A stretch of 58,769 nucleotides of DNA, the filler included, from Sphacelaria rigidula (lineage: Eukaryota), in NCBI GenBank assembly GCA_964200075.2. It is 10 parts of 10 records of this genome, joined end to end, with 100 filler letters (N's around TTAATTAATTAA, not from the genome) between each part and the next. Parts side by side here need not be neighbours in the genome. Positions count along the whole stretch, not along the records: positions 35,323 to 41,109 come from CAXNAA020024474.1; 9 more parts are not named here. The stretch is one strand, 5' to 3'. The position numbers and the translations under genes were made by a program. Positions 1 to 58,769 of the stretch are shown here, one piece after another (the first letter of the stretch is position 1; every line of letters begins with the position of its first letter). Under the pieces are notes generated by a model. The model was not told the DNA's origin, made no database searches, and saw only the letters and a program-made list of their open reading frames with translations.

Positions 1-67
1 CAGGGAAAGCACGGCTTTTGAGTTGAACCTCATTTGTTTTTTCAACCCCATTTTCGACAATCGGCTG

Positions 68-482
68 TTACTCGGAGAGAAAAAGAAGCGAGGTCAGTTC
101 CTCGCCAACCCCCGACGATAGTCAGTACAGTTCCGTGTAGTAGTACAAGCCGGATGCTGACCCACAATGGGCGAATCGAAGCGCGTACCATTACCCGGAG
201 AGGAAAAGAAGCGATGTCAGTTCCTTGTCACCCCACGTCTATGGTCGGAAAAGATCTGAGTGTGACTACAAGCCGAGTGCGGACCCAAAAAGGGTCAATC
301 GAGGCGCGTACCACTACTCGGAGAGAAGAAGAAGCGCGGTCAGTTCCTCGCCAACCCCCGACGATAGTCAGTACAGTTCCGTGTAGTAGTACAGGCCGAG
401 TGCAGACCCAGAATGGGTGAATCGAAGCGCGTGCCATTACCCGGAGAGGAAAAGAAGCGAGGTCAGTTCCTCGTCTACCCCA
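68..482 (+). repeat. 123-bp (41-codon) tandem repeat, about 3.4 copies, in the ORF upstream of RT
   Basis: The GCGnnGTCAGTTCCT motif recurs at 88, 211, 334 and 457. ORF 34..420 repeats RREKEARSVPRQPPTIVSTVPCSST. Confidence 0.9.
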
Positions 483-619
483 ACCAACAGTGCTTGACGA
501 TAAAAACCTGAGTAAGATAGATATGTACTACGGGTCGACGTCTTCAACGTCTCGCGCAGGGTCACGACAAAAACATGAAACACGATTGAAATATTGCGAA
601 AACATCCAAAACAAAACCT

Positions 620-2574
620 ATCATTGAAGAAATGGCAACGACATGCACAAAGTTAATGAGATTGTGCAACGGGAACCTTGGAGACGTAGCGGGAAGGCTC
701 GGCGGCACTTTGGTGTCACCGCCGATAAACCTCCGTGAAGTCCAACACCATTTTGGAGAAGTAAAACGTTTCCCGGAAATTGAAAAACTTGTGCACATAC
801 TCGAACACGGGGTACCGATAGACACAACAGAAACTGCACCGGACTTCAGACGCACACTCGAATAGGGTAACCACAGTAGTATCGACGGTCACATCTCACA
901 TGTCTAGAAAAAACTGACGGGAAGATGTGAAGAGGATCAGACGTTTGGTTTTCAACCGATCAGCGGCCTCGGAAATTGAGCATTTACGAGTAGCTCCTTT
1001 AGGAGCAGTGGTCACCACTAAGGTCCGCATCATCCATGATTTTTCGTTCGACATCAATTCCAAACCCGGTACAAAAGGAGAATTGAACGCCGTCACCAAC
1101 CACGACGAAATTCCAGGTTGTCTCTGTGTCGAGGCCCTGCCACAACTACTGGACGAAATCCTACGTCTTAGGAAGAAATTTCCAAACGAACGGATTCTCC
1201 TGTCAAAAGCCGACGTAACGAACGCCTTTCGAAATGTACACGTAGCCGCAAAATATGCGCACAAATGTTGCTACGTAATCAACGATATTGTAGTAACCAA
1301 TTTTCGACTCACCTTCGGCTGGACAGGGTCTCCGGGTTTCTGGGGTCTGTTCTCGCAAGCAATAGGACATTCTCACTATCGTACTACTCCGAACAATGTA
1401 GACATGCAAGAGGAGGGAAGGAAGATGATGGAACACGTACGAATAGTCCCGCCATGGGAGGTGCATCCGCCCACGACAGTACCGTCAAACATTGAGGTGG
1501 CCTCATCGAAGGGAGGGGGGCCTGACGATCCATTCTTTGCAGTGGTTTATGTGGACGATTTATGTGGACGATTTTATATTAGCCAAAATACAACACGACG
1601 AAGAGCACCAATCAGCGTTACTAGCATCCATCTCTCCCGCTTCTGATCACCTGAGATTATTCGGACCAGGCGAACACGGTGAAACTCCAATCCTAGCACC
1701 CAGTAAGAGTACCGATTGGGATACCACCGTGCAGGCGTTGGGGTACACGATCAGCATTCACAGCACGCGGATTTCTGTCCCCACCCAAAAGATCAGAAGA
1801 GTCCGTGAGTTGTTGAAAAACGAATGGCGACAGGACAGGTCGCATGCCTCCGTCGCCGACATACTGAGCGTGGCCGGAAAATTGTGGAACCTCACCTACG
1901 TTGTCCGAGCCGGTAAGTATTTTGTTTGGCAGCTGTTACGAGTATCCGCTTTACATCAAGCGGGACGTAGAAAACAGGACAAAAGAAAACAACTAAAACT
2001 GGGGTGGGAATTCCACGGGCATATCTCCTTTTGGAAATGGGCAATCGATCATCAATTACTTGACCAAGGCGAAGCACTCAGCGCCTCTCTGTTTTCTCAG
2101 GTAGATCGGCCGGCTTCATGACACTTTTTTTCGGACGCCAGCTTCGGTGCCGTTGGAGGATATTGCCCAGAGTTAAAGATTTTCTGGCGTTATACCTTCC
2201 CCCCCGCCTTCACGTCAGAACTAGTCCGAAAAGAAAAAGTTAGAGAAAACTGTTCCATCACGATCAATCTTTTAGAATTGTGCAGGATGATGACGACGGC
2301 GTGCGTTATCCAGATGTTTCTTAAGGAAAAACCCACAGGGCCAGGAGAACCAGTATTAATGCGAGGCGACAACGCCTCTGCCGTATCGTGGGTGAACCGC
2401 TGCGGGGGTTCTCGTGACAGGCGGGCTGGACTACTCATGAGAATGATGGGTCGCACGGAAATCACATCCGGATGGTGTCCAATAGCAAAACACATTCGAG
2501 GTATTGACAATGTCTTGGCCGATGGAATTTCGAGATGGCCGGCGGGCGAAGTTCAAAACAAAATAAAACAATGA
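620..2574 (+). pseudogene. Reverse transcriptase-RNase H of the YR retrotransposon (stops and frameshift)
   Basis: RT motifs KVRIIHDFS, KADVTNAFR, LTFGWTGSPG and YVDD. RNase H motifs FSDASFGAVGG, INLLE, GDNASAVSW and HIRGIDNVLADGISR. Stops near 863, 905 and 2119, and a frameshift at 1546-1571. Confidence 0.9.
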
Positions 2575-2799
2575 ACAGGAGAACAGGGCTGGAAATTTAA
2601 GGACATCGGTTTTCGGGGGAAAGTTATATTCGACGTAGTCCTCCAAGAACCGATGCCGAAAAGACGACTAGACGACGAGTTGTGGTCAGTCATCAATTAA
2701 GACATGACTTAACAGAAGGATACTTTCGCCGCTTGCTCCACCCCGTTTTTGGCACCACACCTTCCTTCCCCCAATGTCTGTCCACCCTCAAATTCGACC

Positions 2800-3871
2800 A
2801 GGAAAACAACACGGTCACTTACGCGATGAACAAGAGCTAGTACGAACGTTAGCCCTCGCATCCGTAGGTAGAAGTACCAAAAAGGGCTACATGAGGCAAT
2901 TCGAGACATGGGGAAAATGGAGAGAAGATCGGGGGGAGCAGGTCTTCTGACGAGAAGAAGACGGAGAGCTAGCCGCAGCAAATTCCCTCACTACGTTCAT
3001 GGCGAGTAGGGTGTTCTGCCACGGGAACCAGAGCTCAACAGTACGATCGTATTTGTCCGCTCTTCAGTATTTTCATAAGATGGTGGCGTGGTGGGAGCTA
3101 CCCACTCGACACTGTATGTTAACCGCGGTATACAAGGGTATTGATAGGATGCATGGGAGAGGTGACGTTGAGAGAAGAGTGAGGAAACCCTTGACGGTAG
3201 ACATCTTGAATGCAAAAGGGGCAAGTAGTGCGGAGTCAGTGGAAGAGCGCATGAAGTGGATCGGTTTGGCACTGTCGTATTTTCTACTGTGTAGAGCCTC
3301 CGAAATCTGGGGATACAACACCGGATTAGTACATTCCGAATTTTGTCTCACCAGAGGCGATCTAAACGTTTTTCAAGGGTCACACCAACTTGAAGGGGTT
3401 CGCAAGAGAGAAGCGGACATGGTGGAGGTTACGTTTAAGACCTCCTAGGCGGATCAACAACGCCAAGGAACAGTAGTAACTACAAAAAAGATTCCGGTGA
3501 GTCAGGACGAAGTGCACAGCCAACAGATCAATGGCGCACTAGAATCACTGCTTGAATTACTCGCTTATTACCCTAGCCCAGGCGCACAAGCGCCACTGAT
3601 GCAGACCTGGAGTGGAAAGGAGTGGAAAGTGATCACGCCCAACGATTCTACCGCGGCTTTACGTCAGCTAGCAAGTCGCGCAGGGAAAGACTCTAGGCAG
3701 TACGCTCTCCACTCGGGAGGGATTGGGGGAGCCACAAAACTAGCAGCACAAGAAGCAATCCCCTTGCAAATCCAGAGGGCGGATCGTTGGAAATCTCAAG
3801 CATTCATGATTTACGTCAGAGCTGAAGGGGAAGGAGCGCAGTTCGTTTCGAAAGCACTAACACGTAGTTAA
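2800..3871 (+). pseudogene. Tyrosine recombinase of the YR retrotransposon
   Basis: N-terminal STKKGYMRQFETW and TVRSYLSALQYFH. Catalytic-type motifs LCRASE, HSGGIGG (the HxxR Arg is replaced by Gly), RWKSQAF and IYVR. In-frame TAG at 3446-3448. Confidence 0.88.
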
Positions 3872-4159
3872 CGAGAACGGTCTGAGAAAGTTTGGAAAGA
3901 GCGCAACCTATCGGGCCGCCTAATAATAGGGGAAGCGTTGATCAGTCCCGAAAAAAAGGAACGGGTCAACAACTAAGAACAGAAAGTCACGGGTTAGCCC
4001 GATAGCTTGCGCACTCACGGCGACGAGGTCGCTGCTGGGCAGAGTCAGTCGGTATTTCTTTTGTTTTGTTTTTCTTTCGGATTTGTTTTGGAGTATTGGG
4101 TTGTGGTTTTGAATTTTTTCAAGTATCGATCATGCCTTAAAAAACCCCAAAATTCTCGA

Positions 4160-4494
4160 GCTTAAAACAAATGAACGCTACGCAAGGTTTGATTTTTTAG
4201 GCGGGACAAATGCAACGTAACGTGATGTAACATGTGGGCCTTGAAGCAGTGTCTCTTGGTGTTTTCCAGGTGTAAAAATGACGTTACATATTCACGGAAA
4301 CAAGCAGAGTTTTCGTGACATTTTGAAAGTAAAACGCAATGTTAGGGTTCATGCGAAGGACCACACGTTACTCACGTTACGTTACATATGTCCCATGCAA
4401 AAAATCAAATCTTACGTAGCATTAAATGACCCAAAAGCTACGTGTTTTCGAATGTGTCACATTAAAGCGCCACGTGTGACGTATCCCTCCCTGG
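4160..4494. mobile_element. Palindromic MITE-like repeat; partial copy of the family at 16116-16552
   Basis: Internal inverted repeat (GGGACAAATG..AACGTAACGTGA / TCACGTTACGTTACATATGTCCC). Strong similarity to 16180-16552, ending in CCCTGG. Confidence 0.7.
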
Positions 4495-5787
4495 TGAAGC
4501 CGAAACAGTTCGGTTTCCTCAACTACACAAACATGATGAAAAGGACTCTAGTGGTCTGAGGAACTATGGCTTCCCTGTCCTCCCGCCAGGTATAAAAGAA
4601 GGGCGACAGAGTTTTTGCAATCGAATGTAACACTCGCGGGGAAACATATAGGTTCTCTATGAAATTCCGCGTTTTCCAACATGCAAATCATTTAACGCTC
4701 GTTGCTTTCTAATAAAAACGTTGAACTGTCAATTTCTGTTCCGTTCTGTACTGATTGCGGTATCCCCATGTCAGGAGAGTTTGGTTTTGCTGTTTTCCAG
4801 TATCTGCGCACGTGTGGACGGACCCAAAGCAGCCACTTTCCCTCAGACCACTAGAGTCCTTTGAATCATGTTTATGTAGTTGGGGAAGCCGAACTGTTTT
4901 GTTTTTACAGAGGTTGCGAAATTTGGTATATGTTGCTACGCCGGGCGACCCCTGTGCAGACGCCAGCCAGTCCAGTAGAGCGACGAAAGCTAGCTATGGT
5001 CGGGTTTGCCTGCTGTACTGCCGCCAGCGTTGCTTGAAAGCCACAAGACCTTTGCGGTCGGCGGTTGATGGCGTGGGTATCAAATGCAACGGCAAATGGT
5101 TGATCACTGAGCACCCTTGTTCTTCGTGGGGTCATGTCTCGCCCCGTCAGGTTCTAATGCGTGACCCCGTCACATCAGAATTGATTCTTGAAAGCTACTG
5201 TACCGAGGTGTTCACGCAGCCAGCGCGTGCTTCAGATTGCAGGGTGGACGCACCCCTCTGCACGACGCTCACAACGGTTAGATCACTACCATAGGTATCT
5301 TTTTCACTCCGCATGTCAAGAAGGTCTTCACAATGTCTCATACACCCCCCTTTCCCACTAGCGTCTCGCACGCTCTTGTCGTTGGGCACCCACAGGGTCG
5401 CTCACGTACATGTCGGGTAAAATCAACGATGAGTAACACCCCCCAAGTTCAAATTGGATATACCTGTCGTTTTCGCCGCAGCACCGCCCTTGCTGGCATG
5501 ACAGAGAACAGTTAGCGGTGACGAGAACATTGCCCTGTTTTCGACGACATGTTTTTCAGCGCACAGAGGTGCGTCCCGTCGAAAAAGAAAGCCAGAGAGG
5601 AATCGATCTTCGCATTGGTGAGCTCCACAGGCAAGAAGAGACGAAATCTCTTCGCAGCTCGATGTTTCGGCACATGGGAAATTGGGTACATGCTGGTAAC
5701 ATTGATGATGCTAGTCTCTCGAGCGATTGGTAATCGCCGAGCGAGGACACACAAAGGGCACGGGCGAGGAGCTTCCTTTCTGTCGTT

Positions 5788-5887
5788 NNNNNNNNNNNNN
5801 NNNNNNNNNNNNNNNNNNNNNNNNNNNNNNNTTAATTAATTAANNNNNNNNNNNNNNNNNNNNNNNNNNNNNNNNNNNNNNNNNNNN
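5788..5887. other. Artificial contig linker (N44-TTAATTAATTAA-N44). Identical linkers at 11675, 17562, 23449, 29336, 35223, 41110, 46997 and 52884.
   Basis: 100-bp spacers containing a six-frame stop cassette, recurring every 5887 bp. Confidence 0.98.
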
Positions 5888-7093
5888 TTAGTAAACGAAG
5901 TAGGTGACTGAAATTGTTCAACGTGAGTTGACGCGGTGCGGGAGTGCTGACCCAATCCGCGAGACCAAAATGTAAGGCGCGTACCGGGGGAGAGATGGGT
6001 AGATCCCTTGAGAGCACGGAATCACCCCGAGGAAGGGGAGGGGTTCAAAGTGCGAGGAAAAACGAAATCACGCTATTTTCAGAAATGTTGGCACACAGTA
6101 CACTTTGCGCTACTTTTTACCAAAAAGTATGATACCCTACCATAATGAGTCTTCGCACACGATTCCTGTAACTTCGCCACATTCACCGGTTACAGCAGAC
6201 CACACTATTCACACGATACCAACATATACACGACGGCGTTTGCAGGGATACCATTACTGCACACGAAACTCTCCACCGTAAGCTGTCGAGGACTACACAG
6301 GTGAACACCAGAGACGTAAAAACACGGCCGATAGCATGACACTCGGAAATTGACTTCGAACGCTGTAGAAGCCAGGCGTTGACATCTTGCGTCATGTGAT
6401 CGAAAACGACTTGATATACGGCCAGTTTCTTGGACATGATTCACCAAAACCATTCCGCGACTGATTATATGTGCGTCTGGTCATCGTGTGCCCAGAAGTT
6501 GCAGCGACAGCGCTAACATCCCACATAATGTTGACAAACAATACCCAAAGCGACCGCGATCGCGCCTGTCTACTGCAAACCCACAACGTCCGAGCCACAA
6601 ATCACCCCCGCTGCACATGCAATGCGGGTCGATATGGGGACGAACAAGCACTATGACTTGTTGCTCCTTTCCGGTAACATTAAAAGAGAAAAATCGCTAC
6701 TGCGATGCCTCGTTTCCCCTTTGAGCCACCGTGTACTCATCCTTCCAGAGCATCATGGGCATAGCCTACTTGGTGAAAAAGGCTCTTTTTGACTACTTCA
6801 ACCCCGATTTCTCAGCCACCCACGGCCAGTGAGATCCCGCACCCTGGCCAACCGCCTCCTGCACCAGCAAAGGTACACGCCACTCCGACAGTGGTGGAAA
6901 TCCCTCGACACAGCCACACTGCTCCCACGCCCCACTCTCTCCCCGTTTTTCGGCATGTCATGTCACCTTCTGTGGCTTGCCTTGTGACGAATAAATGGCG
7001 TCCGCAGCTATCTGCCCCGGTCCTAACCGTCGGCCGCAGATGCAGCACATTTCATCATCCCTGCACAATTAACCACGTCTGGCTGCCCAAGTT

Positions 7094-7591
7094 TCAACTG
7101 CGGAGGCATCCGCGGTTACCTCTCAAATGACATCAGCGTCTGCGCTCGGTCATCAACACCTGTCGTCGATCGAGTTCGTCCGCTCGACGTATCCTGCCCA
7201 CGACTTGCCGTCGGATGGCGGTGAAAAACGATGTCGAGAGGAGGAGGCTGGTGTCGCCGAGCACGCCCACCCGCAGTCACCAAGCAAGGCGCAGACAGCG
7301 GCGGACGTCGAGTTTCGGCGAGAGAAGCGACAAACAGCGACAAACAACTGTTTGTCGCTTTTCTCACCGAAACGCGGCGTCCGCCGCTGTCTGCGCCTTG
7401 CTTAGTGACTGCGGGTGGACATGCTCGACGACGCTAGCCTCTTCCTCTCGACATCGTTTTTTACCGCCATCCGATGGCAAGTCGTGGGCACTATACGTCG
7501 AGCGGACGAACTCGATCGACGACGGGTGTTGATGACCGAGCGCAGACGCTGATGTCAATTTAGAGGTAACCGCGGATGCCTCCGCAGTTGA
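7094..7591. repeat. About 500-bp near-perfect inverted repeat (244-bp arms, 10-nt loop); candidate hairpin RNA or foldback element
   Basis: TCAACTGCGGAGGCATCCGCGG... at 7094 pairs with ...CCGCGGATGCCTCCGCAGTTGA at 7591. About 18 substitutions by eye, no indels. Confidence 0.92.
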
Positions 7592-7744
7592 CACCTCAGA
7601 CCGTTCCAAAGCACCTTTGCGTTTTCCGTAGGTCGAAGTGTAGTGGGTGAGAGGATCGTGTGATTAGAGGACCGCACCGTAGCTCGAAGCACCTCAGTAT
7701 CGACGTTTTCCAAAACCAATCGGGCCAGTCCCTGCAGGTACCAC

Positions 7745-7780
7745 GACCCTGACCCCAACACTAACCCTAACCCTAACCCC
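7745..7780. repeat. Short degenerate telomere-like (CCCTAA)n tract
   Basis: ACCCTGACCCCAACACTAACCCTAACCCTAACCCC. A more degenerate tract lies near 30627-30657. Confidence 0.5.
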
Positions 7781-10700
7781 ATCCATAGGGATGTCCAACT
7801 TCCGACGCGATCCCCTAAGCACCGGTCCTCTCACGCATTACAACAGTTTCGTTCTTGGCCAAAATTAGACGGTACAGTTATGGGTAGGAATTGCAGATTT
7901 TCGGTACTATATTCATGGAAAGTGCAAGCTGATCGCTACATGCGTCATAAGTCGGCCGGTAATCCAACTAGTCATGCAGTATCAAAGGAAAATGCAAGCG
8001 CCACCTACAAATGACGATTTGGGTAATAAGAAATGAACGATATTTCTAGTACATTCATTCAAGTCTGGGAATGGTCGATGTTGAGGTGATTTTGTTCCTC
8101 CGGAAAGCTCGCTCAACATCAGTAGATGGACAATCTTGTTGCACTAGCGAGTGTTCTGCCTTTGTACCAGTCGGGAAGCACACGACCACAAGCTGCCACC
8201 CTACGTTTACCGTCATTGCGAAGATAACAAGACAAAAGCACGAATAGTAGCTGTTGTGGCCGCTACACACCAACGTAACCGAGTGAATTTGAACATTTTG
8301 AACATCGCGGCTCTGCGGACCTAGGCATACATGGTGCGCAGTCTGAAATCAAAATCACTCTTCGCGCCTTGACTTCTCCGCTGGAACCGTTGTCAAGCAT
8401 TGCATAGTTTGCATCTCATTCTGATACTATTAATATTGTATACAGACAGTCACTCAAAACATGACCGCGGTCGCCAGCAGACGTAACGCACATACTCGTG
8501 CTGAAATCGCTCTCGACGCCTTGGCTTCTGCACTGGAGCCCTGACATGAACCAGCCACCAGCTTTGTCGTTCTTCTGTCAACTCTCCCTCTGTAGTTCGA
8601 CACTTCAAAGAATACTCGCCATGCGCACCGATGCTTTTGAATTTGCCATCTTCGACCTCGAAATACGCTACTGATCCTCAACCAAGAAGTACCAATCGCG
8701 CAACGCTTACAGCTTGACACCGAAGCGCGGAACTGGACTGCGGTTTCTCGCGCGCGCTTCCCACACACCCAAGCTACGTCGCCTAGTTTGCTTTTCGCGT
8801 TTGAGCCTGATGCTGACTCGCAACTGACCCAATTGTACTCACAGGGTATTTTCCGATCTGGGGGGGACCATCGGGTCGCTGACGCGACGCCAGCAAAATA
8901 TGAAACTTAGGTTCTCTAGATCTTGTGTGTATGCGGGGGGCTGTCAAGTGCCGTGGATCGTCCGCACGAGAAGCAGCAGCAGCAGCAGCAGAACCAGCAG
9001 CATATTCATTGCCAGTAGGTGTACGTGGCTGGGGGTGGGTCTGAATCAACCGGCGGCGGCGATGCTGCCGCCGCTGCTGCTGCTGCTCTTGATCGAAGAC
9101 GGTCCGCGTATGGACCGTGCGACAATACCCGCGAACCTTGCGAGTGATAGCCACCGTGCTGAACAGCGCTGACGCACACACAAATCAGGACCGGCTGATG
9201 TAGACGCACCCCCGGCCGTGTACATCTACTGGCAGTAAGATGCTGTTGATACTGCTGCTGTTGCTTCTTCTCCTTCTCGTGCGAAACGCGATTAGAACGG
9301 CGCGTGATTTCTCGTGATGCTGCAGAACTGCTGTGTTGTTTTGTGTTGAGTGTAGTACTCTGTAGTCCATACACCACTGCGAAGTTGTCTTGTCTTGAGT
9401 GTACTGCCCTGTACTCCAGATAATGGGGTCATGGTTTGAGCAGTGTTTTCGAAAGCTCTGCTTGTTTTTGGAAAAGTTCCGCTGTTTTTTTAAAAGCTCT
9501 GCTCGTTTTTCAAAAAGTATTCCGGAAAAAACGAGAGTGCTTTCTGTCACAGAAATCTAATGCCGAGTCTGGAATAGCCTGAGACAACCACCAATTTGAA
9601 AATTGGAATTGGAGCTGGATTTTGTTTTGGGGATTGGAACCCGGACAATTAAAAGCTTCGTGTACACACCAAATCTTCGAAATATCGTTCCATTTCTTCA
9701 CTTGCCGGTAGCTATCGACAACTACTATACGCCATACAGAGTTGGATCTCGATAACCGACGACTTAATACTGGCTCAATCGTATCTTCTACTTTAAGCCC
9801 AATTGCGCGGAGAAAATTCAACACTAATGAACGGCTATATATAGGGTGGGCACTGCCGCGGGGCGGGCGAGAAGCATCAAAGACGTTATAGTGTCGAACT
9901 GTCAGGTTGAACGGCGGTAATGGGACGGTGGAGAATATACGAACAACTTTCACGAGGTTACCATTAACATATCCCACACGGGATATTTCCCCGAGCTTGA
10001 TGTCCACGCGTTCTGTCTTTCCGGACCCCCTCAAGCTTTCATGCGCAGTGGTCACTGCTCAGGGGATATATATTTTCCGTTGGTCCCAGAGGAACTATAT
10101 CAACCTTGTTATTCCGCCAACCCCGATCGCGCACATAATACTTCAACGAGAATGAAGGTTTGAATATAGGGGGGACGATGTTGTTGTGGTGCGGGCGACG
10201 AACATCGAAGAGGATTCACTGTCAAACTTTAATGTTGAACGGCGGTATTAGAACACTGAGGGATACACCGGCAATTTGCCCGAGCTCCCATGTACGCGTT
10301 GCGCAGCGTGATAGAATCATCATGCAGGTTAAACGATATATATTGTCGTCGAGCGCCTGTCAAGTATACCGGCACCCTCACCGGAAAATCACCGAACAGT
10401 TTATACCGTGAACATTCTGCTGGGTGCAGCGGTTGTTCACTTCATTGCTTCCTCGTTTTTTTTTTGTAGTCTCTGTCTTCAAATAATATGAGTGCGAAAG
10501 AGGATCACAACTCGTACGCTTTTCCACTCATTCGCCATCGTAATGATTGTTATCGGACTCCCCTGCCTTCTCCAGCTTCATCGCCGTCTCATCTCCCCTG
10601 TACCGCGCTGACTTCACCGCCACTTCATCTCTCCGAGCGCTTCGTCTCGACATCCAACATCACTTTATCTTCGTGCAATCGCCACGCGCCTTTTCCACCG

Positions 10701-10831
10701 GGCGATTTCCCTTCTTCATGTTTTCTTCAAGTGCTTTCCATCACGCTCTTTCGATTTCGATACTTCACGGGAATGGTCAACAAGTGCACCGATCTCCTAC
10801 TTTTGTCACCACATCCATCCACTTCTGCTTC

Positions 10832-11590
10832 GCGGTGCGCTTGTATTTGGGTTAAAACGGCATCAAGGAGTACAAATGAGCGTTATATATCGACGAGCTG
10901 GGCCAGCCTAGAAGCGGATTTGTAGTTTGCAGGCGAATTCGCAGTTTTTAACTTGGAGTTGGAAACTGTTGGTATGGACAATCAACAGGGAATAGGGAAA
11001 AATACTGACGCCGGGTCCCAAAGTGTTTTTTCTTCACGAGCCAAGGGCAATAATCAGTTTCAAGGTAAAATGCCGTTGAATCATCCAAAACCACTTTGGG
11101 ACTCAGCTCATTTTTTTATTATGCCCTGTTGATTGTCTATACCAATTTTCACTGTCCAACTCTGAGTTTAAAATTGCAAATTCGCCTGCAAACTACAAAT
11201 AACAAGGTTTTCGTGAGATTGAGAAGTGGGTGCTGATTGAGAGTGGCTTTGATCATTCGCTTTAACTTGGCCATCTTTTCATTCCGTGTGTGCTTTTCGT
11301 CGTCTCATCACTGCCATGTGCTTACAGCTACACGTTGATATCGTACTCAGGGGTATCGAGGGCCTCAGTGGCAAGCTACTGAAGAGAGAATATTGGGCCT
11401 GGTGGAGGTGCATTTCGGAACTGAAACGGCTTATTTACTAATTGACCGCTTTCACTCTCAATCGTACCTTCAACTCTCAATTTCACGAAAACGGTGTTAA
11501 ACCCGCTTCTAGGCTGGCCCAGCTCGTCGATATATAACGCTCATTCATACTGCTTGATGCCGTTTTAACCCAAATACAAGCGCACCGCAA
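10832..11590. mobile_element. Palindromic foldback/MITE related to the CGAGCTGGGCCAGCCT family, with a second MITE inserted in its right arm
   Basis: 10832-10920 is the reverse complement of 11500-11590, and 10920-11000 pairs with 11125-11199. Confidence 0.8.
11200..11499. mobile_element. About 300-bp MITE with TAACA.GGTTTTCGTGAGATTGAGA terminal inverted repeats
   Basis: Inverted termini at 11200 and 11499. The same terminus recurs at 52987-53049. Confidence 0.75.
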
Positions 11591-11643
11591 GTGTGGCAGG
11601 TCGTTTGACACACCTATGAGCCTCTTTTTTCGTGCAATTCAAT

Positions 11644-11674
<31 letters not shown>

Positions 11675-12698
11675 NNNNNNNNNNNNNNNNNNNNNNNNNN
11701 NNNNNNNNNNNNNNNNNNTTAATTAATTAANNNNNNNNNNNNNNNNNNNNNNNNNNNNNNNNNNNNNNNNNNNNGAGTAAGACCTTGTGTTATGCAAGCC
11801 GTCCTTGAACCTTATACGGTGAAAATGACCTCCGTGGTGGAAAGTAACCAGTACAGTAGCGAGGCAAGAAGATAGAAGGTACGGTCGTGGGACGCCTGGA
11901 TGGTTTACCATGAAGATCGCCTGGCACAAACGTGGGGTACTTGTGTGAAAGGTGTTGAAGTCAGCTTCAGGCTACGAGCCCATGTTGGAGGCATCATTTA
12001 GTGTCGGTGAGCCAGCAAAAGAACTGGAAAGAACCAGACCCCTCACGAGTACTAGTATTGGGATATCCCAGTACGTCGAAGATATCCCACTGATATAATT
12101 CAAATGAACGCGCTAGAGATCCTCTCGAAGGACATCGAGAGAGAGACGGTCAGGATGGGCGGATGGAGGAGTATAGATTGGTCGTGGGAAGTACTAGTAG
12201 TGTTGGTATTCGGAATTCCTAGCGACATGAGAATGGAGTCCAAAAAGTAGTGGGATGGAATTGGGTTACACTGTTTGGCAACAGGGAAAGTAGAAAAGGA
12301 CGGAGAACACTTCCGAGTCACACTAAAACAGAGAGCGAGCAAGGAGTGGGAAAGGATAGCAACAAGTAAGGTATCGACATATGGGTTAGAAGGGTAGGAT
12401 GGAGGGTATGTATTGCTGAGGGAATAACAAACGTAAGACGTCGTGCACGGGCATACGGAGGGGGGGAGAGGCAGGAACAGGTAAATGGCCGGAAGGGGAA
12501 GGAGAGGGGACACAGCGCCCCGAAGCAAATAGACGAAACCTGAACCGGCAAGGGGGAGAACAATCAAGCATGAGAAAGTGGGAGTGAGAGACACGGGAAG
12601 GGGGTGGGTATTCATGATCGTGCCGGCCATGGTCATATGACCGGGAGGGGGCTGGGGGGGCACGCAACGCAGTGCATTTGTGATAACTGTGAGTTCAT

Positions 12699-12843
12699 CA
12701 CACCCTGCACAACAGGTTGCGTTGTCATGAAGTGTACTGAATGTGTACAGAATGGAATATGTTGTCTATTGCAATAGACGCAATAGTCGATACTGTTGCA
12801 CGTATCGCACTTTCTAGCAATGTGATCTGTTGGCTAGGGTGTG
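12699..12843. mobile_element. About 145-bp MITE (CACACCCTG...AGGGTGTG) with a near-perfect 8-bp TSD
   Basis: Flanks GAGTTCAT / GAGGTCAT. Homologous to 15248-15385 and 17013-17160. Confidence 0.75.
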
Positions 12844-12868
12844 GAGGTCATCAACCCCGTGGGGACGG

Positions 12869-13116
12869 ACCTCCCTCGCTAAACACCATTTTTATCAAGT
12901 CTTGCATGTCCAGCAAGGCGTCGAATTTCCCAGGCAGCCGAACAACTCCCTCTCCCGGCACCCCAGCGACGTCCTCGTCTAGCACTCGACATCGTTTGAG
13001 TGCTAGGAGAGGACATCGCTGGGGTGCCAGGAGAGGGAGTTGTTCGGCTGCCTGGGAAATTCGACGCCTTGCTGGATATGCAAGACTCGGTGATAACGGT
13101 GTTTAGCGAAGGAGGT
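12869..13116. ncRNA. 248-bp hairpin; candidate pre-miRNA or hpRNA
   Basis: About 120-bp arms with a perfect central stretch of more than 40 bp (TCCAGCAAGGCGTCGAATTTCCCAGGCAGCCGAACAACTCCCTCTCC) and a very small loop. Expression is unknown. Confidence 0.55.
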
Positions 13117-13823
13117 GCTCCTCTGGCAAGCATTACTCCAAACATGTTTGTGGATATAATCAGCTCGATCGGGTAAGACTTGTGCCGAGGCCGACAGGCA
13201 AGTGGCCACTTTTTGTTCCCCCGCTGCGGTTGGATCGTGTGCTGACCCGAGAGTTGCACTCGAGGGATGCTACGGTAGGGGTGCACAAATATTTTATGAG
13301 GTTTGATTTGTTAGGAGCCCGTTATCTCCCCCGAGACACGACTTATGAAATAAGTGAGAGTACACTAGGGTTACTAGTCCCATGCGGGACGTGAACGAAG
13401 ATGGCGTGAAATCGTTTTAATGCACTAGACAGCAGGGAAAAACGATGGCTTTATTAGGAGATGGATAAGGGCCACAGACGGCGAAACAGGGCGTGGATGA
13501 GGTATGTAAAAGGTTTTGTGTAGTGTATGGAAGAAACATGATGAGCGCCGGAATATTGGAGGTGTCTATTAGGAGTAGGAACGGTGCTCCGTCTCGAAAG
13601 GGATGCGTGGTCTATTGTCAAACGGCTAAGGCGAGCAACAAATGAGTACGCCCCCCCCTGCCCCACGACAGTGCGACTTGGATCTTGATTACCTTGACCG
13701 CTCTCGTGGGTACTTGTCATCCTGCAGGAGGCGAGGGGAGGGGTACGCAAAGGCAGTGCATTTGTGATTGAATGTTTGATATATTTTTTACGTTGTGCAT
13801 GAAATGAATAGCAGAGGCAAAGG

Positions 13824-14050
13824 TATGTGTGTGTGTGTTGTCGTCCCATCTATTCTGGACGCCGGTCTACACCTTTCGGTATATGTGGGCGCACCAGCCG
13901 GGGTCACGAGGGAGGAAGGTCAACGCATGATTTTTTTTCTTTTTGTTTTTAGTACCCCACCTTCCTTCTGCGGTGTTCGCGTTCATTTTTTATCGTGAGA
14001 AGGGTTCAGCAGTCCCTTTCCCTCGTCGATCGTCAAGCCGAAAGTTTAGA
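13824..14050 (-). mobile_element. tRNA-derived SINE, 5'-truncated copy
   Basis: (GT)n tail followed by a body containing GTGGGCGCACCAGCCGGGGTCAC. Homologous to 48859-49198. Confidence 0.75.
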
Positions 14051-14997
14051 CACGGAATTCCGGTGGAGTTCATTTAGCCCACAAAGTGTGATACGCTCAG
14101 GGATCAAACGCTTTCAACGATATCTGGCTGAACTAGACGAAAAAAATATAGCAGCTGGAAAGCGGGCACCGGAATGTGGTGTGGACATCCAGGTTCCGTC
14201 CTCAATGATGTTTGATGCAGTAGCGCGTCTAGTTTGAGAGGCGTACACAGGTTATATCCTAACCCTGAATGTCTCGATGACGTGTGAGACTTTACTTTCA
14301 AGTAGTGGCGGGTCGTTATACGAAGAGGGTGTTGTTTCCGAGCTCACGGCAGAAGCGAAGATTTTTGGCCGTAAGTTTGTACCAGCATTAGACAACGCAC
14401 GCTTCGGATTCGCGAATTCCCCCCCGTCTCGAAAGGGATGAGTGGTCAATCGTTAAATGACTAGGGCAAGCAGCAAATGATATATATGTATAACAGCCGC
14501 ACGGGACCCGTGGCTGCGCCCCGGTCCCGTCCGCCTTTTTCGATGGTCTCGGTATTCTTGCCTCGCCAAGCCCTCGTGAGAATAGATCCTCGAAATGTTC
14601 ATGCCCGCCAGAAACATTGCCGGACCACGGCGATCGCGCGTCCGTTCGAACGGTCGCGACCGCATGTGTACCCCCGCACAAAATAAACTACGAATCCGTT
14701 AACCGGACCCCTAGCATTGGCATTGACCCTAACAGTCATCTCCTGGGGCGGGTGCGGAGAAACTTACACACTAAAATCAGCATTAAATCTCGTGGACGCC
14801 TCGTTACAAAGTATGCTTGACGCTCGTGAGTTCGAAATATTCTATATATGTATATATACCATAATTACCCCCCCCCTCGCCCCCGACTATGGCAAGCATG
14901 ATCATGAGTACACCCCCTCGCCCCCCCTGAAATAAATACCCTACCTACCTATATGTGTGTCTATATGTATATTTCGTCTTGTTCTTATTCGCGGCAG

Positions 14998-15161
14998 AGG
15001 TTGAATCTAGCTGACACTGGGGTGACGGATGCGGGCATGACTCACCTGTCTTCCCTCACGCGCCTGAGGGACTTGAACCTGTTCTTCTGCGCCATCACGG
15101 ACAGCGGGCTTGGACCGATTGCGTCGCTTACTGGCTTGACCCGTCTGAACCTTGACACGAG
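14998..15161 (+). CDS. Internal exon of a leucine-rich-repeat protein (AMN1/FBXL cysteine-containing-type LRRs)
   Basis: RLNLADTGVTDAGMTHLSSLTRLRDLNLFFCAITDSGLGPIASLTGLTRLNLDT shows LxLxx(T/C)xVTDxG repeats. It is flanked by a pyrimidine tract plus CAG acceptor and a GTGCGT donor. Confidence 0.85.
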
Positions 15162-15247
15162 GTGCGTGTGCGTGGGCGTACGTGTATGTGCACTCGCCCT
15201 TTTTTTTTGTCATGAGTAGTGCTATACGGTAGGAGTGCACAAATATT

Positions 15248-15385
15248 CACATCCTGGACAACAGATTACCTTGCCAATAAGTGTACCGCGTACAGTATGG
15301 GCTATTGCGTCTATTGCATTAGGGGCAATAGTCGATATTGTACGCAGTACAGTTTTTGACTGTCTCTTCTATTGTCCAGGGTATG
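15248..15385. mobile_element. CA..TG MITE with a 7-bp TSD (AAATATT), inserted into another dispersed repeat
   Basis: The empty-site version of the host repeat (GTGCACAAATATTTTATGAGG) is visible at about 13281-13300. Confidence 0.8.
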
Positions 15386-16115
15386 AAATATTTTCTGAGG
15401 TTCGAATCGTTGGGAGCCCTCCATTTCTCATCCAAAGAACGACTTACGAAACATATGAGAGCACGCCATGATTAGCATCCCGGATGCCTTTGAAAAAAAA
15501 GGGAATGTCCTCGCCCATATATATATATATATATATATGCTTGTGTAGCTCCTAAGTTTAGGAGGCCCCTGAATGGGAAAGATACATGAGCCCAAATATG
15601 CAACCTCCCTTCCATGGCATGACTCCGATTGAGAGACTCACTGCTTCATCCCGTATGTCGATCCATGGGTCGGTCAGTGAGTTAGGTCACGACATGCATC
15701 CGTATGATGAATTAGTTGGATCTGTGAGTTGGTAGAAAGATAGCGCGCTTGTCCACTCGTTGTCAGACGTCCGTGAACCACTGCATGTTGGGATGTACAC
15801 ACGGGTCGCTACCCTACAGGGAATCGGTGTATAGACGCGGAGGGCTTGCCTCTCTGACGACGGTAACGGCGAATGGATACAAAAAAAATGATGGAGAGCA
15901 CCATTTTTCGTAGGCGGTGATTATACTTTGGCTCTCTTTTTGTCGAATGATCGAGTAGAACACCCGTGCTCCGATGAGAGAGAGAGAGAGAGAGCTTTGT
16001 ACAATGGCGTAATTTTTTCCCCCACACTTCGGACAGCTCATGAGCTACCTGCATGCTACTTCTTTTATTAGAGTACTGATGTGGATCATGAGCTAGCTCA
16101 CTTGGCCACTATTTT

Positions 16116-16552
16116 CCAGGGATATGCACGTTACACACGTGACACATTTAAAAAAACGGAAAAAACGTAACTTTGGGCCATTTAATGCTACGTAGGGTTT
16201 GATTTTTTGGACGGGACAAATGTAACGTAACGTGATGTAGCCGTGTTGACCTTGAAGCAGTGTCTCTTAGGATTTTCCAGATGTTGAAGAAAAAAAAAAC
16301 TGTTTTTGTGATTTTTTCACGTGACACGTTACACGTTACATATTCACAGAAACAAGCAGAGTTTTCGTCACGCTCGGAAAGTAAAACGCTGTGTTAGGGT
16401 TCATGCGAAGGACCACACCACACGTTGTATCACGTTACGTCACATTTGTCTCATCCAAAACATCAAACCTCGCGTAGCGTTTTATGACCCAAAGTTACGT
16501 TTTTTTCGAATATGTCACGTAAAAATGTCACGTGTAACGTGTATATCCCTGG
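16116..16552. mobile_element. About 440-bp MITE with long TIRs (CCAGGGATA...TATCCCTGG)
   Basis: About 140-bp imperfect inverted arms. A second copy lies at 4160-4494. Confidence 0.8.
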
Positions 16553-17012
16553 AATTTTGCGGACTATTTTCCTTATTAGCTCCCGACAGCGATGGAACGC
16601 CAAGCACGCGGTACAGCGGGAAGGTAACGCTTTGACTTCTCGAACACTGCTGTCATGTGATATTTGTTTTGTACAATTGATCTGAAAGTTCTATCTGGTT
16701 AGTTATTTCGGGTATAATAGCTCATGAGCTGTCCGACGTGTGCGATTTGATTGTCGAAGGTTTTAACACGGTGTTAATTTTTTTGCCCTTTGTGGGATAA
16801 TCGACGGGTGAAGCTGGGAAAAAGTGAAGGTTGGCTGCTTCTGCTGCAGCTGAATCTGCTGAAACGTCAGATATCGGTACAGTAGTCGGACAAAGCTCTT
16901 GACCACCTGTGTCCTTCCGCTGTGTTGGTCTGGCATCGTGACCCCTCGTCCATGCGGGTCATATGCGCCATCGTTTTGCCAAAAGGGTTAGTGGGATTGA
17001 GTGGTTGTACTG

Positions 17013-17160
17013 CACACCCTGGATAATGACAGTAGATTACACTATCAAAAAAAGCATACTGTGTACAGTATCGATTATTGCGCCCATTGCAGCATGTAAT
17101 ATATCCTATACTGTACGCAGTATACATTATTTTACAATGGAATCTTTTGTCCAGGGTGTG
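17013..17160. mobile_element. CA..TG MITE with a perfect 8-bp TSD (TTGTACTG)
   Basis: TTGTACTG-CACACCCTGG...CCAGGGTGTG-TTGTACTG. Confidence 0.85.
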
Positions 17161-17704
17161 TTGTACTGTTGGGGTGCCCATTTTTCTCCTGAAGCTCGCA
17201 CTATAGGAGGACCATCTCGATGACAAACATGTGGACCTTAGAGTGCAGCCGCCTCAGAAAAAAAGTGGACTAAGAAATGCTCTCCTACCGTAGAACCATT
17301 TGATTCTGAGATTATTCCATCGATGCACATGTCAAGTAGATCATAATCCGCCTGAAATAATGAATCAAAGAAGATCCTCGGATCCGTGGGCCCAGAACCA
17401 TATGACATGTGACCGCGGAGTCAGAGAAGCTAAAGCGAAACCTTGCGCTACTCGGCGTGTAGGGAGTAACGTGGAACAGGGGGGGGGGGGGGGGGGGGGG
17501 GAAAGGGGTGGATAATGGGGGGGGGGGGAGGGTTGGTTGGGGGGGGGGTGGTTGGTGCCGGNNNNNNNNNNNNNNNNNNNNNNNNNNNNNNNNNNNNNNN
17601 NNNNNTTAATTAATTAANNNNNNNNNNNNNNNNNNNNNNNNNNNNNNNNNNNNNNNNNNNNTGGAATATATGTATTGAGGGTGAGTAGTATTAGAACCTA
17701 GGAA

Positions 17705-17743
<39 letters not shown>

Positions 17744-20700
17744 AATGTGGGTCCAGGAATATTTTTTTCACCCGCCCTTGGGCCAGCGACCACAAACGCG
17801 CAGCTGATATTTAGTTTATACGCGACAAGCGTGCCTTGGGGAAAACATGCATCAAGTATTTGAACACGGCAACGGAAACACGCATGCCCTGAACAAAAGA
17901 TCATTTGTCAAAACGTGTACTGCGTACAGCATCGACTATTGCGTCTAATGCAGTAGACAATAGATTCCATACTGTACGCCGTACACGTGTTGATAACGTG
18001 ATCTACTGTCATTACCCAGGCTGTGCAAACGAGACACGGATGTTGTATCGAGGTTTGAGTCCTTCCAGGGTATGTCTCACTTCATGTTACTCACAAATCA
18101 CTTCGAAATTTGCGGGGCTATCGAAAATATTTTCAGATGAAGACAAATGCGGGAACCCTCGGCAAAGCAGACTACCCCTCCGTGGACACAAGTACAAGTC
18201 AATGTACCAACACTGACAAGCAGCTGAGAAATCAGAAAAACCGAGCGAACGCGACCACTGCAACGCTCAGCAATGACAGAGACTGCCACGCGTGCCGCTG
18301 GTAGCAAGGTGATTAGGAGCAATAGACCGCCAGCAACTACTGCTCGCAATACTATGATAGTGTGCACCTGGCTTTCGATGATACATTTGCCCCCCATTCA
18401 CTTTGGTGTACTGCACCGTACGCTCGATCTTGGACATCACCCCCCAAGACACGTTGTTGCCATGATTCGTTTGCTGGGAGATACGTCTGTCGGCGAAGGG
18501 ATAGATACAGATGGGCATGCGAATACTGTATGGTGCGGTGCGATACTATGCTGCGCTGAGCCTTACTATCTCTCTCTGCACTGTACAGTTCATTCCTTTC
18601 AAACGAGGCATTTCAGGGAGTTTTCCGTATCTAGGGCGTGGGCTTTATATCGAACGGTCATGCTTCATAGCGTGAGACGTGCTGAGATGAGAGGGGCACG
18701 CGTCCTCGGAGGAGAGGTGTCCACATCAGCACAGGAAGCTGGAGCTACAGACAAGATCGGTGGATGCGGCGCTCGGATGGCAAGGAATTCACGTTAAGTT
18801 GTACGAAGGAAGCGCTTGATATAAGAGAAATGCATCATTCAACGCGAAAATTCGACGAAATTGGCACTGTGTACTTGGAGCCGGCAGGACTGGACTCACT
18901 GTACGACGTGAATCACACCTGGGCAGGACTGGAATTCCAGCTATCAATGCGTTAAAACTGACGGGTGCTCTCGATCCCACTTTGAGAGCAAGTCAAAGGG
19001 GGGAAACTCCGCGAAAAGGCCCATCAGGTGCATGTCGGAAAAAGATCAACATACCGACGTGGAAGCTTGCCCGACAAACTTCGCAGCTTGACTACGATTC
19101 TCTGGACTAGAAGACACCAGCAACCGCCACCGTAGTGGTCACTCTGTCGTAATGTCTCCCACGCAAGCCATGGTACTGTCTGTAAGAGGACGTTATCCCC
19201 ATCCAGAACGGCTTCACGGTGGTCCTTGGCATAGGAAATTGTTCTCTTCGGCTCGGCTGTACGGCCACATCTAGCGCACGACGGGGTATGAAACCGAAGA
19301 CCAGCAGCCTCAACGGTGCGACGAAGCCCGACTGGTGGTTGGTATCTGTGTTTCTGCGAGCGTAGCGTCAACCAGGACGTGGTCCAACGTAAGCAACCAG
19401 GCTGACCGATGCCTCCGCGTCGATAACGTGCCCTTCATGATTGTCGCTCGTAGGTGAAAAATCTTCCAAGCGAAGAGGCAGCATGGTGCATAGTCATCAT
19501 TTTGACCCACGCATGAAGCGTACAAACCGCCTTGGGCCGCCGATACTGCTGAGGCAAAGCTACCTGCGATCTCTATTATACATACTTGAAGTCTCAGTGT
19601 CATCAGACGTTGGGTGCGCTGTGTTTGAACGCCCAACTCTTCGGAATACACCGACGATAACAGAACAACAGTGTATGATACTGTAGTACTGACCGTGACT
19701 GGTGAGGTATGCTTGAATGAAGGCACTCTCCTGAGACTTTTGAACCAGCGTGGTAGATTTTGACTACGTGTGCAATTGTCTGCAATTACCACCAGCCAGC
19801 AAGACGCACTTTACGTTCGTGAGGCTGGGGCACAAGGGGGTAAACACCATCACCCCCACCCCGTTCTACAGTCCCATCCCCGAGCCTACTGCACGTGCGT
19901 TTGTTCGGCAAGTTGAAACACTCCGATACCGAATTTGTGTTCGTTTTATACGCTGTCACAAGAGTTTCCGGAATAACTTACATTTCGTATTGGACGGCAC
20001 GGATGCAGGGTATACAATACCCGATAGGGTCCAGTAGCTACATTTTTGGACATTTCGCATGAGGGAATAAGTTGGATATTCTACAGAGTACATTATTTTC
20101 TGCTATTTTTGTCCATGGTGTAAGACATAACACCACTCACTTGATCGGATGAAACTTCCCACACTTTGGACGGATCATCATCCGCATCATTTGCCCTCCC
20201 CCTTTCCCATGTTTGCTCCTTACAGCGCCGGACGCCGAGCACGGCGAGTAGCGCTAAGGTGGCGCCTTGGCTTTTCTGACTCCACGGCTACATATTTTGT
20301 GTTTTCGGACCAACGGATTCGAGACTCTTTCTCGATCAGTTGTTTCAAACAGATCATCATCTGTCCGACGTGTGAAAACTTTCAGGAAATATCATCACTT
20401 GATTTTAGTGTGTACACTGACCTTCGGTCTTTAGTGGGGCGGATAGTCCCAAGTGCTCCTACCGTAGCATGAGCAGAGGGCGGTTCTGTCCAAGTCGGCG
20501 CCGCAAGAACCGATTTGACGTCTGCCAACGCACACTTTGCTACAGCACCCTCAGCACTCTCCTTGCCCGATTCACGGTATGCCTGTGGGTGGGATCAAAC
20601 TTGACGTTATTTCAAGGAAAACATTTCTGAGGAAGTTCTTCAAAGAGCGATTGAACCACGTACGATAAGAGCTCATAACCCTCTGACTGCGACCCCCCAC

Positions 20701-22384
20701 AGATGAACCCAGACAAACCACGCCACATTTAGAGTTTAAAAAAAGCTGTTTGTTCACTGGAAATGTCACTTTTTCCAAGAACGTGTGGATGTTGGGCACA
20801 AATACATGAAAGATAGTCGCGTAAAACCCCTCAACAGGTTTGAGCCTCGCAGTAGGTACATGTAAACTTAGTATTTTACCTCTTCGCTGAGAAGCTTTCC
20901 GTTTTTTTGGGCACATGCTTCCTATGGTTCACGAGCGGCGCACGCTGGCAGTTGCCACTGGTGCGAAATATGCAACCAAGACATACCCTGTGCTATCATC
21001 CATGCTTTCGCAGCAGTACTGGTACTGTGAGTGCAGGGCTGCCTCACCTTGAAGTTACGTGGATCATGCACGCATGTCACATCTTCCCAACTGCCTCTGC
21101 TCTCATCTCTCTGTCTGTACTGCTACTCTGCCATACATACATGACGCGAACTTGTTCCCATAAGCGGCTGCATACGTACAACGGTATGAAACAGTCAGCG
21201 TGCCCGGGCAAGACTGGCACACCTTGAGCATGTTTTTATCTTACACGCATGCCTCATCGTCTCAATTACGCGTGCATCTTATTCCGTAGTCTTCGTACTA
21301 TACTGCAGCTGTAGCTGATGCTGCTACTCCAGTGAAATTGAAGCCCATTAACACAGGCCCGAACAGCATGACACATGTTTGTTGGATCGTTGTGAGCCCC
21401 GCACACAAGCATTCGCGTCGTGGATTCATCGTCCGATCTTCCGGGTCTGAGGGCCAACCAACAGGGAGGGGGCTACAATTTTCTCGGTCGTTGGGTTTTG
21501 GTCTTTCGGCGGGGGGTAGTTCACGAAAAATGGGTATGGTTTTGCGTATCTTCTGCGGAGCCGGGAGTACGGTCACTACTTGCACAAAAAAGGGTAAAAT
21601 AGTACAAAAGGGTATGTACTTGAGCACCATAAGGGTTCACACGTGAACGGAAGAGGGCAAGGATATATTTTAGCAGGGAGCAGGGTCTACCGTCCGGGTT
21701 TGTTCACGAATGTACTCTGATGGGCTGTCCTTTTCCGCGTCGTACTAAAGTCTACAGTACGCGTCAGCACTCAAGAAACTCCTATTTCGGCGAAGGCTCG
21801 CGTCTTATTTTCTCTTCAAATTCAAGACAAATGCTTGAATCCAATTTCCCATCGAGTTCAGCATAAATGACTACAATTCTCATTCTCTCAAATTACCTGT
21901 AAATTGTTCTAATGCCGAAAAATTAAGCAAAGGATTCTCAACTTCCCGATTCTCCAGTGCTGATGCCTACTGTAGTACTATGTGTGAGAATTGATAAAAA
22001 ATGGTCGGGCATCCTGCCCAGACACCTTGTGCGTGGGGCTGAGGCGCCGGAACGTATTTTCGAGGTGTTCAGCCTGCGTGAAGCGCCGCGCCCCAAACCG
22101 AAAAATGCATCACCCTTTCCAGTTCCAAAGGCACCAGGGTGTACCCTTTTTGTGTATTGCCCTTCGAAAAAGTGCAGTGGAATAGGAAATTCCGACAGAT
22201 GAATCGGTTCAACCCTGAGGGCGTGTCTTATAGCACAACTGTTTTCGATCGAAAGAATACGAGCGGTGGAATTGATATGAGCAGAATTTGCTCGTTTTTG
22301 TCGAGTTGGATCCAAGCGAATTTTCAAGCGTTCGATTGAAGGAAGGCAGTAAAATTTGTGAAACGGTACTTGGTCCGTTGTGTA

Positions 22385-23224
22385 CGAGCTGGGCCAGCCT
22401 AGAGGCGGACTTGATGTTTCCAAGCCCATGCTCCCGCGAGTATTTAGAGTTGGACCCTGAAATTTGGCATGGACAATGAATAGGGCATGAAAATATAAAA
22501 TACAGGAGCACCAAAGTTTTTTTTTCATGAGTTGAAGGCATTTTACTGATAACTGAAAAGTGATTATTGCCCAAAACTCACTGAAGAAAAAAAGCTCTGG
22601 TGCTCGTGTAATTTTTTTTTCATGTTCTATTCATTGTCCATACCAAATTTCAGGGTCCAACTCAAAATACTCGCGGGAGCATGGGCGTTTCAAAAAGTGG
22701 GTCGGTAATTCGGAACAGTATTTCGCAGGCCACTCACCGGCCCATGTTTGGTTTTCGTGTATTGAAAAAATGTGTGGGCGCTCTTTAAGGCATAATCAAC
22801 AAGCAAAAGTGGATCAGGTTGATTTTTTTCAATTTTTGTCACTGGTTTAGGGCGTTTTACCATGGCGAAGACTATTTATTCACTAGAACGCCCTAACCTG
22901 TATGAAAAAAAAAATGAAGGCTCATTTTTTTTTTAATTCGGCAATCTTTTGTGGTTCTCTAAGCTAAATTTCGTCGCCATCCGCTAAATGCATAGATCGG
23001 GAGTTTCATAGAGATTTTAGTATTGGCGTCATCTCCCTCACGTATAGGAACTACTTGACATGGGGTTTAATCAACGAGAAAGTATGGGCCCAAAATATTT
23101 AGCAGAGGGGCACCTTGCCCTTGATTAGACGATTAATACGATGTGCGGATCACGGCCCAACACGCCGGTGTAGATGAGATATAGCATTTGGAGCTTAAAT
23201 CCGTTTTTAGGCCGGCCCAGCTCG
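22385..23224. mobile_element. 840-bp non-autonomous DNA transposon with CGAGCTGGGCC TIR and TA TSD (Tc1/mariner-like), containing an internal hairpin of about 260 bp
   Basis: TA-CGAGCTGGGCCAGCCT...AGGCCGGCCCAGCTCG-TA. Internal inverted repeat at about 22424-22686. Collinear homolog at 49761-50593. Confidence 0.82.
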
Positions 23225-23548
23225 TACAGTAGAGACAAACTGTGCTGTCTGTACTGATTGCATGCAGTGTGTCTGGGTGTGTGCGTGCGTGTTGCGTACA
23301 GTAGGAACACCTGTAGAATAAGCGGGCAACATGCAGTACTGACAGTGCAGGGTAATCTGTTCAATCTGCTCATTATGCGACTTAACCCTTTGGGAACCGT
23401 CCCCTCCCGTCCCCGGGCCAGACGCCTCATTATGAGAAGCCCTGACAANNNNNNNNNNNNNNNNNNNNNNNNNNNNNNNNNNNNNNNNNNNNTTAATTAA
23501 TTAANNNNNNNNNNNNNNNNNNNNNNNNNNNNNNNNNNNNNNNNNNNN

Positions 23549-24136
23549 ATGTGACAGGTGAAGATCCCAATCATTTTGGCGATCATTGACAACCATAGAT
23601 AACATTTGAGCCATGGTGTGATTAACTCGTTCGGTGCCACCGTTACCGTTGGGGTGGTAGGCGCTCGTCGCGATTTTGCGAATGCCTAAGAGCTTGTAGA
23701 GTTCTTCCGAAAGATCAGAGCAGAAGTGCGGACCATTGTCAGAGAGAAATCGCTGCGGGCAACCATAGTGCTTAATATAGTCGTAGATTAAGATATTAGC
23801 TGTGCCTGCGGCTGTAAAGTCACCAGCGGTAACTGCGTGCATTGACGCGTGACGGCTAAAGCGATCAGTGAAGAGTAGGATATAAGTGTTCCCACGATCA
23901 GTTGTCGGTAAAGGACCGAAATAGTCAAATGACACCAGGTGACCGGGAGCAATGGGGAGGCTCATGGAAATAAGTGGCCAACGGATGGTTTGCCGTGAGG
24001 TTTCCCGGTATTGACATTTAAAACATCGCCCAATCCAAAAGCGGATTGACGCTTCCATACCAATCCACCAGTAGAAACGCTCAAGTACGCTAAAGTGCCC
24101 GTGACACCAAGGTGGCAGGACGAGTCGGAATGACAT
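23549..24136 (-). pseudogene. Gypsy integrase (HHCC zinc finger and rve core)
   Basis: CHGH...CFKC, VSFDYFGPLP, FTDRFSR, LSDNGPHF, AYHPNGNGGTERVN. Confidence 0.92.
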
Positions 24137-24147
24137 CCTTTGATGAC

Positions 24148-27100
24148 CTATGGGTGCATCAAGAATGGAACATAAATGCGAGTGGGCTCATCGTCAAGCA
24201 AGCGTGCATGGCGGCCAGTGGCAGCGTTTAAATGTGCACTGGAAGGAGATGTCGGGCGACGAACCAGTAGTTGAATACCGGCATCGGTTGTAAAAATAGT
24301 ACCTTTGCGGGCAAGTTCAAAGACATCAGAGGCGAGCGGGGGTGGTAGTGTACCAACCGAGACCAACACTGTTTCTGGAATTGGGACAGGACAGCCAAGG
24401 TGCAAATATTGCATGGTAGCCCGGCACAATGGCTCGGCCTGTTGTTCACGAGCCCAGTCACGATGTGAAAAGCTAGCGAGGAATTCGCGCAAGTGACCTT
24501 CGGCAGGAGAGCCAACCACACATGGGGGCTCAGGAGGAGGTGGAACAGGAGACGGAGCGGGGACACCAACATCAATTTCTACGTCGGGGTCAGGGTCCGA
24601 AGTGTTCGTCTTCTCTTCAGGAGGGATGATCGAAGAGTGTACCGCAGAAGGCGGCGTGGGCGTGCGCGCTGGAGAACGCGATCGACGTCGGGGGCGCGAT
24701 TTTTGTGTGACTGGTTTTGACAAGGTCAGCGACGCGCTGTTGCGGGGAGACAGTGCTCCGTCGTTCGGAGAATGAGGACGCTGAATCGAGGGCGGCGGTA
24801 CGCGAGGGGTGTTCGCGCGGGCGGCAGACCGAGAGCGTGTATTGTCCGAAATAAGATGAACAGTAGTAGGTGGTGGTACGGAAATATTCGCACGAGGACC
24901 GAAAGTACGGAAATCAGCGAAATCGGCGGCGGCCGGTTTCAATCCACTCGACACTGCGTCGTAGGGTAGAGGGCGGGGTTCACCCGTGTGCGTACCTGTT
25001 TCAGGGCAGTGGAGGTCAAGGGCGTAGATAGGCGTTGAAAAACGCCGAATTGGATAGATGCCTGGTTCATCAGGTTCTGTCAACCTACAAGCGGGGCTAG
25101 TATCCACAGCCGTAGGAGGCAGCGGAAGGCGGGAGAGAAGATCAGCATTCCCATTGGTTTTTCCTGGTCGATGTTTGACTGTATATTGGTAGGCTGTCAA
25201 AAACTTCAACCAGCGTTGCACGCGCGGGTTATTTTCACCAACCTTCGCGAGTTGTTCAAGGGCTACATGATCCGTATAAATCTGGAAGGGGACTTGGAAC
25301 AAGTATTGTCGAAGTCGTTTTATAGCCCAGGTAATAGCTCCACCTTCTAACTCCAGGGGACTACAATTGACTTCATTGGGCAAGGTTGCACGGCTGATGT
25401 AAACGATGGGTCGCACGGAGCCATCAAGTTGGGGCTGATTCAATACCGCGCCGAATCCATCTATACTGGCGTCAGTATGTTGTTGAAAGAGGCGAGAGCC
25501 GTCTTGCACGGCGTCCCAGTCCGGAAAACAAATAACCGGTTTTGCGGTAAGTGTTTCCAACAAATCGCGTACAATGACTTCCATATCTTCTGTGAAGACA
25601 AACGCGATGCCTTTTTTAAGGAGGTCCGTAATGGGTCGGATCCGTTTGGACAAATTTGGCAAATATTTGCGATAGTATGACAGTCCACCCAACAAGGAGC
25701 GGAGCTGTGAAATGTTGGTAGGCATGGGCATCTCGGTCATTGCCCGTACTTTATTAGTGTCCGGGTGTAGACCCGCCGGTGAAATAGAGTGGCCTAGAAA
25801 TCCAATTCAGTCGCACCAAGGCGAGCTTTTAACGGAGACAATTTTACATCGTGTGTCCGGAGGCGAGAGAAAAATTCTCGTAAAGTACGCACGTGTGCGG
25901 GGGGAGTAGCATCGAGAGCGATAGCATCATCCAAGTACATGAGGACATGTTCAAGTCCATCTGTGACTCGTTGCATCAAACGTTGGAAGCAACCAGGAGC
26001 CGTAGCGGCACCTTGTTGCATCCGGAGCCACTCGTAAGGGCCGGAAGACGTACAGAACGCTGTTAACGGAACTGTATCTGGGTGAATGGCATTCTGGAAA
26101 ACTCCAGAGGCAAGATCGGAGGTGCTGAAGATTTTCCCTTCGCCCAACGAATCAAAAACTTCATCAATGCGAGGGATGGGAAGTTTTCCCACGACAATGA
26201 CGCGATTCAACCGCTTATAATTAACGGTGATACGTATGTTTCCATCTTTTTTAGGGACTACCACTAGGGGCGAAGCCCATGGAGAGGAGCAGTGCTGAAT
26301 CAACCCAGCTCCTACGTACGCATCCAAGATAGCATTAACGTTTTTAGTAAGGATGGGGTTCGTCCGATAGGGGCGAGAAGCGATTGGTGAAACACCAGGT
26401 TGAAGTGTGATTTCGAAGGGGAGCGTTTTGCAGTGCCCCAGAACCGTTTTGGATCGAGAAAATCGATCTTGATACTCCAATAAAACATCGCTTAGTTCTT
26501 TGATTACGTCGGGCTCCCACCCGGGTCCATGTAAATTAAAGTTGATATCACGCAAGTGGGGTGGCAGTTGCCTCCACAGCTGTAAAAACCTTTCTTGAGA
26601 CTCCGGTGACAAGCGTGTGAGCACTTCATCAGGAGGGTTGGAAGTAGGGTGACCTGGTTCCACGACATGAATATGCGGGGGGGTGAGGTCGAAATATGGC
26701 TCATCGACACAATTAACAGAGGTGTTGGTCGAAGACGCAGATTTGGGCGCCATTGGTTGAGTGGCACATGTCTCGAGTGGAATGTGCAACAAAGGGGCCG
26801 CAGCGATACCTATGATATCGCCGGGTTCCAAATTAGCGTGACCCGTGAGGGGTAATAACTGTTGTCCTACGGAAACAAAGTGCTCGGTGCCGGCAGGTGC
26901 GCCAACCCGAGGAAGTACTTCAGCAAGATAATGGCCCGTGAGGGCAGGCATGCCATTTCGGCGAACAAGTGCAACTTCTAACAGTTGAGGATCATCGGAG
27001 AGGGTAACACCAATACCACCTTCGTATCGGAGGTGATAGACGGCTCCGGTAGCTGCATCATCTTTCTTGTAAGCCAAAGCACCAGCGAGAGTACCAAAAT

Positions 27101-27866
27101 GTTCAAGGTTTAACTCTCCAAGCGGCGCAGAGTGTGATGATATGGGGTAGAGAGTACGATAAGTCCTCTGATCAAATCGCATGTAACTATCTCTGCCCAA
27201 CAGCAAAGCGTGAGCCATGGTACTGTCGGGGACAACATAAGCCCAAACAGCAAGACTCGCAGAACGGTCGGTGTTGTGAAAAAACTGCACACTGAGACGT
27301 ACTGATTTTCGCGTCGTCAAAGGTGTGGTAGAGTCGCCAAAACCACCCCACACACGAGGCTGTGTGGTAATTTCACAAACGTCTGAAGCAGCTCCCATCT
27401 GCTTCATGTGGTCCCACATTGATTCACGAATAAACGTTTGTGGGCTGCCACTATCTATTAAAGAGACACACTTGGCAGGCGTAGCGGCGGAAGGGCCGCA
27501 ATGCAACGCAACACGAGTAGTAAAAGTGGCGGGGTCAACAGACACTTTTCCACCAACCAAGTCTGGACCGTGTTCAGTTAATGTAGATTGGTCAGGATCA
27601 ACTGTGCTAACCGCGAAAACGGACGGTGGATGATCCGCCGGGGGTGCAGAAGACTCGCCAGGATTTATGGGAGGACTCGAAGAAGGAGTATCGCAAGGCG
27701 ACTGGCCATTATTAATCTCATAAATGACCGTCTTCGGTAGGCAGGGGTCGGTATTTGAAAAAGACCCGTGCAAATGGACGTTTATATCTTCGGGTGAATA
27801 GTCAGAGGCATCAGTGAGATCGGATTTAGATTCTTCTGTGATGCTTGATGAAACAATCGAGCTCAA
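24148..27866 (-). pseudogene. Gypsy pol: protease, RT and RNase H, with a 1-bp frameshift near 25797
   Basis: Protease LIDSGSPQTF. RT SPWASPLVVVPKKDG, NYKRLN, MYLDD, LRSLLGGLSYYRKY. RNase H TDASIDGFGAVL, LELEGGAI, YTDH, NADLLSR. Confidence 0.93.
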
Positions 27867-28862
27867 AGTCGTCGCATTACGGAGAGAGTGAGGTCGGGGT
27901 TTTCCGCTTAAGAGAGGTGTACGTGTCGATGCGCGCTCTACTCTGGGGGCATCTCTACGGGCTTCCTCTCACGCCGTGACAAAGGGCGGGGGACTTCCAA
28001 AGTATTTTGGGAATCTGCAGCTGCGTCCAGCTGGAGTGGTGGGGTCAGCATCGAATCATCAAGCGAAGCTTGTGGGCTATCCGTAGGCAAGCTTGGTTGA
28101 GAGATCTGCAATTGTGCAGAGTTACGGTTGTTATGAGAACGATTCAGGGGTAGCTTCGCAGGAGTCGATGAACGCGAAGAACGAACTCTATCGAGCTGGA
28201 TGGGTGTTAATTGGCCCGAAGTGGTCAATTTTAGACCAACAACACTTGAAGCAGTCGAAGGAAGTACTCTACTGCCTGCGCGTGCGGTCACTGAAGGAAG
28301 CCTTTGCCTCAGGGACGGGCGGTCGGTGTACCCACACTTCAGATTTACACTTAATTCTGAAGGACCAAGTCCAGAGTTAAGCGTAGCACCAAGTTGTGAG
28401 TCAACGCGACTGTTACGCTGTTTGCGGAAGGGTGAAGACGGGGGTCGACATGATCGGCCATTCTGAGTATTCCTGCAAAGTGCCGGGGACACGGAGCGAG
28501 AAAATTTCGCCGCGCGCTTCGAGGGCAGGGTGGAGTTAGTCTCCGCAGGTGCTATCGACGGCGCCGGAGACGTAAAAACGCCAGCGTTGGCGCGTCATGG
28601 ATCAGTCCGATCAGTGAGGAAGGAACCAGGGTTTCTGGCGTTAGGATTTGAGTGATCATGATGTGGTCCAGTACGCTGATGTCTATCAGTGTTGGAATGA
28701 CGGCGAGAAGAATCATCGCGTCGCCGAGAAATAGAACTGTCGTAGTTGGTACGACTGTCGCGATGTGTGCGATTGTGTGAGTTGCGAGCATGACGGTTCG
28801 AAGTGCGATAGTCACGCATGCGTTGTTGCCAGCGACGGAACGCGGGCTCGTTATCCTGAAGT

Positions 28863-29324
28863 TCAGAATTTCATTAGACCGGAAGCATTGATACAAGGAC
28901 GGGTGCAATCGCGCATACTGTGTCCGTGACCGTTACAGTTGATACAGCTGTTGGCATGCTGACTGAAGGCCTGGTATCTAGCAGCTTTGGTGAGGAGTGG
29001 GTTCCACAAATACGGATCATCCGTCGTGAAAGACGAAGTGGAAACTGCGTAAACGTCATCCCATGTTTCAGTAGAGTACGGCCAACCATCGAAGGTAGCA
29101 GCAAAAGGATCTCGCTTGTGTGAAACGCTCATTACGGAACCAGCTACGGAAGCGGGTACCCAAGAGGAACGAGGTGAACTCTGGGATCTGTTACGAGACC
29201 CAGAACGGGTAGCGGAAGTGGTGGGAAAATTGGTGGAAGTCGGCTGTGAGCGCTGAGGGGAATACCTGTCACCGCGAATGGCGGGTGTCAAATTATTTTC
29301 TTGATGAACAAAAGCGCTCCACAT
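28863..29324 (-). pseudogene. Gypsy gag C-terminal fragment with a CCHC zinc knuckle
   Basis: CINCNGHGHSMRDC fits CX2CX4HX4C and lies upstream of pol on the same strand. Confidence 0.8.
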
Positions 29325-29584
29325 CGCATCGACTGNNNNNNNNNNNNNNNNNNNNNNNNNNNNNNNNNNNNNNNNNNNNTTAATTAATTAANNNNNNNNN
29401 NNNNNNNNNNNNNNNNNNNNNNNNNNNNNNNNNNNGAAGGAACGTAATGAGCGCCAGAATGTCGGAGGTAAGTCTATAGGAGTAGGAACGGTGCTCCATC
29501 TCGAAAGGGATACGTGGTCAGTGGTCAAACGATTAAGGCAAGCAACACATGAGAACCCTCCCCTCCCTCCCCCCCTAGACGGCG

Positions 29585-29770
29585 AGGGTAGGTCACCTGC
29601 TGAATCGGCATCAATTTCACTGGGAAAAGTACGCTTGATCCGGTTGGACTACCCGCACCGCGATATGAGGGTTGACTTTTTGACCGCTAGGGTAGGTCAC
29701 CTACTGAATCGGCATCAATTTTCACTTGAAAAAAGTATGCGTGATCCAAATGGACTACCCGCACCGCGAT
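29585..29770. repeat. Direct duplication of about 80 bp, period about 104 bp
   Basis: AGGGTAGGTCACCT.CTGAATCGGCATCAATTT...GGACTACCCGCACCGCGAT at 29585 and 29689. Confidence 0.8.
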
Positions 29771-30254
29771 CAAAGGGTGAAGTTCCGGCTCGAATCTTTC
29801 CTTGGTCTGAGATTCGAAGTAATGCTAACGACCAGCGTACACCTGCACCAGCCACCTGGCAATAACATGCCGTTTGTGTGTGCAAACATTTTATAATATA
29901 TAGCCCAACGACGTTTCGGAAAATATTCGCAGCCAATGAAAATCCAATTTTCGGGGTCCGGAGCGCAAAACTTTTTTCCAATAACGGAAAAACTGGCAAT
30001 GGTGAGCATTCAGTTCTTGGGAAAGGTACCCGACCGGTAGGGAACCCTCTCATTGTACATGACAATCGGAATACCTTCGTAATGATATGGCGGTTTCACG
30101 ATTTCACCTATTGGATGGCTGTCGATAGAGCATGGTTGATTTGTTCAAACAATCTGTACTACAACTTCTTTGAAGATATCAAAGTCTCTAATTCGAAATC
30201 GAGCACATAAAAGATTCGCAATCAGGTGGCATAAGCCTTCCATCTACTATTGGG

Positions 30255-30504
30255 GACACTTTCTACGATAGCCCCTCCCAGAACCAGCCCAAAAGTGTCA
30301 CGACAAAAATGGCCATTCGGCGCCTGATGTTCGGGTCCAGGCTGCACGAAGCGCCTCATATGAGCGACATTGGCGAGAACGAACCCAAGCATGGGAATTC
30401 CCAGCTGCTCGTTGTGCTCGGCTTTTTCCATTTCGATTTACGTGAAGAATTTGCCTCCCAAAACCATGCACTTTGGGGGGGGGGGGGCTATCGTAGAAAG
30501 TGTC
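30255..30504. mobile_element. 250-bp MITE with GACACTTTCTACGATAGCCCC TIR; second copy at 49266-49507
   Basis: Inverted termini and a shared internal sequence in both copies. Confidence 0.8.
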
Positions 30505-31043
30505 TGGGAACATAGGCTGGGACATCACTTGCGATTATCAACGAGCAGGCGGCCGATCGACGAAGGCTAGCTAACCATCGTTAGACTACGTTTTAAAATG
30601 GTTGACACAATTTTACAAGAATCGCTACCCTTACGCTTAATCCTAACCCCAACCCAACGCACACCGAGAACCCTCGGGCAAGGGCGAAACGTACCTTCCC
30701 GAGGCAAAGTGCGGCCTTGGTAGACCCCAAATCGGCACCTGTGGCGCTAATTTCAACGAAAAATGCGTCTGGTACACACGCGAGGAGCACACGGGACTGT
30801 CAGCCCTGTGACGCCAGCCAGTGGAAGAATTGCTGAATCACTGCTGTTGAGGGACTCCCCAGTCTTACTGGCCTCAGTTCCAGTCCTCAGCCTTTACGAC
30901 ATCTCATATTGTCGGAGTGACCTTCCAAGGCACCCACCTAGACACACAAGGGTATCAACCTAATATCCCCGGTCGTTATCCAGATCATCACTATCAATGG
31001 TCATTATCCATATCATCACTACCAGCTCAACGTAACGGCGTAT

Positions 31044-34000
31044 TTACGTCGCAACACCCTCGAAGCGCGTTGGACGAAAGTCGATCAACAAGCTTGACAC
31101 ATAGAAGACGCCAAAACGATGAGTAAGTCGCAACTGAATACCAAACTCACTCGAAATGCGAGCAGCAACGGCACGAGTCACGCGCAACTTACGCAACTCC
31201 TTCGTAAGGAATTCCGGAGCGGCCTCAAAAATATCCTTGAAAGCCTCCCACAGACGTTCCCCAACTTCAAAACCAACCCAGTCGAGCAACACAATCAACG
31301 AACGGTCATCTGCTTCTGCCACTCGGACAATACAGCCATCTGAAATCGCTCCTGATTGAAAGTATGCTGGAACACGTCCTCAACGTCAGCCGTAATATTA
31401 AGCTGCGAGTCTGCATCAAAACACAAACGAGCTACATGGGCGATCTGAACACGACCCGAAACAATGTTCTGAATCTCAAACACGTGCGGATGGTGAGCGC
31501 CAACCACTCTCCATGGACCAGTCCACGTCGCCATCAACTTGGGTGTAACACCCGGACGACGCACGCGTGCATACAAGACATAGTCACCGACCTCAAAATT
31601 CGGCAATTCCAGCCCCGACGAGGACCCCTCACGTCTACGCGCACGTTCACATGTCCCTGCACTTGAACGTGGAAACGTTATTACAAGTCCAAGACTCCTT
31701 GCAATGCACGCTGTATTTGAATATCGTCCAGAACATCACACTTCCACTCGCCCGCCGACGAAGACGCCAGCACCGAGAAAGACATCCGAGGGGCACGACC
31801 AAACATCACGTGGTACGGCGTACTACCGTAACGACGACGATACGCTGTAGAGCCATCCTACGATAGGGGTGGGGGTATTTTGGGGCATTTGTTGCTCGAA
31901 ATTTCGAGTCAGATCGTCGTTGAANNNNNNNNNNCACACTTATGAGCCTCTTTTTTCCTGCAACCAAATACCCCCCCCCCTATCGTATTAAGCGCCCATT
32001 GCACCGCAGGCAACACATCCACCCGCTCGGAAATCGCTCGACGCTACTCGAGAAGAATAGACCGAAGAGCACGAACTAATCCCTTGACCATGCGTTTACA
32101 CGTACCGTTAGACCACGGAGAATACGCTACCGCAAACTGGTGATCAACGCGCAAAGCCTCTCGCAATCGGGCCAAAGTCGTGGCGGTATCACCCATCCAC
32201 ACACGCGGCACCCCCAAAGTTCAGCACCAATTCAGCAAAGATGCAGCAGTCGATTCAGCAGTACGCACTGCTACTAATTCCAGAGCCACAAAGTCGCTCA
32301 AATCATTCATGATTACCAAAATTTATCGAAACCCTGCACCCTCCGAAAAACCTTGGGAAGTTAGCGGACCACTCTCACCCACGTACAAGAAGTCGAAATG
32401 AACGACTTCATTCGGCGTGGTCCCATGGATCGTTTCGCCGAGCGGGCGGGGAACAACATCGCCCGCCCTCGAGTCAGCACAGTGAAGACACTGGCGGACA
32501 AATTCGCGCACATGAGTTTCTATCCCCTGCCAGGCACGAAACTCTTGCAAGCGCACGAGCGTCGCAGCCACACCACGATGCCCGGTGTCGCGCATGTGCG
32601 CGCAAATCATCAGACGTACCTGCAATTGCTTGTCAGAACTCGGAATCCATGAAGCGTTTCGGCCACGCACATGTAAACGAAACAGACCTTCACTGTCCAA
32701 AATAGCAGTGCCAACGTCCGACTCGAAAGATTGCACATCCGCATCTTCGGCCCCAAGGTCTTTTCGTTGCGCTTGGCGGACAACAGATTTGGACGGCATT
32801 GAGTCATCAGGTTCACACGGACCATACACAGCCACAGTACGCACAGGCAATTGAATTTCAACAGTAGGCACCTGCATGGCCAAACTACCCCAATGACACT
32901 CAAATATATCCGGAAACATTGACACCTGACCATCAGGACGAGAATGGAGCAGCGTCACGGCATGAGCCACCAGACCCTTCGCTGCCGCCCACGCCTGCAG
33001 CCTGCCCTCCGTCCACGATGCAGCCTTCTTCGGAAACGCCATATCTGGACTGAACCATCCTGCCTGCAAATTTCGTAACACCAACCCGAGCACCAAAAGA
33101 GCCGCCATGCACAACGCCAACCAACTCGACTTCACTGGATTGTACCGCCGCGGCTTCGTCCTCGCCGCGGACGCCCCAGGTTTTAGCTGAACACGCATAG
33201 GGTCCACGCGCGCAGGGGGATCACCCATCAGCGAACGACGAAACGGGTTGACGCCGCGATGCAAGATGCCACGCAGGCGTTCCGCTTTGGGAACGCTGAG
33301 GCCTTTCGCCACAGCATCCGTCACGCTCTCCTCTAGCGCGGCCTTCCGAGCGGAATTCTCTTCCGCCGGGTCCATAAATATATGGGGGCCACGCTCCACA
33401 AAGCGTTCCACCGCCTCATCACGCTTCTCGGACGTCTGCCCCTCCGCCTCCTGGAGAGCATCAACCGACAAGCTCACTCTGCAACTGGCCAAAAATGCAG
33501 GCGTCTCGACACTCGAACCGGGCGACGGCATTTGCATTTTGAGGGACTCCAACAGCCGATCATACGGATCGACTCCGAGTCCCCGAAGCGTCGGTAAGCC
33601 CCACAGAACGACACCGTCCGTCCCCGGCATGATCGCAAATGATATCGAGGGTAATTTTGCTGGCCCCCAGGTAGTCCTGAACACCAACTGTAGGGGAATC
33701 GTACGCTCCATGACATTTATACGTTGCCCCGATGCGGTGATGGCCTGCCGCGTCCCGAACGAGAACGTAATGCGAATTTGCTCACCAGGGAGTAAACGCT
33801 CCGCTCCAGCATCTCCGCAATCAGCACCGACACGCTCGTGAAATGGGCGCCTGAATCCAACACAGCGTTGACCGATATGACTCCCCGCGCCCGTTGATTT
33901 GGGAGATATAACTCTGCAGGAACATATTTGTCTTGATCCTCGACCGGCGCCTGCTCCGCCAACTGATTGTTCGTTATCCCCACTTGGCGCCACGGCTGCG

Positions 34001-35150
34001 CGCGCCGCGCAGGCATAGCCGCCCCCTCTGGGGTAAACGACACCGCCGGTGGGTACGTAACCCCGCCCACAGAACCAAATTGCAGCGGTACTCCCGCCGA
34101 CGCAGCAGCGGATACAAATTTCAGCTTGAATCCGGCCGGCTCAGCAGCAGGCGTCTCGCCTTGCTCTGCTGCCGGCGGCGCCGGCACCGAGCCCGACACT
34201 TGAGTGTTCGGTCCCACCTGCACCGCGCGTTGCGGAGCAGCAGTCCCTGCGGCTGAGCCGAACCCAGAACCAGACCCCTGCTGACGCCGCCGCCGCCACT
34301 GCCGCTGCCGCTGCTGCTGCTGCTGCTGCTGGAAACTCGACTGCACAACTTCACCGCTGGAGGATCCGCCTCCGCCACCACCCCGATTACCTTTTCACCC
34401 TTTGTGATTGCGAGGACGCGCACTTGTCTGCCCAGACTCTTCCTCGGAAGACTTCGGGCACTTGCGTGCGTAGTGACCTACCTGGCCACACTGAAAGCAA
34501 GTGATATTGGCGGCGGCACTGCCTGCGGATTTTGATACGCGGTTACGTGAGATCGAAGACTGCTGCGACGAAGTGGATGATTCCCCGGAGACTTCAATCT
34601 TCCGCCATGCCTGAGCCTCAGCCACCACGGTCTCCATAACTAAGTACGGGTCTGACTTCCAAATGGTTTCGTGCTGTAATTGCACAAGCACGGCCTGTTT
34701 GAATTCCGCCAGTGCCAGACCCTCCACCATCGCTCGCGCGATCACCGCAGCGAACCCTGGACGGAATTTGCCATCGGAGGAACGATAAACCATCTCCAAC
34801 TTCCCCATGATTGGCTCCACCCTCTCACGCATGGTCTTCCCCTTGTGGTTTATGGCGACAGCCTTCGGCACGGCCGCGGACGCCTAGGTTAACTTTACCT
34901 AAGCGCCCGCTGCATGCCCTGCATGTTTCTTGATCGCTGCAGCCAATTGCAACGGTCTTATTGTGTGCTTCTCGTAGAATCTTCTCGCAAAAACGCGTTG
35001 AAGGGGGGTAGGCATGGGTTGCGACATGGAAACAACCTGATGCCTTACCGCACCCCCCGAATTCGCATGCTCCACCCGCTTCTCGTATTCGACGTATTTC
35101 GTATAAAAAGAACGAGAAGCACACTCAGAATACAAATTCCCGTAACTGGG
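31044..35150 (-). mobile_element. Second, internally deleted Ty3/gypsy element (gag, PR, remnants of RT and RH, IN, chromodomain-like C-terminus)
   Basis: gag CFQCGQVGHYARKC. Protease VLDSGAHFTSV. RT start PRRYNP...SPDMAFPKK. Integrase HMRDTGHRG...CLHC and HFDFLYVG. C-terminal FEVGDYVL...KLMATWTGPWRV and LLDWVGFEVGERLWE. Confidence 0.88.
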
Positions 35151-38100
35151 AGGCGAGCAAAGCTACGGTAGGGGTGCACTTTTTTCGCGAAATTTTGTCT
35201 GGTTCAGGGGCTCCTAACGATTNNNNNNNNNNNNNNNNNNNNNNNNNNNNNNNNNNNNNNNNNNNNTTAATTAATTAANNNNNNNNNNNNNNNNNNNNNN
35301 NNNNNNNNNNNNNNNNNNNNNNCCAAACCATCCTCCTCAAGTAGTACCCCCCCCCCCCCCCCCCCAAGCTACGCTGTTGACAGCCTTCGTAGTTTCATGT
35401 TGTGGTTCGTGGTACAGCTAACCTGGACATACTGTATACAGCACCACGAAGACTCAGCGGGGAACGCAGCACCAGCACGAGTCGTCTCCGCATGCTCGCG
35501 AGAGTTTTCGGGAAATTCCGACAGCGTACAGTGCATATGCAGGCCACCTGTACTGCTGCTTCTCATGTTTTGTTCTGCGGTACAGTTGGCCTGCATACAC
35601 AGCACATTATAAAGATAGCTTCAGACAGCACCAGTACGGCAAGAGTCATCCCGCACGTTCTCGTGAGTTTCCGGAAACACTCCGGCAGCTCCCACTGCAG
35701 TCAGCGGACAGAACAGTACAGCACAGCATAGTGCTGTACAGTCTGTGTAGCGGACAGCAGACAAGAGCAGTACGAAACATTCCATTCACGCATCCTGGAT
35801 CATAGATACACGCTGCATTTTCCCCTTTTGACTCATGCAGCATGAGCCACGTGATCCATGTACATGTTTTCCACCTTGCGCTTCGTGAGCATGAATCACA
35901 GATGAAGGTTTCCCAACTTCCACTCATACGAGGTGAATCAAGCACCCATGTATCTCCCCGTACATCCCTTCAGCATGAATCATGAGCACACATCCATACG
36001 AGGTGAATCACAGATACATGTTTCCCAATTTCCGTTCATGCAGCATGAATAATTCGTACATGTTCGCCACCTTCGATTTGTATGAAATGAAACAAGTGTA
36101 CATCGTTCGTTTCCATGATTCATACAGGAATTGTTATTCGCACATACTCGAGTACTTGTACCGTGGTACGTCTGATACTACTTGGAGAGTTCAAATTCCT
36201 AGTTCATGATTCGTGCGGTATGACCTTGAACGTACGCCACCATCCGTGCTTTATACTGGATGACTCCTTGGTACATGATTCGAATTTACCATTCGTGGGG
36301 AGTCAACCCATATGAACTTTGATTCGTCCTAACTGTGCACGTTTGAACGGTCTTTGAGAGTTTGTAGGACGCTGGCATGAAGGTGATGAAAACAAGTGGT
36401 AGGTTCGGCACTTTTCCTCAAGTATGGAAAATCCAGAGGTGTTGGTACCCATGCGCACATGGTAGTCACGGGTATTTGTTCCTGGGCTGCGGTCGTTCTC
36501 CGTCTATTGGCTTGGATATAGTACTGAACCCAGCGCGGACCTCACCTGGCAAGTTTTCATGTGCTTGAAACACGTAGCAGGGTACACTAAGGTGCCTCAT
36601 GCTTCTGTACGGGGAGGCCATTATCCCAATGAAGAGCTGCAACAACACAAGCACACGCGGTGCTGTGGTGGCTACTGTCTGTCCCGACCAGGGGGCGGGG
36701 GAATATCATCCCTGTGTGCGTGTAAATGTTGAATGACCTGGGAAATATTCCCGCAATACGCGGCTTATCTTGGGACATGACGGCCCAACGAGGGGACATA
36801 AAAGGTAGAGCTACGCTTGGGAGCGACTGAAGGCAGGGCCAGATCGCGACCGGGTTGTTGTTGCATTGTAGGGTGTATCATTCGACATGATGAACAAATC
36901 CAACAGGGTGTGTTCAAACAGGCAGCTAGTGGTGCATCGTGAACGAATCTTGCGGGTGCACTCACCTTGCACACGATCCAGCAGGAAAGGTACGGAGCAA
37001 GGTTGATCACTCCTACGATTCACCCTGGTGACACTTTGTTGGTACCGGTTGGGTCGAGGTGCTGACGACAAGCGAGCAATACGACACGCACTCGAGTGCG
37101 TCGGTTCGGTACGCTGGTTGCTCGAGACGGCAGAATAGCTTGTAACACGAAGCATCGTTAACACCACTGGCGCAGCTAACGATTGGCGATGTTGATGACG
37201 TATTGAACATTATGCACAGCTTTCACAATTCTTTCGCATGCGGCTACTACTACCGTTTGTTGATGTTTGGCATGAACGCTTGTGGTAAAAACATGAACTG
37301 GATCCTGCCCTCCGTTAACTGGAGCCACGATCGCCAGGCCTCTCGCCTTCATTGGCCACAGCAGTACAAGGTCTAACCATCCCCAGCTTGTGGATCCAAG
37401 CTCGATGGAAATACATGGGCATACAAAACTACACTGACTCACTATCAATCGCACGCTGTTGATTTACGTCTCGCTGATCTCAGGTGTGCGAGTGTGAACC
37501 AACATCACGAGAGGCTTTCCACGTGTGCTCGACGCTCTCCCTTCTGCAGTGTAGAGTTGTCGGTGTGAATGCTGAGTGATGGTGCGTACCTGCGATCCGG
37601 TTATTTCAGCCAGCAACAGTCCCCAGGTTGCTCGAAGCGGCGTGTCTTATGCTGGCGTGGACATGACAGCAGGTTAGACGGATTCTCAACAGTGGAATGT
37701 ATGCTTGCCGACAAAAACGCGACGCAAGTAGAAGGTACTGCTGTACAACCACCACAGATCAGCGTATTGTAACACCCTCGAGCACGAGCATGTCCCGCCA
37801 ATATACTGTCGTTCCTCACCGCGAGTTCTGGACGACTGGCGTATCAACATACATATACAGAGTAGTCAGTGCGGATGTTTGGAAGGCTGGCGGCATGCAA
37901 CACCGCGAAATGAACGTCGAGGATCTCCGTCACTATATTTGGACGAAGCTGTAGTTGCTTATAGTAGTACGAATATCTAGTCACCATGGGCGAGTCGGTA
38001 AAATCTGACGATACTCGATGTGATGATTTTTCCGCTATTCACGTGGGGGTGAAAGGAGGCTGAGGGGTGGGTGCCCGCGATGTTCAATAGCTTGCAGCTT

Positions 38101-38336
38101 TTTGCTTTGCATACTTTAGTCCGATTCCATTGTAGTGCGTAGAGAATGTGTACTGGCCCAGGTTGCGTCAGCAACTCGTGACTCGTGATGGATTCCACGT
38201 GTTTGCTGCTCGAAAATCCTGGACGAGCTGACCTGCACAGCGCTCGTTTTTCTATGCTGGTGACACAGGCAGCAACCTCTGTCTGGACGCGTTCACCATC
38301 GCCCTCAACGAGGCTTCCTCCGGAGGAGAGTCGTAT

Positions 38337-39975
38337 TTGTCGACGAAATACTTACAGCTGGCGTCATTGCAGCTCTGCATTGCTTGCCGCGGCGTAAGCA
38401 CTCTACTAGTGGAAATTGATGGATCCACACCGCGCAGGCTATGGACCGATCCCGCCGAGCAATCTCATAGAACTCGAGTACCTTTGTTACGAGCACATAG
38501 CATCGTATGGATGCCGAGTGCTGACGCCGCAATCATGGCTTGCGATACCAATATCTTGGCCAATGTGCAAAACGTGTACTTTGGCAGGAAGTTTGACCGT
38601 AGTCTGGACCATGTTGTCTGGCCCCCAAAAGTCAGGAAAATTGTGTTCGGGGCCCATTGTGATAAAAAGTCAGCAGTGTTCAACAAACCCATAACGAAAG
38701 TGGTTTGGCCTTCTTCGCTGCAGCAGCTGACGTTCGGAACAGAGTTCAACCAGCCTATCAAAGGTGTAGCGTGGCCTGCGTCGCTGCAGCAGCTAACGTT
38801 CGGAACAGAGTTCAACCAGCCTATCAAAGGTGTAGCGTGGCCTGCGTCGCTGCAGCAGCTAACGTTCGGAAATACCTTCAATCAACCCATCAAGGAAGTG
38901 GCGTTGCCGGTGTCGCTGCAGCAGCTGACGTTCGGAACAGAGTTCAGGCAACCCATCGAGGGTATGGTGTGGCCTGCGTCGCTGCAGCAGCTGACGTTTG
39001 GATATTACTTCAATCAGCCCATCAAGGGTGTGGTGTGGCCGGCGTCGCTGCAGCGGCTAACGTTCGGACATTGGTTCAACAAGCCCATCAAGGAAGTGGC
39101 GTGGCCGGCGGTGCTGCAGCAGCTGACGTTCGGACCAAGGTTCAACCAGCCCATCGAGGGTGTGGCGTGGCCTGCGTCGCTGAACCAGCTGACGTTCGGA
39201 TTAAGGTTCAACCAACCGATCGAGGGTGTGTTGTGGCCTGCGTCGCTGCAGCAGCTAACGTTCGGAATGGCGTTTAACCAGCCGATCGAGGGTGTGGCGT
39301 GGCCTGCGTCACTGCAGCAGCTGACGTTCGGAGATGGGTTCAACCGACCCATCGAGGGTGTGGATTGGTCTGCGTCGCCGCAGCTGGAGACGCTCGAATA
39401 TCACTTTAGCCAGTCCATCGAGGGTGTGGCGTGGCCTTATAGCGGCTGACGTTCGGAGATTGGTTCAACAAGCCGATGGAGGGGGTAGCGTCGCCGGCAT
39501 CGCTGCAGCAGCTAACGTCGGGAAAATCCTTCAACGAGCCTATCGAGGGTGTGGTGTGGCCGGCGTCGCTGCAGCAGCTGACGCTCGAAGATCGTTTTAA
39601 CCAACTCATCGAGGATGTGGCGTGGCCCGCGCTATTACAGCGGCTGGCAATCGGAAGTAAGTTTAATCAGCCGATCGAGGGAGTGGCATGGCCCGGGTTG
39701 CTACAACGGCTGAAGTTCGGAAATAGCTTCAATCAGCCCATCGAGGGAGGGGCGTGGCCGGTGTCACTGCAGCACCTGACGTTCGGCCTTGCCTTCATTA
39801 AGACCATCGATGGTGTGACGTGGCCTGCCTCGCTGCAGCAGCTGAAGTTAGGAGATAGCTTCAATAAATCCATCGAAGGAGTGGCGTGGCCGGTGACGCT
39901 GCAGCGGCTGACGTTTGGCCTTGTCTTCAATAAGCCCATCGAGGTTGTGGCATGGCCTGCCTCGCTGCAGCACTG
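38337..39975 (+). pseudogene. FNIP (IP22-type LRR-like) repeat protein, about 20 x 22-aa repeats, intronless, frameshift near 39437
   Basis: 66-bp repeats encode FNQPIEGVAWPASLQQLTFGxx. A deletion of about 7 nt plus a TAG in repeat 12 splits it into ORFs 38337..39449 and 39476..40030. The N-terminus upstream is also disrupted. Confidence 0.9.
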
Positions 39976-41209
39976 GTGCAGGTGGACTGCAAGAGTGTCG
40001 AGGAATTCCTTATTTCTACATTTTGGCTGATGCACGGATGGGATATGACGGTCCACGATCCAAGCGAGATATAGAAATATCTGGGATTTGCTCGAAGTCA
40101 AGAGTTCGAAAACGCGATCACGAGGGGTGATCAATGATGGCGGAGGTNNNNNNNNNNGTTCGCCGTCGTTGGATTAGTACGCTTGACTTGAGTATCGGTT
40201 TGAGTCATGGCTTTCCTTTGATTGTCTTGATGAAATGATGGCAAGTTAAAGCATTGAAGCTCTGACGGCGGGGAGGCATGCGATGCATACGTTTTTTACG
40301 GTGTTGCATAAGCAAGAGGCCAGGTGCCAGGTGCATTTTTGACGTGTTGGATGCTTATTTCCTTTTACCGTGAGGATGATTTATCATTCGGCTGTTGCAC
40401 TCCGTTGTGCAGGTGTTGAACGTACAAAGAGTGCATTTTGCATGTTGAGAAGTACCTCGTCTCGGATGAGAGGGACGATGGGTCACGAATGCTCTGGAAT
40501 TTGACGTTGATTGTCATTACCGGTTTTGAGCCGGTGAAGAGTCAAGAGACTTGTTTTGGGCGAAGATTTGAGATTTTGGCGCTAGCTATCGCTATGTAAC
40601 TCGAAGTGGTGCAAGTAGCGTGATTGCATGTGCATGATGGACGACATTTTTTGGGGTCTCTTGCGAGTTGTTCGGGACAAGCTTGTATGGAGCTGTTGTC
40701 GAAAGCAGCGGAAGAGATTGTATTTCTTTGCGGAAAACGACGGTACTATCAGACACCAATGATGCCTGAGTTTATCAAGCTCTGATATAACTACTTGTTG
40801 GTAGCAGAGAGCTTTAGAGTTGCTGTAGACTCTAGCCACCATTGTTACCTAAGGTTAGGGACATTGTGTAGGTGGAGTTGCGGGTCTGATTGCCGGACTC
40901 TGAATGTTTTATGGGTAATTACGCAACTTTCGAAGGTTGTTGTTTTTCTTACTTATTTACTTTTTTCACCATTTTTCGGGGGTCCCAGTTTTGGGGGGGA
41001 AATCTCGATCCAATCGGACCCCCGTAAAACGCGTAAAACGGTAACGATAAATAAAAGAGTCATCCTACGACAGGGGGGGGGGTATTTGGTTGCACGAAAA
41101 AAGAGGCTCNNNNNNNNNNNNNNNNNNNNNNNNNNNNNNNNNNNNNNNNNNNNTTAATTAATTAANNNNNNNNNNNNNNNNNNNNNNNNNNNNNNNNNNN
41201 NNNNNNNNN

Positions 41210-41746
41210 AGCCGGCAGGCGTTCTCCCGCCTCTGATATCGTCTTGTCCACGGACGATATATAGTCCCCCACGAACAGCTGGAGATCTTCCAACCCGTAC
41301 GTATCGTCTATCATTTTGTGCACGCCGCTGTTCACAGCAATCGGAATCGAAAACATCAAACGTCGCACCACACGTGGCACCACATTCTGTGACAGGTCGA
41401 CTAGTGTGCAGTGATACTTACGCATACGGCGGCGCATTCTTACGTGGTCTCGATATAGACGGAGCACCTTAGCTCGGGCGGCGGCCGGGCTACAGATTAA
41501 CGGCACTCGCTCCTGAAACCTGTCCGTCCAAGCAAGACGAGGCACCACGCTCTCGATCCTCTCCACCAGGTTGTGCTCGATGCGGGCGTTTTTGGTGATC
41601 CGATCGTAATCTTTCGGTGTGGGTGTCATCTTGTTCGCCCTCGAATATCTGTCGTGGCACGGTCGAAAATCGAGGATAAATGTTGTTTGGGTACCGTCCT
41701 TGAGATCTTTCGTAAGCATCGCGATACATTCAAAATAAAGACACAT
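41210..41746 (-). CDS. Hypothetical intronless ORF (at least 179 aa, runs into the contig end)
   Basis: Open frame with globular, protein-like composition. No motif recognised. Confidence 0.4.
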
Positions 41747-44700
41747 CTACACTCTCCGCCTGTGAAATGTGGCCTCGCTCATCCTCGAAAACAGCCATCT
41801 GCAATTCGTGACCTCCGGTGTTTACACGGAACGGTATCGTCCTCCAGTGATTCTGGTACAAAACACTACGATGAATGAGTTCGCACATCACAGCCGGAGA
41901 ATGCTTTTGTATTCTAATTTCGAAACCTTTTCGATGTTCATGAAGGTTCCCGAGGTTCGTCCTCTACCAAAAATACGATCTTCAATTTTGAAATTAGACT
42001 GCTTCGAGCGGAGGGGGGGGGGGGCATGTGTAGTTATACCCTGGAGAATTGGTCCTGACGGTCCATCAAACAGGACACATACCACATGATACACTCTCGT
42101 CATCCTTCGGTGCGGCGAATTAATGAAAGATAGCTCGAGATTATCACAACAAGCGACTGGATGTACCGGCGGTGCATACCTTACGAGCATATTGACGGCG
42201 ATCGATTGCGCTGCGGATTCGGCGTGTAGATCGTCGTAAGCATTGTTCTTCAGGTACGTCAGCGAAATACATTTCGATACCGGGGTCCGACGTCTGGAAC
42301 GCCCAAGCAATTGCTTTCATTGATTCCGGTGTAGTGGTGAAGCAGGCCTTTCACCAGTGCCGCATCGTCACTAGCGACAGAGAATTCAAACCCAGCTGTT
42401 TTCGGTGACGGGGGGACACCAACAGGCCGTGGAGAAAAACATATAGCAGATGCGGTGAAATCGAGTCGGTCATTTCAGCGTCCGTGGAAGTTCAAAATGA
42501 TCCATAGTACCGTACACAACTTCTCCCGACTGAACAGAATATCGGTACCCCCCCCCGCTCCAGAGCGGCAACTTCACTGCGACCGTCGTGCGTGCTGCAT
42601 TACATATGTGGTCGAGGTCTGTCGTGTTCGCTGCACACTGGGTTGTTTCTCGGCGTATGAGCGGGTGAGAGATGTAGTACACGCGTCGTAAACCCTCCGG
42701 CAATTAGTTTACAACAATACAAGCGGACTTGACTCGGTGCCGAGATGTAACATAAATAACCCGCGGTGCCATGTGATACAATACGAATTTAGACTTCACC
42801 CAATACCCACTACCGTCCCCGTGTAATGCAGACCCGGATTTGTAGTACCCCGTCTTTCACATTCCATTACTCACGTTCGTGAACTCCTTTGCTGTGTGCT
42901 CCCCGTAACGGCATCACTTCCCGTCCTCTCCTGGACCGACGTTATGAGCCCAACGTACATGTAAAGCTTGTCGTACGTGTTGCGGGGTGACAGAGTCTCG
43001 CCGACATCGTTTAAAGCTGTTCGAAGGCAGGCAGGCAGCAGCAACGCCTGCTCCTTCACTGTTGTGGTATGCAGGCTGCAGGCGGCGGTGCAGTGGATTG
43101 TGTAAGGGGTGGGTGGGTGGGGAGGGGAGGGGTAGAGCGAGGGACAGCGGGAACATCCTAATATTGCGGTTAGTTGAAGGTCACGATCGGTACATGTTAC
43201 CCACAAAGCCACCTGTACTCGTAATTCGACCACGTATCTGGGTCATATCACTCTCGCATGTGTACTGATAAGCCATGTTTTTCGATCACACCTAACTTTG
43301 TAGCTAGTACAACGGTATATTTCTCTCGAGCTCCACTTTCGGTACAATGGTGACCAATTTGCCGCGTGTCAGGTGCTATACCGCTGAAACAATCCCACCA
43401 GTCAGGCAGGTGAAGAAAACTAAATATTCCGGTATTTGTCGACATGTGTCCCATTCCCTGATCACGCTTCGGGTGCACATGGCCACTTGCACTAAGAATC
43501 ACAGGATATGTCGCGACATTCTGACGGTCAGGGCACGTTGAATTGTGGTCTCCTAAAGATTGATCCAAACGCAGAACAGCGCCAACTTCATCGTTGCTGT
43601 CTAAACAAGACCAACCCGCCCATGCTGTCATAAACGTATTGGCATCGCCTACCCTCAAACACCCACTTACCAGAGGAATTAGTGTGGGGAGTGCGTTCAT
43701 GCCTATTACAGAGGCGGGCCGCCTCGTGTTCGCGACCTCGGTTGAACCCACGGAGCGGAGCATCGAATCATACGGGCATACGGGCGGCTTGACTCCAAAA
43801 AGAACGAGAGCGCGTGCCGTACCAGAAACCCGGTAAAAACATGGGGTCGATGTATGTTTATGACGGCTTGGTGTGTAATTGTTTCTTCACAAGAGCGTTT
43901 GCTGTGTCGAAGAACCTCGTTGAGAACGCCAAGAGGTACCCGGTGCTCCATCGGTGTCGAGAACCACGTGAGTACAGTATCTTATGTCTCGTCGCCAAGT
44001 TGGGGCAGATGTGTGACGACCGCTGTCGTGTAGCAAAGCGAATATATTATCATGTGGATTTTAAAATATACGGCGGTTCTGTACTAGGGGAGCGCGACGT
44101 CAAAAGGGGAGGTTATATGAACAGCCGGAGAGCTCAAGAAGTCAACCATTTGTTTTTGAAAGTAAAGACTCCGCTCGCAGTCGTTCGGGTGTACCTGGCC
44201 CTTCTATCGTTGCCAGAAGAGCTTCACACTGTCTGTAGTGTAGCTGGGAAACACGAAGCAGATACATCAACAGCGTGCATGCAACAACGGAAACTGAAAG
44301 GTGCTCGTTGAAGACATACTGTTCCATACTATACTGACTTTGCGTGCACTTGACTGCTGGCTCAAAACCGGTCAGGGACGTTCCTGTATTGTTGTCTTTA
44401 CATGGGTCCTACATTCACGTGTCGCAAAAATTATATCCACCTATATAGGTGGGTCCTTGTTTCCACCGTATCCTTTTCTTAACTCGGGAGCCCACATGTT
44501 TTTAATCAGCTGCCCACTACGCATGTGTGCACACATAGTGAAGCCTTCACGTGTAGTACCGTGGTGCAGGCAGTAGTCAGTAGCCATATCCTTTGCATCT
44601 GCATCCACTGCTATGGATGTGCAGCTGCATATGAAGACGATTAGTACTGTTGTGTTGTATTGGCAAAGCACAGCTACCTACTGTGCTCGCGAGTACAACC

Positions 44701-46516
44701 CGTGCTGTAACCTGGTAGAGTACAGCCTGTACTGGGACATGCAGTAATACAAGATAGCAAATACAGACTACGGCTGTGCCGTGTTTGCGAAATATAGCCT
44801 ATAGTTGTAGTGTCGTACTGCTCGCAAAATCCACGGCCTATTTCGTGAATGCTCTTGCCTGCTGCAACAACCTGGCACTGATCGTACAACTTTTATACCG
44901 TCAAGTCTACATCGTACAGAATGTATCATGCCCATCATCTCGAGAAAACAATTGTCATCATCCACGGCACCACCGGAGGATGACAGATCGAAGAGGGAGT
45001 TTTCCGTCGTGCTCAACGTTGACTTGTGCTGGCTGGACTTCGATACTCCGTCGGTCCTCTTTGCGGTTGTTTCTGCTGTATACACTCATTCAATTCGTCT
45101 TGTCTGCTACGTACTTACCGTTTCCTTTGAATTGTGCAATCATTTGTAATGGACGTTCAGAGTGGGAGGGAGGTTAGGGGTTGCCATTCCGGCCCAGATG
45201 TTAATCATCGAGGGATTGAAGTCAGGGCCGATAGATTGATGAAGGTAAGACATCTCAGGTGCACTCTTTGCCCACGGCGGCGTGCTCACACGCACTTGTT
45301 TAGTTGGTTTCTGGACGGGAGGCCCTGATCCCAACAAATTTAATTCAAGAAATGTCCAACATGGCATTATCCAACCCAGTCCACATGCGGTTTTGTCGTG
45401 CCACATAGGCACATGGAACATCTCTAAGGTTATCTGCACAGTGGCCGCAGGCGGCGCATAGGCAATATGCGCAATTTATGCGCATGATATGCCCACTAGG
45501 CCTTTCACAACCTAAAGTAAGAGTCGTTAAAAACACAGAATTAGGGCGCAAAAATCGGAATTACGCGAAGCCTTTGGCGCACACGAGAGGCGAAAGCCAA
45601 AATATTATTGCTGAATTGGGTTTCTCACCGTGATGCGCTCGAAACACCCTACTCGTGGGAGTCAGAGGGTAGTTTCAGATTCCGAGTGGATGATCTAGTG
45701 TTCCGAACAGGGAACGTTTTTTCTTTTTGTTTTTTCGCTTGAGCACACGTGCTGTGCATGCAGCTACCGTACAGCACCCCATTCGAGTATTTCGGCGGTC
45801 TGGTTGGTGAGATACTGCACAAAGCATTTTTACGCCTGGGGGGGAGCATTTCGGAACTAAAACTGTTTCAGGCACCAATCGGTTTTTCTTGAAGGAGGGG
45901 ATCTGTTGTTGTAATTGACTGACTACATAGTTGCGATTTTTGTTTTTGTCGGGACAGAGGTACGAGCCCGGTAACACTTCGATCCCCGACGGTGTTCATA
46001 GTCTTCGATTTCAATTCAAATTGCTGGACCGTAAACTACCCCTTGGCGCATCTAGAAGACGATTTCGGAAATTGAGCACACTTTTTACGGAGGAATAACC
46101 GTAAGAACGCCACAAGCATCAAAACATTTTCGCAATAAAATGACAAATGCACTCTCCGGCTGTAATAGGTGGCGTCGCTCATCACGGGAAAAAACGTCGG
46201 CCATTTGTAAAATCCCGTGTTTTTCAGGGGAGTCTGGCAGTGTGAGAGACAGGAAGGACTGAAGGGTGAACTTATTCCGTGTGAGTACAGGATTTCACAA
46301 ATTGCAAACGGACTATTGTTTAGGAGGATCATGCCCTCACCGACATTCGCAAATGACACAAAAAGGGACCCTCGAGTCTTTCAGCGAAACATGGAGGAAA
46401 GAATGGACCGCGCTAAACGCAGGTGTAACAGGTTTTCGTTTGTGAGAGGTGTCATGAACTCTCACCAATGTTTCCAACTGCCGCTGTGCTCGTTTTCACC
46501 CTCTATTTCTCGACAG

Positions 46517-46672
46517 CACGATATCGGCGGCGCAGTGTATGTGGGCCCAGGGGTGCTCCGGTCGAAGCTACCGGCCGACACGACCCCACCGGCATTGCTG
46601 ACTCCTGCCGCCGGTACTTCTGCTGAAGAGGTCATGAAGACCGCCGTGCAGCCGTTCGGATATACAGTGGAG
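46517..46672 (+). CDS. Probable internal exon of an unknown gene (52 codons, phase 0-0)
   Basis: Pyrimidine tract plus ACAG acceptor, GAG/GTGAGA donor, and a GC-rich open frame HDIGGAVYVGPGVL...QPFGYTVE. Confidence 0.5.
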
Positions 46673-47096
46673 GTGAGAGTGCTTCGGGCGACCCAAACGG
46701 TGTTCATATCGAGTCTTGTTTACTTTCTTCTTGGCCGTTTGAGGGTCGCACAGTGAGGACAAGGTGGTGATCAGGCTAGCGGGCACATACGCACCAGTTT
46801 TGTTCTTGCATATTTCTTGACGCATTTGCGAGTCAAATATAGTTTCCCTGTACCATACAAGAGGGTACCCCAAACTGTACGGGCCCATCACCTTGCCCGG
46901 ATTTTGGCTTTGTATCTTTGTACTATATTTCTGAGTGATGCTACGGTAGGGGTACAGAAATAATTTCTGAGGTTAGAATTGTTAGGAGCCCCTTATNNNN
47001 NNNNNNNNNNNNNNNNNNNNNNNNNNNNNNNNNNNNNNNNTTAATTAATTAANNNNNNNNNNNNNNNNNNNNNNNNNNNNNNNNNNNNNNNNNNNN

Positions 47097-47286
47097 TTTA
47101 TCGCGTGAGGGGCTCAGCGGTCCCTTTCCCTCGTCGACCGTTAAGTCGAATTTTGTGTACCCACGACATAGCCGCTCTCCACTGTTGGGCATGGGGTGAG
47201 AAAAGATTCCAGATCACTCCGGGAATTGAACCCCCCTACTCAACCATCAGAAGGTACGAGGTTACCAACTGAGTCACCGGGGCGAC
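47097..47286 (-). mobile_element. tRNA-derived SINE, 5' half with tRNA-like head
   Basis: The minus strand reads GCCCCGGTGACTCAGTTGGTAACCTCGTACCTTCTGATGG...GGTTCAATTCC, with A and B boxes. Confidence 0.78.
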
Positions 47287-48858
47287 CGGCTAGATATGGT
47301 CTCAAATACTCTACTCAATTTTTGAGTTCTGTAATATCCTCTGTGAACGCCCCGGGGGGCGCGTGAAAATCCGGTCGTCAGAGGATCACCCAGGGGTGTT
47401 CTCAAAGGTAGAGGGGCAATCTTCCGAAAGAAAAAAAAACACCGCGGGGCGCCGGCGATTTTATTGGGCAAATAGAATACCCCGGGGCGAAAAAGCCCCG
47501 GGACTTTTGGACTTTTATCGGCACAACATCCACAGCACGTCTACGCGGACCTCTCTCGTTTTGGAACCCATGACGTCGGGCCTCAACGCAACAGTAGTGA
47601 GCGTAAGATATATGTAAAATCCGTAATTTCTTAGTTTATCAAAGATTGTCCAAATTTGTTTTGCTTGCCACCGCTCATCACAGTGACTGTTGGGTGCCAA
47701 AATATGGGCGTCCGGCGATATTTGAATCCTCTTGACAAATATTGATGAAAAAATCGTCCGATTAATTATGAGTGACTTACGGGCTCGACCGATCTTCGGG
47801 GGTAATGTGCGGCTTGGGAGAACCTCAACTCCGTACTATGGGGATCATCGTACCACATGGTGTTTGAATGGTGAGACATCCATGAGGCAGTGTAAAAGCC
47901 GTGGCTGTCTCTGGAACTGGCGATACCACAAAATAAAGCAACTCATTGTAGGCTGTCATTCAACTGCAAGATGAGCAGTAGGCTTCGGGCCGAAATATCT
48001 TGGCAGGATGCAGCTCACCCTTTATGCGACTCGCCGAACACACAACGGCGCTTCACGCTTGGTAATTGGGTGCGAGCCTGGTCCGGCGAAAACCCTGCGT
48101 GCTTCGTCCCGACTTTGTAGGGATGCGAGTTGAACGGTTTTATGACAATGATGATCAGTACACCCAGGGGTCACGCCGTGGTGACAAAATGAACGTACAG
48201 TACCCGATACAAAAAAAGTGTAACACTCGCTGAAGGAAGAAGCGGAAAACAGAAACGGTAAAACAGACGGTAGACGAAGAACATAGCACCCCAAAAAATA
48301 GGGGCACAAACTAGACAAGCCTAAATAGACGTGACCGACCTCTGCCACATAGCTTCTTGAATCGAAAGCACACACTGATACCCAATCGTATAAACAAAGC
48401 CGTGGGAACAGATTGCGGCTCTTCTGTTTCAAACCCGTGATTCGAGTACGGAGCTCTCATCCATGAACCCTGAGGAAGCGAGGCACGAAACTGCTGCTTG
48501 CAAACACCGAGAGGAAAGGATTTACGGAGAAAGCAAGACACGGGAAATGAAGGGAATCATTTGAGACTACAGAAGTGATGAAACTCAAAAGGACAGTATG
48601 GTGGACCGCTGGAACTACGGGGTGTGAACTGTCTTCTGTTCCACCTTTACTACACACTGTGTTGGGATCAGACACGGGCGCGTGAAAGAAGCGTACCGGG
48701 ACGTGCGGGGTGCACATCGCGAGGGGGGAAAGTCACAGTCAGGAGAAGAAAAATCGCACCAGCCCTCTTGGTCACACATGCGCTCGAACAATCGAACCCG
48801 AGCAACCACATGTGATTAAACACGACTTCTCTCGTGGAGAGTATCCTGCAGCAGTAGC

Positions 48859-49198
48859 GCCCCGGTGGCTCAAGTGGTAACCTCGAAACCTTCTGATGAC
48901 TGGGTCGTGGGTTCGACTCTCGAGGCGAGATGGGATGTTTTTCACACAATGCCCAACAGAGAAAAGCGACTATTCCGTGGGTACACAAGCGTCGACTGGA
49001 TGGTCGACGAGGTGAAGGAACCGCTAAACCTCTCGCGTTAAAAAAAAGGCAAGCACCGCAGAAGGATGGTGAATAATTGAAAACAAACAAAAATAACTCT
49101 TGTCTTGACCTTCCAGCGGTGTGACCCCGGTTGGTGCGCCCACACATGCTGAAAGGTGTATACTGGCATGCGGAATTGATGAGACGAAAACACACACC
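48859..49198 (+). mobile_element. Full-length tRNA-derived SINE (about 340 bp) with a CA-rich tail
   Basis: Pol III A box TGGCTCAAGTGG and B box GGTTCGACTC. The body is shared with four other copies and ends in ACACACAC. Confidence 0.82.
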
Positions 49199-49265
49199 AA
49201 AAAATACTAGAGTCATCATTATAATGGTGACAATGGTGATGGTTGTATGAAGAATTGGATGATGG

Positions 49266-49507
49266 GACAGTTTCTACGATAGCTTCCCCCCAAAACCCGC
49301 TAAAAAAAGTGTCACGAAAAAAATGGCTATACAGCACCTGATTTTCGGGTTCAGGCTGCAGCGCCTCATATTGGCGACATTGGCTAGAACGACCCCAAGC
49401 GTGGGAATTCTCAGTTTCGTGCTCGGCTTTTCCCATTTCGATTTACGTGAAGATTTTGCCTCCCTCAACCACGCACTTTTTGCGGGGGGGCTATCATAGA
49501 AAGTGTC
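49266..49507. mobile_element. MITE, same family as 30255-30504
   Basis: GACAGTTTCTACGATAGC...GCTATCATAGAAAGTGTC. Confidence 0.78.
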
Positions 49508-49760
49508 GAGGTTTCAAACCATTATTGACTGTTACCGGCTTTATAAACCGTTACCAGCTACGTATGCTACATACGGCCCTTAAAAATTGGCCCAAATTTG
49601 ACATATATTTCAGCTCTAGTGGAATTAAATCGCGTTTAAACGTGCCTCCGCACGCCCTCCGACGGGGTCCACTCTGCCGGGCGGGGACTTTTCGGCCCGC
49701 GCCTGCACCGCTCGATGACCAAATCATCATGTACCATTTAACTGGTTGATGAGTGCGCTA

Positions 49761-50593
49761 CGAGTGAGGCGGACTTGAAGTTTGAAGGCCCATGCTCCCG
49801 CCAATATTTAGAGTTGGACCCTGAAATTTGGTATGGACAACGCATAAGGCATGAAAAAAATTACAGCGGCACCCAAAGTTTTTTATTGTTCATGAGTTAA
49901 GGGCATTTCACCGATACCTGAAAACTGATGATTGGCCTTACCCATGAAGAAATGAAAGAACTTTGGGTGCCGCTGTATTTTTTTTCACCATGCCCTATGC
50001 ACTGTCCATACCAAATTTCAGGGTCCAACTCTATATATTGGCGGGAGCATGGGCCTGTAAAAAGCCGGATCGGTAGAAATTCTGAACAGTATTCCCGCAG
50101 GCCTCTCACCGGCCCATGTTTGGTTTTCGTGTATTCAAACTTTGTGTGGGCGCTCTCTAAGGAACGATTAACAGAGCAAAGTGGGTCAGGTTGCTTTTTT
50201 TTCAATTTTGTCACTGGTATAGGGCGTTCTACTATATGGTAACGACCATCCCTTCACCAGAACGCCGTAACCTCTGTGAAAAGAAATATATATATGAAGG
50301 CCCATGTTTTTTTATTCTTTCGTAGTTCTCCACACCAAAATTCATCGCCATCCGCGAAATGCATCGATCGGGGGTTTTGTAGAGGTTTTAGTATTGGCGC
50401 TATCTCCGTTAGGTATCGGAATTACACGACACGGGGTTTAATCAGCGAGAAAATATGGGCCCAAACTTTTGAGCGGCCGCGCCTTCCCCTTGGTTGGACG
50501 ATTAATACGATATGCGGATCATGGCCCAACTCGTCTGTGTCGACGAGATATTGCTTTTAGAGCTTGAATCCGTTTTCAGGCTGGCCCAGCTCG
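49761..50593. mobile_element. Second copy of the CGAGCTGGGCC-TIR element (left TIR partly deleted)
   Basis: Collinear with 22385-23224, including the internal hairpin. Right end AGGCTGGCCCAGCTCG. Confidence 0.78.
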
Positions 50594-51224
50594 TGTAGTA
50601 ATTTCTTCGTAATTGGCGATATTCTCAGCTCCTTTCGCGTTCCACCGCTCATTATACTGGTACCCTGAAGAAACTAGTATCCGCTCCACATTACAATCAC
50701 AAAAAGCATCTGGATTCAATTATTGATTGTCGTACGGGCTGACCGGTCATCACGAGTACTGCCACTTTTCAGCTTCAGATTCTGACTCTTGGGTGTTTCC
50801 AGTCGATAGAGCCTATCCCGATCGTGGCGGGGACGAAATGAAAAAGCTTGTGCTTGTTTTTGCAGTTCTACCGACTCATTGCACTCGAGCCGAAAACAAT
50901 GTTTCACGGTCAAAGGTGCTGTATACTGTTTACCTTTCCCCCCTCAATCTCGTCGAACCGCAATTAAATTTTCGTCACCGAAGTCCAAGACATTCAGCCC
51001 AAGACACTGTGCACAGCACGGGATGTTGTGTATAGCTGCGTTCCACTCCTTGCTCTGAATGCTGGCCATTATTGAAGCGCCTCACTTTTTCGTCTTCTAC
51101 TCGCCACCACTGTAACTGCCCCTCCGCGCCCACCCGCCGCCTTTCTTCCTAGCTTCTCCTCTCACCCAACACATACGCTTTACCTGTCCCGCCGGTTCTT
51201 CCCCCATCCCACCGTAAACTTCAG

Positions 51225-52328
51225 GTCGGCCAGAAAAATACAAACAACGATCCGGACAAAATTTATCGAGTAGCAGCCCGCCATCTACAGAATGTTCACG
51301 GCATTGCATCCATCAACGCGAAAAACCTCGAGAAGGTCCTGTCCCTCTTGAACCTACGTCCTCGCCGCCTGGTGCGCCAGGGCCTTGCGCCGCGTCCTTT
51401 GCTGCGAGCGGTCAGGGATGCCAAGAAACAGAAGGCTCAGAAGGGCGCCATGGCGGGGAGTTCCACCCCGCCGATCGCCACGGAAGCTCTGAACAAAGAG
51501 GGCCTTGATGCGGCGGCCGTGGAGTGGGAGATGCTGAGTGTTGACGGCGATGCTGCCGAAACGGAGGACAAGCACCGAGACGGAGAAGCGGCGGCGGAGG
51601 ACGTTGTCGGGGTGGAGTGTGCACAAAAGGAGGTGTCGGCAAAAGGCAACAAGGGGCAGCCGGACATCGGTAGCGCCCGCATCGTAAAGCCAAACCTTGC
51701 CGCTCGCATGCCCATCTATGCCGCTCTGGTCGCAGGCGGAATTAAGATCCGCCCGCGTGAAACACGCCCTCTGCTCCACGCCCTCGGAATCAGGCCCATG
51801 CGCCTTGTCAGGCTTGGACTCGTGGACCGGGCGGCCCTCGCCGCTGTGCTGACCTCGAGACGTGGCCGCGGCAAAATATACAAAGTTCACGGCCCCGGTG
51901 GGGCAGGAATTCCCGAAAAGCGCGGGGATGGGCGCTGCCGCCGCGGCCGTATGCACGGCGTGCAGGTACCCGGCGCCCGCGTTTGTGGTGATGGTTCAGC
52001 GGGGGGTGCGGGGGCCTCCCCGCCCCCGCCTCCCCAGCAACGGCCGCAGGTCGTGGTGTGCCACGGGCTTGCGGACGTCCATGCAGGATGGGGAACGATG
52101 CACCGCCCCGACCACCCGAGGCACGCGCTCAACCAGGGCATGCACATGGGCGGCGAGCGTCTAGGACGGCGTGAGGATGGTTCTGCGTGTGGTGATGGGT
52201 ATGCTCGGGCAGGTGGCGGCCGCAGGGGTGTTGTGCGCGGCAACGGCAGCGGACGCGGGCGCGGGAAGGACGAGCGTGTGGGGCGCGGCGCCCAAGCGAC
52301 CCCCAGTGGCGACCAGCCGTGCGCTTGA
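51225..52328 (+). CDS. Terminal exon of an unknown protein with two copies of an L(N/G)(L/I)RPxRLVRxGL motif and a Gly/Arg-rich tail
   Basis: TTCAG acceptor at 51220-51224, in frame with ORF 51348..52328. High GC and a long open frame ending in TGA. Confidence 0.65.
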   Translation, partial: VGQKNTNNDPDKIYRVAARHLQNVHGIASINAKNLEKVLSLLNLRPRRLVRQGLAPRPLLRAVRDAKKQKAQKGAMAGSSTPPIATEALNKEGLDAAAVEWEMLSVDGDAAETEDKHRDGEAAAEDVVGVECAQKEVSAKGNKGQPDIGSARIVKPNLAARMPIYAALVAGGIKIRPRETRPLLHALGIRPMRLVRLGLVDRAALAAVLTSRRGRGKIYKVHGPGGAGIPEKRGDGRCRRGRMHGVQVPGARVCGDGSAGGAGASPPPPPQQRPQVVVCHGLADVHAGWGTMHRPDHPRHALNQGMHMGGERLGRREDGSACGDGYARAGGGRRGVVRGNGSGRGRGKDERVGRGAQATPSGDQPCA

Positions 52329-55300
52329 AGATATGCCATGAGTTACAGCGAGGAGGGTTTGGTCGAAGCTCGCGAAATTTTCTTGTGCTCGAGAGCTTAC
52401 ACCGTACCCATGGAACGTTCGACCGCGGGTTTGGAGCGATGCAAATACTGGTATTTGATACTAGATGTATCTGTGCGGTGTGGAAAACGATGGAATGCGT
52501 CAGCACTGCCTTTTGTGTTTTTCATGGCGCTATCATCTTTCGCTTTCGGCCTTTGCGTCTTCGCGCTCAATTTGTTGGTGTTGTCTTGCAAGGTGCGCAG
52601 AGGCCTCCCTCGGAATATCGATACGAGGCTACAACAGTTCGTGATTGTAGGCTTCTGTGCTCATGCAACGTGGTTGTTGTTCCCGTCAATTGTTCCCAAG
52701 CGGTATATATCCGCGCAGGCTCTCCAGTTATTAACGTGCCGAAAAATTCGGTGGATTGGTCAGTACTACTTACGGGAGGGGGAGGGGGGGGGGGGGGGGG
52801 GGGGCTTCTTTTTTTTTTATGGGGGGGGGGGGGGGGGGGGGGGTTCCCCGGGGGGGGGGGAAAAAAAAGGGAGCGGGGAAGGGNNNNNNNNNNNNNNNNN
52901 NNNNNNNNNNNNNNNNNNNNNNNNNNNTTAATTAATTAANNNNNNNNNNNNNNNNNNNNNNNNNNNNNNNNNNNNNNNNNNNNTACAGCGAATGATCAAA
53001 GCCACTCTCAATCGTATCATCTACTCTCAATCTCACGAAAACACTGTTATATATGGGTGTAAGCTAGGGAATATGCTGTGCGTGCAACTCATACATCAAT
53101 AGAAGGTGGAGATGCATGTACCTGTGATTCACCTTGTATGAATGCGGAGGAAACGTGTACCTTCGACGGTGTACCGCACGAATCACGAATTAGTGATGTG
53201 CACATTCCAAGTAGAATACGAAGAACGAACCCAAAGCATGTACAAATCGTACAATTGATTTATCTAGATCCTGGATGAGTCCAGTCACGCGTTTATTCGT
53301 CACCATACAGACTTTTGCCTGACCCCAGATTTGCTTTCACTGGGAATAAGGGCGTTATCGTAACGTAATATTTACTCTTTTTCGTTCCAATCTTGACCCA
53401 CACTCTCAAGCGCGGACCAGGATGTTCGAGCGAGGTTTCAAGCAAAGTAGTATGTTGTAGTTGAAAGGAGCCCAGACAATTCGTTGTCATTGCCTGAGCC
53501 AGTCACGTTTATGATTTTGCACAGGTGCGAAAGGCTCTCATAACTCGAAATAAATCCATACCCCCAAACCGACTGTCGAAAGCTGGGTAAGTGCCCTTTC
53601 CCCGGCTCCCGTCAGATGTAACAAGACCGATGCCACTGGTTTGCCAAACATCTCTGCAATCTATATAACGCAAGTACTTTGGAACCCAAGTGAAATGCAT
53701 CCGATCATGTTCGGAATAGAAATTCGTTGGTATCAACGCTTTACAGGTTGGACAAATGGGCAATTTCGTTTGAACTAAACTCCCCGTCCTCGGCACTGCT
53801 CTTTCATCGAAGTGCGTCCTGGTTCGACAGTGCGTGCAATCGAGCTCAGCGGATGAATGCTGTGCATCCTAGTAAGGAACCAACCCCTGCAGCGTCTCCA
53901 GTCTGTGGATCCTCGAAGCACTCAACCCGGATACGTGTACAGAGCTGACTCCGAGGTCTACGATTCAATTGTGAAGAACGGAATAGGGAATCAGGGAAGG
54001 AACCAACAACCGCCACTTCAGCCCAACAGACCCAATCAACAAAACTAGGACAAACTAACAACGATGGTAAACGAAACCATCAACTCGTACACAGTCGAAT
54101 AACGAGAACGTCGCATTTTACTGCACAATACTTTCACCCAGGAAAAAAGCTGAGGAAGGAATGTACAAGTAGTAATTTAAGCGGAAACTGATCAGAATGG
54201 AGACAAACCTTACCCCACGACAAAAACACACTAGAAGGAAAGACCTGAAATATGAATGAGCTAGTGAGGTGGCGGGGCGGGAACCATCTAGCATCAAAAT
54301 GCGCGAGCACGAATACTGGTTCTCCTTTAAGCCATGCCTACCATCGGCCAGGAAAAACGACAACCGTGCGCTTTGGAGCCCAAGTGCGACAATGACGAGA
54401 AAAAAACACTACTCGTGCGTCATTGCTGTACAAGACGAGCACCAAGCGACACACATGTACCGTTGTTGGTGACAAGCAGCAACAATAACACCTCGGGTGG
54501 CAAAAATAGGGGAAAATCCGTAAAATCAAGGAACGTGCCGAGAACATCTTTACAAATGGATACCTGGATTCATATTCGAGGTCATGTTCTATCGCCCCCC
54601 GAGTACCACGTACATGTATGCCATGTTCAGTACCTTATGCGCGCAATAGCAGCAGGTTTGAAACAGATTTTTTTCCAGACGTCAAGGGGTTCAAGTCCAT
54701 TGTTACACCCGCCTGCAAGATGTCAAAGACTTGTTTCTTTTCTCGGTCTTTGGCCTACTCGCAATCAACCCCTTTCAGACGAGCCCATATTTTAGCACGT
54801 GACACAAACCACCCCCCCCGCCCGGTACATTTTTTACTCACCGCCCTTCCTTCTTGCACTTTGGTATCTGAGCAGGAGATGAGCTCTTTCACCGCCCGTC
54901 GACTGCTATCGCATGCCAAAATGGATACACTACTAATATATTTACCAACCCCTCTGCTGCACACACTGTCGGACGGCGTTCCCACAACAAAAAGAAACAT
55001 ATGCAGAACATCGGGTTTTGCACCCCACACGCTGTCCCGACCTTGCTGCTTCTCTGGTGAGCAATCCATTCCTTAGTTTCCACATCGACGACCACCCTAC
55101 CATGGTGCAAGTACGCGACCTCCGTGAACGTCTGGACACATGTGGACACGACAGAGGTTGATCTTACACCACCACGTCAATGCCATCGTGAATCTTGTCC
55201 ACGAAGTCTTCGATCGGGACGCACGACGACCACCACTGTTATCATGGCAAGAGGAGCAGGGAAGGCGGAGAAAAAAGGACCGCGTCCATCACGGGAAGAA

Positions 55301-57707
55301 ACAACAACGACGTCGGTTCAAGTCGCGCATGAGATGCAGAGAGAAATAAGGAGGACACGGGAGGGGCAGCAAAAGAGATCAGGTTGAGTAAAGCGAGGTT
55401 GAACACGACGTCGGCAATATCAAAAGTCGGTATGATTTTCACTTGACGGGTGGGGTGCGCCCATGAACCACCCGGTCGGTCGGTGTAGTAAAGGCCGTGT
55501 GCGTCATCAAGTTGAGTTTAATGCTGTACATACTGACCTTCATCCACTACATCTTGGGGTCTGAGACTGTCGAGCAGTCCAGTCCGAATAATAGCAGTAC
55601 AGTGACAGGTGCGACCACTAACCTCTCTTCTTCAGATCCACGAACTGCAGCAACACTTGTTTAAAAACATGTGATGAAATGACCGGCATGCACGTGTTTC
55701 TGTCCTTTCCCGACTTCCACATATATTTCACGGTAGAAGCTGAGAATTGAGCCGCATTAGCATCAGTTGTCAGCCGGACCAGATCAGCATTATCTTCACC
55801 AAATACAAAATGCTGCTACAGTCTTTGACGGACATTTTGGACAGTTCTTTCAACACACACATATTCAAGCTTTCGGCGACTTCCAATAGATTGATTCCAA
55901 GGCATTTGATGAAGGGAGATCACATCATCACGTACTAGCGCATATGTTTGCTGGGTTGGAAATATACATCCATCGGTGCTAGCAACAGAGACGGATTAAA
56001 TACATGATATATTTCAATTACAAACGGAAAATGAAAAAGTTGCAGAGTTTTTCCATCCTGCAAGCGTCTCTTCTGTAGAGCGCGTACAGAACCGTAACCA
56101 GGGTATCTTCCCGGGAATTCATTACCCGTGCCCAGATTATCTGTAAACTCTGTAGGAAGACGGACCCGACACATCCGTAACCTTGCGGTCATGCGTAACA
56201 AGGTTCTCTTAGATCTCGGTGTATGCAGCGATTAGTATTTCCGAGACAGCCGTGCGCGGTGAACTTGATTTGAAGCGGAACAAACGCATGGCGCAGCTAG
56301 GCTGCATCATTCATGTGTGTAGGTGCACTATGGGGGGTCTCTGGAAACTCGAGTAAAAATGGAGGACGGAAGCGGAAATAGTCACCGACTGATCATCGAA
56401 AGGCAAAGCAAAGAAGTTGGAAATAAATACACTACCCTCCCTGTCAGCGCCTGAGAGAGAGCGTAAATGCAGATATTCTAGCAATCGAGAGAACAGTTGG
56501 ATTGCCTCCATCCTAATATTTGATATTCTTGGGGAAAAGTGAAAGGAAAATGTGTAAAAGAAACAGGTTTACTTTCCGAACGCATATTTGCAAGCAGCAT
56601 TGTTTATCACCGCCGTTTTAGGTGTTGTAACCGAACGAACGCAACATTCCCGTCAGCTCCTGGTTCATAGAGAAGCGAAACAGTGGAGTTCTCTTCGTGG
56701 TCGAGAGAAGGGATGCACCCTGCCTACTATTTTTGGAGGATCGATTTTTTTCTGTATCAAATAAATCAAGGGGGGTTGGGGCAGAGAGAGGGGAGGAAAC
56801 GCGGGGAAACGTGCGTGAAGGAAACAAAATAAAGAAAATGCTGGAGCGAGAGCACGCGAAAATGAACGTTGCCCAGCGTCAAGTACAAGAGAAACGCTTC
56901 TACTATTAATTCGACTTGATCGAAAACCCTGTCGATACAATTTCCCGTTTCACAGTAAAGCATCTCTACTATCAACATGATTTGATTGAAAAGCCTATCG
57001 ATACAATTCAACGATTCACATGAAACCATTCGAAGCGTACATGAAGCTTCAAACTTGGTAAATTCAATGATAAAAAAATCGTCTTCTGTACAGTACGTGT
57101 TTGGGCTCAGGAGCTCGACGCAACGAGGCGTTATTCGCGACTTTGAGCAGTTTCGGAGCTGCTCTCCAAACGTTTAAGTAAATGGAAACGAAGGCATATC
57201 GGAGCTCGAGAGAATTTTGTGCCGTGCTCCGACGGGAATTTCCATTACTACAACAAAATTATCGGCGAGTGACTTTCACCAACCCTCGGAGGCTATTTCG
57301 AACGACACAGCCTAAGAGGTCAAAACCGTCGGAAAAATGGACATGAAAATGTGATATCGCACCCTGTAAAAATTCGAAGCACACACCGTGCACAAGCAGG
57401 GAAAAATTTACATCGCACTGGCTTTAGCTTAAGCCCTGGTTGCACACCAGTGGTCCTGTAGTCGGTGATCCGGCCACACCACGCTCGTACCGACGAACAC
57501 TGCACTATAAAAACAACAGGAACGATCAAAATTTCACAGGATCCAATCTGTTGATGAAAAAAATCGACCGTAGACGAAGAGCCACAATCATATTTACAGT
57601 CGAGCAGTTTCGGGCCTATGTTGGTTTTCCCGTCATTTTTTATTCAAATTTTCCATCACGTGCGGCATTCAAATCATCGACCGATCGATGCGGCAATGTT
57701 GTGTCAC

Positions 57708-57818
57708 CTGGTCTTCATATTCGCAGCTGTAGCCGGGCCAGCAGCAGGTGGTGCCCTCGTAGTCCCTACCGCCACATCGTTTGTTTTTACCGGCACACCC
57801 TCCAGGTATGGGGCGGCA
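57708..57818 (-). CDS. Exon encoding a CBM1 (fungal-type cellulose-binding) module
   Basis: CRPIPGGCAGKNKRCGGRDYEGTTCCWPGYSCEYEDQ fits the CGGxxYxGxTxCxxGxxC pattern. CAG acceptor and CAG/GTGACA donor; 111 nt, phase 0-0. Confidence 0.78.
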
Positions 57819-58327
57819 CTGCACATGGTGGACAATGGGGGCAAATGGTCGTGAAGAGGCAGACGCAGCGCGCAAGAGTTTGGGGGGCGGGAGATCATCA
57901 AAAAAGGGGCAGGGAAAACGTAGTCATTTGTTGCTTGCCTTCGTCATTTGAACTTTGATCATGCACAACCCCTTTTTTTTCGAGACGGAGCACCGTTCCC
58001 ACTCCTAGTGGAGACACCTCTAACATTTGGGCGCTCATTACCTTCCTTCCATACATGGCACAAAAATCTTCGACATGGTTCTTCCCCTTCCTATTGTTCC
58101 GTCTGTGGCCATCATCTCTCATCTAGTAATCACGATCATTTTCTCGCCACCGTACAACGTACCAAACGATTTCATGTCACCTTCGGTGGGGGGGCTGGGG
58201 AGGGGATGGGAGAGACAGCATGTAAGTTTGCATGAACAAACAACACGGTTTCATGAGTGCCAGAAACAAACACGTGCAGCAGGAGATGAAATGAAAAGCG
58301 GGAACTTTCGCCACAAACACAAGAATT

Positions 58328-58577
58328 GTGTGTGCGTGTTGTCATCCTATACATTCTGGATGCCAGTCTACACCCTTCGGTATACGTGGGCGCACCAGCC
58401 GGGGTCACACAGGAGAAATGCCAACGCAGACGTTTTTCTTCTGTATTTTTAGCACTCCACTTTCCTTCGGCGGTGCTTGCCTCATTTTTCATGACAAGAG
58501 GGCTTCTGCAGTTTCTTCATCTCATCGACCGTGAAGTCGATTTTTGTGTACCCACTACATGATCGCTCTCCGCTCTC

Positions 58578-58610
<33 letters not shown>

Positions 58611-58769
58611 GTCCCATTTATTCTGGGCGCCAGTTCGCACCTTTCGGTATATGTGGGCGCATCAGCCGGGGTCACACAAGAGGAGAATCAACACAGGAGC
58701 TTTTTCTTCCTTATTCGTTTTCAATACCCCACCTTCCTTCTGCGGTGCTTGCCTTCATTTTTTATCGCG
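58328..58769 (-). mobile_element. Two tandem 5'-truncated SINE copies with (GT)n tails
   Basis: Bodies at 58328-58578 and 58581-58769 match 48859-49198. Confidence 0.78.

Follow-up and report, generated by a model that had tools for sequence, protein, structure and literature searches.

A decaying FGxxFN (FNIP) repeat gene with a highly variable two-residue slot in the brown alga Sphacelaria rigidula

The window analysed here is a stretch of 58,769 nucleotides from the brown alga Sphacelaria rigidula (assembly GCA_964200075.2), composed of ten parts of ten records joined by filler, and the gene of interest lies within one contiguous 5.8-kb piece of it, 35323-41109. The main feature is a tandem array of 66-bp units, cut in register from its first base, which is preceded by a conserved N-terminal region and a probable first exon and is interrupted at its 3' end by a fragment of a high-copy repeat (Table 1). 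Tandem Repeats Finder reports a single array at 38706-39972 with a period of 66, 19.3 copies, 74% matches and a score of 1079, and the entire array lies within one exon. The two codons that close each unit (positions 21-22), referred to here as the slot, first occur at 38739-38744 and recur every 66 bp, with the register shifting by -7 past unit 12; this unit and unit 20, which is cut short, are irregular.

Table 1. Coordinates of the features of the FGxxFN/FNIP locus, counted along the window.
Feature	Position	Strand	Details
Probable exon 1	37579..37672	+	frame open from 37576; ATG at 37579 and 37663; CAG/GT donor after 37672
Probable intron, GT..AG	37673..38268	+	596 nt; contig depth step and splice sites
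Start of exon 2	38269..38678	+	conserved N-terminal region, then irregular cap repeats (32-sequence alignment)
FGxxFN/FNIP array	38679..39991	+	20 units, 66 bp = 22 residues each
Exact duplication of one 66-bp unit, slot included	38730..38871	+	76-nt exact repeat, offset 66
Unit 12	39405..39463	+	59 bp instead of 66; 7 bases lost after 39437, giving a frameshift and TGA at 39447-39449
High-copy repeat fragment cutting unit 20 mid-way	39972..40147	.	summed contig depth, loose ends

The 19 slot pairs listed in a preliminary description of this DNA are all reproduced exactly, and 17 of them are distinct. Across 19 units the amino-acid entropy of the two slot positions reaches 3.12 and 3.29 bits, with 10 and 11 different residues, while each of the remaining positions stays at or below 1.56 bits. 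The FG..FN motif that brackets the slot is kept, with F1 present in 19 of the 19 units, N2 in 16, F19 in 14 (replaced by leucine in three) and G20 in 17, as are the residues that define the subclass, P4 (15 of 19), W10 (17) and P11 (18). The scaffold had been called strongly conserved, and the slot is indeed far more variable, but the scaffold is not near-invariant, with a mean pairwise amino-acid identity of 0.70; by a hand count this places it seventh of 98 arrays for uniformity, more uniform than most. The claim that the whole slot hexamer is replaced from unit to unit likewise holds for the number of distinct pairs but not throughout, since one hexamer is common to units 1, 2 and 4. Replacement of the slot alone as a mechanism was suggested by units 2 and 3, whose identical scaffolds are followed by different slots, but was rejected because a shift of register reveals nothing more than one unit copied exactly together with its slot (38730-38805 is identical to 38796-38871). 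Contigs of run X9, which comes from another study, show three differences from the window sequence (38538, 39738 and 39869); these are known from contigs only, and none falls in a slot.

To which family does the array belong? It is an FGxxFN/FNIP leucine-rich repeat (LRR) of the CroV539 'WP' subclass (FNQPIExVxW/LP). The first reading frame matches Pfam FNIP (PF05725) with an E-value of 5.3e-57 and 190.2 bits against a cut-off of 21, over seven stretches, and the second matches at 6.9e-28 with 97 bits. Sequence searches of the PDB find CroV588 (6NYR, E 1.6e-150) and CroV539 (7ZAL, E 2.7e-63), with FGxxFN aligned in register. The AlphaFold model has an overall pLDDT of 84.6, rising to at least 96 in the repeats, and in it a strand recurs with the 22-residue period, occupying positions 16-18 of the unit; the top Foldseek matches to it are again 7ZAL (E 1.1e-18, TM 0.81 on the target, 38% identity) and 6NYR, with a probability of 1.00. 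These lines of evidence bear out the earlier assignment to FNIP repeats forming an LRR-like solenoid. The proposal that the slots form a single variable row also stands, as each 22-residue turn carries its slot at one constant point, just past the strand and the FG. Each unit makes one turn of the beta-solenoid, with the phenylalanines of FG and FN buried. The intervening slot pair is predicted, from the strand register of the model together with the crystal-structure paper PMC9525666, to protrude on the rim of the concave face. The sections of that paper drawn upon here (Huyton et al. 2022) describe the xx of FGxxFN as the most variable position of the family, lying on the concave-face rim and likely to be a ligand site.

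A protein search returned 546 relatives at E <= 0.001, and among the best 120 of these all the organism names given are of brown algae. The closest relative in this set is a Sphacelaria rigidula protein, with 71% identity over 52% of the query, and the nearest brown-alga proteins share 44-74% identity with the window frame in an alignment of 32 sequences, or 30-71% by BLASTP. Family statistics were drawn from the same best 120 of 546, using the units that fit a search pattern, which gave 954 pooled units. Here too the slot is the most variable part of the repeat, at 4.04 and 3.91 bits compared with at most 3.38 at any other position, and in 94 of 97 homologues its conservation falls below that of other exposed positions. 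The slot alphabet is correspondingly broad, with 269 distinct pairs among the 954 units and an effective number of about 198.

This breadth bears directly on the suggestion that the slot constitutes a code like the repeat-variable di-residues (RVDs) of TALE proteins, in which successive pairs would each recognise a single element of a polymeric target, for instance DNA. TALE repeats are helical, DNA-binding and about 34 residues long, and their variable di-residues form a small alphabet that maps to bases. The sole likeness is a formal one: in both, a variable pair of residues recurs at a set point of an otherwise conserved tandem repeat. The array differs in fold and repeat length, being a 22-residue beta-solenoid LRR rather than a helical repeat, and nearly all its pairs are different. 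Across the family the four commonest pairs make up just 64 of the 954 units, and the mutual information between the two slot positions (0.33) is barely above that of shuffled data (0.28, sd 0.02). The probability of such a code is therefore close to negligible, and this part of the preliminary description finds no support.

Upstream of the array the gene appears to be split by an intron, a view that derives from the behaviour of contigs from four sequencing runs. The contig depth of X1 is 4.3 upstream and 140 from 38266 onward, and that of X7 rises from 0 to 84 at the same point, where the contigs of both runs, guessed to be RNA, depart from the window; the DNA-like runs X3 and X9 pass straight through the intron region at a depth of about 25. 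The consensus of the X1/X7 loose ends, built from two contigs with a mutual agreement of about 0.85-0.87, matches 24 of 30 letters of the window at 37640-37669 by hand count. A 22-letter piece of it matches nowhere in the window even with three mismatches allowed, and a 16-letter piece matches 37654-37669 with two mismatches, where 0.52 matches would be expected by chance; on the strength of this last match exon 1 is proposed, and joining 37672 to 38269 preserves the reading frame. Taking X1 and X7 to be RNA, as the analysis software guesses, the gene appears to be transcribed and spliced.

Exon 2 opens with a region in which L41, R53 and P67 never vary across the 32 aligned sequences, while C49, C52 and R82-V83-P84 almost never do. 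It matches no Pfam family of its own, giving a weak FNIP match (E 0.033), and a PDB sequence search with the N-terminal 149 residues returned a cap-repeat match to 7ZAL and 6NYR and nothing further. Searching with the first 110 residues (window 38232-38561) recovered six proteins, four with FNIP and two short ones without a Pfam domain, so that this search, which was aimed at longer proteins, found no new architecture among the six. An N-terminal F-box had been proposed at 38080-38180, a place that falls within the probable intron. With E-values as high as 10 accepted, Pfam detects no F-box in the N-terminal part (149 residues), in either of two frames lying over and beside that place or in three full-length homologues, and the precomputed Pfam column lists none for the best 120 of the 546 homologues. 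The N-terminal helices of the AlphaFold model have a pLDDT of only 50-68, and a language-model look-up with the N-terminal 185 residues of a homologue gave chance-level rows only, at or below 0.84. Among the family-bearing rows nearest to this N-terminus (0.76-0.77) is one giant-virus LRR/F-box cluster. Pfam likewise detects no NB-ARC, TIR, ROC-COR or kinase domain, FNIP being the only family to pass in the window frames and the scanned homologues. A few other accessions occur among the best 120 homologues, namely PF13306, PF13360 and PF25419, which we take not to be those of NB-ARC, TIR, ROC-COR or kinase domains.

The earlier impression that this copy is pseudogenised is upheld by three kinds of damage: the 7-bp deletion with its frameshift, the 3' cut at the high-copy repeat and the wear of the distal units. 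Contigs of X1, X3 and X7 show no differences and no gaps against the window across the deletion region (39303-39571), although these runs, from two studies, are attributed to the same organism and might represent the assembled strain. At the 3' end many contig loose ends gather at 39972. Summed over contigs, the depth reaches 21,693-29,614 in both full bins between 39963 and 40100 and about 6,200 on to 40140, compared with about 19-27 for individual X3 and X9 contigs at this locus; directly after the repeat fragment there is a 10-N assembly gap at 40148-40157. With regard to wear, rare residues at core positions number three in units 1-10 and ten in the eight units 11 and 13-19, the family mean being 0.33 per unit. 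The copy is thus decaying, with an open frame that stops after about 12 units.

Is the gene a host gene, or does it belong to an endogenous giant-virus insertion? That brown algae possess large FNIP families, and that these are suspected of a link to viruses, has already been published (PMC4421812, PMC2373305). The former, in the sections drawn upon, links these genes to giant viruses, with the closest relatives in CroV, and the latter describes one FNIP pseudogene in an EsV-1-like region of Ectocarpus; the best structural relatives of the present array are also CroV proteins. Yet the probable GT-AG intron and the spliced contigs speak for a cellular gene, and EsV-1 itself is without FNIP repeats according to the relevant part of PMC2373305. 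A Pfam scan of four other long frames in the contiguous piece around the array, whose 5.8 kb are the whole of its true context, gave no matches, and a search for viral_contigs relatives, by a method that detects close relatives only, gave two pattern matches, none confirmed; within this scope both results count against a viral setting. An insertion of this kind is accordingly considered very improbable. Retrotransposon frames do occur elsewhere in the window (reverse transcriptase, RNase H and integrase at 23.5-28 kb, an integrase zinc domain at 32.3-34.1 kb), but since they are located in other pieces they cannot be counted as neighbours of the array.

Of wider interest is what keeps the slots so different, for which diversifying selection had been put forward. 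At the DNA level the first and second slot codon positions have a mean pairwise difference of 0.69-0.74, and all four exceed every one of the 20 scaffold third codon positions, which reach at most 0.62 with a mean of 0.33. Within the array (18 units) pN in the slot is 0.72, against a scaffold pS of 0.40 and a scaffold pN of 0.16, and even units with the most similar scaffolds show a saturated slot distance, at about 0.67 per site (Spearman about 0). Selection for diversity acting together with conversion would produce just such a pattern, in which saturated slots are set in scaffold sequence that remains similar down to its silent sites. One explanation is that active diversifying selection operates on the slot, and that brown-alga FGxxFN arrays form a germline, immune-type recognition repertoire whose scaffold is homogenised by conversion. 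The summed contig depth of the consensus unit, several hundred-fold that of single-copy contigs, adds a hint of many similar units, though it is not a copy number. However, when 19 pairs of close homologues are compared (65-90% identity, 152-155 units), the slot positions differ in 0.36 and 0.43 of units, no more than position 6 (0.43) or position 12 (0.41). Third codon positions in the array are also strongly G-biased (197 of 360), and silent sites are therefore an unclean neutral yardstick. Furthermore, one hexamer fills three slots, the exact duplicate brings its slot along, the protein has no signalling domain by Pfam and the present copy is broken. The case for diversifying selection is thus suggestive within the array, where slot pN exceeds scaffold pS, but finds no slot excess between close homologues, and because the slot evolves no faster there than positions 6 and 12, positive selection on it is regarded as suggestive only; the immune-type repertoire as a whole seems unlikely.

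The converse explanation takes the slot to be no more than the loop under least constraint in the repeat, drifting neutrally in old units and carrying no specificity, so that its contrast with the scaffold arises entirely from tight constraint and homogenisation of the latter. Acceptance of nearly any residue, a rate between close homologues equal to that of other exposed positions, and saturation that is independent of scaffold distance are all in keeping with this. Slot diversity above that of the silent sites of the same units is nevertheless something that neutrality does not predict unless conversion spares the slots, the third positions of the slot codons are less diverse (0.54 and 0.58) than the first and second, and in the solved relatives the slot residues line the usual LRR binding face (PMC9525666, structural sections). 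Neutral drift alone is consequently a possible but rather doubtful account.

The most satisfactory description, and one that is very probably correct, is of a decaying two-exon brown-alga FGxxFN gene of the 'FNQPIExVxWP' subclass, with a putative binding ridge of slots, units that duplicate, a scaffold that is probably homogenised and transcription that apparently continues. In such a gene about 20 slot pairs in a row would form a ridge that tolerates almost any residue and that, together with the concave face, may set the binding partner, most likely a protein. According to the discussion of PMC9525666, neither a ligand nor a function has been established for any protein of the FGxxFN type, and this binding role is therefore one that we infer. 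Arrays expand when whole units duplicate, of which the exact duplicate is an example. The likeness of the scaffold would be maintained by constraint on folding, by a preference for certain codons and probably by gene conversion, with the slots continuing to differ.

Among the closest known systems, CroV539 (7ZAL), which represents the second subclass of FGxxFN LRR proteins in Cafeteria roenbergensis virus (PMC9525666), has the same 22-residue LxxLxFGxxFNQPIExVxW/LPxx unit, WP included, with the variable xx directly after FG, but it is viral and forms a cap-swapped dimer with 12 repeats (PMC9525666), whereas the window gene is cellular and broken, contains 20 units and probably an intron, and has an N-terminal region specific to brown algae. 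CroV588 (6NYR) shares FGxxFN in register across more than 200 residues; it differs from the present array in its histidine ladder, in its 25 repeats that close into a ring and in the latter half of its unit, which reads ENVLP rather than GVxWP (PMC9525666). The other brown-alga FNIP proteins share both the repeat and the N-terminal region of the present gene, while this copy stands apart by its frameshift, its 3' truncation and a scaffold more uniform than most. Lamprey VLRs (PMC9525666) and the candidate receptors of the LRR-ROCO and NB-ARC-TPR types in brown algae (PMC3341825, PMC11378527) are likewise large families in which a conserved LRR frame carries variable residues on the ligand side. 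The differences from these lie in somatic assembly, an exon-per-repeat structure and a signalling domain, none of which was found in the window gene.

Taken by itself the gene is an unremarkable, damaged representative of a known and large brown-alga family, whose variable xx was already described from crystal structures in 2022 (PMC9525666). The family counts 121 proteins in Saccharina japonica (PMC4421812) and 104 sequences in Ectocarpus, mostly with WP (PMC9525666), and is one of the largest orthogroups of brown algae (bioRxiv 10.64898/2026.04.27.720984). It is its size, the lack of a known ligand for its proteins (PMC9525666), and the slot pattern within arrays that make it noteworthy. The idea of a large repertoire of FGxxFN proteins has also been published (PMC9525666). 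A more specific form of it, which we hold to be quite improbable, is that the arrays constitute a germline repertoire in which hundreds of units have a common scaffold homogenised at the DNA level, selection against homogenisation keeps the slot hexamers different and the row of slots determines specificity, for example towards proteins of viruses or other pathogens. The excess of slot change over silent change within the array and the very high summed depth of the consensus unit are compatible with it. Were a repertoire of this kind real, it would be a second LRR-type repertoire of brown algae, standing beside that of the ROCO-LRR genes.

Tandem Repeats Finder resolves a single array at 38706-39972 (period 66, 19.3 copies, 74% matches), in agreement with the position first assigned to it, and cutting in register from 38679 gives 20 units of 22 residues, of which unit 12 measures 59 bp and unit 20 loses its likeness to the repeat past about 15 codons. 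The final two codons of each unit (positions 21-22) form a slot, the xx of the FGxxFN motif, and the 19 residue pairs read there in units 1-19 of the preliminary description, 17 of them distinct, are reproduced exactly. The hypervariability claimed for the slot is equally clear in the per-position entropy of these 19 units, which amounts to 3.12 bits at position 21 and 3.29 bits at position 22, as against at most 1.56 bits at any other position. At the DNA level codon positions 1-2 of the slot differ by a pairwise mean of 0.69-0.74, against 0.33 (maximum 0.62) at the third positions of the 20 scaffold codons, a contrast that lies far beyond chance. The scaffold itself is similar between units rather than near-invariant (mean pairwise amino-acid identity 0.70), and the described replacement of the whole slot hexamer is not universal, with units 1, 2 and 4 sharing the same hexamer.

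The family to which the array belongs is well populated. Among 7999 candidates examined, 546 proteins were related at E <=0.001, and in the best 120 of the 546 every organism name given is that of a brown alga, with the genera Scytosiphon, Ectocarpus, Pylaiella, Ascophyllum, Hapterophycus and Sphacelaria represented; the closest of these 120 is a fragment from Sphacelaria rigidula, 71% identical across 52% of the query. A brown-alga origin of the window is accordingly most likely. Also among the 120 are eukprot rows P0020, P0062 and P0076, whose gene-model identifiers we take to be of the Symbiodinium type, while the prefix Undpi1 of row P0100 presumably denotes the kelp Undaria. Pfam FNIP (PF05725) is matched by the frames before and after a deletion in unit 12 (E 5.3e-57 and 6.9e-28), and Cafeteria roenbergensis virus supplies the two FGxxFN leucine-rich-repeat proteins of solved structure, CroV588 (6NYR, E 1.6e-150) and CroV539 (7ZAL, E 2.7e-63), with which the protein aligns with FG..FN in register. 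For the 405-residue first frame, AlphaFold with 32 aligned sequences as input gives a model that has a pLDDT of 84.6 overall and at least 96 over the repeats, and places a short strand once per 22 residues at unit positions 16-18. Foldseek matches this model to 7ZAL first (E 1.1e-18, TM 0.81 on target) and then to 6NYR, with ordinary leucine-rich-repeat proteins ranking well below, such that sequence, model and structural search all uphold the suggested solenoid fold. The unit consensus fits the second CroV subclass of PMC9525666, LxxLxFGxxFNQPIExVxW/LPxx, and by sequence alignment the slot is equivalent to positions 8-9 in the crystal structures described there.

In the predicted model the slot falls two residues past the strand, immediately after FG, in each turn of the solenoid, and by this strand register the slots would form a single variable stripe, as had been envisaged. 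The slot is special within the family as a whole: in 954 units pooled from the best 120 of the 546 proteins its entropy is 4.04 and 3.91 bits, the next most variable position being position 6 at 3.38 bits, and in 94 of the 97 proteins of this set with at least 7 units it is less conserved than seven other exposed positions. What distinguishes the present array is solely its uniform scaffold, since among proteins from the same best 120 its scaffold identity of 0.70 ranks 7th of 98 by hand count and its exposed-position identity is 0.57 against a median of 0.20, while its slot identity of 0.07 is ordinary (median 0.08). The proposed analogy with the code of TALE repeats fails and is rejected, because the 954 family units hold 269 distinct slot pairs (effective number about 198) with just 64 units accounted for by the four commonest, there is almost no dependence between the two slot positions, and the fold is a beta solenoid.

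Diversifying selection was also put forward, and within the array the figures are of the kind it predicts. Nei-Gojobori counts on the 18 intact units give a pS of 0.40 and a pN of 0.16 for the scaffold and a pN of 0.72 for the slot, and the slots show a saturated distance of about 0.67 per site at every scaffold distance (Spearman -0.004 and 0.03), with unit pairs that have 7-10 scaffold differences showing 0.22 per third position versus 0.64-0.68 per slot site. A recognition repertoire under selection, carried on a homogenised scaffold, would yield such an excess and such saturation but is an improbable explanation. Close homologues (19 pairs, 65-90% identical, 152-155 aligned units) speak against selection, differing at the slot positions in 0.36 and 0.43 of units, no faster than at position 6 (0.43) or position 12 (0.41). 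Moreover, the scaffold third positions are an unclean neutral measure because of their strong G bias (197 of 360), and units 2 and 3 contain an exact duplication in which the slot was copied along with the scaffold (38730-38805 = 38796-38871), so that replacement of the slot alone is rejected for these units. The simplest reading is that the units may be old, that the slot would tolerate any residue where other exposed positions accept just two to four, and that folding constraint and codon preference, probably joined by conversion, would keep the scaffold alike; selection for slot diversity is possible, with the within-array pattern suggestive only. As a separate observation, unit 10 (39273-39341), the nearest to the array consensus, has a summed contig depth of 3,000-9,500 in all four public sequencing runs compared (X1, X3, X7 and X9), most high-depth contigs having G at 39311 where the window has A; the depth hints that nearly identical units are numerous at other places in the genome, though a summed depth does not translate into a copy number.

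Upstream of the repeats, the N-terminal 110-150 residues are conserved inside the FNIP family, and searches for relatives outside the family, a Pfam family or a PDB relative found none; the model renders the region as two helices with a pLDDT of just 50-68. Contigs of the four runs, of which X1 and X7 are guessed to be RNA and X3 and X9 are DNA-like, were compared with 38100-40140. Those of X3 and X9 run unbroken over 38100-38456 at a depth of about 19-27, while X1 and X7 give difference-free contigs over 38266-38735 at depths of 140 and 84, falling upstream of 38266 to 4.3 and 0, respectively, and run on leftwards into sequence unlike the window. The consensus of these loose ends matches 37640-37669 in 24 of 30 letters by hand count, and joining 37672 to the exon from 38269 preserves the frame, with an ATG at 37579 or 37663. 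The depth step, the loose-end match and the in-frame splice sites therefore lead us to propose two exons. The F-box previously placed at 38080-38180 would, from these contigs, lie inside the proposed intron, and a Pfam scan reaching E 10 gives no F-box match for the 149 N-terminal residues, for two frames that overlie or adjoin that place, or for three full-length homologues; it is likewise absent from all of the best 120 of the 546 homologues.

Proposed features of the array locus and side features of the window
Feature	Position	Remarks
Exon 1, proposed	ends 37672	contig loose ends and donor
Intron, proposed	37673-38268	596 nt; CAG/GT donor at 37672/37673, AG acceptor ending 38268
Exon 2, proposed	from 38269	acceptor and X1/X7 contig depth
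N-terminal region of brown-alga FNIP proteins	38269-38560	L41, R53, P67 invariant, C49, C52, RVP nearly so (32-sequence alignment numbering)
Very high-copy repeat fragment	39972-40147	adjoins array; then 10-N gap 40148-40157
Tandem repeat	68-480	period 123, 3.4 copies, 78% matches
Telomere-like CCCTAA-type units	7746-7781	short run within piece, 12-mer x3
Ty3/gypsy-type retrotransposon frames	23549-28591 (-)	reverse transcriptase E 2.9e-16, RNase H E 5.1e-26, integrase core E 2.1e-08
Tandem repeat	29578-29778	period 106, 1.9 copies
604-residue open frame	32323-34137 (-)	integrase zinc-binding domain (H2C2, E 1.8e-08) near end
CTG/GCTGCC simple repeat	34280-34331	

The description of this copy as pseudogenised is sustained by three kinds of damage. 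Unit 12 lacks 7 bases, leading to a TGA at 39447-39449, and contigs of X1, X3 and X7 cover 39303-39571 with 0 differences and 0 gaps; the deletion is therefore not an error of a single assembly, since these contigs come from two studies, though possibly from the same strain. Unit 20 breaks off at 39972, where many contigs have loose ends and where the summed depth becomes about 21,700-29,600 in the DNA-like runs versus about 25 for single-copy contigs, other copies of the adjoining repeat carrying a different left flank; the C-terminal cap present in several homologues is missing. Finally, units 1-10 hold 3 residues that are rare at core positions (below 1% in the family) and the eight units 11 and 13-19 hold 10, against a family mean of 0.33 per unit, one of the ten being at position 11, which the family pattern used fixes as P. 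The damaged copy seems still to be transcribed.

Ten pieces, each of 5787 nt except for the last (5786), make up the window; they are separated by artificial spacers at 5788-5887 and then every 5887 bases to 52884-52983, in which a 12-letter linker with stops in all frames is flanked by 44 N on either side. Contiguity with the array is sure for 35323-41109 only, within which four other long frames gave no Pfam match, and features in other pieces need not be neighbours; the retrotransposon frames, located in such pieces, are thus not to be counted as neighbours of the array. Overlap among the frames at 23549-28591 suggests frameshifts, and the frame at 32323-34137 is probably part of another retroelement.

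No close relative of the gene was found in viral contigs, and because of its probable intron it has the look of a host gene, belonging to a family whose connection with viruses, if any, may be old. Ye et al. 2015 (PMC4421812) count 121 FNIP proteins in Saccharina, to which CroV is the nearest relative. In Ectocarpus, Delaroque and Boland 2008 (PMC2373305) describe a virus-like region that contains an FNIP pseudogene, with EsV-1 itself given as devoid of FNIP repeats, and a 2026 preprint (bioRxiv 10.64898/2026.04.27.720984) names FNIP as one of the largest orthogroups in brown algae that carry domains of putative viral origin. Huyton et al. 2022 (PMC9525666) report 104 sequences in a brown alga (spelled "Endocarpus" there), most with a WP sub-motif, and hold that species have used FGxxFN variability to evolve large families, which they compare with lamprey VLRs. 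The interpretation offered for the array is right in part, but its core is already published for the FGxxFN family, and the copy itself is a new, broken member of it.
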